A stretch of 64,000 bases of DNA from Macrostomum lignano (GCA_002269645.1 NIVC01000616.1:186001-250000); one strand, 5' to 3'. Shown: positions 1 through 64,000, counted from the stretch's first letter. Translations and numbers: made by a program. The notes: generated from the sequence alone by a model not told the origin.

Positions 1-601
1 CACGACCGCGTGCCTAAAATGTGAGACGGCCGACTCTGAGCCAAGGGCAGGCATGAGACTGCTTTGACTCTGACTCAGCATCTGCCTGGCAATAACAGCT
101 TGTTTCAGTTTTAGCCCATTGTTTTTAAACTAGATTCTTATTTTCAGGCTCAATATTTACCATTACGAAATTAATACTTATTATAGAATAACAGCATTAC
201 AATATCCGGTGCAATATTTTTGTCTTATTTAACTGACAATTTAATTTCGCCTTACAAAAAATCAATAAAACAAATTTATGGTCTACTTGAAAAGATGCAG
301 TAGCAGCTGTCTCCATGGTTATTCACCGTCACGCCAGTTCAAGTCTTCCTGCTTCCTACTTACCGTGAGCCTGCTTGTGAGACTGCTTGTGCATGTACGT
401 ACTACTGCAAGTAGGCTGCACTGATTTAGGTCAGTAAAGACCCGCTCTAATAACATAAAAGTACTACATGTACAAGTAAAATGAAGGCTTATGTTGAAGT
501 GTACAGCTGAGCCAAACTCAAGCCGAAGTTGACGAAGCTGCAGACAGTAAAAGCATAAATGTGCACCGATCTTGTGGTATTTCATTCGTTTTCATTTAAG
601 T

Positions 602-915
602 GGGGGTTGCAGTCTAGTGATAAGAGCCTTGGACTAACGACTGATGAAAGGTCGGGGGCTCGAGGCTCGACCCACTCGGAATAATTCGTGTCCTTGAACA
701 AGACACTTTTAGCTCTGCATTGCTTCAGCTCACCCAGCCAGCATCATTAGCTGGGGTAATTGAGGGCGCGTGTGGCGACCCCCCAGTCTTTGGACTGAAC
801 AGCCGTACGCAGCCTTCAGATGCGGCGCGCAATAGCTGCGGCTGAGCTGTCGGTCGCACATCTGCCTAATAGGGCGGGTGTAATAAATTGTTATTGTTAC
901 TGTTTCGATTATTAT
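602..915 (+). mobile_element. Degenerate tRNA-derived SINE with CORE/Meta-like central domain
   Basis: A-box-like CAGTCTAGTGAT and B-box-like GGCTCGAGGCT, followed by GTGTCCTTGAACAAGACACTTT...CTCACCCAG, which resembles the conserved GTGTCCTTGGGCAAGACACTT box of invertebrate SINE cores. Ends in a (TTA/TTG)-like tail. Boundaries approximate. Confidence 0.6.
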
Positions 916-1581
916 TTAAAACAAAAAAATTATTTCACTTTAAAACCTGGTACTTTATGTCGGAATTTTTAAAATGATTTCTTTGCTACACTACTGGAAA
1001 GATTGATTTCCTAAGTAGGTGGGAACAAGACAAGCGACAAGGAGTAGCACTGAATCCCGCCATGGCTAAAAGAAGGCACGCAGCAGAATAAAAAGCTAAG
1101 ACGCGTTCTACGTTTCCATGACAAGGCTATTGAGGAAGCCAGCTGCTGCACTTCATCGCCTCACAGCCTCTCAGAGTCAGCTCTGGCTTGCAATATGGTA
1201 AAACGCTTCGGTTGGGTAACCTGCCAGCCCATGCTACCTGACAAGCGCTGAGCTTCACGCCCACCTGTTGAAGACTATTTTAAAGCTGGGTAGATGAGCT
1301 GAGCTGAGCCAAGAGGAGACGAGAAGAGAAGGAAAGACAAGCATGTCAGACCGGTGATGCTGAGTTAAATTGAAGCTGCAAAGCAAGACAAACAGTGGCT
1401 GAAAAAGGACTGCTTTTGCATACACGGCGCACAAAGTTTATCTAAAGACTGTGATTTCGCTAGCCAGTGAGCAAACTGAAAAGCACCTGTTTGCAGTTAA
1501 TAAGTCTGATTCAAGTTCGCAAACTCAAATGTTGAGCTGATTTTCGCTCAAAGCGCACTGCTTAACCTCCAAAGAGCAGAG

Positions 1582-2651
1582 ATGAGCCAGGTGCGCCTGG
1601 CACTGTCCGACCCCATCAGCAGCTCGGCCGCCCCGACTGTCCGAGAGCCGGCCACGAACCGGGAGAGGCTGGACCAGCTGCAGGCGACTGCGCAGCGCTA
1701 CCGCAAAGTGTTCAATGCGCGACGGGTGGCCTACAAGTAAGTGCTAACAATAGCAATAAAAACTGTAAAAAGGCTGCGAGAAACCTGGCGCAACCCCTTC
1801 AAGTGGCTGATAGAATGACAGTGAGTTCAGTGAGTCAGTCAGTGAGTTCTTCCAAAGGATTAAGCGACTACCCCAATCAGGCGTCACGTGGATTGTGTTA
1901 GACACCCAAAAAGTACGCTTCCTGACAGCTAAAGAGAGGCTTCTGACACTAAACTGGAATTCTTGGCACTCAAGCTGGCATGTCAGATACCCAGCAAGCC
2001 CCTAAATATTGCAATATCCGATGCATTTTGCCGAGAACTCAATCAGATTTGATTCTCAAAGATTCGTTTGAATCCAATCCCAGTTAACCCAATTTGATTT
2101 TCGTTTGCCCGAATTCGCGCAGAGACTGGCACTCCAACAAGTCCGCCTCCTTCCTGGAAGCCCTGAAGCGGCTCCAGTGCATCGCCAGCAGCTCCTCCGC
2201 GCCGTCCGTCGCGTCCATCGCCGAGTTTCGCGAGCTCCGCGCCCAGGCGGCCGACCTGCGCCGCCTGCAGCCGCAGAGAGGCGCCGCCGCGGCGGAGCTT
2301 CAGCGTGTCGACGAGTTTTTGAACCACTGGCGCGACTACCTGGCGCTGAAGGAGATCTTCGAGCTCGAGTTCGTCAGGCCGCTGGCCCGCCTGCTGGAGG
2401 CCACCGAGGCATTTCGCTACCCGGCGATGCGGGCCGACTTGCTGAAGCTGATGGAGCGGCTGGACGCCGAATCCGACGAGCGGTTCGACTTCAGCGGCCT
2501 GCACAACACCACCGAAAACCTGTTCACCTACAGGGTGCCGCTGCGGGATGAGCGGTTCCTGGGGCTGATGCAGATCCTGCCCAGACTGTTGCAGACTGGC
2601 TCGCAGGTGTGCTACTTCACTGAGCAGCTGGTCAGCAATGACACCGAGTAG
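1582..2651 (+). CDS. Two-exon gene for a ~227-aa alpha-helical protein of unknown function (possible remote SPACA9-like)
   Basis: Exon 1 1582-1736 (ATG AGC CAG...TAC AA|gtaagt) and exon 2 2123-2651 (cgcag|A GAC TGG) join in frame. GC-rich codon usage matches the other genes here. The family assignment is only a by-eye resemblance. Confidence 0.75.
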
Positions 2652-2744
2652 CCCATCAAGAAACAAAAACGACAAGAGGTCCACTTTGGGACACCTAATC
2701 GGACCTACCAACCAGTTATCAGTTATACCCATCTATATAGAGAC

Positions 2745-3395
2745 AAACCCAAGAGACAGGGGCGCCAAAACCAAGAAACAGGGGCGCCAAACCTAAAAGA
2801 CAGGGGCGCTAAACCTAAAAGACAGGGGCGCCAAACCTAAAAGACAGGGGCGCTAAACCTAAAAGACAGGGGCGCCAAACCTAAAAGACAGGGGCGCCAA
2901 ACCCAAGAGACAGGGGCGCCAAACCCAAGAGACAGGAGGCCAAACTAGAGAGACAGGGGCGCCAAACCCAAGAGACAGGGGTGCCAAACCCAAGAGACCG
3001 GTGCGCCAAACCTAAAAGACAGGGGCGCCAAACCCAAGAGACAGGGGCGCCAAACCCAAGAGACAGGAGGCCAAACTAGAGAGACAGGGGCGCCAAACCC
3101 AAGAGACGGGGGCGCCAAACCCAAAGGACAGGGGCGCCAAACCCAAGAGACAGGGGCGCCAAACCCAAGAGACAGGGGCGCCAAACCCAAGAGACAGGGG
3201 CGCCAAACCCAAGAGACAGGAGGCCAAACTAGAGAGACAGGGGCGCCAAACCCAAGAGACAGGGGCGCCAAACCCAAAGGACAGGGGCGCCAAACCCAAG
3301 AGACAGGGGCGCCAAACCCAAGAGACAGGGGCGCCAAACCCAAGAGACAGGGGCGCCAAACCCAAGAGACAGGAGGCCAAACTAGAGAGACGGGG
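2745..3395. repeat. ~22-bp minisatellite (GGGGCGCCAAACCCAAGAGACA) with a periodic GGAGGCCAAACTAGAGAGACA variant
   Basis: Directly visible tandem units. Confidence 0.95.
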
Positions 3396-3987
3396 CCTTA
3401 GTGGTCCTTGCAAATACATTTTCACCTTGGCAATAAATTCCAACACGCACCAATGCTTTGTTTTAATCATCTTCAGAAATACACAAAAATATTTTCCAAT
3501 CATTTCACCCTGGCAATAAGTCAAACATGTCCGGTTCTGAGTTCATCCTGCATGCCGCTGGCATTTGCTTTCGGATTAGAAAGTCAGCGCTGGCGCAGAT
3601 CCCCTGCTGAGTCCTCGAAATCCCCCGGAAAGCCCCGTGTGCTGAATCGCTGAGGTGTCTAATCTGTTTGGGATTTAATCCCCTCGCCCGGCCAAGGGGA
3701 AGATTTTCAACGCCAGCGGAAGCCTCAGCCAAAAGCGGGACAAGTGCACTTGATCAGAGCCGGAGCGGAGGGCCTCAAGCGGTCTCGAGGCGAATCGTTA
3801 ATGGACTGCCTTTGTGCCGCGCCTCTGGCGGAAATTAACTTTCACGTGCCATATTAGCAGTCTCGTGCAGTGGCTAAATTAAACCCCCTGTGTTGACTCT
3901 GCCACTGTTTTGATGATGAGTGAAAATGCAGCTTCACTTCAAAATTTGCTAGCCTGGGCTTCATCATTTCAGTCCTCTGGATGACAG

Positions 3988-4462
3988 CCGTGTGAGTGAG
4001 TGTGAGAGTGAATGCAGGTGTGAGAGTGAATGCAGGTGTGAGGGTGAATGCAGGTGTGCGAGTGAATGCAGGTGTGAGAGTGAATGCAGATTCGTGAGTG
4101 AATGCAGGTGTGAGAGTGAATGCAGGTGTGAGAGTGAATGCAGGTGTGAGAGTGAATGCAGGTGTGAGAGTGAATGCAGATTCGTGAGTGAATGCAGGTG
4201 TGAGAGTGAATGCAGGTGTGAGAGTGAATGCAGGTGTGAGAGTGAATGCAGGTGTGAGAGTGAATGCAGGTGTGAGAGTGAATGCAGGTGTGAGAGTGAA
4301 TGCAGGTGTGAGAGTGAATGCAGGTGTGAGAGTGAATGCAGGTGTGAGAGTGAATGCAGGTGTGAGAGTGAATGCAGGTGTGAGAGTGAATGCAGGTGTG
4401 AGAGTGAATGCAGGTGTGAGAGTGAATGCAGGTGTGAGAGTGAATGCAGGTGTGAGAGTGAA
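3988..4462. repeat. 18-bp minisatellite (GAGTGAATGCAGGTGTGA)n
   Basis: Directly visible; it generates the CRCESE/SHLHSL repeat ORFs. Confidence 0.97.
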
Positions 4463-4776
4463 CCGAAGCGGCACAGCACTCAGGTTGTGGGCACTGAGAA
4501 TATCAAGTCTCACTAACGCAAGGACAGCTGCTACGAAGTCGGCTCTACCCACGAATGCCGCAGCTTGCAGAAGCTCAATAGTGAATGCACTGGCATCTTA
4601 ATCGAATAGTCCTACTGCCGCTCGTGAATATTTCACGGATTCCTTGGGGTCGAGCTGTGAGTTACACAGTGCGGGCTTTTAATTATGGATGCAGCTGCGC
4701 CCGCGACTAGCACTGGAACTGATATTCCCGGGAGTGATGTGCTTAGCACACAAGGGGTGAGAAAGAAAGGTGAAAA

Positions 4777-5501
<725 letters not shown>

Positions 5502-7683
5502 GAAAATAGTTCAGCCAGTAATGTAAATATTTACTTATCTCAGCAGCCTGCTGTCAAGGCTAACTGAGGTGAGAGGGCGTGACTGATTAATTTGTGGCCG
5601 GATGACGGATTGAACAAAACAAGCCTGCAGAAACAACAAGGCAATTCAGGGCTCTGTTTGCTGCCACCAAAGCGATATCAGTTCCGGTTAATTAAAAGTT
5701 CCTACCTGACTAAAAGATTTACTTCTGCACGGGCCTCCCAACAAGCACGGCAGCGCCACCAATCCGGGCACCAATGCCTTTTCAGATGCCTCGGCAGCCA
5801 TACATGAGCAGCCAGAGTTTCCACTGCACAGATCTGTCTGCCCCTGGCTTTTCCGGGATATAACCATGAAACAGATATGAAAACAGCTAAATAAGAAAAT
5901 ATTCCTATGGGACGTGAGGAACGGCCGCTCAGGCCTCTCCGAGGCGGGCTGAACAGGGGAGCCCGGCGTGTTGACTCAGGGCGGGCCTGCAGCCTCCGTG
6001 CCGCGCAAGGCTGCAGGAATATTCCATCTGCCGCAGAGTTTTCGCTTGGAAAGAAAACTGCAAAAAACAGAGGCCCGAGTTTCTTTTTTTGAGACTCCCG
6101 CGTCTCCTGAGCTCTCAGGGTAAACAGATGAGGAAATAGGCATTCACTTTCAGGTGCGCCGGGCGATGAGGCGAAAGAAATAATGAAGCTGGGGATCGAT
6201 AATGCTCCCCATGGCCTTCCTGCTGCGAGGCTCTGGCGGATTGTCTTAGGAAATTTCTAAGAAAGAAGAGACTGGGAGGAGCTGAGCTGTTTGCCCCGGC
6301 ACCCCGGCACAGCCCAGGAGTGGAGAAGGAGAGGAACAGGTGGCTCTGGAGCGCACACCTGAATTCTGCCACTTTTGAATGACACGCCTGAGACCTTACG
6401 AGAATGTACTTTCCAGCCCTGCAGGATCGCTGGTAGTGAATCATTTTTGAGACGTGTAGCGGTATTGGCGCGCTTGAATGTGCTCAGGTGTCAGTCTCAA
6501 AGTTTTCAAGAAGGCGCATAGGCCATGAGAAGCGTCCGATCAAAACTGGCGAGCAGGAATTACTGCTGAGAGCGGCAGTCAAATCCTTGATCTCCGATGC
6601 TAATCACCTGCTGCGATGTAATAAAATCTAAATGAAATCGGAAGCAATACCTGCGTTCTGCGTTTACACCTTGGCAAAGCCACTCGGGCTCATATTTTGA
6701 GCTTTACTTTCAAAAACCCCGGATGGCTTTGTGACGGCCTGCCTTCTGTAGCAGAAGCCTTCTCAAACAGTTCTCATTTTAAACTGAAAGTTGAGAACTG
6801 CACGAATCTACGGAATTAAAGACGTTCTGATAGCTTTTTGTTAATGATCAAGGAAGCTGCACGACTTATCAAGCTTTGACTTGTGCTGATTGAAAGGCGC
6901 TCCCGACTTGCTACAGGCAGTGCAGCGATCGGGGCGGGGCGATGCGGAGATGCTGAAAAATTTCCTCACCGTGGAAAAGGGGGCTGAGCTGATGATGCGA
7001 GCTGATTACTGGATAGAATCTCTGCGGGCAGATGGCAGGAATGCGTGGGCGGGTGCAGGCCGTCCTGATTGCAGGCCGTGCGGGGGGGACTCTAACATTG
7101 GAGACTGTAGAGCAAATTTTGCTGCTTCAAAAAGAAGAGGCAGCTCATCATTTTGCTGTCATGAAAATGTGCTTGTTTTCGAGGTCATTATAATTAATGC
7201 TCACAAGTTTCAGCGTGCTGAATGGGGCAAAATGCATGCGACTAATGAAGAGAGTTTCGTTGAGTTCGAGTTGGTGAATTAGCTGATTGGCTTTATGACA
7301 TCCGGTTGGGGAATAATAAAGCCAAAATAAAAATCTTCGCTGCCTGGGGACAGCAATGCCGCCCATTCCGCTACTCCTGAGCACACAAGCGCGCCAACAC
7401 TGTACGCAGGCACCCACTCATGCACACGCTCACGCAGGGTGTACAGCTACCCTGACATTCTCATCGTCAGGCATGTTCACTCTCTGTGCCTTGGGATCGA
7501 GCCTGGGTCTGCGGCGCGGGAGTCTGAGCTGCCCCGCCCCATTCCAGTAAAGCAAAGATCTGCACACCGCATTCCTATCTTGCCTTGCGGCAGGTGTTAC
7601 AATATATTTCACCTTCAATAGCAAATTATCAACCAGATGCAGCAGTAGCTTTGGCTTCATCGCTCTCGGTCAGCTTCAGCTGT

Positions 7684-7803
7684 TCAGCTCTGCAAGCCAC
7701 CAAAGCTGGAGGCGCAGCCGGCAGCTTCAACGTCGTATGGATGACCGGCGCCGCGATCCACCGTCAGGAAATTCTCCGGGGCGGCGCCAGTGGTTGACAT
7801 CAA

Positions 7804-7845
<42 letters not shown>

Positions 7846-9368
7846 AGGTTCCGCAGCCGCCCCACGATCCTCGATCTCCTCCACGCTGGGGGAGCTGCCG
7901 GCCGGCCGCGAGTCCCGCCGCTCCTCAGTCTCCGATTCTCCCGACTGTCCACCAGATGTCCGCAGTCGCCGAAGTGCCAGCCGGATGTCCGGGTGCAGCC
8001 GGAGGTACACCAGCGGCTTCAGCGCCAGCATGAACGCTAGGCCGACGCTGCCGATGTTGGCGGTGGTCAGGAGCGCCAGGCCGACTCGCTGTTGACTCGG
8101 CGGCGCCAGGAACCGCCCGGCCGTGGCCAGCGAGCTCGGCAGGCTGAGCGACTGCACAGCCAGCAGCCAGGCGGCCAGCCGCAGCTGCCGCCGCATGCGC
8201 GCCTTGCCCTGCTGCTCCACGGCCTCGGCGCTCAGCGCCAGCTGGGGAGCCGACGATGAAGCGGCGTTTGCGGAGGCTGCGGCGGCGGCGGGGGCGCCAG
8301 CGGAGTCGGCTGAAGACTGGCGCGAGTTAGCGAAGTGAAACGCAGCCGCCACCGTGACTGGCAGCACCTGCGGGTTGGGTGAGATGGGATACAGTGAGCT
8401 GTGAGATGGGATACAGTGAGCTGTGAGATGGGATATAGTGATCTGTGAGATAGGATATAGTGAGCTGTGAGATGGGACACAGTGATTTGTGAGATGGGAT
8501 ACAGTGAGCTGTGAGATGAGCCTCCGCTGCTCACCTGCGTGAAGACGGACAGGCTGAAGAGGAACCTGGCCACCGCGGGCTCATCGGACAGCAGCACTGG
8601 AAGGCTGCTCCACAGCCGCCTGTCGTAGCTGAAGGCGAGCTGGCGGCACTCGAACAGCACCAGATACCAGATGTTGCCGCCTAGGCTGAAGAAGGCAACG
8701 AAGCTGGGGTAGATGAAGATGCCGCAGGGCGCGGCGCCGATCACCCTGTCGTAGTGGCGCGGCCGGGCGAAGCGCATGAGGCTGGCCAGGATGAGAAGGT
8801 CCATGGTGAGGCAGGACTGCGTGATGTAAGCCCTGAACCGGCACGTCAGCGCCGACCAGATCGACTCTACGAGGTCCATGGTGGACTCGGCCTCGGCTGT
8901 GGACAGCGCTGGTACCAGGAAGTCGCCGACAAGACAGCTGACGGCCAGCACCAGGTCGGAGGCGGAGTTCATGCAGATGCTGATGACGCCGAAGTCCGAC
9001 AGGCGAATCCTGCCGGCGTGCAGCAGCCAGAGCACCAGCAGGTTGAGCAGCAGGGAGGCCAGCAGGGCGCCGGCCGTGACGGCCATGGGGGCCAGGGTGC
9101 GCGGATTGGACACCCACTGCGACGGGCGCGGCAGGCTGCGGCAGCGGCCGAGAGGGTCCACGGCCTGGGACACCAGCTGGGTGAGCTGCCGCTGCTGCTG
9201 GCGGGCCTCTTCGCCCAGGTGGTGGCACTGCAGCAGCGGCATCAGAATCTGCGACCGGCTGTCCTGCAGCAGCTGCTCACGGATTGAACTGTTGCTTCCT
9301 GCTGCTTCTAGAGGAGCTGCTGCTGCTGCTGCCAGGCCTGCGAAAATCACAAGCCAGACTGTTGCCAT
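7684..9368 (-). CDS. Divergent rhodopsin-like (class A) 7TM GPCR, ~505 aa, two exons
   Basis: Exon 1 9368-8535 (ACGCAG|gtgagc) and exon 2 8367-7684 (cccgcag|GTG), phase 0. Signal-peptide-like N-terminus and seven hydrophobic segments. TM1 'LLLNLLVL', TM2 'NSASDL', TM3-start Cys 'TCRF', TM7 'KPLVY' (NPxxY-like) followed by a helix-8-like 'HPDIRLALRRL'. Confidence 0.8.
8381..8519. repeat. 22-bp intronic minisatellite (GAGATGGGATACAGTGAGCTGT)
   Basis: About 6 units filling the GPCR intron. Confidence 0.9.
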
Positions 9369-9949
9369 GCTGATGGAGCTGCTCTGGAGTTGCTGAACTT
9401 GAGCAGCTCGATGTGGCCGCTTGATACTATAATAGACTCAGGGAAGAGAGCGAGAGAAGGCAGGAGATGGGAAGGGACGCCTGCCCGGTTCCGATTGGCT
9501 GCTCTGTCTGAGTTCATTTGACTTTTAACTATAAACACTTCTGCGGACCGAAATTTAGCATTGAAGCTCTTGTAGCGGGACGGGACACTCGTGTTTCTTG
9601 GGAAATTTTTGAAGACTTAATTTTCCTAAAAAAGACATTTCATTTTCTAGAGACAGTGCTTGATTTGACGGCTCATCGAATTAATCCTCTCTCGAATGTT
9701 AATCCCTTCTCAAAAGATATTTCTTAGAAACAGAGCGTCCTAGTCTAACAATCAGCAGTGGCCTTTGGCTGTGTAAAAATACTCAATAATATTGAAGCGT
9801 ATTAGCAACAGAAATTTGTTGAATTCGCATGATAATCAAGCAGAGTGTTTCAATACGTCAAAGTAGTCTGAAACGAACTCAAACACGAACTCAATTTGTC
9901 CACTAGAAGCCAAGTCATTTCTTGTCGCTTATAATTATATTGATCTATA

Positions 9950-10518
<569 letters not shown>

Positions 10519-11168
10519 CTCTCCCTATTGAACTTGCTTGTACACCAGATGCATGCACAGAAAGGGTTCGCAGCTGCGGTGAGCAATAACTTGCGCACTC
10601 TCAAGTTATAGTTTAGGATGCAGTCTCAAGCTGACTGCAGCGCGCTGATGAGATCTGCTTCTGCTAATCTCAAAGAAGAAATCTTCTTTAACCTGGCGTG
10701 ACCCAGCAGGCGAGCCCCTAAGGAATGTCGGGTGAAAAATGTCAGATCCCTGTTCTGTCCGCTTCATCTCAAAGGGATTTTGTATTAAAAATGTCTTTTC
10801 TTCATCCAAAGCTGCAGGCTGTCTCCCTTCTCCCTCGGCAGTGAGGGAGGCACGCGCAGCTGCACCCCCTGCTGCTTTGTCGCGATTGTCACCGAGGGAA
10901 GGCAACTAAAAAAGAGAATTATTAACAAAATAATCGCAGCAATAACTCGCAGCAACACGCTATTGTTATTTCCATATTTGGACAATCAAAGCTGCCATGT
11001 TTTCTCTTCTATTGTATCTTTTTGTCAGCCTTCCGGTAAATATTATTTCGAATAATGCCTTTTAATTTCGCAGGTAAAACTCAAATTATAATATGAAAAA
11101 TCACTATTTATTCGAATACGAGTGTACAGGAGAAATATTTTTCAAATAGACAAATTCAACATGTAACA

Positions 11169-11470
11169 CGTGAGACCCGTTTCTAACAGGTGAGACCCGT
11201 TTCTAACAGGTGAGACCCGTTTCTAACAGGTGAGACCCGTTTCTAACAGGTGAGACCCGTTTCTAACAGGTGAGACCCGTTTCTAACAGGTGAGACCTAT
11301 TTCTAACAGGTGAGACCCATTTCTAACAGGTGAGACCCGTTTCTAACAGGTGAGACCTGTTTCTAACAGGTGAGACCTGTTTCTAACAGGTGAGACCTGT
11401 TTCTAACAGGTGAGACCTGTTTCTAACAGGTGAGACCTATTTCTAACAGGTGAGACCTATTTCTAACCTG
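11169..11470. repeat. 20-bp minisatellite (GTGAGACCCGTTTCTAACAG), ~15 copies
   Basis: Directly visible. Confidence 0.95.
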
Positions 11471-11497
11471 TGGGACCCGTTTCTGGCAGGCGAGACC

Positions 11498-11498
11498 C

Positions 11499-11572
<74 letters not shown>

Positions 11573-11573
11573 A

Positions 11574-11638
<65 letters not shown>

Positions 11639-11655
11639 GTCTGTCTGTATGTCTG
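11498..11655. repeat. (TCTG)n microsatellite
   Basis: Directly visible. Confidence 0.97.
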
Positions 11656-12179
11656 CAGTACCTATGGAATTTGATTGTAAACGAAAGGCATGAACAGAAG
11701 CGATAGTGTTGGAGCCGAATTGTTGTAACTTGCACTCTCAATCCATCACCACGTGTCAAAGTCGATCGCCTTTGATCAGTGCAGCTGCACTGCAAGCTTG
11801 AATCGAAAACAAAAATGAGCGCAAGATGAAGTGCAAACGGATTTAGCTGATGCAGGTTATTTGTGAACTTTTAGAGTGCAAACAACACAGCTGGCGATGG
11901 CGATGCCAGCATAAACACATTCCTGACATTCCTGCTGCCGCAAGCTGTCAGTCAGGCCAGCGCAGGCCTTTCAATGTGTGTTGATTTAGAAACCAGCATG
12001 CTAGGCATGAACTGAAAGCTGAGGTTAACTATCTGGGTGCACTGCTGACAGAAACACACTGAGACCAAAGGTTAAAAGATGGACTGAGGCAGATGCTGAG
12101 TGAGAACGAAAAACAGACTGCGAGATAGACTGAAACACAGTGAAAGAGTGTGGGACAGAGTGCGGCAGGGTTCGATAGA

Positions 12180-15100
12180 GAGTGACAGAGAGTGACAGAG
12201 AGTGACAGAGTGACAGAGAGTGACAGTGAGTGACACAAAGGGAGACGGAGAGTGGGACAGACTGATACAGAGAGTGACAGACAGTGGGACAGTGAGTGAG
12301 ACAGAGAGTGACAGACAGTGTGACAGTGAGTGAGACAGAGAGTGACAGACAGTGGGACAGTGAGTGAGACAGAGAGTGACAGACAGTGTGACAGTGAGTG
12401 AGACAGAGAGTGACAGACAGTGTGACAGTGAGTGAGACAGAGAGTGACAGACAGTGGGACAGTGAGTGAGACAGAGAGTGACAGACAGTGGGACAGTGAG
12501 TGAGACAGAGAGTGACAGACAGTGGGACAGTGAGTGAGACAGAGAGTGACAGACAGTGGGACAGTGAGTGAGACAGAGAGTGACAGACAGTGGGACAGTG
12601 AGTGAGACAGAGAGTGACAGACAGTGTGACAGTGAGTGAGACAGAGAGTGACAGACAGTGGGACAGTGAGTGAGACAGAGAGTGACAGACAGTGGGACAG
12701 TGAGTGAGACAGAGAGTGACAGACAGTGGGACAGTGAGTGAGACAGAGAGTGACAGACAGTGTGACAGTGAGTGAGACAGAGAGTGACAGACAGTGGGAC
12801 AGTGAGTGAGACAGAGAGTGACAGACAGTGGGACAGTGAGTGAGACAGAGAGTGACAGACAGTGGGACAGTGAGTGAGACAGAGAGTGACAGACAGTGTG
12901 ACAGTGAGTGAGACAGAGAGTGACAGACAGTGTGACAGTGAGTGAGACAGAGAGTGACAGACAGTGGGACAGTGAGTGAGACAGAGAGTGACAGACAGTG
13001 TGACAGTGAGTGAGACAGAGAGTGACAGACAGTGGGACAGTGAGTGAGACAGAGAGTGACAGACAGTGGGACAGTGAGTGAGACAGAGAGTGACAGACAG
13101 TGTGACAGTGAGTGAGACAGAGAGTGACAGACAGTGGGACAGTGAGTGAGACAGAGAGTGACAGACAGTGGGACAGTGAGTGAGACAGAGAGTGACAGAC
13201 AGTGGGACAGTGAGTGAGACAGAGAGTGACAGACAGTGGGACAGTGAGTGAGACAGAGAGTGACAGACAGTGGGACAGTGAGTGAGACAGAGAGTGACAG
13301 ACAGTGGGACAGTGAGTGAGACAGAGAGTGACAGACAGTGGGACAGTGAGTGAGACAGAGAGTGACAGACAGTGGGACAGTGAGTGAGACAGAGAGTGAC
13401 AGACAGTGGGACAGTGAGTGAGACAGAGAGTGACAGACAGTGGGACAGTGAGTGAGACAGAGAGTGACAGACAGTGGGACAGTGAGTGAGACAGAGAGTG
13501 ACAGACAGTGGGACAGTGAGTGAGACAGAGAGTGACAGACAGTGGGACAGTGAGTGAGACAGAGAGTGACAGACAGTGTGACAGTGAGTGAGACAGAGAG
13601 TGACAGACAGTGTGACAGTGAGTGAGACAGAGAGTGACAGACAGTGGGACAGTGAGTGAGACAGAGAGTGACAGACAGTGGGACAGTGAGTGAGACAGAG
13701 AGTGACAGACAGTGGGACAGTGAGTGAGACAGAGAGTGACAGACAGTGGGACAGTGAGTGAGGCAGAGAGTGACAGACAGTGGGACAGTGAGTGAGGCAG
13801 AGAGTGACAGACAGTGGGACAGTGAATGAGACAGAGAGTGACAGACAGTGGGACAGTGAGTGAGACAGAGAGTGACAGACAGTGGGACAGTGAGTGAGAC
13901 AGAGAGTGACAGACAGTGTGACAGTGAGTGAGACAGAGAGTGACAGACAGTGTGACAGTGAGTGAGACAGAGAGTGACAGACAGTGGGACAGTGAGTGAG
14001 ACAGAGAGTGACAGACAGTGGACAGTGAGTGAGACAGAGAGTGACAGACAGTGGGACAGTGAGTGAGACAGAGAGTGACAGACAGTGGGACAGTGAGTGA
14101 GACAGAGAGTGACAGACAGTGTGACAGTGAGTGAGACAGAGAGTGACAGACAGTGGGACAGTGAGTGAGACAGAGAGTGACAGACAGTGGGACAGTGAGT
14201 GAGACAGAGAGTGACAGACAGTGGGACAGTGAGTGAGACAGAGAGTGACAGACAGTGGGACAGTGAGTGAGACAGAGAGTGACAGACAGTGGGACAGTGA
14301 GTGAGACAGAGAGTGACAGACAGTGGGACAGTGAGTGAGACAGAGAGTGACAGACAGTGTGACAGTGAGTGAGACTGAGAGTGACAGACAGTGGGACAGT
14401 GAGTGAGACAGAGAGTGACAGACAGTGGGACAGTGAGTGAGACAGAGAGTGACAGACAGTGGGACAGTGAGTGAGACAGAGAGTGACAGACAGTGGGACA
14501 GTGAGTGAGACAGAGAGTGACAGACAGTGGGACAGTGAGTGAGGCAGAGAGTGACAGACAGTGGGACAGTGAGTGAGGCAGAGAGTGACAGACAGTGGGA
14601 CAGTGAATGAGACAGAGAGTGACAGACAGTGGGACAGTGAGTGAGACAGAGAGTGACAGACAGTGGGACAGTGAGTGAGACAGAGAGTGACAGACAGTGG
14701 GACAGTGAGTGAGACAGAGAGTGACAGACAGTGTGACAGTGAGTGAGACAGAGAGTGACAGACAGTGTGACAGTGAGTGAGACAGAGAGTGACAGACAGT
14801 GTAACAGTGAGTGAGACAGAGAGTGACAGACAGTGGGACAGTGAGTGAGACAGAGAGTGACAGACAGTGGGACAGTGAGTGAGACAGAGAGTGACAGACA
14901 GTGGGACAGTGAGTGAGACAGAGAGTGACAGACAGTGGGACAGTGAGTGAGACTGAGAGTGACAGACAGTGGGACAGTGAGTGAGACAGAGAGTGACAGA
15001 CAGTGGGACAGTGAGTGAGACAGAGAGTGACAGACAGTGGGACAGTGAGTGAGACAGAGAGTGACAGACAGTGTGACAGTGAGTGAGACAGAGAGTGACA

Positions 15101-17190
15101 GACAGTGGGACAGTGAGTGAGACAGAGAGTGACAGACAGTGTGACAGTGAGTGAGACAGAGAGTGACAGACAGTGGGACAGTGAGTGAGACAGAGAGTGA
15201 CAGACAGTGGGACAGTGAGTGAGACAGAGAGTGACAGACAGTGGGACAGTGAGTGAGACAGAGAGTGACAGACAGTGTGACAGTGAGTGAGACAGAGAGT
15301 GACAGACAGTGGGACAGTGAGTGAGACAGAGAGTGACAGACAGTGGGACAGTGAGTGAGACAGAGAGTGACAGACAGTGTGACAGTGAGTGAGACAGAGA
15401 GTGACAGACAGTGGGACAGTGAGTGAGACAGAGAGTGACAGACAGTGGGACAGTGAGTGAGACAGAGAGTGACAGACAGTGTGACAGTGAGTGAGACAGA
15501 GAGTGACAGACAGTGTGACAGTGAGTGAGACAGAGAGTGACAGACAGTGGGACAGTGAGTGAGACAGAGAGTGACAGACAGTGGGACAGTGAGTGAGACA
15601 GAGAGTGACAGACAGTGGGACAGTGAGTGAGACAGAGAGTGACAGACAGTGGGACAGTGAGTGAGACAGAGAGTGACAGACAGTGGGACAGTGAGTGAGA
15701 CAGAGAGTGACAGACAGTGGGACAGTGAGTGAGACAGAGAGTGACAGACAGTGGGACAGTGAGTGAGACAGAGAGTGACAGACAGTGGGACAGTGAGTGA
15801 GACAGAGAGTGACAGACAGTGGGACAGTGAGTGAGACAGAGAGTGACAGACAGTGTGACAGTGAGTGAGACAGAGAGTGACAGACAGTGTGACAGTGAGT
15901 GAGACAGAGAGTGACAGACAGTGGGACAGTGAGTGAGACAGAGAGTGACAGACAGTGGGACAGTGAGTGAGACAGAGAGTGACAGACAGTGGGACAGTGA
16001 GTGAGACCGAGAGTGACAGACAGTGGGACAGTGAATGAGACAGAGAGTGACAGACAGTGGGACAGTGAGTGAGACAGAGAGTGACAGACAGTGGGACAGT
16101 GAGTGAGACAGAGAGTGACACAGTGTGACAGTGAGTGTGACAGAGAGTGACAGACAGTGGGACAGTGAGTGAGACAGAGAGTGACAGACAGTGGGACAGT
16201 GAGTGAGACAGAGAGTGACAGACAGTGGGACAGTGAGTGAGGCAGAGAGTGACAGACAGTGGGACAGTGAGTGAGACAGAGAGTGACAGACAGTGGGACA
16301 GTGAGTGAGACAGAGAGTGACAGACAGTGGGACAGTGAGTGAGACAGAGAGTGACAGACAGTGTGACAGTGAGTGAGACAGAGAGTGACAGACAGTGTGA
16401 CAGTGAGTGAGACAGAGAGTGACAGACAGTGGGACAGTGAGTGAGACAGAGAGTGACAGACAGTGGGACAGTGAGTGAGACAGAGAGTGACAGACAGTGT
16501 GACAGTGAGTGAGACAGAGAGTGACAGACAGTGTGACAGTGAGTGAGACAGAGAGTGACAGACAGTGGGACAGTGAGTGAGACAGAGAGTGACAGACAGT
16601 GGGACAGTGAGTGAGACAGAGAGTGACAGACAGTGTGACAGTGAGTGAGACAGAGAGTGACAGACAGTGGGACAGTGAGTGAGACAGAGAGTGACAGACA
16701 GTGGGACAGTGAGTGAGACAGAGAGTGACAGACAGTGGGACAGTGAGTGAGACAGAGAGTGACAGACAGTGGGACAGTGAGTGAGACAGAGAGTGACAGA
16801 CAGTGGGACAGTGAGTGAGACAGAGAGTGACAGACAGTGGGACAGTGAGTGAGACAGAGAGTGACAGACAGTGGGACAGTGAGTGAGACAGAGAGTGACA
16901 CAGTGTGACAGTGAGTGAGACAGAGAGTGACAGACAGTGGGACAGTGAGTGAGACTGAGAGTGACAGACAGTGGGACAGTTAGTGAGACAGAGAGTGACA
17001 GACAGTGTGACAGTGAGTGAGACAGAGAGTGACAGACAGTGGGACAGTGAGTGAGACAGAGAGTGACAGACAGTGGGACAGTGAGTGAGACAGAGAGTGA
17101 CAGACAGTGGGACAGTGAGTGAGACAGAGAGTGACAGACAGTGGACAGTGAGTGAGACAGAGAGTGACAGACAGTGTGACAGTGAGTGAG
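12180..17190. repeat. ~5-kb satellite, 34-bp unit (ACAGTGGGACAGTGAGTGAGACAGAGAGTGACAG)
   Basis: About 147 units (5 kb / 34 bp). The 34-aa periodicity of the spurious minus-strand ORFs confirms the unit length. Confidence 0.98.
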
Positions 17191-17612
17191 ACAACGAGAC
17201 CATCTAACTGACAGACTGAACCGAACTGTACTTCGGTCGCTCGCTGCGAACTGGAGAGCGCAGAGTTCGCTCTGCAGTTCAGATTACAAAAAGCGATGCA
17301 AATCTGTGCAGAAACTGTCGCCCTTTGCCCCGACCGCCCCCCCCCCCAAGCAGCTCGGGCCAAAGATCAGCGACCGTGCAATGGTGCCATGAGCGGTGCC
17401 AACCAAGGTCGCTGCTATTAAACAATGTTCCAGCAGCTAGCCGACTTAATCCGGTCTCTGCATGCTGGGTCCCACGGCTGCCAAAAATTTCTACAGCATC
17501 TACAGCCAATAGTTGTGTTCAGTTTAATGTTTGGGGCCGAAAGCAGCCCTGGGAAGGATTGCGGATTAACTTCTTCTGGATTCTGAGCTTCAGCGGCCTC
17601 GCTGGCTTGAGG

Positions 17613-17945
17613 TTATGCTGTGTGAGATGATGCTGTGTGAGATGGTGCTTTGTAAGATGGTGCTGTTGGAGATGGTGCTGTTTGAGATGGTGCTGTTTGA
17701 GAAGGTTCTGTTTGAGATGATGCTGTTTAGATGATGCTGTGTGAGATGGTGCTGTGTGAGATGGTGCTGTGTGAGATGGTGCTTTGTAAGATGGTGCTGT
17801 TGGAGATGGTGCTGTGTGAGATGGTGCTGTGTGAGATGGTGCTGTTTGAGATGATGCTGTGTGAGATGGTGCTGTTTGAGATGGTGCTGTTTGAGATGGT
17901 GCTGTTTGAGATGGTGCTGTTTGAGATGATGCTGTTTAGATGATG
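17613..17945. repeat. 15-bp minisatellite (GAGATGGTGCTGTTT), left half of the array split by the YR retrotransposon
   Basis: Same unit and orientation as 22016-22345. Ends ...AGATGATG at the element junction. Confidence 0.95.
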
Positions 17946-18064
17946 TTAAACACGCCGGAAGGAGCCAAACGAGACAAAGTCAGTTGCGAAAAGCAGGCAG
18001 CGGCCGAGAAAGCGGATCCCAACCCCAATGATGGGGAAGGGAAGGAGTAAAAGCGGGAAGGCAG

Positions 18065-19062
18065 TCAGGTGGACGCAGCCTGCAGCTGCGAAGCCATGAA
18101 AGAAGCAGAGCGCTGGCGGCGCGACAGGGCAGAGCTGGCAGAAAAGTAGCGGAGAACAGCGTCCGATCTCCAGCCCCCAAGAGCCCGAACGTCTGATTCT
18201 GACAAGCCGATTTGATGGCAGAAGCTGGCACCCCCACGCCGGATGCTGTGGCCGGAGAAACCAGCAGCTGGAAGGCCGCACGCAGCCAGACACGCACGAA
18301 GACAGCTGATGAACTGGCTGGCTGAGAGCTCGCCTCCGTGGCCGTAGCCAAAGAACGGCGCCCTTGGGTCGCTGGCTGGTGACAGGTGCAGGTGAGACAG
18401 TAGAGCGCGCACAGGGCAGAGCGGTGACTCTTGAACAGGTGGCAGAAGAACGACATGCGGCGTCGACCCGAACTGGTTGGTCTTGGACTTAGGGAGGGTC
18501 AACTTCCAGCAGCCAGGTGAAGCCGACAGGCAGGCCCGTGAGACAGAGCGGCTGCCGCGGGTCGATAGGAAGTCGCCAAGGCGCAACATGCCCCACCAGC
18601 CCACCAGAAGAGCCGCCCAGAAGGCGGCCCTGAGATCTGCGCTTGAGATGGAGCGCGGGAGCTGCTGATGGATGCTCTTGAGGTGCTCGATGGTCAGCGG
18701 CTTCGCCTGTTTGCATCGCAGGCCGAGATGACGTTTGGCGCCGCGAAGGGCCAGCTGCACGGTGAAGTCTTTCGCTGGGTCGGGGGCGCCGGTGGCTTGG
18801 TGCAGAAAAGAGACGGCATGGATGTAGGATCGGAGGCTAGAGAAAGACCGGAGCCGGGTGCTCACCAGGTGCGCAATGTAGCGGCAGAGCAGGTCACCGT
18901 CAGCTGGAGATGAAGGGCGGCCTGCGCTAACACAGAAGGCTTCCCAGGAGCGCAGCTGGCTGAGGTAGGATCGCCAGGAGTTCTCCGCCAGGCCGAGGCG
19001 GCACAGGTGTCTGGCAGACACAGCGCGGCGGGCGGGCGGCGTCTCCGGAGGGCGAGGGCGAC
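18065..19062 (-). CDS. Tyrosine recombinase (ORF3), with no upstream ATG in frame
   Basis: Catalytic residues appear intact: R in 'MLRLGD', K in 'KSKTNQ', H-x-x-R in 'HSIRRG', W in 'GGW', Y in 'VLRYF'. Preceded by an SAM-like core-binding region ('SWRSYLSQLRSWEAFC...LRSYIHAVSFLH'). Confidence 0.95.
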
Positions 19063-20727
19063 CTGCAAAAGGAGGCGAGATTGGGAAGCGGCAGAGAGCG
19101 CGTGCGACGCGAACTCAAGCGGGCAGATCACGAGCGTACGGTAGTAGCGGCAGCAAAAGTTAATGAGCTCAGACTGCGAGGCAAACATGCGCGAGGCGGC
19201 ATCAGCAAAAATCTGCATGCGACCAGGAAGGTGAAAGGCCTCCAAACTGATGCTGTTCCTGGTGCACAGCAGAGCCACAGTCTGGTACACCTGCAGGAAC
19301 CGCGGGTCACGACAGCTCAGTCGATTGATCATGCCAGCCGCAGCGGTGCTGTCGGTGTAGATGACAATCTTGCAGTTCTTTAGCTGAGAGCGACGGTGCA
19401 GGATGATCAGCAAAGGTGCCAGAGCCTCCTTGAAGTTGATATGAACATCCTTGAACACACCACCGCAGTCCAGCTCCCAGTCGATGACACTCCAGAAACT
19501 CTCGGCACCCCAGATGACTGCGGCTGCGCCCGACCGGCTGCTGTCAGTCTCCATGGCAAACTCCTCATCAAAGCGCGGCCACAAAGGCACCGGGGGGAGC
19601 CAAGCCAGGGCTCTGAGCCACCAGGACAGGTTGGCGCGGGTCTCATCGGTCACCCAAAGCTTGCAGTCAACAGCAGTTGTCAGCCAGTCGCAGAGCGAAC
19701 GCAGGAAGACTCTGACATGAGGGACAATCTGACAGAACCAGCCAAGCTTGCCAATCAGCTTCTGAGCAGAGCGCATGTGCACCCGAGTCTCCGAGCAGGT
19801 TTGAGTCAGCAGCTTTGTCGTCTCGAGAGCTTTCTCCTCGGGCAGCGACTTGGTGCCGGTAGCGGTGTTGATGCGCACGCCAAGGAAGTCGATGCATTGC
19901 GTAGGTCTGACAACCTTGTCCCAGTTGATGGCAAAGCCGAGGCGCTGCAGGATGTCCAGCAGGCAATTGAAAGCAGCGAAAGCCTCGGACTCGGATTTCC
20001 CAGCGACTGCCCAGTCATCCAGGTAGTTCACCGTAGCAGAAAAGCCAAGCCGGTGCATGTGTCGGGTAACGGCGGCTGAAAGACGGTGAAAAACTTCGCA
20101 AGCAGCTTTGGCGCCGAAGGGAAGCCTGGTGTCGCAGAGCAGACTGTCCTGGCTGTCCGAGTCAAACCGCCAGGCGAGGCCGACGAGCCGGTAGTCAGCA
20201 GGCCTGATTGGCACGGACCTGTAGGCGCTTTTGAGATCAATTTTGGCCATGTAGTGTCCCGGATGGAGATGACGAACCAGCTGCTGGACAGTGCAGTACT
20301 TGATGTGCTTCTGTTGGTCGTAGAAGTCGTTGACAGACTGGCCGGTCGGATAGGACAGGTCATGGATCAGGCGGACCCGCCCGTCGGACTTGGGAAGGGC
20401 ACCGATGGGGTTGATTTTGATCGGGCCGCTCCACCGGATGTACCTCCCAAGGCGCAGCTCCTCCTCGACCTGGGCTTCCACAGCAGAGCGGTGCAGCAGG
20501 GCGGAGGCGTGGTTCTTGGACGAAGTCAAAGGTGGCTGGCCAGCATTGGTGAGAGCGAAACCGTTGACGACGCCTTGCATCAGAAAGTCGCGGTCTGGGT
20601 CGTCGCTGAGCAGAGCACTCCAGGCGTCAGGTTGCAGGTCAGACGAGATGGGCAGCGAAGAAGTAAAAGCAGAAAAATCGGAATTAAAAGCAGAGCAGTC
20701 AGCTGGATAAAATGGCATCAGTTTTTT
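18862..20727 (-). CDS. Reverse transcriptase + RNase H (ORF2) of the YR retrotransposon
   Basis: RT motifs 'KIDLKSAYRSVP', 'RLPFGAKAAC' and 'YLDDW'. RNase H motifs 'ETDSS', 'HINFKEA', 'IYTDS' and 'FADAASR'. No stop codons. The ORF lies in the -1 frame relative to ORF1. Confidence 0.95.
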   Translation of the reverse strand, partial: KKLMPFYPADCSAFNSDFSAFTSSLPISSDLQPDAWSALLSDDPDRDFLMQGVVNGFALTNAGQPPLTSSKNHASALLHRSAVEAQVEEELRLGRYIRWSGPIKINPIGALPKSDGRVRLIHDLSYPTGQSVNDFYDQQKHIKYCTVQQLVRHLHPGHYMAKIDLKSAYRSVPIRPADYRLVGLAWRFDSDSQDSLLCDTRLPFGAKAACEVFHRLSAAVTRHMHRLGFSATVNYLDDWAVAGKSESEAFAAFNCLLDILQRLGFAINWDKVVRPTQCIDFLGVRINTATGTKSLPEEKALETTKLLTQTCSETRVHMRSAQKLIGKLGWFCQIVPHVRVFLRSLCDWLTTAVDCKLWVTDETRANLSWWLRALAWLPPVPLWPRFDEEFAMETDSSRSGAAAVIWGAESFWSVIDWELDCGGVFKDVHINFKEALAPLLIILHRRSQLKNCKIVIYTDSTAAAGMINRLSCRDPRFLQVYQTVALLCTRNSISLEAFHLPGRMQIFADAASRMFASQSELINFCCRYYRTLVICPLEFASHALSAASQSRLLLQVALALRRRRPPAALCLPDTCAASAWRRTPGDPTSASCAPGKPSVLAQAALHLQLTVTCSAATLRTW

Positions 20728-21833
20728 GCACTTGCACCAGTCACGTGACCCGGCAGCTGTCCGGTGAGAAATGACTGCGGCGACTGCGTGTGAGCATGAG
20801 CCGGGTGCGCTGCCAGGCAGCCTTGGATTTTGCAGACGTGGCGGAACTTGCAGTTCTGGCGGTTGCATCCGGACTCGGAGTTGAAGCGCAGACAGATCGG
20901 CCTGGTTGCTGCCGGGATTTGCTGCTGGCTGGGCTGCTTAGCGAACGTAAACCGCAGGTTTCTGGGGGCGTTGAGGTGCTTGTGGTACAACTGAGGGGGC
21001 TCCTCACCCCACGCCATGCCCGACTCCGCCACCAGCCTCCGGTAGTCCTCGTCAAACTCCCAGATTACGGACTCTGGGTAGTCAGCAGCCAGCAGCTCTC
21101 CGATCTTGCGATTGTAGTCAAGGTAGCCAAGGACGTCAGTCAGGAGACCATCAGTGCTTCCAGCAGCCACCGGGAGTTTTTCCTTGATCAGCTTTTGCAA
21201 GATGATCGAGTTGGCCGCGATCCACTGACCAGCAGAGATACTAGACAGCTTCGGCTCCTGCTTTCTGAATGTGAGCGAGCCATTCTCCATAGTGGCGATC
21301 AACTGCTCCTGACTGGCTGAGCCGGATCCTCTGGCTAGCTTGATGTGGTCTCTGACGAGATGCAACTTGCGAGTCGGAGCCTGGCAATTAGCGGCCTGAA
21401 GCTGAGCCGCCTCCCTCATCCCAGATTCAAAAACCTCGGGCAACTGCAGACTGGCATGTGCGTTATGCTCACCTGATGATGATGCTGGCTGGGGCTGAGC
21501 CGTCAAGCGCTGCTGAGTGTGAAGCTGTTGCTGAAGATCACGACGACGGCCTTCCAGGACTTGCAGTTCGAGCAGCTCCACCTCCTGCCGCAACGCAGCC
21601 AGACGGTCGCTCCCCGCCCCCGGAGGCGCCTCGCCCGCGCTGCCGATGCCGTCTTCGGCGTCCGGAGCAGAAGTCATCTCGGAGTTGTTGAAGTCTTCGT
21701 CAGCTTGCTCTAAACCGAGTGCAGTAGACAAGCGCTTGGCAAGCTGTTGTTTGCGGCCCGTAGTAGGCAGGCCTCTGTTTCGCAGCTCAGCCTTGAGTTG
21801 GCGCACGGTTAGTCGCTTTGGGCTGGCACTCAT
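20718..21833 (-). CDS. Gag-like ORF1 with N-terminal SAP domain, coiled coil and C-terminal CCCH/CCHH-type zinc fingers
   Basis: ATG at 21833 in ACCGCCATGA context. 'LTVRQLKAELRNRGLPTTGRKQQLAKRL' fits the SAP consensus. 'CLRFNSESGCNRQNCKFRHVCKIQGCLAAH' resembles the zinc-finger C-terminus of DIRS/Ngaro ORF1. Confidence 0.85.
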   Translation of the reverse strand: MSASPKRLTVRQLKAELRNRGLPTTGRKQQLAKRLSTALGLEQADEDFNNSEMTSAPDAEDGIGSAGEAPPGAGSDRLAALRQEVELLELQVLEGRRRDLQQQLHTQQRLTAQPQPASSSGEHNAHASLQLPEVFESGMREAAQLQAANCQAPTRKLHLVRDHIKLARGSGSASQEQLIATMENGSLTFRKQEPKLSSISAGQWIAANSIILQKLIKEKLPVAAGSTDGLLTDVLGYLDYNRKIGELLAADYPESVIWEFDEDYRRLVAESGMAWGEEPPQLYHKHLNAPRNLRFTFAKQPSQQQIPAATRPICLRFNSESGCNRQNCKFRHVCKIQGCLAAHPAHAHTQSPQSFLTGQLPGHVTGASAKN

Positions 21834-22015
21834 GGCGGTGGCTGAGCAAAAAAATTGAGAAATGGCGGCGGAGCCAAGCCGGGCCGGGTGCAGAGGCTTT
21901 AAGCTGGCTGGCGTGGCCAACCCCCACACCTCAACCCCCCGCCAAAGTACAGCGATATGTACAGCGGCACCCTCCGGCGCGTCTAACACCCCTTACTCAG
22001 AGAGTAACGATTGCA

Positions 22016-22345
22016 CTGTTTGAGATGGTGCTGTTTGAGATGGTGCTGTTTGAGATGGTGCTGTGTGAGATAGTGCTGTTTGAGATGGTACTGTTTGAGA
22101 TGATGCTGTTTGAGATGGTGCTGTTTGAGATGGTGCTGTTTGAGATGGTGCTGTGTGAGATGGTGCTGTTTGAGATGGTACTGTTTGAGATGATGCTGTT
22201 TGAGATGGTGCTGTTTGAGATGGTGCTGTGTGAGATGGTGCTGTTTGAGATGGTACTGTTTGAGATGATGCTGTTTGAGATGGTGCTGTTTGAGATGGTG
22301 CTGTTTGAGATGATGCTGTTTGAGATGGTGCTGTTTGAGGTGGTG
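22016..22345. repeat. 15-bp minisatellite (GAGATGGTGCTGTTT), right half of the split array
   Basis: Directly visible. Confidence 0.95.
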
Positions 22346-23265
22346 CTGCTGAGCGAACGCGTGACCTGCTACAGTCACCAGATGTAATAAAAGTCTGCAA
22401 GCACTTCAACTCTGTGTTGCATTTTTAGTAGGACTTTTTGCATTTTGTGTAAACAGGAAATCCAAAAGCCTCTGAAAAAGTTATTTTTTCAAAACTGTTT
22501 GAACAATCCTGCAGCGTTAAAAGACACCGCACATTTTTAGAAGCAGTGACAATTTCTACAGATCGAAGCGATAGCAGACCGAACTTCAAGGTGTCAGGCC
22601 ACGCCTTCTACAGAAATCAGTGCATCAATAACTCAGTTTGATTGGGCAGGACGCTGTTTGGTCCCGAGCTTCAGTGGCATCTGCACCGCAGTGACTTTAC
22701 AGCCAATCTACCTCTTATTGCCAATCCCCCATGCTTTGCACTTTTGCCTCGCATTTATGGCAATCGGAATGCGTTTTCGGCCTGGAATTTCTGCGAACTT
22801 CTTGGCATTTTTATGACCGCGCGGCCCACGGAAACATCGCCGGAATGCGCTGCCCTGCGTCCCGGGAAACCGCAGCTTGCACTTTAACTGCAGTCACAGG
22901 CGTGTCAGTCACAAGATTCGAACCCTGGGATGTCCCAGATCCAGAGGATCCGCACGGAGAGTTCTTAGAAAATTCGCTCCTTAGCGGCTGGCGCGATACC
23001 GAACTGCACCATTGGGCCCGGCGAACTCGCTGCGAACTTGCAGCAGCGCAGCGGGGGGGGGGGCAAACTGCGGCAAACATGCCGAGGAGGCGGGGTGGGC
23101 GGGGCCGCACTCGGCGTCAACAGGTCGTTAAAAATTTTTATTTCATCGGGGAGGGGGCGGGCGCAGCGGCGGACCTTTCGCTGGCCCGATAAATATGCGA
23201 GGCAGCCCGCGGAGTGCCGGCATTTCCAAGATCGATCGCTGTCATCACTTCTGACAACACCGACG

Positions 23266-25186
<1,921 letters not shown>

Positions 25187-25869
25187 CGAGCATCGCTTGT
25201 TTGAACAAACCGATTTTAAGCAGCACCATCTCAGGCCACTTGGTATCTGAGCGCCTGCACAGAGAGATGAAGTCATTTCGCACAAAACTCCATGGTTGCT
25301 ACTTATCAGTAGGCGAACTACGAAATTGAGCCTTATTGAGCGCTGCTATGGAGAGCCTTCAAGTTTGAGCATGCTTTTAATTAGATTTCCTGGTGAACTC
25401 ATGATTCTGCATTATCAAATCCCTCTTTGCTTCATCTGCCTTAATTGCCATCGTTTTGTACGCACAACTGTACTGTAAAGGTGAAATAAAAAGCTGAAAA
25501 TTAACCTTTTTATGGTTATTGCCACAGGCATATAGAACCTATTTTTTAAAACGCAATCAATTTTTTAGCCCAGCTTGATCAAGAAAGCGCGGATGGATGG
25601 TTTTTGAGTGTCTTAGTTACCAGCTGTTTGCGGGTCGTTTTTCACATGACTCACTTCTAGCACCTGATCAACATGCAAGCACTCCTGACTCACACTGGGA
25701 GTTCCAATGACTATCGAAAGTCAAAGAGCCCTTAGCTTCATTTTTATTCTTAAGTAAAGCAACGAGACAAATCTTATAAAAGCAGATCGGTGTGGAAGAG
25801 GCACCTCGCCAATCTTGTCCATTTCTGGCAATCAGTTCGCGCAAGCGAAGAAATAACCATTTTGATAGA

Positions 25870-26495
25870 ATGGGAGTCATGGGTCATGGGGTCATGGGGT
25901 CATGGGGTCATGGGGTCATGGGATCATGGGTGTCATAGGAGTCGGGGAGTCATAGGGGTCATGGGGTCATGGGAGTCATGGGAGTCATGGGAGTCATGGG
26001 GTCATAGGGTCATGGGGTCATGGGGTCATGGGAACATGGGTGTCATAGGAGTCATGGGAGTCATGGGAGTCATGGGAGTCATAGGAGTCGGGGAAGTCAT
26101 AGGGTTCATGGGGTCATGGGATCATGGGGAAATAGGATCATGGGTGTCATAGGAGTCGGGGAGTCATAGGGGTCATGGGGTCATGGGAGTCATGGGAGTC
26201 ATGGGAGTCATGGGGTCATAGGGTCATGGGGTCATGGGGTCATGGGAACATGGGTGTCATAGGAGTCATGGGAGTCATGGGAGTCATGGGAGTCATAGGA
26301 GTCATGGGTCATGGGAGTTATGGGGGTCGTGGGAGTCATGGGAGTCAGGGGGTCATAAGAGTAATGAGAGTCTTCGGAGTTAGGGAAGTCATAGGGGTCA
26401 TGAGGGTCATGGAGGTCATGGGATTCGTGGAGGTCATAGAGGTCATTGGAGTTATGGGGTAAATGGGGGTCATGAGAGACATGGAAGTCATGGGA
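25870..26495. repeat. Degenerate 8-9-bp repeat (GGGTCATG/GGAGTCATG)
   Basis: Directly visible. Confidence 0.9.
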
Positions 26496-26521
26496 GCTGC
26501 TGTGTTCAGCCTGTTTGATTA

Positions 26522-26760
26522 AGGTGAGATTGGATTGGGGTGAGATTGGATTGGGGTGAGATTGGATTGAGGTGAGATTGGATTGGGGTGAGATTGGATT
26601 TGGGTGAGATTAGATTGGGGTGAGATTGGATTGGGGTGAGATTGGATTGGGGTGAGATTGGATTGGGGTGAGTTTGGATTGGGGTGAGATTGGATTGGGG
26701 TGAGATTGGATTGGTGTGAGATTGGATTGGTGTGAGATTGGATTGGGGTGAGATTAGAGT
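26522..26760. repeat. 15-bp minisatellite (GTGAGATTGGATTGG-like)
   Basis: Directly visible. Confidence 0.92.
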
Positions 26761-27039
26761 TGCTCCCTGTTTTCCCAACTTTCGAATGCGATTCCGTGCA
26801 GAAGTTCTCTGGCAAAAAAGTAAAGCTCGGAGTCCATCGGGTCTGAATGCAGAGGGGATTCTATCGTGTATTCTCATTATCAGTATCGAGCGCTTCGTCT
26901 GACGGAGTTCTTTGCGGTGCAACAAAATTATCGGTTTGGAAAAAGTTTTGCGGATTCTCAAAGTCGCTTCAAAACTGCTTGAGCGCTCGATTTTGCAAGT
27001 TGCAGCCGCGGCATCTTCCATGCCATCACGCTGGTGCTG

Positions 27040-28064
27040 CTACAGAAGCAGCATCTCGATCTCCATCAGCGAGTAGTAGTTGCCAAAAGGTAGCCTCCAA
27101 ATGACTCCCTCTGCGTAGACACCTCCGATAGCTTCAGATGAGTTCTTGTACTCTCCGTTCAGGTTGGAGCAGTGACAGTTGGTGAACCACCAGGCACCTA
27201 TATAATCCGTTGCGCAGTTGCCAGTCCTCGTGTCGTGATCGGCGTCCTTCGTGGTGAACTGCATGCCGCTGTGACTTGTGAGGCAGTCGCCGATTCCGGC
27301 GCTGCCGGAGAAGCCGGACACGCTCAGCCGGTAGTTGTCCGACTCGGGACCCACGGAGAAGCTGGAGTACTCAGCCCAGTGCTCAGAGTCGTTCCACGCC
27401 TTCATCAGGATCCTCAGCTTCCGAGGACCAGAAGCAGTGAGAGCGTGGAGAGAGTTCAAGCCTGGGAAGATGCGGACGTCATGGCGATGTTTGTCATTGA
27501 AGTCCGAGTTGGAAAAGGAAGCGAATGGAGCAGATCCGGGATGCACTCACCGATCCAGTAGTTTCCGTCGGGTCCCTCGCCGAACTCGCTCTGGTACTGA
27601 GTCCAGTTGCGGTAAAAGTCCACTGAGCCGGACACCCTGTGCTGCACGGTGGTCCAGCAGTCACTGCCGGCTGTCTGCAAGGTGACACAGGTGTGCTTAC
27701 TCTGGGTTAAAGCGACCGTAACGTTGATAAATCTAACAGAGTGACTCACCCACACTCGCTGAGCTCCCTTGTTTGCATTGCGGCACTTCCTGCAGTGGCT
27801 CAGGCCCAGGCGACACCTGAAGTGAGCGCACAGGTCGGAGCTGGCGTTGAACGCCGCCAGCTGCACAGCGAAGTCGCCGCTCGCTGAAAGCGCGCAGTCG
27901 AACCCACTCCTAGCCGAACGCGACCTCACGGCCTCGTAGTCGGAGAGGCTCTCGCGACTGGAATGCCACGTCTGCACAGAGGAGGCGGCTTCGGTCACGT
28001 GACGCGGGACTGCAGCGAGCAGCAGCAGCAGCAGAGCGACTTGACGAGCGGGTTGGAGCTGCAT
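27040..28064 (-). CDS. Secreted fibrinogen-related domain (FReD; ficolin/angiopoietin-like) protein, 311 aa, two exons
   Basis: Signal peptide. Exon 1 28064-27551 (ATC G|gtgagt) and exon 2 27461-27040 (cccag|GC TTG). FReD motifs 'WTTVQHRVSGSVDFYRNWTQYQSEFG', 'YWIGLNSLHALT', 'FTTKDADHD', 'GAWWFTNCHCSNLNG'. Confidence 0.92.
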
Positions 28065-30867
28065 TTGCTCTGAATGTGGAATAGTGGGTGAAAGCCGTCA
28101 CCTCACTGCGGTTTCCCCTGCTGGTTTTCAGTTAACAGCGTTTTCGGAGGGAGACAGCGGATGTAAAGGTGCTCAACACTTAGCAACTATCTTGACTTTG
28201 CTGTGATAGCTCGGATTTCGCAAAATTCAGGCCGCAGTCACGGAGGCAGACGCTGCAAGCCAATATAAAAGCCCTGAGGCAGAAATCCTGCTTTTGCTGC
28301 GGTCGCCATGGTAACCAGGCAGCTCTAAATTTCAACAGAGGGTGCCTCTCTCAGAGGCAGTGAGCCTTGAAACCGACTGCAGCTCATTGAACTCAGGCAG
28401 GCTCCATTTGAAGGCACTGAGTGCGGCAGTTGGTTGCTGTTGTTTCACAGAGTTGCTGCATGCAAACCCAGCCCACCATGCAGGTCCAACATGGATGGAT
28501 GATGCAGAAGCATAGGACAATAGAAGGTCAGAACAGTCGAGCTTTATCCATAGTCAATCATCCATGGGCCTCTCTCAAACAGCTGGCTCCAAACAGCCGC
28601 CCCCGGGGCAGCGTCTCGGTCCGGTGCACAGAGCAGTTGAAGCTGCCTGCGCTCCCGCAGGCTGCATGCAAAATCAGGGAAAAGTGAAAGCAAAGCCTGC
28701 AGCACCGCGTCTCCCAACCCTTCTCCCCATAGAACTCGCTTTATGCTTCAGTCCGTTGCTTAAATTCTGCCAGTAGCCGTATCTCCCGCTGGGGAGACAA
28801 CAAAATGGAATAAAAAGTTCTGAATAAAAACTTCGCGAGTAAAGGCTGTGTTGTTGTTGACATTGTGGCTGGCAGAAATTGTCGGTGAGGGAGTTTTCAT
28901 TTTAGAAAAATGATTCTTTTTTGTAGTCGTTGGTAGATTTGGAGGGAGAGAGGAGGTGGAAGAATGCGGGAGAAGAGGGCGGATGTATAGGGTCGAGGCC
29001 CAGCTCATGCTCCGTGCTCAACAGACTGACCAGCTAAGTAGACTGTGTCGTTATCTGTCGCCGCCTGTGACTTGTGAGGCAGTCGCCGATTCCGGCGCTG
29101 CGGGAGAAGCCGGACACGCCGGAGAAGCCGGACAGCCGGTAGTTGTCCGACTCGGGACCCACGGAGAAGCTGGAGTACTCAGCCCAGTGCTCAGAGTCGT
29201 TCCACGCCTTCATCAGGATCCTCAGCTTCCGAGGACCAGAAGCAGTGAGAGCGTGGAGAGAGTTCAAGCCTGGGAAGATGCGGACGTCATGGCGATGTTT
29301 GTCATTGAAGTCCGAGTTGGAAAAGGAAGCGAATGGAGCAGATCCGGGATGCACTCACCGATCCAGTAATGAAAGCGCGCAGTCGAACTCATTCCTAGCC
29401 AAGCGCGACCTCACGGCCTTCTTCTTCTTCTTCTTCGGGCGTGCTCGGGCCAGGGCCCATGGCACCGGGCGTCAGATGGCGCCCGCCTTCCCGAGGAAGT
29501 TCAACACCGCGACGCAGTTCTCGAAAACTGCCGCGGGCTTCGGGCTTGGCCCCCAGAGGCGGAAGCGGTGTGATGTTAGGGCGGGGCAGGAGATCAGCAG
29601 ATGGGCCACCGTCTCCTCTCCATCGCCACAGAAGCGGCAGGTGGGGCCACGTCAACGCCGATGGCGGCCTGGAAGCCCCGCAGGGCCGAGCAGCGGTCGG
29701 CGCGCAGCTGGCAAATCAGCCGCTCCTGCCGCCGCGTGAGGTCGCTCGTCGGCGGAGGCGGCAGGCGGCCCGCCGTGCAGGCAAGGTGCCAGGCCAGCGA
29801 GCTCGTGCTCGCCGCCTCGGTGGTCACCGCGTTGTAGATCTGGTGCCAGCGGGCAAGGCAGTGGCGGCGGACGGCAGCCTGCGCGGCAGCCAACAGGACG
29901 GGCGCGGTGCCTTGCGCCAGCGTGGAGCCTAGCTTGGCGACCTCGTCCACGGCCTCGTTGCCGGGGACTCCCGCGTGGCCAGGCACCCACTGCAGGTGGA
30001 CCGAGGTTCCCCGGGCCGCGAGGTCGGCGAGGCTGGCCCAGACGGCGTCGATCATGGTGGCGCCCGTCGACCCGGGGCCGGACGCGAGCGCGGTAAGCGC
30101 GCTCAGGGAGTCCGAGCAGATGCGGACCGGCGACAGCTCTACCGGGTCCGGGGCCGCGAGCACCCACCGAAGGGCCTCAGCGATGGCCACTAACTCGGCG
30201 TGGAAGCTGGACGTCACATGGCCAGCAGCGACTCACAGTGTCGTGTTGGGCTCGACCAGGACGCCGTTGCCGCCGTCCAGGATGCCGTCCTTCGCCGCTC
30301 CGTCAGTCCAGACCACGGTGCTGGCGGGCGGCAGGGCGGCAAGCGTCTGCTCCGCCGCGGCTCTCCGGGCCTCCGGCAGGTCCCCCCGCGAGGTCGGGGA
30401 GGCCAGCTGCAGCCCGAGGGTGACGGAGTCCAGGTCAGCCCAGGGAGGTGTCGTCGGGACAGCGTGGACGGGCTCTCGCGGGAAGCCGCCCAGGCCCGCA
30501 GCGCTGCAGACGCTGGCCGCCGTCTCGCGCCAGCCGCGGGCGCTTTGGAGGCGGCGGCGCGGGCCGACGCTGGCCGCGCAGGCGCGCAGCGGGTTGTCGG
30601 GCGGCAGCCGGAGGGCGCGCTCGTGGAGGAGGCCAGCGTGCATCGCCGCGCGGACTGCCATCGGCGGCAATCCAGCCTCGCGCTCCAGCACCTCCGACCT
30701 GGTGTTCCGTGGACACCCGGTGATGATGCGCGCGCCCAGGCGCTGGGCCCGGTCCAGGTGGTCGATAGCTGTCCTGCAGGCCGTGGGCATCCAGGAGCCG
30801 GCAGCGTACTCCAGCACCGGCCGCACTTAGGCCGTGTAGACCTGGCGCACGTCGCTCTGCTTGGCGT

Positions 30868-31128
30868 TGTTGCATATTATAGCCCTAAAGTATAAAGGGC
30901 ACTTTTATTTACCAAGTAATTGTATTCTTGATTTATTTCAAGTGCCATAGACGACTCACGGCTGCCTACGCTGCCCAACTACGGGCCGGGGAGCCGTCGA
31001 TTAATAAGGCACAAATAAAATAGAAGAAAAGTCCAACAGAAAGGACACCGAAAAAGGGACTCAGTCCAACCCTTGCTAAACAAACAGACCTCGACTTCAT
31101 TTCCGTCAACCTGCATAAAGACATAACA
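30868..31128. mobile_element. Solo LTR (261 bp) nested in the LINE
   Basis: TGTT...AACA termini and a 5-bp TSD GGCGT/GGCGC (one mismatch). Contains AATAAA. Removing the LTR plus one TSD (266 nt) restores the LINE frame ('SNWGAKQSDVRQVY'). Confidence 0.8.
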
Positions 31129-33736
31129 GGCGCCCCAGTTGCTGCCAGACAGCGCCGCCAGAACGCCGCAGCGGGCGCGGGCGCGGCCGGAGACGTTGGC
31201 GGCGTGCGCCGTGAAGCTGAGCAGCCGGTCCAGGATTAGGCCGAGGAAGCGCGGCTGGCGGTCCGTCGAGAGCGGGGCGTCGTTCAGCCGCAGACGCAGC
31301 TCGCGGCTGGCCTCTCCGGCGGTGATGGTGAACAGGGAAGCGGCGCACTTGTTCGGCGCCAGCTCCATCCGCCACTCGTTCGCCCAGTCGGAGACCGCGT
31401 TGATCGCAGCCTGCGCCTTCGTCTCGGCCTCCTCCACGGTCAGGCCTTGCACTTCAATGGCCAGGTCGTCGGCGTAGAGGAACGGCGTGCAGTCGGACGG
31501 CAGGTGGTCAGACAGGTCGTTGATGTACAGCGCAAAGAGCAGAGGGGGAAGGACACTCCCCTGTGGCAGGCCCTCGCAGAAGAGCCGCCAGCTGCTCAGC
31601 GCGCCGTCCACCCTGACGGCAGCGCGGCGATCGGCCAGGAAGCTGCTGAGCCAGCGGACCCCGGCCGCTGGGATGCCGGCGTTGTGCAGCTTGTGCAGCA
31701 GGCCCTGCTTCCAGACGGTGTCGTACGCCCGCCGGAAGTCGAACAGGACGACGACCGTCCGCCTGGCGGGGGCCGCCTGGTGGCCGTCGCTGATGAGCTG
31801 GGTGAGCCGGGCGATCTGGTCCTCGGTGCTGCGCCGCTTGCGGAAGCCGGCTTGGGCGGGGTGCAGCAGGTGCTGGGACTCTGCTCACCAGTAGAGCCGA
31901 GCTTGAACCAGACGCTCGGCCAGCTTGGCCAGGGTGGAGGTGAGGGCAATCGGCCGGTATGAGCCGATCTCGTCGGCCGGCTTTCCCTTCTTGAGGATCG
32001 GCACGACGTGGGCACGGCGCCACGCCGCGGGGACCTCCCCCTGGGTCCAGGACGCGTTGATCAGCTGCAGGACCGCCCGGCGGCCAGCGGCACCGAGGTG
32101 CTGCACATGTTCAGCGCAGATCTCATCGGGTCCTGGAGCCTTCCTGGCCGGGAGGGAGTGGAGAGCCCTGTCCAGCTGGCGGTGCGAGAACGGCTTTCCA
32201 AAGTCTCTGCTCCCATGGCTGTCGGCGCCGGCTCGCGAAACGCTGCTGCGGAAGTTCTCGCGGCGGAGGTTTCGCGTCCTGCGGTCTTGCGGGAGGCGGC
32301 TGACGGCGGCATACTCACGGGCGTAGGCCTCGGCGATGTCCTTCGACTGGACGAGCGTCTTTTGGCCCACCCGGAGCGCTGCGTCCCGCTGCAGGTTGCT
32401 ATTTCTGCCGTCGAGGGAGCGGACAACTCTCCAGATCTTGGAGTGGTCGCTGTCGGCAGCCACCTCGCCGGCGAAGGTCTTCCAGCTCTCGCGTTTGGCG
32501 TCGGCGATCGTCTTCTTGGCGTCGGCACAGGCTCGATTCCAGGCAGGACGCACGCTCGGGTCGGCGGTGGCGGCGGCCCGCGCGGCGCGGTGAGCCTTCA
32601 CGGCGTCGTCGACCTCTGGCGTCCACCAGGCCTTCGCGGAGGGCCGCGCCCCGCGAGAGACAGACGCCTTGTCGGCCGCCTGGATGGCCGTGGTCAGCTG
32701 CTGGTTGGCCTCGCTGACCGACTCGGGCGGGCAGGCCTCCCAGCCAGCCAGGGCTTCCTCGGTCCGGGCGCAGAAACTGGCCCAGTCCGCCTTCGCCCAG
32801 GACCGCCGGGCGGCGCCCCCGCGCTTGGCCGCGCCTCGGCTGTGGATGGTGATGCAGATCGGCAGGTGGTCCGAGCCGACGTCTCCCCGGACCTGCCACT
32901 CGGCCCGGTTGGCGAGCGACTTGTGGCACAGGCTGACGTCAGGCGCCGTCTGCCGGGTGTTGGCGCGGCGCGGCATGTGGGTGGCGCTGCCGTCGTTCAG
33001 GACGCGCATGCCGGACACCACGGACCACTCGAAGACCGCCGTGCCCAGGTCCGACTCTTCCGATTCGGGGTCCCAGGCCGAATGGTGCGCGTTCAGGTCG
33101 CCCAGGATCACCGTGTTGACGCCGGACGGGAGGTGCTGGGGGCTGAACCGCTGCACGCGGTCGTCGCCTTCAGCCGTTCTGATCGGCGGGATGTAGAGGC
33201 AGTGGATGTCCAGGCTCTCGACGCTCTTTTCAGAGGGGAAAACCCGGACGCCGGCCCACTCCGTGGTGACATCATCGGGGGCGCAGGGGTGCTCCTGCAG
33301 CACCTCGAAGCGCAGCCCCTCGCGGATGAGGATTGCAGCGCCTCCTCCGCGCGTGGGGCCGCCGGCGCCGGCCGCTCTGTCGGTGGCGCCAGATCGCGTT
33401 GAACCCCGGCAGGCGCGGATCCCGACCTTCGGTGGTGTGGGTCTCTTGCAGGCACACCACGTCGATGCGCAGATCCAGCAGCAGCTTGCACAATTCGGGC
33501 ATCTTGGAGGCGACGCCCTCTGCGTTGAGTTGCAGGAGGTGCAGGCTACTGGGGGGCCGCGCGCGCGCGGGCCGCTGGGTCGGGGGGCGCCTCGCGCCGC
33601 CGGGGGCCCGCCGTTGAGGCTCGGCGGGCTGGTTCAGGCGTCGGCTAGTCATTTAATCGGCAGGTGGCCGCCAGATGCCAATTGGGCAGCAAAGAGACTG
33701 CGTCGCGGTGTTGGGCCTCGGGAAGGGCCCGTTGCT

Positions 33737-33804
33737 GACCTGCATTTCGTGGACCTTTCGGTCCTCCAGAGGGCACCTCGGGGAGGCGCAGGTCGTTGCT
33801 CTCC
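33737..33804 (-). ncRNA. HDV-like self-cleaving ribozyme at the LINE 5' end
   Basis: Manual fold: P1 GGAGAGC/GCCCUCU (one A-C mismatch), J1/2 AAC, P2 GACCUGC/GCAGGUC, P3 GCC/GGU, L3 UCCCCGA, P1.1 GG, P4 GGACC-GAAA-GGUCC, J4/2 ACGAAAU carrying the catalytic-type C. The predicted cleavage site is 2 nt from the TSD. Confidence 0.8.
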
Positions 33805-36525
33805 CTACCTCACGGCCTCGTAGTAGGAGAGGCTCTCGCGACTGGAATGCCACGTCTGCACGGAGGAGGCGGCTTCGGTCACGTGACGCGGGACTGCAGC
33901 GAGCGAGCAGCAGCAGCAGCAGAGCGACTTGACGAGCGGGTTGGAGCTGCATTTGCTCAGAATGTGGAATAGTGGGTGAAAGCCGTCACCTCACTGCGGT
34001 TTTCCCCTGCTGGTTTTCAGTAAAAGAACTTCGTTCAGAGGGCGGAAGGCGATGGCGATGAAGAAGGCAGAGGAAGAGGGCGGCTGCAGATAGCGGAGGC
34101 CCAGCTCATGCCCCGTACTCACCAGCTAAGCTGACTCTGCCGTGGTATCTCCAGCATTTGCAAAATTCAGTCCGCAGTCGCACAGCAGGCCAATATAATA
34201 AAAGCCCTGATGCAGAAATATGCAATAGCTGCAGTCGCCATGGTAACCAGGCAGCTCAAGCTTTCAACAGGGGATGCCTTAGTGGGGATGGCCCTGGAGC
34301 TGCAGCTCATTAAGTTCTGGGTTAGAAGGCGCACACGCCGGCTTGGATGGCGGAGGCGCAGCAGATGGCGGCAGAGCCGAGCTCACTGCGGGCCCCACCG
34401 CCCTCCCTGCCGCACAGCGCATGCGGCCTGTGGGAGCCCCGACCTCATGTTGCAACTGCATTTGACTTAGGGGGACTTCTATCACTCAAGAACGATTGAT
34501 TGTGCCACACACTGCGAGCGATAGCCGGGTATTCGCATGTGGGCCGCCCTGATAGCGAGGCAATTTGTTTTAATGTATTGCAATCTGCGAGTGTAAGCAA
34601 GCTTTATTTAGAAATTTGAAACGAACAAAAACACTGCTGGTTGATGGGTGTCTGGACAACAACGATGAGTACGGAATTGTTCAGAATGTATGCAAGGATT
34701 TGGAATCAGTTCTGAGAGAGCTGCAGTTCTGCACCAGTTTACTGGGTCACTGGCGTAGGCTGCAATTCGAATTGGAGGGGCCAATATTGGTGATTGGTTG
34801 ACGTCCCTGTCTCTTGGTGAGAATGAGGTTTCTCCTCCCGTTTAGTTTTATTTCTTTGTGCTTTTAGCTTTGTTTTATATCCCCGACCATGTAGCCATCC
34901 TGCCATCCGGCTCTCATCACTGACAGTGGATTGGTGTCCTGGGGAATGAGTTCCTCCCGAATCGGAGAATACCGGCTGAGTCCGGTGTCCCTTTGCTCCT
35001 TTGTGCCCCTCACCAACCCCTTGGCCTGGCTTATTAGAGCTGGATAGCAAAAAAGCATCGAGGCTTGCAGACCTATAGGGGGATTCTTCTAGCTTCCTGA
35101 TAAGAGACTCGCCCTTGGTAATAAGCTGCCCAGACTCGCTCCAATCTAAAGCCTTTCCGTAGACTTCGGGTTTTCCCGCTCTCGGATCGCTTTTTTCGCG
35201 TGCACATTCGGGTTTTGTCATTGGGGGTGGCTTGGGTGGACTCGGTCCTTGCACCGTCCCTGATTCCACTATGGGTTGGCGGTGTCTTAGTCCATAGGCT
35301 TTGGTTAGTCCAGTAAGGCTTCACCAGGCCGTGAGTCCAATCTGGGCCTTTCGGGCTTCGACCCCTGGTAGTATGGCCCCCTACTAGATCCAGCGGCAGA
35401 GCCTTCCTCCGGGCTGATTCGCGGTCAGCACTGCTTTCGGGTCAGGGCCGCTGTACCGTCAGCGCAGGACGTGGAACCTCTGACTTTAATTTAATTTAAT
35501 TTAATTGAAGGCGGAACACAAGCAACAACCAGATTGTAATGAATTTAATTAATTAAAGTTTTGTTAAAATTTCCAAAATCCTGGAGTAAGAAGCGCAATT
35601 ATTTTCCGTTCGAGTCAGTTTAATAAAAATAAGATATAATAATATTAATTATAGTCACTTTGGTTCCGTCTTGAAGCTTCATATATAACGCATCGCTTTA
35701 TTACAGAGAAAAATGTCACACAGTGAAAAGATATGTTAAGAGGAAAAGGAACTGGGTACTGCTGGGTGCTTGTCTCTGTACAAGGTGCCGGTGATATGCA
35801 AAGTTTAAGCCGGGTAATTAAACAGGTGAGAGGGGGCAGACAGGAGGACTTCTAACGCGGCTTACCGAAGTAAAAAAGAATAATTAGACAAAAAAAAGCA
35901 AAAAAACGCGCCACCAAAAGTACAAAACTGTTCAAAGCAAGACTCGAAGCCGAAAGCAGAAGATTGCGAAGCATCTCAAGCGCAGACTGCACTAATTGAC
36001 TGGGAGAGTACATTGAAGGTCAGGTGGGACAATGGTGCAAATACGGGAGAACCACTGCAAGGTCAGCCAACACGAATCGCACAAGACGGCCGAAAGACAG
36101 GCAGAATAACAAAAAAACGGTAATATGTAATCAGTCAGGCACGCGCGCAATGTAATTAGACATAGTGTAGCATTTCATAGCTATTCACATCGCTAATAGT
36201 ACTATGTTAGGATTCTTGCAACTTCACGGTAAATTAGTAAGTAAGAAATATGAATTATTAAAAATTACAGAAAGACAAAATAGTTATAAATTTATTTACA
36301 TTCAACTTCAAAACATGCCTTAAACGCTTCAGCACAGACAGTGAGCTGTGTTTCACTGTAAAGCTGGTTAAAGTTCAAGCAATTTAAGCAGGTAAATATA
36401 CCATTTAGTAATCTTTTGCATATTCGGCACTTACTACTCACTAAGTAGGGCAGAAATAAAATTATCAAGAGAATTTTTACAAATTTAAGAGTGTTAACAA
36501 GCGTCCGCTGAGATTTTGCGCTTCC

Positions 36526-37018
36526 AGATATAACCAGGGTCTCATTGATCTAATCTTAGATATAACCAGGGTCTCATTGATCTAATCTCAGATGTAACCA
36601 GGTTCTCATTGATCTAATCTTAGATATACCCAGGTTCTTATTGATCTAATCTTAGATATAGCCAGGTTCTCATTGATCTAATTTCAGATATAACCAGGGT
36701 CTCATTGATCTAATCTCAGATATAACCAGGGTCTCGTTGATCTAATCTCAGATGTAACCAGGTTCTCATTGATCTACTCTCAGATGTAACCAGGTTCTCA
36801 TTGATCTAATCTCAGACATAACCAGGTTCTTATTGATCTACTCTCAGATCTAACCCAGGTTCTCATTGATCTACTCTCAGATGTAATTAGTTTCTCATTG
36901 ATCTACTCTCAGACATAACCAGGTTCTGATTGATCTACTCTCAGACATAACCAGGTTCTCATTGATCTACTCTCAGACATAACCAGGTTCTCATTGATCT
37001 ACTCTCAGACATAACCAG
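36526..37018. repeat. 32-bp minisatellite (AGATATAACCAGGGTCTCATTGATCTAATCTC)
   Basis: Directly visible, immediately downstream of the WDR26 stop. Confidence 0.93.
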
Positions 37019-37042
37019 CTTCTCACCAGCTTCCCCTCCTCC

Positions 37043-39689
37043 CTACAGCAGAGGCGGCGGCTGGTGCTTGCTCACCGTGCTGGAGCAGCAGCCGTTGGAG
37101 GAGAAGCCAGCGCCGCCGGGGCCGGTGCCATCGGCCGAAGCTGCCAGGGCGGCAGCGGCCAGGGAGGCGGGCAGCCAGATGCGCACCGTGCAGTCATCGC
37201 TAGCCGACGCCAGCATGCCGTGATGCCGGGGATTCCAGCTGACGCAGCTGACGAGGCCGCCGTGGCCGGACAGTTTATCGGGGAGCAGGTGCTGCTGAGC
37301 CCCGTCACCGGCCTGACAGCCGTGGTGCCACACGCAGACTCGGGCATCGTGGGAGCCGCTGGCCACGAAGTCCTGGTTGGGGCCTCCGATGCTGGCGTGC
37401 AGCAGGTAGGCGCCGTGAGTCAGGCCGTGCAGGCGGCGCCGGCACACGCGCAGCCGCAGGTCCCACAGGTGCACGCCGGCCGAGGCAACGCAGACAGCCA
37501 ACAGAGTCTCGTCCTGGCTGATGCTCATGGACATCACGGGCCCGTCCTCCCTGAACAGAGTCTCGTCCTGCATGGTGTCGAAGCGGTACCGCCGGATTCG
37601 GGCGAAGGTGTCCGCAGCCAGCACCGCCGTGCCGCCGTCGTCTTCGCGCCTGCCAGCGGTAACCATCGCACAGTATGGGGATTTGGGAAGCAGTCCAGCC
37701 TGATAGTATCTCGGATTAAGCAGTCCTACCTGAGGGGATCTGGGAAGCGGTAAATTATAGCCCAGCCTGCTCACCTGGTTGCCAAGGCGACAACTCGAAT
37801 GAAATCCCAGGCCTTCTCAAATCCCACATCCACGGAGCAGAGGTAGAAGTGGCCGCGGTTGCCGCCCACAACAAAGTGATTGGAGTCCGGCAGCCAAGCG
37901 GCCGTGGTCAGGGAGTCCTCGTCCCTGTGCTTCAGCTTCTTGATGCAGTCGCCTGTCTCAGCCTCCCAGACGATCACTTCTGTGGCCTCCTCGGCCGCGC
38001 AGGCGAGCAGCAGGCGGCTGTCGGGTGACCAGGCCAGCCAGGCCACCCCGCCGCGCTCCTCGCCGATCCGCAGAGTCAGGTGGTGCCGCACCCGCGGCGC
38101 GCCGGGCGGATTCGCCGCCGCCTCCACCAGCCAGACGATCGCCACGCAGTCGCGACCGCCCGTGGCCAGGAAGCGGCCATTGGGGGAGAACTGGCACACG
38201 TGCACCTCGTCCTGGTGGGCGTCCAGCACCTGGCTGCAGACCGATGGCACGCTGGCCGCGGCCTGGCAGCTGTGATCTGCCAGCAGGGTCAGCTGGTCTG
38301 GCGACAGGGACGTGTTGTGATGGCGGCAGCGGGATACCTGGTTGAGATGGGGAGTTGGGGTTGTAAAAATGTTTTTACGAAATCAAACAGGATCCCAAAC
38401 ATACCCATCGATCTCAATCCGAATCCCAAACATCCCCATCGATATCAAATTAAATCTCAAATATCCCCACCGATCTAAACCCGAATCCCAAATATCCACA
38501 CCGATTTCAACCCGAATCCCAAACATACCCACAGATCTCATCCCGAATATCCCCACCGATCTCATCGCAAATATCCCTATCGATATCAAACCCGAATTCC
38601 AAATATCCCCACCAATCTCAACCCGAATCCCAAATATCCCCACCGATCCCAACCCGAATCCCAAATATCCCCATCGATATCAAACCAAATCCCAAATATC
38701 CCCACCAATCTCAACCCGAATCCCAAATATCCCCACCGATCTCAACCCGAATCCCAAATATCCCCACCAATCTCAACCCGAATCCCAAATATCCCCACCA
38801 ATCCCAACCCGAATCCCAAATATCCCCATCGATATCAAACCAAATCCCAAATATCCCACACCGATCTAAACCCGAATCCCAAACATACCCACCGATCTCA
38901 TTTCAAATATCCCTAACGATCTCAACCCAAATGCTAAATGCCCCCACCGATAGCAACCCGAATCCCAAATATCCCCACCGATAGCAACCCGAATCCCAAA
39001 TATCCCCACTAACGCAACTGAAATCCCGAATATCCCACTTGTCTCGGACCGAATCCCGCAGTGCTCACCTGAGCCCGCACAGCCTGATCCAGCAGCACGC
39101 TCAGCCGCTTAGGCGGCAGCATAACGCTAGGCGGAAAGAACTGCTCAACCGAGTCCAACAGAGCCTGCCGGGTGCCGCCAGCCGCGCCGGACCAGCCGCT
39201 GAGCTGGCGGAGCTCCTCAGGGCCTGAGCACATGATGAGGCCGCTCAGGCGGTGCAGTCGGTCCGGGCTGAACTGCAACGGGGTCAGCTTGCCCCGCAGT
39301 ACGCACAGAGCGGCAATGTGAGCGCCAGACTCCAACAGTTCCAAGTAGCGCTGCTCAGCCAGGCGGAAGGCAATCTCTGACCAGCTGGACTCGCGCCACA
39401 GCGCCCGGCGCAGGCTGGCCAGGCTGGCCTCAGCGCCGTCCCAGTCGCCAAGGAGGACGCTGCTGCGGAACTGGGCGGCAGCGCCGCTCTCCAACGGGCA
39501 GCCGGCCTCCAGCACAAGGGCTTCGGCGCTCCTGGCCAAGCCGAGCTCGCGCAGGTACTGCCCGATAACCCGGACAGCTTCGCGATTGCGCTCGGACAGC
39601 TGCACTGCTGGGCACTGCTGCTGCTGCTGCGCCTTCTCAGCGCTGTCGGCAGCGCCTGAGCCATTGAGACAGCCGCTACCGTTCTCCAT
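37043..39689 (-). CDS. WDR26: WD repeat protein 26 (GID7, CTLH E3 ligase subunit), ~596 aa, three exons
   Basis: Exons 39689-39069, 38337-37775 and 37649-37043 are GT-AG and in frame; the third acceptor is the least certain. LisH/CTLH 'EAVRVIGQYLRELGL...FRSSVLLGDWDGAE...EQRYLELLE', 'FFPPSVMLPPKRLSVLLDQA', 'CRHHNT...LLADHSC', and WD40 repeats 'HQDEVHVCQFSPNGRFLATGGRD', 'GHGGLVSCVSWNP...LASASDDCTVRIW'. Confidence 0.92.
38380..39040. repeat. Intronic minisatellite (CCCAAATATCCCCACCGATCTCAACCCGAAT-like)
   Basis: Directly visible in WDR26 intron 1. Confidence 0.9.
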
Positions 39690-42600
39690 CAATTCAAGTA
39701 GCTGACTGATAGGACTTGATGATTAGCAGTGCTCAACTCTGATGCTTAATATTAGCGCCGGTGGTTGATAGCTGTGAGATGCTGGCCAGGCATGAGGTGA
39801 GCAGGACAGCAGAGCGTATTTTCCACTCTAATATCAACTTGCCATTTGGCATCCAGAGTCTAAAATCAACATCTCTAACTCTACCACTTTACACAGCCAA
39901 GCCTCTCTGGCCTAACAGAAGATGCAGAAGCCTGCAGACTCCATGTTTACAAGCATACTGTACAGATTTACTCAAAGTAGACAATTAATACAATACCAAC
40001 CCCATGGGAATCAAGAATCCCAATCAAGTATACAATTTCAATCATACATGCGCAACAGTCGGCCGAGTCGGCCGATCCGGCCGACCGATTTGGCAGCCAA
40101 TCAAGGAAGTCGCAAAAATGCCCACCCGAAAAAATACCAAAGTAGTATTACTAAGTAGCTGACGAGGCATTTTGAACTAATAAGACAGTCATAGTTACTC
40201 CTGCCGGTTACCCAAAGTTGCGTTAATTTTGCGCTATGGTTTTTAATTACATGTAAGTCGCATTTTTGGCCAAAAACTACGTCGCATTTTTGTTAAAACT
40301 AAGTCGCATGGCCGACTGAATTTTGGAGGTTGCGCATGTATGATTTCAATGTCTAAATTTAGGATGCCAATATAAAGTCAAACTATCATGATATGCAGAT
40401 TAAAGGCCTAACTCTAACATCTTTTAAGACTAACACTAACACTAAAGACTAAAGAAAGGTTAAATTTAAAAGCTAAGACCTAAAATGATATATATAGGTC
40501 ATTTATATATATTTATATATATTATATATTATATATATTTAGGCCATATATATATGTTAAGCTAAAAATTAGTAAGGCTTAGGCTTAACTTAAGTACTAA
40601 AGTAGTAAATGAAGATATATTTCAAATAACAAACAAACAAATAAGTAACAAGTTTTTAGCCAAGTCAAAAATGATCATAGTATGCAATATTAAGCCTAGC
40701 CCTACGCAAGGGCAAGGCAAAATAAATTATAAAAATCATTAAAATCTAAAAAATTTAAGATATACCTTACCTTCCCAGCATTTGTCATAATTTGGATCAT
40801 GTATTAGTATAGCCTATGCCAGGAAAAAAGAACAAGACTTTATTTGCTAGGACTACTAAACAAATATTTTCACTATGTATATTAAAGTTATAGTATATGC
40901 ATGCTTTTTTATATTTGTAATTATATAATACAAGCTGTTAAAACCCGCGGATTTTGAACTGGAGGAATTCCAATACCCGGAACTATTTTTGCATGTATTT
41001 TTGAAATCTGGGGCCATACTCAAACAAAAACTTGTTAATTGTTAGTAGGATAGAGTCAACAAAATGGAGTATTGTATGTATATACATATTGTATGTATAT
41101 ACATATTGTATGTATTGGCAAACTCTGGCCTCTGCCTCTCCTATATCCCTTGGATCCTTTAAAACTTCTATATTCTCTTCTGTTTCTTTCTTCTCTGTTG
41201 TCCCTTGTCCTTTCTCTTTTCTCTCTCTCCTCTAATCTCTTTTTTTTCCTCCTCTCTCCCTTCTTTTTCTTGGATCTTCCATCATCTTTCTTCTCTTTTA
41301 TCTCTTATCTCTTTACTCTTCTTTTCTCTCTCCTCTTATCAGTCTAATAACCAAGGAATATGCACTTTATAGGAGGCTATTTAAATTTTAAAGTCACCTT
41401 TAAGAAAAACTTAAAATTTTTATAGTGTGACTAATTCAGTAAGGTTGTATTGCATTACATTGCCTTTTCATAAATCTTTCACTTCTACAAACCATGCTAG
41501 ATTGCCTTGATTTGCCAATTGCCTGTGCTATCTACTATGCATAGTAGATATGCATATATATATATATATATATATATATACTATATACTATATATATATA
41601 CTATATGCATAGTAGAACTATGCATAGACACAACCTTGGGAATCACTTGGCCATTTCTATTGGCAACACACATAGGTAAGTTGCTATTGGACAGAATAGT
41701 AGTCACATGATTGCTCTTAGCCAATAGCAACCTAAGCCATTTGGGAATATCCTATTATAGATTTCCCATTATTATAGTGTGTAAAGCTTTTGCTATTTGT
41801 TGGCAGTTTGACCATAGACAATATTTTTTATTTGTTTCTGTTAAGACTTGTTTATTTGTTAATGTTTTGGCCATAGACTATTAATAGCTTTTCAGTGTTA
41901 GATATATTATAACAAGTTTTGAAACATAAAATTAGGGCCTAGTTAAGCTTAGCTTTCTTAAAAATAGCTATGATAGACTATTGTATCTTTATATTTAGTG
42001 TCAGATACATTTTAACAAGTTTTATAGCATAGAATTAGTGCTTAATCAGGCTTAAGTCTCTTAAAAGTATATAATTGTATTTTAAATAGCCTAGTTCATA
42101 CATTACTTTTTTAGAGTCAAAATAATTTAACAAACAAAACTTGACAATTGCCATCCATCATATACTATCATATTCACTGAAAAATGGCAAGTACCATAGA
42201 CCTTGCTGTTGTATACTAGGAGATCCTAGTATGACATACATAGGCCTATATTGCCTTTCCAAACTATGGTCTAGAGAATCTCTAATATTATATAATAGGC
42301 CTAGGCCAGTAGGCCTAATGAATGCAAATATACATAATAGGCAATAGACCTAGTCTTAGATTACTTTAAAAAAACTATTTTACAAGTTAAGTTACCCTCT
42401 ATAAATTATAATTAAACAGATTATACAACCAAGCTTAAAAAAGATAGCCCCAGCCTAGCCTAGGCCTAATAAATATATGAAAAAGTAGGCCTAGGGCTCA
42501 ATGTAAGTCTTAGGACATTGTTTGATATTTAATTTCTATTTTATTTTTACATAGGCCTAATATTAATAGTAATATAATATATGCCGATATCAATAAAAGA

Positions 42601-44334
42601 ATAGGCCTAAGTAGCCCTCTAATGAATCTAGATAGAGAAACAATGTTCAAACTTGTAATAAGATACCAATTAGGTCATTAATCAACTAAAAAACAACTAT
42701 GACTCCACTATTGTGAATTTGGGGGACCAGCTGGACGAAAGAATGAGATAGGCCTAAGCCTTTTTTACCGGAAAATTTTTCACTTTATATCTAGCATTTT
42801 GACTTAGATGCAAAATATGCCTAGGGCTACTTTATTCGAAAATGTTATGATAAACAGAAATAACTTACGGTTGTTTAAATTATTGTTCATTTTTCAAATT
42901 TGGCGAGTTTACAACACGAATCGATTTTATACAGAGCGCCGGGCCGCGGGGCCGCCGCGTCGTCTTATCATCGCATCCCAATAAGAAATATTCAATAAAT
43001 GCAATCACTAGAAATTTCGCTGGTCGAACCGTCAATTAAATGAAAAATTGATCCAACATGTCAGGAAGATGCAGGGCCTGGCCTTGTAAATAGAATATAA
43101 CGAAGGAAATCAGTGGATAGGCTCTAGGCTATAGCCTTAGCCTAGGCCTATAGCTATGTATGGTCTAAAGTGACGTCCAATTGATATGATATTTATATTT
43201 AAAAGTATCCCAGGGCCATGACAGTCCGCCTATTGCCCTATGTTATGACTTATGAGCATGACGACCAGTATGACCTAAAGTTTTTTAAATAATATACATT
43301 TTTTTAGGTCAAGGCCTATTTTTTGAACAAAATATGAGTTATTTCGTACAAATTTATCACTTTCAGTTATTTTTGGAAATCTTGAAAAATTTTGAGTTAA
43401 AATTTAGAGAGGCAATTCTTTCTTATCCTTCTAGGCCTAATTATACTTTTCATAGCTAGGGACAATAGTCTGATTAAGTAAGACAACTTTTGTTGAATTA
43501 GCTACCTAGGCAAGGCCTATACTATCTTGATATATTAGAAAAAAAAGTGGCACCACTGAGCATTTGATGTTTCATTACAATAAAAGGTTTAGTTAGGGCT
43601 AGGCCTAGACTTATAAGCTTTAAGTTTTTAAAAATAAGTTAAAGTTTTTAAGCTATATTTATAATATAAATTTTTCAAGCTAAAATATACAAATAGTATA
43701 AAAATAGGCCTAGGTCATAATCTTAGTAAATTAGACCTACTAGCAATCTAATGCAGTGCCCCCCTTTGGAGTATGTAATAAGCAAAGAGCAAAATTATTC
43801 ATGGAAAACAATTAAAAAAATCATATTTTCCTAAGAACCAATTTTTTCTTCAGTTTTTTAATCACCTTATCTGAGTAAACTTGTAATGCTAATGGACAAA
43901 TATGTTTGCTAGGGCCTATGAAATATTCTTTTTTATAGGTAATAGAAAGACAATAAAATATAGTTTTTATTTTTACAAAGATAGCCTAATAGACATACAG
44001 ACATTCTCACCTAAATAAAACACATCTCCATAATAGCAAGCATCCACTTAGATAGTAAATATCCTACAGATAGCAAGCATTTCCTAGATAGAAAGCACCC
44101 CTCTAAATACAATAACAATAATTAGTACTTACACCCCTAAATGCAATGGTAAGCATCTTCTAGATAATAAGAAGCCACTAGATAGCAAGTAGCTAGTGCA
44201 AATATTTTCTCTACTAATGCAATAATCACTTTTTCAGGTTTGAAATAATCCATGTCTCTAGGTCTTAATTAGGCCTAGTCTATTTCTAAGCTAGTAGAAT
44301 AATCTTTAGTTTATCAAGTATAGTAGGCCTAATC

Positions 44335-44645
44335 CTAGGTTTATCAAGTGTAATGGTCCTTGGTTTATCAAGTTCAGTAATCCTTGGTTTATCAAGTTCA
44401 GTAATCCTTGGTTTATCAAGTGCAGTAGTAATCCTTGGTTTATAAAGTACAAAATCTTTGGTTTATTAAATGCAGTGAATCCTTAGTTTATCAAGTGCAG
44501 TAATCCTTGGTTTATCAAGTGCAATAATGCTTGGTTTATCAAGCGCAATAATCCTTGGTTTATCAAGTGCAATAATGCTTGGTTTATCAAGTGCAGTAAT
44601 CCTTGGTTTATCAAGTGTAATAATCATTGACTTATCAAGTGCAAT
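44335..44645. repeat. 24-bp minisatellite (TTTATCAAGTGCAGTAATCCTTGG)
   Basis: Directly visible. Confidence 0.9.
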
Positions 44646-45599
44646 TATCCAGATCTTTTTAGTTAGTTCTTTAATAAAAGCTTTCAATAAAAAATTACAC
44701 TATTTTTAAACTACTAAGATTTAAACCCAGGTTGCTGCATAAGCAATCTAGTCTTTTTACCTCTAGGCTAGCTCTTATCAAATTTGTAAATGAATTTGTA
44801 TCACTTATAACTCAACACTTACACTAAATCAGGTAGAATAAAAGTCACATGAAGCAGTTATGTCTTAATCAATTTATTAGACAAGTCAGTACTAGTCTCT
44901 AATAAAGTTTAACAATATAGGCCTAGTTATGCAATATAAATTAAGTATTGTGCTATGCTTCCACACTGTGTTTTTTAATACTGTAACATAATTTAATTCA
45001 GTGTCAAAAGTTAGCCAGTATATAGACAATAAATAAAAAGCCTATTGTGATGCAATCTATTTCAAAATAATTATTTAACTAGTCAGTTTTTTTCTTTAGC
45101 ATTCTTACAATGCATTTTAAGTCAAAAGAGCTGCTTGACCTTTCCAAAAAAGCATGTTTTTTTGAATATTTAATCCCTTTAGCATTGAGCAATTTCTCAG
45201 CCACACTGCATATACTATCATGGAAATTGGAAAATCATAGAAACATTTCTAATTGAACAGTGCAAGTTTGAAGAAAATTGGTTGAGACATTTTTTCTCTA
45301 ATTGATCACATAGATACCTACCTACCAACAAACCATTTTTAGAAGAAAACCTATAGGCAAAAAATGCTTATTGTAAAATGGTCAATAATATATTTTCTAG
45401 TTCAACTAGAGAGACATTCAAAATAAACCAAATTCAACTAATGTTTTTAACAATGGTATATAAATTGGCATATAGCAAAAAGTTTTTTCTTTGAATTTTA
45501 CTATATAGTGAAATAACTTATTTCAATCTATTTCTTTTAACTTGTCTTGTCTGAGAATCCTTCTTAGAAATACCACTGCTTTTAGACCATGGTTTAAAT

Positions 45600-46935
45600 G
45601 TCTGCCTCCTTCCTACTCTGTCAATTGCCCTTTTCCCATTGAGTCAACTGGCTCCCTCCCCATTCTGTCAATTGCTTCCTCCCTACTCTGTCAATTACTC
45701 TCCTCCGATTCTGTGTCAACTGCATCCTCCCCACTCTTTGTAAACTGCCCTCCCACTCTGTGTCAACTGCCCTCCTCCCCACTCTTTGTCAACTGCCCCC
45801 ACTCTGTGTCAACTGCCCTCCTCTCATTCTGTGTCAACTGGTTCCCTCACCACTTTGTCAACTGCCCTCCCACTCTGTGTCAACTGCCCTCCTCCCCACT
45901 CTTTGTCAACTGCCCCCACTCTGTGTCAACTGCCCTCCTCTCATTCTGTGTCAACTGGTTCCCTCACCACTTTGTCAACTGCCCTCCCACTCTGTGTCAA
46001 CTGCCCTCCTCCCCACTCTTTGTCAACTGCCCCCACTCTGTGTCAACTGCCCTCCTCTCATTCTGTGTCAACTGGTTCCCTCACCACTTTGTCAACTGCC
46101 CTCCCACTCTGTGTCAACTGCCCTCTGCCACACTCTGTCAACTGCCCCCACTCTGTGTAAACTGCCCTCTCATTCTGTGTCAACTGGTTCCCTCCCCACT
46201 TTGTCAACTGCCCTCCCATTCTGTGTCAACTGGTTCCCTCCCCTCTTTGTCAACTGCCCTCCCATTCTGTGTCAACTGGTTCCCTCCCCTCTTTGTCAAC
46301 TGCCCTCCCATTCTGTGTCAACTGGTTCCCTCCCCACTTTGTCAACTGCCCTCCCATTCTGTGTCAACTGCCCTCCTCTGCACTCTTTGTCAACTGCCCT
46401 CTTCTCATTCTGTGTCAACTGGCCCCCATTCTGTGTCAACTGGCCCCAATTCTGTATCAACTGGCCCCTATTCTGTGTCAACTGCATCCTCCCCACTCTT
46501 TGTGAACTGCCCTCCCACTCTGTGTCAACTGCCCTCCTCTCATTCTGTGTCAACTGGTTCCCTCCCCACTTTGTCAACTGCCCTCCCCACTCTTTGTCAA
46601 CTGCCCCCACTCTGTGTCAACTGCCCTCCTCTCATTCTGTGTCAACTGGTTCCCTCCCCACTTTGTCAACTGCCCTCCCACTCTGTGTCAACTGCCCTCT
46701 GCCGCACTCTGTCAACTGCCCCCACTCTGTGTCAACTGCCCTCTTCTCATTCTGTGTCAACTGGTTCCCTCCCCACTTTGTCAACTGCCCTCCCATTCTG
46801 TGTCAACTGGCCCCCATTCTGTGTCAACTGGCCCCAATTTTGTATCAACTGGCCCCTATTCTGTGTCAACTGGCCCCTATTCTGTGTCAACTGGCCCCCA
46901 TTCTGTATCAACTGGCCCCATTCTGGGTCAACCGC
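45600..46935. repeat. Compound minisatellite built on TGTGTCAACTG(CCC/GTT) with higher-order units
   Basis: Directly visible; generates the spurious CQL/CVN ORFs. Confidence 0.92.
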
Positions 46936-47164
46936 CCCTCCTCATTAGTACATGTATATTATAGCATTTTTGAACTGGGAAGCTTTTACATGGCCAGTAA
47001 TGAGGGCAGTTGTAATGAAGGCAGTGCCAAGGGTCAGTCCGCTGTCACGAATGCCTCTCAAATTGCTGTCGAATTTTGTCAACACCAGCTGCGGGATTTT
47101 GCACTCGCCGCCAGGTGCGCCCAGTCAGCCTGTGCCACCGGCAGGCGAGTCCGTGGCGGGGTCA

Positions 47165-48518
47165 ATGACCTCCACGCCGTCGGTAACTCCGCAGCAGCGT
47201 ACACCTCAGCCTCAGTTGCACCGTCTGGTTGTTGAAGCGCGTCGATCGCAGTTCTCCAACAGCGCGGGCTCCGAGGATGTCGCTGCCATTGTCCAGGCGG
47301 TGGTCCAGTTTGTCCGCTTGTCCATTGATCGGGTGACGGTTGGCGAGCGCCTCAGTGTGCCCCAGACTGAGGATCTGCACAATGAAGTTGTGGCATTGAC
47401 CTTTGTTGACCTGAGCGATAAGCTCACGGGACGGCGGCTGAGAGTGCGGGACTGTCAGCTTGAGGTGCGAGCAGCTTACTCGGAAGCATTTAGCATGCGA
47501 ACTGGCAATCTTATAGCTGCGTTAGAGAGGCAACAGAGAACTTAATAACTTTTTTCATATAGAAAGCCTTTTATAGTCAGTACTGTTAGTTTCTTGAAGA
47601 AAATAATATTTTAAGAAAAAGAGCTTCAGCCCTAAAATCCAGCTTTCTAGTCCAAGATAACAGCATCCCCTTTGAGCCTCGGTATTTCAGCAGCACCTTC
47701 CATCGTCCTTGGCATTTCAGCAATACCCCTATGGGCCTTGGCATCTCAGCAATACCCATATCAGCCTTGGCATCTCAGCAATTACCCTAACCCTAGTAAG
47801 CCTTGACATCTCAGCAACCCGTAAGCGTTTACATCTCAGTAATTCCCCCAGTAAGCCTTGACATCTCAGTAATTCCCCAAGTAAGCCTTGGCATATCAGC
47901 AATACCCCATGAGCCTTGACATCTCAGCAATGCCCCGTAATAATTCAGGCAGATTTGACTGCACTGAATGGAACAGACAACGGACAGATTCTAGACTCAA
48001 GGGCCATGGAAGTACTCAAAAAGAACCCTTTAAAAGACTAACTTAGTGGGACAGACTTCATCAAGCAATTTTTAAGACCACTGCGTATCCTGTCCTCCGC
48101 CGCCAGGTGGCTCTCTACCAGCTCTGCGAAGAGGAGCAACCGGCCACCGAGCGGATCAACCACGACGGCGAGGAGGTCTCGGCCGCCGCTACCCTGGTGC
48201 TGCCCGCCGCCAGCCTCGAAGGCGTCTGGGAGAGCCTCATGTTCGGCGCCGACGTGAAGTCCCGCCTGCTGGGCTACGCGCACTCCACCCTGCGCTTCGC
48301 CGACGCCGGGGTGGACCCAGCCGTGGTGAACTGCAACCGCCTCATCCTGCTGCACGGCGAGCCCGGCACCGGCAAGACCAGCCTGTGCAGGGCGCTGGCG
48401 CACAAGCTCAGCATTCACATGGCGGACAGGTGCGTGTCGGGTGTCTGTTTCTGTCTGTCTGTGTTGTTTGTTTGTCTGTCTGTCTGCCTGTCTGTCTGTC
48501 TGCCTGCCCGTTTGTCTC

Positions 48519-48557
<39 letters not shown>

Positions 48558-48570
48558 GTCTGTCTGTCCT

Positions 48571-48605
<35 letters not shown>

Positions 48606-48656
48606 GCCTGTCTGTCTGTCTGCCTGCCCGTTTGTCTCTCTGTCTGTCTGTCTGCC

Positions 48657-48692
<36 letters not shown>

Positions 48693-51600
48693 CACGTTCC
48701 TGTCCCTCCGCTTGGAAATGTCTCTCTTTCAGCAGGTGATCTCAAGCCTTCGCTTTGCTAATTTCATTTCCACCCCTGCCACCCCCGCCAGATACGACTA
48801 CGGCTGCCTCGTAGAGGTGAACAGCCACAGCCTGTTCTCCAAGTGGTTCTCTGAGAGCGGCAAACTTGTCCAGAAAATGTTTGACAAGCTGCACGAACAC
48901 TTGGCCGACGAGCGCTGCCTGGTGTTCGTGCTAGTTGATGAAGTTGAGAGTCTGAGCGCCGCACGCCAGGCCTGTTTGTCAGGCAGCGACCCCAGCGATT
49001 CCATTCGAGTCGTGAACGCCCTGCTCACCCAGCTGGACGCTGTGAAACGGTGGCCCAATGTGCTGGTGCTGACAACCAGCAATATCACTGGGGCCATTGA
49101 TGAGGCCTTCCTGGATCGGTGAGTCCATAAAGACAGTTGTGGATGGCAGAATTACAGTTTCGGTGAGACAGGCGTAGTCTAAAGACAGGCATCAGGTAAA
49201 GTGGCTCGCTTGATGAAGAGTAGATAAATAAAGGTAAATATCAACATGAAGTATTATTTGAGTTGCCGATGCATTTCGTCCATTTGCATTAGGACATCGT
49301 CAGGGTCTTTTTATTGAGAAACAATTTGAACGAATATTCAGTATATATAGATAGTTGAGAGTAACAAGAGTAGTTGAATTGAGAACTCAGTGACTCATTG
49401 AACGAATATTCAGTATATATAGATAGTTGAGAGTAACAAGAGTAGTTGAATTGAGAACTCAGTGACTCATTGAACGAATATTCAGTATATATAGATAGTT
49501 GAGAGTAACAAGAGTAGTTGAATTGAGAACTCAGTGACTCATTGAACGAATATTCAGTATATATAGATAGTTGAGAGTAACAAGAGTAGTTGAATTGAGA
49601 ACTCAGTGACTCATTGAACGAATATTCAGTATATATAGATAGTTGAGAGTAACAAGAGTAGTTGAATTGAGAACTCAGTGACTCATTGAACGAATATTCA
49701 GTATATATAGATAGTTGAGAGTAACAAGAGTAGTTGAATTGAGAACTCAGTGACTCATTGAACGAATATTCAGTATATATAGATAGTTGAGAGTAACAAG
49801 AGTAGTTGAATTGAGAACTCAGTGACTCATTGAACGAATATTCAGTATATATAGATAGTTGAGAGTAACAAGAGTAGTTGAATTGAGAACTCAGTGACTC
49901 ATTGAACGAATATTCAGTATATATAGATAGTTGAGAGTAACAAGAGTAGTTGAATTGAGAACTCAGTGACTCATTGAACGAATATTCAGTATATATAGAT
50001 AGTTGAGAGTAACAAGAGTAGTTGAATTGAGAACTCAGTGACTCATTGAACGAATATTCAGTATATATAGATAGTTGAGAGTAACAAGAGTAGTTGAATT
50101 GAGAATGAAGTACTGTTCCCCTCGCTGTTTACGAGATAGTCTCAATTCAACTACTCTTGTTACTCTCAACTATCTATATATACTGAATATTCGTTCAAAT
50201 TGTTTCTCAATAAAAAGACCTCAAGTTTCTCAAGGGAAATTCTCACGACCATTCTCACGACTCGAATGGAATCTGGAGTTTCTCAAGAATTGAGAAACTC
50301 AATTCAACTACTCTTGTTACTCTCAACTATCTATATATACTGAATATTCGTTCAAATTGTTTCTCAATAAAAAGACCCTGACGATGTCCTAATGCAAATG
50401 GACGAAATGCATCGGCAACTCAAATAATACTTCATGTTGATATTTACCTTTATTTAAAGACAGGCAGTCTGAGTGATACAGGAGTCAGTCGAGAAGAGGA
50501 GTTTAACTCAAAAGAGACAGGTAAGTGAGCAGAGAGACTCAGTGAGACAGGATTGGGGGAAGGGCAGACTCAATGACACATGATTGGGGGGACAGACTCA
50601 ATGACACATGATTTGGAGGGCACAGACTAAATGAGACTGGTTTGGGGGACACAGACTCAGTGTTACATGATTGAAGGGACAGACTCAGTGACACAGACTC
50701 AGTGTGACAGGCTCAGTGACAGGCTCATTGACAGACTCAGTGACAGACTCAGTGAGACAGTGACACAGGATTGGGGGGCACAGACTCAGTGACACATCAT
50801 TTGGAGGGCACAGACTAAATGAGACTGGTTTGGGGGACACAGACTCAGTGTTACATGATTGAAGGGACAGACTCAGTGACACAGACTCAGTGTGACAGGC
50901 TCAGTGACAGGCTCATTGACAGACTCAGTGACACAGACTCAGTGACAGACTCAGTGAGACAGTGACACAGGATTGGGGGGCACAGACTCAGTGACACATG
51001 ATTGGAGGGACAGACTCAGTGACACATGATTGGAGGGACAGACTCAGTGACACATGATTGGAGGGACAGACTCAGTGACACAGGATTGGGGGGCACAGAT
51101 TCAGTGACACAGGATTGGGGGGGCACAGATTCAGTGACACAGGATTGGCGGGCACAGACTCAGTGACACAGACTCAGTGACACAGGATTGGGGGGCACAG
51201 ACTCAGTGACACAGACTCAGTGACACATGATTGGGGGGCACAGACTCAGTGACACAGACTCAGTGACACAGGATTGGGGGGCACAGACTCAGTGACACAG
51301 ACTCAGTGACACAGGATTGGGGGGCACAGACTCAGTGACACAGACTCAGTGACACAGGATTGGGGGGCACAGACTCAGTGACACAGACTCAGTGAGACAG
51401 TGACACATGATTGGAGGGACAGACTCAATGACACATGATTGGAGGGACAGACTCAGTGACACATGATTGGAGGGACAGACTCAGTGACACAGACTCAGTG
51501 AGACAGTGACACATGATTGGAGGGACAGACTCAATGACACATGATTGGAGGGACAGACTCAGTGACACATGATTGGAGGGACAGACTCAGTGACACAGAC

Positions 51601-53233
51601 TCAGTGACAGACTCAGTGAGACAGTGACACAGGATTGGGGGGCACAGACTCAGTGACACAGGATTGGGGGGCACAGACTCAGTGACACAGGATTCGGGGG
51701 CACAGACTCAGTGACACAGGATTGGGGGGCACAGACTCAGTGACACAGACTCAGTGACACAGGATTGGGGGGCACAGACTCAGTGACACAGGATTGGGGG
51801 GCACAGACTCAGTGACACAGGATTGGGGGGCACAGACTCAGTGACACAGGATTGGGGGGCACAGACTCAGTGACACAGGATTGGCGGGCACAGACTCAGT
51901 GACACAGGATTGGGGGGGCACAGACTCAGTGACACAGGATTGGGAGGCACAGACTCAGTGACACCGGATTGGGGGGGGCACAGACTCAGTGACACAGGAT
52001 TGGGGGGGCACAGACTCAGTGACACAGGATTGGGGGGCACAGACTCAGTGACACAGGATTGGGGGGGGGGGCACAGACTCAGTGACACAGGATTGGGGGG
52101 GCACAGACTCAGTGACACAGGATTGGGGGGGGCACAGACTCAGTGACACAGGATTGGGGGGGCACAGACTCAGTGACACAGGATTGGGGGGGGGGCACAG
52201 ACTCAGTGACACAGTATTGGGGGGGCACAGACTCAGTGAGACAGGATTGGGGGGCACAGACTCAGTGACACAGGATTGGGAGGCACAGACTCAGTGACAC
52301 CGGATTGGGGGGGCACAGACTCAGTGACACAGGATTGGGGGGCACAGACTCAGTGACACAAGATTGGGGGGGGGCACAGACTCAGTGACACAGGATTGGG
52401 GGGGGGGCACAGACTCAGTGACACAGGATTGGGGGGGGCACAGACTCAGTGACACAGGATTGGGGGGGCACAGACTCAGTGACACAGTATTGGGGGGGGC
52501 ACAGACTCAGTGAGACAGGATTGGGGGGGCACAGACTCAGTGACACAGGATTGGGGGGGCACAGACTCAGTGACACAGGATTGGGGGGGCACAGACTCAG
52601 TGACACAGTATTGGGGGGGGGGGCACAGACTCAGTGAGACAGGATTGGGGGGCACAGACTCAGTGACACAGGATTGGGGGGGCACAGACTCAGTGACACA
52701 GGATTGGGGGGGGGCACAGACTCAGTGACACAGGATTGGGGGGGGGGCACATACTCAGTGAGACAGGCATGCCAATATTAAAAACCTGGCAACTCCGGCC
52801 CAGCTGCGACCTCTGCCTGCACATCGGACTGCCAGACGAGCCAGCTGTTTACGAGATTCTGGCCAGCTGTCTTCGCGAGCTTCTTCGAGCCGGTGTCGTG
52901 TCGTCGGCGTCAGCTTCGGGCGCAGTGGAGCCGCCCGCAATCTACGCCTACTCGGAGCTGAACCTGCTGGGCGGCGCCGCCTCAGAGCGGCTGGCTCAGA
53001 GCGACACCTTCCGGTGCAGCTTCCGCCTGCTGGCTCTCAGCCGCGCCTGTCGTGGCCTGAGCGGCCGCAGGCTCCGCAAGCTGCCGCTGCTCGCCCACTC
53101 CGTCAGCCTGGCCGACTGTCGCCGGTTCCGCAATGACGGCGCCGCCGGCCTGCTGTTGGATTCGTTCCTGGTTGCCATGGAAACGGCTGCCGTTGCTGCC
53201 GCTCCTGTCGGCGTTAGTACCAACGGGAAGTGA
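47165..53233 (+). CDS. TRIP13: Pachytene checkpoint AAA+ ATPase TRIP13/Pch2, ~459 aa, four exons
   Basis: Exons 47165-47464, 48107-48429, 48792-49118 and 52804-53233, all phases consistent. '[25 protein letters not shown]' (Walker A), '[24 protein letters not shown]', '[11 protein letters not shown]' (Walker B), '[15 protein letters not shown]', '[15 protein letters not shown]'. The start codon choice is inferred from homology. Confidence 0.93.
47690..47940. repeat. Degenerate ~30-bp intronic repeat (AGCCTTGGCATCTCAGCAATACCCC core)
   Basis: Directly visible in TRIP13 intron 1. Confidence 0.8.
48440..48692. repeat. (TCTG)n intronic microsatellite
   Basis: TRIP13 intron 2. Confidence 0.95.
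49225..50456. mobile_element. Foldback/MITE-like non-autonomous element with long modular inverted repeats and an internal 72-bp tandem array
   Basis: 49225-~49385 is the reverse complement of ~50297-50456. The inner part of the left arm is amplified as ~11 copies of a 72-bp unit. Two inverted copies lie on the right (50141-50218, 50297-50378). Both ends are TA. Confidence 0.75.
50520..52767. repeat. Minisatellite (CACAGACTCAGTGACACAGGATTGGGGGG) with variable G-run
   Basis: Directly visible in TRIP13 intron 3. Confidence 0.95.
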
Positions 53234-53274
53234 AAGATTTAAGAGGAGCGCCACTATTCACTGTCCCAATTTAG

Positions 53275-53505
53275 GTTGGCGTTTGGGTTTGGAGTTCGGT
53301 TTTTGGGTTTAGTTTGCATTTATGTTTTTGTGTTTAAAATTTGGATTTAGGTTTTTGGGTTTAAAATTTGGATTTCGATTTTTGGGTTTAAAATTTGGAT
53401 TTAGGTTTTTGGGTTTAAAATTTGGATTTAGGTTTTTGGGTTTAAAATTTGGATTTAGGTTTGGGTTTACAGTTTTGTGTTTAGGTTTGGGTTTATTTTT
53501 GGGTT
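53275..53505. repeat. 27-bp minisatellite (TTAAAATTTGGATTTAGGTTTTTGGGT)
   Basis: Directly visible. Confidence 0.88.
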
Positions 53506-54090
53506 TGGTAATACATGTACGTTGAGTTGTGGCAGTCAGACCTGAAAGATTCAGATACAACTACAACTTAACTTTTATAAAATCAGCGGATTCCTTTCGT
53601 GGCATTTTATTGTTTTTTAAAAAATATTTTTTGTTTTCAAACAATTTCATCAATCTGTTAATTCTGCTGCTGTACCCTAAAGCTCTGATCTGCAAGTCCA
53701 AGCGTTTATTATAGTATTTGCTAATTCAAGCATTTATCTAGTACTATAAATATATGAGTGTGCAGCGCAATATTTTCTATTATAATTTTACAAACCTCCT
53801 TGCTAAACTCAATCCAATTGTACTACTGTTTAGTTGATTAAAATTAATCATTTAAATTAGCTTAATTATATTTAATAAATTAAGTTGCTTAATAAATACT
53901 GCGGATGAGCGAGTCTGCTATTGAATAGAATTGTTTTGCTGTTGCACTCTTTTCTCTTTGCTGTAAGGCAGATGAGGTTGACACCTCATACCGAATTTCG
54001 TGTGCGGCCACTTTCATTTGGGGCTTTTGTGCACTACAAGAGCCAACCTCCCAAGGCACAGAGAATGTACATGCTTGACGATCAGCAAGT

Positions 54091-54780
54091 CAGGGCCTCT
54101 GTAAACCCTGCGTGAGCGGGTGTATGATTGCGTGCCTTAATAAAGTGCACGGCTGTCTGATTTTCAGCTGTCAGAAGACAAACTGTCGCGACTTTCCTAG
54201 TCATTTCTTTAGTTCACCTTCACCTGTCTCTGTTTACTGTTTTCTCTCTCTCTGTCTAGCTCAATCTTGTTATTCTTATCTCTCTCTCCCTTGCTGCGTT
54301 CTGATTGGCTCTCCGTTCTCGCCTCTTTCCTCAGTCGCGCACTCCACCCCCCTTGTCTTATCTTGCACCCCCAAAGTTAATGGATAAATAATCAGCGGTC
54401 CCAGTGCGTGACAACGATTGTCTGGCGAGCGCCGGTAGGCGCGAGCCATAGACAAATCGTTGTCACGTGCTGCGACCGCTGATTCTTTGCATTGTTTTTC
54501 TGTTTGAAGATCCTACAGACAATGCATTGTTTGTAGTAATGGATTGTTCTGCATTAAAAATGTGAATAATGATCGTCAAATTGCTAAACAATGTCATATA
54601 AATATATCGGTTTGGGCCTTGTGCCCACTTACTGGCTCCTTATCTTATTTGTTCAATATTACTCTAATTAAAATGTAGTTCTCGACAGGGCCTCTGTAAA
54701 CCCTGCGTGAGCGTGTGTATGATTACGTGCCTTAATAAAGTGCACGGCTGTCTGATTTTCTGCTGTCAGAAGACAAACTG
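54091..54780. repeat. 95-bp near-identical direct repeat pair (54091-54185 and 54686-54780)
   Basis: CAGGGCCTCTGTAAACCCTGCGTGAGC...AATAAAGTGCACGG...CAGAAGACAAACTG occurs twice, 595 bp apart. Confidence 0.9.
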
Positions 54781-54799
54781 CCCTGCCTGAAAATCAGAT

Positions 54800-57700
54800 A
54801 TGCAGCAGCAGCCCCAGCAGCAGCATGACCAGCTACTCGGCCGGCTGCACCCAACCGCGTCGTCAACTTCGATGTTCAATGCTGCCGCTGCCGCTGTCGG
54901 CGACTCCTGGCCCCGAGGCAAGGCGAACTACAGCATGCAGAAGCTGCTGGGCACTGGCGCCACCTCCAAGGTGTACCGGGCCATCTGTCCCGCTCGCAAC
55001 AATGCCGAGATCGCCATCAAGGTTGTCAACCTGGACAGCAGCTCCGTGTCAATGGACGAGCTGCACCGGGAGACGCAGGGCATGAAGAAGCTGCGACACG
55101 AGAATATTGTTGCCTACTATGGCAGCTTCATCGAGGACAAGTTCCTCTTCATCCTGATGGATCTGTGCGAGCGGTCACTGCTGGATGTGATCAACAAGGT
55201 CAAGGTTGCCAGGAGCATTGCGCACGGGGTGTTTGAGGAGCATACCATTGCTACCATCGTGCGAGAGGTGCTCAAGGGCCTGCAGTATATTCACGAGAAC
55301 GGATTGGTGCACAGGTGAATTGCGGGCTGTGATTGACTGCTATTTTTAATTGAAATAAAATTACTGATTCAAGGCGAAAAGAGGGAATTGGAATTGAGAA
55401 CAACGGATTTGAGGGGTGGGGAAGTGAAGGATGGAGAAGTAAAGGGTGGGGAAGTGGAGGGTGGAGAAGTAAAGGGTGGGGAAGTGAAGGGAATGAGGGG
55501 TGGGGAAGTGAAGGGTGGTAATGAGGGGTGAGGAAGTGATGGATAGGGAATTGAGGGATGGGGAAAAGAGGGTGGGGAAGTGAGGGATGGGGAAGTGAAG
55601 GGTGGGGAACTGAAAGGTGGGGAAGTGAAGGGTGGGGAACTGAAAGGTGGGGAAGTGAAAGGTGGGGAACTGAAAGGTGGGGAAGTGAAAGGTGGGGAAG
55701 TGAAAGGTGGGGAAGTGAAGGGTGGGGAACTGAAAGGTGGGGAAGTGAAGGGTGGGGAACTGAAAGGTGGGGAAGTGAAAGGTGGGGAACTGAAAGGTGG
55801 GGAAGTGAAAGGTGGGGAAGTGAAAGGTGGGGAAGTGAAGGGTGGGGAACTGAAAGGTGGGGAAGTGAAGGGTGGGGAAGTGAAAGGTGGGGAAGTGAAA
55901 GGTGGGGAAGTGAAAGGTGGGGAAGTGAAAGGTGGGGAAGTGAAGGGTGGGGAAGTGAAAGGTGGGGAAGTGAAGGGTGGGGAAGTGAAGGGTGGGGAAG
56001 TGAAAGGTGGGGAAGTGAAGGGTTTTAAAAGTGAGGGGTAGGAGGTGAAGGTTGAGAAAGTGACGGGTTTTGAAAGTGAGGGGTAGGAGGTGAAGGTTGA
56101 GAAAGTGACGGGTTTTGGAAGTGAGGGGTAGGAGGTGAAGGTTGAGAAAGTGACGGGTTTTGAAAGTGAGGGGTAGGAGGTGAAGGTTGAGAAAGTGACG
56201 GGTTTTGAAAGTGAGGGGTAGGAGGTGAAGGTTGAGAAAGTGACGGGTTTTGGAAGTGAGGGGTAGGAGGTGAAGGTTGAGAAAGTGACGGGTTTTGAAA
56301 GTGAGGGGTAGGAGGTGAAGGTTGAGAAAGTGACGGGTTTTGGAAGTGAGGGGTAGGAGGTGAAGGTTGAGAAAGTGACGGGTTTTGGAAGTGAGGGGTA
56401 GGAGGTGAAGGTTGAGAAAGTGACGGGTTTTGGAAGTGAAGGATGGAGAAGGAGGGGTAGAAAGGTGAAATAGTGGAAATGAAGAGGGTTCAGGAGAGTG
56501 GAAAAGCTCAGCAAAGGCTGTAGTGCGCTTTCAGTTTCTTATAAAGCAGTCCGTGTGGCACCCCGACCCTATCCTTCAGGGACATAAAATGCGGCAACAT
56601 ATTGTTAAAGAATGACGGGTCCGTTCAGATTGCCGACTTCGGTGTCACGGCCTTCATCAATACCAACCCGCTGACCGGCTTGTCCGTTAATCCGGTGTCC
56701 AGGCACACCTTTGTCGGCACCCCCTGCTGGATGGCTCCTGAGGTGCGAATCGTTCAGTTTGTTCATCTAGAATCCTGACGAGATATAAAATGCTTCTGGA
56801 AAATTGTTTTTTATATTATCTGTGGACGTTTAACATTCAATATAGTCGATTTAGTATAGTTGGATGGATTTGGCGTTTTTTTTCTTCTATCAGTAGGTCA
56901 GTTACATTATTTGCGTATTTTTCTACTATCAGTAGGTCAGTTTTATTATTTGCGTATTTTTCTACTATCAGTAGGTCAGTTACATTATTTGCGTATTTTT
57001 CTACTATCAGTAGGTCAGTTACAATATTTGCGTATTTTTCTACTATCAGTAGGTCAATTACAATATTTGCGTATTTTTCTACTATCAGTGGGTCAGTTAC
57101 ATTATTTACGTATTTTTTCTACCATCAGATGGTCAGTTACAATATTTACGTATTTTTTTACTATCAGTAGATCAGTTGCAGTATTAGCGTATTTTTTACA
57201 CTATCAGTAGGTCAGTTGCATTACTTACGTATTTTTCTACTACCAGCAGGTCAGTTGCAGTATTAGCGTATTTTTCTACACTATGAGTAGATCAGTTGCA
57301 TTATTTGCGTATTTTTCTACTATCAGTAGGTCAGTCACAATATCTATATATATTTTCTAACTATATTATGTAATGTAAGCATAATTTACTTGTTTTTCTA
57401 TTATAAGTAGGTAATTTATACAGAGTTTAAGTATATATTCACTGTTAGCAGGTCGGAAAATGCAGTGCATTGAAGAGTAAAAGTGATTAATAAGCAAATC
57501 CGCTCACCAGGTGATGGAGCAGCGCCAGTACGGCTACACTACCAAGGCGGATATTTGGAGTCTGGGCATTACGGCTCTGGAGCTGGTGACCGGCAGTGCA
57601 CCCTACGCCAAATTCCCGCCACTGAAGGTGATCATCTTGACGCTGAACAATGACCCACCCAACCTGGCCTCGGTGGAGGAGAAGCCGGGCCAGTACTCCG

Positions 57701-59980
57701 CTTACGGGCATAAGTTTCGCAAGTTCGTGTCCGCTTGTCTGGTACGGAATGACTCGGAGAGGCCGAGCGCCAAGCAGATGCTGCAGCATCCCTTTATTAA
57801 GGTGAGATTATAGGCTAGATGATGAAGCACCGTAGGTACACTCTATGGGGGAAAATCTCCCCGTGTGAATAGATCCCCATGTGATTTTATCCCAAAATTA
57901 TTCCCATGTGAGTATTTCCCTATGTGAGTATATCCCTATGTGAGTATTTCCCTATGTGAGTATATCCCTATGTGAGTTATATCCCTATGTGAGTATATCC
58001 CTATGTGAGTATTTCCCTATGTGAGTATATCCCTATGTGAGTTATATCCCTATGTGAGTATATCCCTATGTGAGTATTTCCCTATATGAGTATATCCCTA
58101 TGTGAGTTATATCCCTATGTGAGTTATATCCCTATGTGAGTATATCCCTATGTATTTCCCTATGTGAGTATATCCTTATGTGAGTTATATCCCTATGTGA
58201 GTTATATCCCTATGTGAGTTATATCCCTATGTGAGTATATCCCTATGTATTTCCCTATGTGAGTATATCCCTATGTGAGTATATCCCTATGTGAGTTATA
58301 TCCCTATGTGAGTATATCCCTATGTGAGTTATATCCCTATGTGAGTATATCCCCATGTGAATATCACCCAATGTGATTTTATCCCAATATTATCCCCGTT
58401 TGAATATATCCCTATGTGAGTATATCCCTGTGAGTATATCCCTATGTGAGTATATCCCCATGTGAATATCACCCCATGTGATTTTATCCCAATATTATCC
58501 CCGTTTGAGTATATCCCTATGTGAGTATATCCCTATGTGAGTATATCCCTATGTGAGTATATCCCCATGTGAGTATATTCCTATGTGAGTATATCCCCAT
58601 GTGAATATCTCCCCATGTGAATATCTCCCCATGTGAATATCTCCTCATGTGAATATCTCCTCATGTGAATATCTCCTCATGTGAATATCACCCCATGTGA
58701 TTTTTTCCAAATATTTTCCCCGTTTGAGTATATCCCTATGTGAGTATATCCCTATGTGAGTATATCCCCATGTGAATATCACCCCATGTGATTTTATCCC
58801 AATATTATCCCCGTTTGAGTATATCCCTATGTGAGTATATCCCTATGTGAGTATATCCCTATGTGAGTATATCCCTATGTGAGTATATCCCTATGTGAGT
58901 ATATCCCTATGTGAGTATATCCCTATGTGAGTATATCCCATGTGAATATCTCCCCATGTGAATATCTCCCTCCGTAAATGTCATAACTATGTGAATATCC
59001 CCAATAGAAATATCCCTATGGCAGTATCTCCCTACACAGAAGTCACCCACTCGCCCGCCCCGCAGGCCAAAGCCAAGGACAAGGAGTACATTGTCCGAGC
59101 CGTGCTCAGCGGCGACTCGCACCACCTGCACCATCACCTGTCGCAGCTGTCTGGCAAGCGGCGCTCTCAGCAGCAGAACGACAGCAACAGCGTCGACTCG
59201 GCAACGCCTGTCGCCATCAGTCAACGCGACGTCGAGGACAATGACGACGAAGAGGACGACGAAGAGGACGAGTGGCAGTTCCCCGAGGGCGCCACCGCCG
59301 CCGCTCCTGCCGCCACCGAGACGGCCGCCGCCCCTGTGTCAGAGTTAGCGGCAGAGGTCGACCAGGACAACTCGGACAGCCGGCTGCCGTGGCTCCGCGC
59401 CGCCCTGTCCGGCAGGCCGGGCTGCCGCGGCGTCTACCTGAAGTTCCGCCTGCGCAAGCGCAAAGACGACGCCCCGTCTCCGGCCGGCGCCGCCGCTCTT
59501 CTCTCCGGCCCCGACAGTCTGGTCGCTGGCGCCGGCGGCGGCTCCATTATTGGCGCCCTGACCTCCGCCGCCGCCGCCGCCGCTCTGGACGGATCCAGCA
59601 ACAACGCCGCCACGGCGCCGGCCTCCGGAGCCTCTTCGTCAACGCTCGGCTCGCAGCCGGTCGCTGGGCTCGCCGAGCTGCAGGACATCAGCTTCGACTT
59701 CGCTGTTGGCAAGGACCGCGCCAACGGCATCACCATGGAGCTGGTGGAGTCCGGCCTGGTCAGCATGCACGACATGGTGGTCATCTCGCGGGCCCTGCAG
59801 ACCCTTATCGACGCGCCGTGGGCTCGAGAGCGAGTGTTCCCGCTGAACACACCGCTACCGTCGGGGGTTTTCGCTGACGAAGCCGAGTTCGTTGGCTACG
59901 CTGGCCTGTCGGTCGTGTCCGTGACGGCGGTGTACGAGGATGCCCGCGAGGAGCCGCTGCGGATTGAGAAAGCGGCTTGA
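54800..59980 (+). CDS. OXSR1: STE20 GCK-VI kinase OSR1/SPAK (fray-like), ~627 aa, four exons
   Basis: Exons 54800-55314, 56580-56742, 57511-57801 and 59066-59980 are in frame. '[12 protein letters not shown]', 'IAIKVVNLD', '[11 protein letters not shown]', 'ADFGV', '[16 protein letters not shown]', '[14 protein letters not shown]', '[17 protein letters not shown]', and the C-terminal CCT/PF2 domain '[29 protein letters not shown]'. OXSR1 versus STK39 cannot be resolved, so this is likely a co-orthologue. Confidence 0.92.
55405..56440. repeat. Two adjacent intronic minisatellites: 15-bp GGTGGGGAAGTGAAA, then a 45-bp unit
   Basis: Directly visible. Confidence 0.93.
56885..57360. repeat. 39-bp AT-rich intronic minisatellite (CTATCAGTAGGTCAGTTACATTATTTGCGTATTTTTCTA)
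   Basis: Directly visible. Confidence 0.9.
57905..58970. repeat. 16-bp intronic minisatellite (ATGTGAGTATATCCCT)
   Basis: Directly visible. Confidence 0.95.
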
Positions 59981-60019
59981 GAGGCCGCCAGTGTTGGGTA
60001 CTTGCGCAGTGACGACCTA

Positions 60020-60560
60020 CTGACCCGCGTGCTGCTGACCCGCGTGCTACTGACCCGCGTCTGCTGACCCGCGTGCTACTGACCCGCGTCTGCTGACCCA
60101 CTGACCCGCGTGCTACTGACCCGCGTGCTGCTGACCCACTGACCCGCGTGCTGCTGACCCACTGACCCGCGTGCTGCTGACCCGCGTGCTGCTGACCCAC
60201 TGACCCGCGTGCTGCTAACCCACTGACCCGCGTGCTGCTGACCCGCATGCTACTGACCCGCGTCTGCTGACCCGCGTGCTGCTGACCCGCATGCTACTGA
60301 CCCGCGTCTGCTGACCCGCGTGCTACTGACCCGCATGCTACTGACCCGCGTCTGCTGACCCGCGTGCTACTGACCCGCGTCTGCTGACCCGCGTGCTACT
60401 GACCCGCGTGCTGCTGACCCACTGACCCGCGTGGTGCTGACCAGCTGACCCACTAGCCCGCGTGCTGCTGACCCGCTGGCCCACCAACCCGTGTGTGATG
60501 CTGTCCTACTGACGCGACCCGTGTGTGATGCTGACCCACCGACCCGTCTGCTGCTGACCT
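60020..60560. repeat. 15-bp minisatellite (CTGACCCGCGTGCTR)
   Basis: Directly visible, just after the kinase stop codon. Confidence 0.92.
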
Positions 60561-60974
60561 ATACTTGAGCTTTCTACTGGCTCAGTGAAATTTTCGAGAA
60601 TTGTCCCTTTACTCACCGGCATGTCATCAACTGTCTGATTCACCAGCATCTGCATTCGCTGATTGTTCACGCATTGGTTGGCACACCTGATTGCGTTTTT
60701 TAATTCTACCAACTGGATTCCATCGCTTGCTGTTTGCCATGGATGCCTAATTGTCAAGGTTGATTGAACTTTGCCCAGCACTTCCGCTCGATTCTTGTAG
60801 ATAGCTACTACTTTCCAGATCATTTTAACACAATTTTCCGCTGCAAATTCTGTACTTTTAACTTTATAAATGCGTTTGTGATTGCCGGTAGCCTTTTTCT
60901 AGGAGCTTCATAAACTTAACACATCGGAGGAATTCGCCTTGAATCTATGCACATTTCTCTTGCCTTCACCACTT

Positions 60975-61400
60975 TAATGTACACTGACTCTTACCCAGCG
61001 CCCACCACCCCAATGTAGCTCGTACACTAACTCTTACCCAGCACCCACCACCCCAATGTACACTAACTCTTACCCAGTGCCCACCACCCCAATGTACACT
61101 GGCTCTTACCCAGCACCCACCAGCCCAATGTACACTAACTCTTACCCAGTGCCCACCACCCCAATGTACACTAACTCTTACCCAGCGCCCACCACCCCAA
61201 TGTACACTGGCTCTTACCCAGCACCCACCAGCCCAATGTACACTGGCTCTTACCCAGCACCCACCACCCCAATGTACACTGGCTCTTACCCAGCGCCCAC
61301 CACCCCAATGTACACTGGCTCTTACCAGCGCCCAAAACCACAACGTACACTGGCTCTCACCCAGCACCCACCACCCCAATGTAGACTGGCTCTCTAGCGC
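60975..61400. repeat. 36-bp minisatellite (TACACTRRCTCTTACCCAGCACCCACCACCCCAATG)
   Basis: Directly visible. Confidence 0.92.
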
Positions 61401-62499
61401 CCACCACAAACTCTATCTAATCTAATGTTTATAAAGCTTAGCTCTCCAAGTCGAAGTACGGATACATTCTCTACAATTGGCTTAGCTCAGTATCATAATT
61501 CCTCAACTCAACCTGTGTACAGCCATTTTATGTCATTTTTTCATTTATGTCATCAAATTTTATTACTCTTTAGTGCTAAATATTCCTGCGGAATGTTAGC
61601 CTGATATTTAAAACTCACTAATAAATCTTTACAATATATTTTCTCCTTCTGTACAAATCTGTTTGCCCTGTCATCGCATTATTCTGCCTTGTAAACTAAT
61701 TAAATAAAGGCCTTTTTCTCATTGTCATTCTTAGCTGAGCTGAGTCTATCTTATTGTTTTCATTCAAGCAGATTTTAAATAGTAATGCTTTTATAGTCTA
61801 CTGGTACTGAGTAGTATTATATATTTCTATTTTGCTAGCCTATTTGCAGTCAGTTTTTTGCATACAAATTTCGTTTTACTTTCTACCCCTCAATATTTGT
61901 GCCCAGTCGGTCTCAGTCTTGTTGAAAGAGCCGAAAAGCCCAGTTTTTTATCGAGAGACCCCACTGTGTTTCACTGTCGTCTCCAGGCTCTGATGTGATC
62001 TTCATGTCTTGTTTTTACTCCAAATAGTAATTATTGAATGTTCAAACTTCACTACTTACCAACCAGTCAGTAGTACGGTGTAGCAGAATTCTATTCTAAC
62101 GAAAGCAACTATTTTTTACGTTTCTAAGATAACTTTTTTTAGATATTCCCGATGTTTTTTTCGGCTTGGCGTGCAAGTTTGTTGTTGGCTTCTGTGATTT
62201 ATCATGTTTTTTAGCTTCTTTCTCGATTTTAGCCATATAGCTTTTTATGATCTCCCTATACTGTTATACATTGATTACCAATCAGCAACTCGACACTGCG
62301 ATATGTTATCCTCTATTGTGCATGTAGATATTCATTTCCTTCTGCATTAATTCAATAGTTTGTTTTAATTTGTTTCAATATTTTGCTTACCTTCAGAGGA
62401 ATAAAATGGAAAGAGTTGCTTATTTATAAGAACATTTTGTCGCTCAAATTTTCTGGTTTATTGTTTGTTCTTTTTTGCTATGGGCCGCCAGTCATTCTA

Positions 62500-63500
62500 C
62501 AGAATCGCCCCTCAGTTACCCCAGAGAATTGCCCCTCAGTTACCCTAGAGAATCGCCCCTCACCACCCCATAAGAATCGCCCCTCAGCCACCCCAAAAGA
62601 ATCGCCCCTCAGCCACCCCAGAAGAATCGCTCCTCCACCACTCCATAAGAATCGCCCCTCAGCCACCCAAAAGAATCGCCCCTCAGCCACCCCAAAAGAA
62701 TCGCCCCTCAGCCACCCCAGAAAAATCGCTCCTCCACCACTCCATAAGAATCGCCCCTCAGCCACCCCAAAAGAATCGCCCCTCAGCCGCTCCCTAAGAA
62801 TCGCTCCTCCACCACTCCATAAGAATCGCCCCTCAGCCACTCCCTAAGAATCGCCCCTCAACCACTCCATAAGAATCGCCCCTCAGCCACTCCCTAAGAA
62901 TCGCCCCTCAACCACTCCATAAGAATCGCCCCTCAGCCACTCCATCATAAGAATCGCCTCTCAGCCACCCCATAAGAATCGCCCCTCAGCCACCCCAAAA
63001 GAATCGCCCCTCAGCCACCCCACCCCATAAGAATCGCCCCTCAGCCACCCTATAAGAATCGCCCCTCAGTCACCCCATAAGAATCGCCCCTCAGCCACCC
63101 CACAAGATTCGCCCCTCAGCCAACCCATAAGAATCGCCCCTCAGCCACCCCATAAGAATCGCCCCTCAACCATGCACTCCATAAGAATCGCCCCTCAGCC
63201 ACCCCATAAGAATCGCCCCTCAGCCACCCCATGAGAATCGCCCCTCAGCCACCCCATGAGAATCGCCCCTCAGCCACTCCATCATAAGAATCGTTCTCAG
63301 CCACCCCATAAGAATCGCCCCTCAGCCACCCCACAAGAATCGCCCCTCAGCCACCCCACAAGAATCGCCCCTCAGCCACCCCATAAGAATCGCCCCTCAG
63401 CCACCCCATGAGAATCGCCCCTCAGCCACCCCATGAGAATCGCCCCTCAGCCACCCCATGAGAATCGCCCCTCAGCCACCCCATGAGAATCGCTCCTCAG
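62500..63500. repeat. ~25-bp minisatellite (AAGAATCGCCCCTCAGCCACCCCAT)
   Basis: Directly visible. Confidence 0.93.
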
Positions 63501-63520
63501 CCAGCTCGCCGCCCCTGCAG

Positions 63521-63859
63521 GACCTGATCTTCCTGGGCACAGCCAGCTCGTACCCGTCGCCGCACCGCTGCGCCTCCGGCCTGATCGTCAGGTTCCATGC
63601 CGACGGCGACTGCTGGCTGTTCGACTGCGGCGAGTCTATTCAGGTGCAGCTGATGCGCTCGCCGGTGAAGCTGGGCCGAATCTCGCGCATCTTCATCACA
63701 CACCTGCACGGCGATCACAGCTTCGGCCTGCCGGGCCTTATCAGCACCCTGGGCGGCGGTCGCTGCGAGGCCGGCTCGGTGCTCACCGTGTGCGGGCCGC
63801 CCGGTACCCGGCAGTTCCTGCGGCAGAGTCTGGCTTATGCTAGAAGCGATCTGGTCGGG
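63521..63859 (+). CDS. ELAC1: Short-form RNase Z (tRNase ZS), first visible coding exon; gene continues beyond the window
   Basis: cccctgcag|GAC CTG ATC TTC CTG GGC ACA gives 'DLIFLGTASSYPSPHRCAS...WLFDCGE...QLM...RISRIFITHLHGDHSFGLPGL' (metallo-beta-lactamase HxHxDH motif). Donor GGG|gtgagg at 63859. Confidence 0.9.
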
Positions 63860-64000
63860 GTGAGGTCGGGGTGGTCCCCCGAGTCTGTACTCTGCTTCAT
63901 CTCGAAAGCAACTCTAGGCTGAGTCTCCTCTTGCCTCATCTCCTCTCTCCCCTTCTCTCTTGTCTCCTCTCTGCTCTCCTCTCTGTGATAGTTGCCACTG

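What the first reader, a model, noticed from the sequence alone, without database searches (positions are those of the whole stretch)
18065..21833. Predicted spliced SAP-domain / tyrosine-recombinase fusion encoded by the retrotransposon
The YR reading frame has no ATG between its upstream in-frame stop (~19110) and the catalytic Arg. A consensus donor sits in ORF1 (TCA TCA G|GTGAGC, exon end 21473). A pyrimidine-rich acceptor sits just before the YR (TCTCGCCTCCTTTTGCAG|GT, exon start 19062). Both are phase 1, and joining them gives 361+998 = 1359 nt, a 452-aa protein: SAP + coiled coil, then G-R-P-R-P, then the full recombinase. One element would thus make Gag, Gag-Pol and a SAP-tethered recombinase. 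The splice signals and frame match are seen in the sequence; actual splicing is inferred. A SAP DNA-binding module on the integration enzyme could help explain target choice. It also echoes the vertebrate LEM + DIRS-derived LAP2alpha architecture, since LEM and SAP share a fold.
Basis: partly seen in the sequence, partly recalled or inferred. Interest (0 to 1): 0.82.

Follow-up and report, generated by a model that had tools for sequence, protein, structure and literature searches.

The report
Spliced Gag-head/recombinase fusion in a retrotransposon
A jumping gene in the flatworm Macrostomum lignano very probably makes its DNA-inserting enzyme by splicing the DNA-binding front end of its coat-protein gene onto the enzyme's otherwise start-less reading frame, and the same splice signals recur in about fifty distant relatives, which points to a general, apparently undescribed way these elements express and perhaps aim their recombinase.

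Summary
On the minus strand, 22015-17943, lies an intact Ngaro-type tyrosine-recombinase (YR) retrotransposon of Macrostomum lignano. ORF1 has a SAP domain and a long predicted helix. ORF2 encodes RT/RNase H. The Cre-like YR frame has no Met until two residues before its catalytic Arg.

The proposed donor (CAG|GTGAGC, exon end 21473) and acceptor (CCTCCTTTTGCAG|GT, exon start 19062) are the top-scoring splice sites of the whole element. Both are phase 1. Joining them gives a stop-free 452-aa SAP + helix + YR protein.

The decisive evidence is comparative. A phase-blind scan of de-duplicated relatives (RT about 32-43% identical) put the best donor of ORF1 in phase 1 in 46 of 52. The best acceptor before the YR was phase 1 in 53 of 65, at a homologous position. 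Controls inside ORF2 showed no bias.

A RefSeq model in the limpet Patella vulgata uses exactly this intron. A UniProt M. lignano gene model is a contiguous SAP-YR protein with the same junction.

Frameshifting, spliced-leader trans-splicing and internal initiation fit poorly. No junction RNA could be checked. The SAP head is specific to Macrostomum; relatives carry SAM-like, zinc-finger or basic heads. Any role in targeting is inference.

The parts
22016..22348 (.). 15-bp tandem array (about 22 copies) directly upstream of the element. It may be the A1 terminal direct repeat, or it may be the satellite the element inserted into.
   Evidence: TRF. It is 91% similar to the array at 17616-17942.
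21834..22015 (-). 5' leader of the element. It contains no upstream ATG.
20718..21833 (-). ORF1, Gag-like, 371 aa plus stop. It has a SAP domain, a long helix, a conserved Gag core and a C-terminal Cys/His zinc-knuckle-like motif.
   Evidence: The Gag core is homologous to the ORF1 of relatives.
21723..21818 (-). SAP domain, ORF1 residues 6-37.
   Evidence: Pfam PF02037, E = 7e-11, 41.9 bits in ORF1 and 46 bits in the fusion, cut-off 23.9 bits.
21501..21617 (-). Long predicted helix (candidate coiled coil), ORF1 residues 73-111. It lies inside exon 1.
   Evidence: The AF2 single-sequence model gives H73-111, its best-confidence segment, but the model as a whole is poor.
21473..21833 (-). Coding part of exon 1: 361 nt, that is 120 codons plus 1 nt.
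21467..21475 (-). 5' splice site CAG|GTGAGC, phase 1. It is the top-scoring donor of the whole element.
   Evidence: It matches the M. lignano cis-donor motif GT[G/A]AG (PMC8629364).
19063..21472 (-). Predicted retained/alternative intron, 2410 nt. It contains the Gag core and most of ORF2, including the RT and RNase H domains.
   Evidence: Relatives have introns of about 2.2-2.4 kb with the same content.
20721..20727 (-). A_AAA_AAC heptamer, in frame with ORF1 and directly before its stop. It is a candidate -1 frameshift site for Gag-Pol. The sequence TGATG at 20720-20716 also overlaps the ORF1 stop with an ORF2 ATG.
   Evidence: No stable downstream structure was found.
18862..20868 (-). ORF2, from its first ATG; the frame is open from 20937. 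It is in the -1 frame relative to ORF1. RT lies at about 20286-19870 and RNase H at about 19572-19327.
   Evidence: Pfam RVT_1 E = 3.5e-12; RT_RNaseH is weak, E = 0.026. 115 homologues were found, the best 43% identical.
19063..19084 (-). 3' splice site: a pyrimidine tract followed by TTGCAG|, phase 1 relative to the YR frame. It is the top-scoring acceptor of the whole element.
   Evidence: It matches the M. lignano acceptor motifs CAG and [T/C]TNCAG.
18065..19062 (-). Exon 2: a Cre-like tyrosine recombinase (998 nt including the stop), in the -1 frame relative to ORF2. The first in-frame Met is at 18589.
   Evidence: PDB Cre, E = 3e-11, aligned over the N-terminal domain, the LRL (Arg) segment and the GHSxR / GGW / Y motifs. 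Also.
17943..18064 (-). 3' untranslated tail of the element. No AATAAA or ATTAAA signal was found.
17616..17942 (.). 15-bp tandem array (about 22 copies) directly downstream of the element. It may be the A2 terminal repeat. No B1/B2 repeats were detected.

Best explanation
The region is an intact Ngaro-type tyrosine-recombinase retrotransposon of Macrostomum lignano. It most likely uses one primary transcript in two ways.

**Unspliced RNA.** This is the genomic RNA and the mRNA for Gag (ORF1). It is probably also the mRNA for Gag-Pol, by a -1 frameshift at A_AAA_AAC or by reinitiation at the TGATG overlap.

**Spliced RNA.** A fraction is cis-spliced from the donor at 21473 to the acceptor at 19062, removing 2410 nt that hold the Gag core and most of ORF2. 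The ORF1 AUG then drives translation of a 452-aa protein made of three parts:
- Gag residues 1-120 (SAP domain plus a long helix);
- a junction Gly codon (G|GT);
- the complete Cre-like recombinase.

**Shown.**
- The signals, frames and domains are present in the window.
- Both splice sites are conserved in position and phase across the family.
- Independent gene models have the same exon structure.

**Inferred.**
- The splice is actually used in M. lignano.
- The shared N-terminal module couples the recombinase to Gag assemblies and/or to chromatin, and so influences where the element integrates.
For: **In the window**
- Coordinates, arithmetic and the open fusion frame are verified.
- The donor and the acceptor are the best-scoring sites of the whole element.
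- They match the host's own splice motifs (PMC8629364).
- The YR frame has no usable Met, and 28 ATGs lie between the element's 5' end and the acceptor.

**Acceptor conservation**
- In 53 of 65 de-duplicated relatives, the best acceptor within 200 nt upstream of the YR homology lies inside the open YR frame at phase 1 (p = 2e-15).
- The last three intron bases are CAG in 47 and TAG in 5.
- In 46 of 48 loci it maps within 4 codons of the junction in locus L007.
- In 14 loci ORF2 has already stopped upstream of the acceptor, so no coding constraint explains the signal there.

**Donor conservation**
- In 46 of 52 relatives the best donor anywhere in ORF1 is phase 1 (p = 2e-16), usually just upstream of the conserved Gag core.
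- The junction codon is GGT in 44 of 46. The next codon is GAG (Glu) in 20 and AAG (Lys) in 15. A swap between opposite charges fits a purine requirement at intron position +3, not a protein constraint.
- Control: inside ORF2 the best donors fall 20/20/9 across the three phases and the best acceptors 21/17/11.

**Independent gene models**
- RefSeq XP_050388701.2 (Patella vulgata): exon 1, then a 2248-nt phase-1 intron holding the Gag core and RT/RNase H, then the YR.
- UniProt A0A1I8J2F9 (M. lignano): a contiguous SAP + helix + YR fragment. It aligns with the predicted fusion over residues 15-360, with SSQG|RSRAP opposite SSSG|RPRPP.
- XP_077986280.1 (Glandiceps talaboti): a basic, coiled-coil-like head followed by the YR.

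**Against frameshifting**
- The YR frame relative to ORF2 is +1 in 21 loci, -1 in 35 and the same in 5.
- The window's ORF2/YR overlap contains no slippery heptamer.
Against: - No junction-spanning RNA read, cDNA or peptide was available. All support is genomic, comparative or from gene models whose evidence basis I could not check.
- The exact 452-aa product is absent from the 15-billion-protein collection.
- The splice-site matrix I used is a generic, vertebrate-like one.
- About 10-20% of relatives do not have the phase-1 site as their top-scoring site.
- In five relatives the YR frame matches the ORF2 frame. In at least one of them, L075, it runs on from ORF2 without a stop. A Pol-YR polyprotein is therefore possible in some lineages.
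- DNA binding by the SAP domain and any role in targeting are untested.
- The AF2 model of ORF1 is poor (pLDDT 40).
Confidence: 0.78

Rival explanations
1. The recombinase is translated from the unspliced RNA as the C-terminal part of a Gag-Pol-YR polyprotein, by a second ribosomal frameshift in the 253-nt ORF2/YR overlap.
For: - In the window the YR is in the -1 frame relative to ORF2, and the two frames overlap from 19114 to 18862.
- ORF1 to ORF2 is also a -1 shift, with a good heptamer.
- The published view is simply that YR ORFs 'can be frameshifted and overlap' (PMC3783388).
- In five relatives the YR frame matches the ORF2 frame. In at least one, L075, the frame is open continuously.
Against: - The overlap contains no X_XXY_YYZ heptamer in any frame.
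- Among relatives the YR is +1 in 21, -1 in 35 and in the same frame in 5, so no single recoding mechanism is conserved. The phase-1 acceptor and donor are conserved.
- A frameshift does not explain a conserved pyrimidine tract plus CAG at a fixed phase. It also does not explain the GGT-GAG/AAG donor in ORF1.
Confidence: 0.07
2. In M. lignano the acceptor at 19062 is a spliced-leader (SL) trans-splice site. The YR is made from an SL-capped subgenomic mRNA, not from a cis-spliced fusion.
For: - About 30% of M. lignano genes are SL trans-spliced.
- SL acceptors carry the motif [T/C]TNCAG, which TTGCAG fits.
- The 35-nt SL ends in ATG (PMC8629364).
Against: - SL...ATG|GTC GCC puts the SL's only AUG in the ORF2 frame, not the YR frame. 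That gives a short product from the ORF2 tail frame. The next in-frame YR Met is at 18589, past the whole N-terminal domain.
- The same paper states that trans-splicing predominates when no cis donor lies upstream. Here the strongest donor of the element lies upstream in a matching phase.
- The architecture is conserved in a mollusc (L088, Patella) and in many metagenomic loci whose hosts are unknown. A matching fusion-length model is annotated in a hemichordate. SL trans-splicing is not known to me in those phyla.
Confidence: 0.05
3. The YR is translated by internal or non-AUG initiation (for example at the GTG at 19021, or through an IRES) on unspliced RNA. The splice-like motifs would then be by-products of the overlapping coding frames.
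For: - A GTG at 19021 opens a 318-aa ORF.
- The acceptor region also encodes the ORF2 tail in most loci (37 of 51).
Against: - A scanning ribosome would have to pass 28 ATGs.
- The residues just upstream of the junction vary in the YR frame, while the nucleotides YAG are fixed.
- In 14 loci ORF2 ends before the acceptor, yet the signal persists.
- This model gives no reason for a phase-matched, conserved donor in ORF1.
Confidence: 0.05
4. The match is coincidental in this copy, or the gene predictors were misled by the same motifs. The element may be transcriptionally dead, so nothing is made.
For: - Only one copy lies in the window.
- The UniProt M. lignano models that contain parts of this element are chimeric.
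Against: - All three ORFs are intact.
- A 100% identical YR copy exists elsewhere in the genome (P0124).
- The conservation statistics cannot be coincidence.
Confidence: 0.04

Closest known systems
Ngaro retrotransposons (DIRS order; tyrosine-recombinase retrotransposons)
   Same: - The order gag-like ORF1, RT/RNase H, YR.
- No methyltransferase, protease or DDE integrase.
- Overlapping ORFs.
- Relatives carry the canonical split direct repeats A1-[ORFs]-B1A2B2.
   Different: - Expression of the YR through a conserved phase-1 intron that fuses it to the N-terminus of Gag is not described in any paper I could search.
- A SAP domain in ORF1 appears only in M. lignano: the window copy plus two other M. 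lignano gene models.
- The window copy shows only 15-mer arrays as flanking direct repeats and has no B repeats.
Subgenomic spliced mRNAs of retroviruses and env-bearing LTR elements. By my own knowledge, the avian leukosis/Rous sarcoma virus env mRNA has its donor inside gag, so Env starts with the first Gag codons; gypsy env mRNA is another case.
   Same: - One transcript serves unspliced as genome and gag-pol mRNA, and spliced as mRNA for a downstream ORF.
- The donor sits inside gag, so the downstream protein borrows the gag AUG and its first residues.
   Different: - Here the borrowed part is a 120-aa functional module (SAP plus helix), not a few residues.
- The downstream protein is the integration enzyme, not an envelope protein.
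LAP2alpha (TMPO): a DIRS1-Gag-derived domain joined by alternative splicing to a LEM-containing N-terminus (PMC4495291)
   Same: A helix-extension-helix type DNA/chromatin-binding head (LEM or SAP; the fold relation is from my own knowledge) is joined by alternative splicing to a domain of DIRS-order origin.
   Different: - LAP2alpha is a domesticated host gene, and its transposon-derived part is Gag-like.
- Here the element is autonomous and the joined part is the recombinase.
- ORF1 of the window gave no LAP2alpha Pfam hit.
Targeting modules on integrases of LTR retrotransposons (chromodomain integrases of chromoviruses, Ty5/Tf1 tethering; my own knowledge)
   Same: The concept of a chromatin- or DNA-binding module physically attached to the integration enzyme.
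   Different: - Those modules are encoded contiguously with a DDE integrase.
- Here the module is shared with Gag and attached by splicing to a tyrosine recombinase.
- The function is untested.

Membership tests
Ngaro-type YR retrotransposon (DIRS order) | Reverse transcriptase plus RNase H ORF | tested here: met
   Pfam RVT_1 E = 3.5e-12. RT_RNaseH is weak, E = 0.026. 115 RT/RNase H homologues were found.
Ngaro-type YR retrotransposon (DIRS order) | Tyrosine recombinase with the R...HxxR...W/H...Y catalytic set, in place of a DDE integrase | tested here: met
   Matches Cre recombinase in the PDB at E = 3e-11. LRL (Arg), GHSIRRGG, GGW and LRY align with the corresponding Cre motifs. Fusion numbering: R281, H392, R395, W418, Y426. 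There is no integrase or protease Pfam hit.
Ngaro-type YR retrotransposon (DIRS order) | Gene order gag, RT/RNase H, YR, with no methyltransferase domain (this separates Ngaro from DIRS1-like and PAT-like elements) | tested here: met
   ORF map. There is no methyltransferase hit in ORF2, and the RNase H domain is followed directly by the YR.
Ngaro-type YR retrotransposon (DIRS order) | Split direct repeats A1-[ORFs]-B1-A2-B2 | tested here: inconclusive
   Relatives meet this feature: L007 has A = 198 bp and B = 141 bp, and L016 and L028 also show it. In the window only the two 15-mer arrays are shared between the flanks (91% similar). No B1/B2 similarity rises above shuffled controls.
SAP domain (PF02037) | Sequence match above Pfam's gathering score | tested here: met
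   41.9 bits in ORF1 and 46 bits in the fusion, against 23.9 bits. Two other M. lignano gene models, P0125 and P0126, also pass at 28.9 and 24.3 bits.
SAP domain (PF02037) | DNA or chromatin binding | not testable with these tools
   This needs EMSA, ChIP or localisation experiments.
Spliceosomal GT-AG intron used for alternative expression | Consensus donor and acceptor with compatible phase, giving an open frame | tested here: met
   The sites match the host's splice motifs.
Spliceosomal GT-AG intron used for alternative expression | Conservation of both sites, in position and phase, among divergent relatives | tested here: met
   Donors 46 of 52 and acceptors 53 of 65 in phase 1. ORF2 controls are flat.
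Spliceosomal GT-AG intron used for alternative expression | Junction-spanning transcripts | not testable with these tools
   No RNA-seq is accessible. Only gene models are available: RefSeq Patella and UniProt A0A1I8J2F9.
Programmed -1 ribosomal frameshift as the route to the YR | Slippery X_XXY_YYZ heptamer in the ORF2/YR overlap | tested here: not met
   None in any frame between 19114 and 18862. The frame relation also varies among relatives.
Flatworm spliced-leader AUG as initiator for the YR | The SL's terminal AUG is in frame with the downstream ORF | tested here: not met
   ATG|GTC GCC reads the ORF2 frame, not the YR frame. The SL sequence is from PMC8629364; the frames are.
LAP2alpha-like DIRS Gag | Pfam LAP2alpha domain in ORF1 | tested here: not met
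   No hit at E <= 0.1.

The most novel reading that the evidence does not exclude
Across animal Ngaro-type retrotransposons, a conserved phase-1 intron turns ORF1 into a two-part gene. Its interchangeable N-terminal head is SAP in Macrostomum, and SAM-like, CxxC zinc-finger or basic plus coiled-coil elsewhere. The head is translated both on Gag and, after splicing, on the tyrosine recombinase.

This would be the long-missing expression route for the ATG-less, overlapping YR ORFs. It would also give the physical link by which 'ORF1' sets integration-site preference and brings the recombinase to the Gag/cDNA complex.
Probability: 0.6. Interest if true: 0.85.

Novelty: new variant of a known kind. 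Interest (0 to 1): 0.72.

Why it matters
How tyrosine-recombinase retrotransposons express their overlapping, often start-less recombinase ORF has been left open. Papers only note that the ORFs 'overlap' or are 'frameshifted'.

A conserved splice that borrows the Gag start and a functional Gag head would settle this for a large animal clade. It would change how these elements should be annotated: ORF finders and prokaryote-style gene callers miss the real product.

It also offers a concrete, testable mechanism for target-site choice and for recruiting the recombinase to Gag particles. This fits the observation that loss of ORF1 changes where Cafeteria Ngaros integrate (PMC8547959).

Finally, it flags chimeric, transposon-contaminated gene models in the M. 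lignano proteome.

Tried and rejected
- **Word-indexed protein search with the 452-aa fusion.** It gave only 8 distant hits and missed a 100% identical protein that the full HMMER scan later found. The reason was not established. Its negative result was discarded.
- **Exact look-up of the predicted fusion and of eight predicted fusions from relatives.** None is in the collection. This is uninformative, because the look-up needs whole-sequence identity.
- **Other copies in the window.** There are none, so within-window copy comparison was impossible.
- **-1 frameshift into the YR.** No slippery site was found.
- **Stimulatory structure after the ORF1 heptamer.** None was found (z = +1.9). Gag-Pol by frameshift therefore stays a hypothesis, and the TGATG stop/start overlap is an alternative.
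- **B1/B2 split repeats in the window element.** Not found.
- **Pfam on ten exon-1 heads of relatives.** Negative. A profile of 17 heads gave only weak SAM-domain matches, so 'SAM-like' is tentative.
- **AF2 on ORF1 without an alignment.** The model was poor, so no fold search was run.
- **Literature.** Seven full-text searches and several targeted reads found no description of YR expression by splicing in DIRS or Ngaro elements. The founding Ngaro paper (Goodwin & Poulter 2004) is not in the library, so priority cannot be excluded.
- **P0124.** Its methionine-synthase part is not in the window.

Full report
**1. What is there**

The minus strand between about 22015 and 17943 carries one intact retroelement, flanked on both sides by roughly 330 bp of the same 15-bp tandem repeat. 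It has three reading frames.
- **ORF1** (21833-20718, 371 aa) begins with a SAP domain (PF02037, residues 6-37, E = 7e-11). It continues with a long predicted helix at residues 73-111 (a poor model overall). It ends with a Cys/His zinc-knuckle-like motif.
- **ORF2** (first ATG at 20868, stop at 18862) is in the -1 frame. It carries RT (RVT_1, E = 3.5e-12) and a weak RNase H match.
- **The third frame** (open from 19114, stop at 18065) is -1 again. It encodes a Cre-like tyrosine recombinase (PDB Cre, E = 3e-11). The Arg, HxxR, Trp and Tyr motifs align with those of Cre.

There is no methyltransferase, protease or DDE integrase. The element is therefore of Ngaro type.

A protein 100% identical to the recombinase is deposited as part of a Macrostomum lignano gene model (UniRef A0A1I8JHY2). 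The window therefore comes from this free-living flatworm. Because the rest of that model is not in the window, a second identical copy must exist elsewhere in the genome.

**2. The observation**

- The donor is TCATCAG|GTGAGCAT, with the exon ending at 21473.
- The acceptor is TCTCGCCTCCTTTTGCAG|GT, with the exon starting at 19062.
- Both are phase 1. 361 + 998 = 1359 nt gives a 452-aa product with no internal stop.
- The recombinase frame opens after a TGA at 19117-19115. Its first Met is at 18589, two residues before the catalytic Arg.
- The ORF1 AUG is in a good context with no upstream AUG. Twenty-eight ATGs lie between the element's 5' end and the acceptor.
- With a generic splice-site matrix, these two sites rank first among all donors and all acceptors on the element's sense strand.
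- They fit the cis-splice motifs reported for this species, GT[G/A]AG and CAG (PMC8629364).

**3. Comparative test**

No second copy lies in the window, so I collected relatives from public assemblies.
- The RT/RNase H protein found 115 homologues, the best 43% identical.
- A pattern scan of metagenome contigs returned 80 further loci with 32-40% RT identity.
- The first three relatives I read by eye came from hosts of very different base composition (L005, L006, L007). All had an ATG-poor recombinase frame preceded by a pyrimidine tract and (C/T)AG| in phase 1. Where ORF1 was present (L006, L007), they also had a G|GT(G/A)AG donor in phase 1 just upstream of the conserved Gag core.

I then made the test blind to phase.
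- **Acceptors.** For each locus I took the best-scoring acceptor within 200 nt upstream of the recombinase homology. After removing near-identical loci, 53 of 65 lie inside the open recombinase frame at phase 1. One third would be expected by chance (p = 2e-15).
- **Donors.** For each locus I took the best-scoring donor anywhere in ORF1. 46 of 52 are phase 1 (p = 2e-16).
- **Control.** The same procedure inside ORF2 gives 20/20/9 for donors and 21/17/11 for acceptors across the three phases.
- **Position.** The acceptor maps within four codons of the L007 junction in 46 of 48 loci, and at exactly the same codon in 21.
- **Both sites.** In 32 of 42 loci with both ends present, both top sites are phase 1. 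The implied intron is mostly about 2.2-2.4 kb and every fusion is open.

**4. Nucleotide constraint, not protein constraint**

- The junction codon is GGT in 44 of 46 donors.
- The next codon is GAG (Glu) in 20 and AAG (Lys) in 15. A swap between opposite charges makes sense only as a purine at intron position +3.
- The residues just upstream of the acceptor in the recombinase frame vary (FAG, LAG, PG, TG, TD and others). The nucleotides CAG (47) or TAG (5) are fixed.
- In 14 loci ORF2 has already terminated upstream of the acceptor, so no coding frame constrains it there.

**5. Independent gene models**

A full HMMER scan of 1.8 billion cluster representatives found proteins in which an ORF1-type head is contiguous with the recombinase.
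- **RefSeq XP_050388701.2** (Patella vulgata, 452 aa). I fetched its locus. The model is exon 1, then a 2248-nt intron, then exon 2. The donor is GCAA|GTATGT and the acceptor TTATTTATTTCTAAACAG|AT, both phase 1. The intron contains the Gag core and RT/RNase H.
- **UniProt A0A1I8J2F9** (M. lignano, a 344-aa fragment). It consists of SAP, a helix and the recombinase. It aligns with the predicted window fusion over residues 15-360 (40% identity, E = 2e-64), with SSQG|RSRAP opposite SSSG|RPRPP.
- **XP_077986280.1** (Glandiceps talaboti). It has a basic, coiled-coil-like head followed by the recombinase.

These are annotation-pipeline models. I could not check whether transcripts support them.

**6. 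Rivals**

- **A second -1 frameshift.** The 253-nt overlap has no slippery heptamer. Among relatives the recombinase is +1 in 21, -1 in 35 and in frame in 5 relative to ORF2.
- **Spliced-leader trans-splicing.** This is common in M. lignano, and the leader ends in AUG. But ...ATG|GTC GCC reads the ORF2 frame, not the recombinase frame. A strong cis donor also lies upstream.
- **Non-AUG or internal initiation.** It explains neither the conserved donor nor the fixed acceptor phase.

**7. Mechanism proposed**

- Unspliced RNA is the genome and the mRNA for Gag. An in-frame A_AAA_AAC heptamer sits directly before the ORF1 stop and ORF2 is in the -1 frame, so a Gag-Pol fusion is plausible. No downstream structure was found, however, and a TGATG stop/start overlap offers reinitiation as an alternative.
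- Spliced RNA encodes Gag(1-120)-Gly-recombinase.
- The shared head contains a DNA-binding-type domain and a long helix. I infer that it ties the recombinase to Gag assemblies and/or chromatin.
- Among the loci and proteins examined, SAP occurs only in M. lignano: the window copy and the gene models P0125 and P0126. Relatives instead carry other heads:
  - a module with weak SAM-domain similarity;
  - a CxxC...C zinc-finger-like motif;
  - a basic stretch plus a coiled-coil-like segment.
- The heads are interchangeable while the splice is constant. This suggests modular evolution of a shared Gag/recombinase adaptor.
- It fits the report that Cafeteria Ngaros lacking ORF1 integrate elsewhere (PMC8547959).

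**8. Family membership and novelty**

- Relatives have canonical Ngaro split direct repeats. The window copy has only the flanking 15-mer arrays and no B repeats.
- Seven full-text searches and several targeted reads found no description of recombinase expression by splicing in DIRS or Ngaro elements. The founding Ngaro paper is not in the library.
- I therefore rate this as a new variant of a known kind. It combines retrovirus-like subgenomic splicing with a donor inside gag, applied to a tyrosine-recombinase retrotransposon, and produces a functional Gag-head/recombinase fusion.

**9. Verdict**

Confidence is 0.78 that cis-splicing is the expression route, with direct RNA evidence still lacking. 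The targeting role of SAP remains a hypothesis.

Noticed in passing
window 22016-22348 and 17616-17942: The element is bracketed by two arrays of the same 15-bp repeat. They are almost equal in length (about 22 copies each) and 91% similar. They may be tandem-repeat terminal direct repeats (A1/A2), or a satellite that the element targets. No B1/B2 repeats were found.
   Followed up: partly
window 20727-20716 (minus strand): An A_AAA_AAC slippery heptamer lies in frame directly before the ORF1 stop, and ORF2 is in the -1 frame. The stop also overlaps an ORF2 ATG (TGATG). Both frameshifting and termination-reinitiation are therefore possible for Pol. No stable downstream RNA structure was found.
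   Followed up: partly
UniProt M. lignano models A0A1I8JHY2, A0A1I8HJ75, A0A1I8IKY0, A0A1I8G0Z6 (P0124, P0133, P0135, P0125): Deposited M. lignano gene models are chimeras that contain pieces of this retrotransposon family. Examples: a 'methionine synthase' that starts with 329 aa of the recombinase, beginning exactly at the first full codon after the acceptor, and GPCR and Mab-21 models with ORF1 or YR segments. P0135 joins a degenerate exon-1-like stretch directly to the YR. It could be a retro-copied spliced mRNA.
   Followed up: partly
loci L011, L014, L017-L020, L028, L034, L040, L041, L045, L052-L054, L061, L063, L064, L066, L068; also L007, L043, L077; also L025, L047, L050: The exon-1 heads of relatives fall into three recurring types. 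The first is a roughly 60-aa module, F..W...L...T..L....TS..AL..L...D....P.GQ..LL, with weak SAM-domain similarity. The second is a CxxC...C zinc-finger-like motif followed by a coiled-coil-like stretch. The third is a basic N-terminus followed by a coiled-coil-like stretch.
   Followed up: partly
window 12184-17193: A 5-kb array of 34/68-bp tandem repeats lies next to the element. It creates spurious ORFs of 1,600-1,700 aa. The whole window is unusually rich in tandem repeats (83 TRF rows).
   Followed up: no
window 31888-33303 (minus strand): An ORF with an endonuclease-reverse-transcriptase domain (Exo_endo_phos_2, E = 5e-14). It is probably a non-LTR (LINE-like) retrotransposon fragment.
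   Followed up: no
window 58958-59977 (plus strand): An ORF with an OSR1_C domain (E = 9e-13). It is probably an exon of an OSR1/SPAK- or WNK-type kinase gene.
   Followed up: no
window 40001-44000: A sharp drop in G+C to about 32%, against 47-63% elsewhere in the window.
   Followed up: no
L075 (and possibly the other loci where the YR frame matches the ORF2 frame): In L075 the recombinase frame is continuous with RT/RNase H, yet the phase-1 acceptor is still present with a high score. Both a Pol-YR polyprotein and the spliced fusion may therefore be made in that lineage.
   Followed up: no
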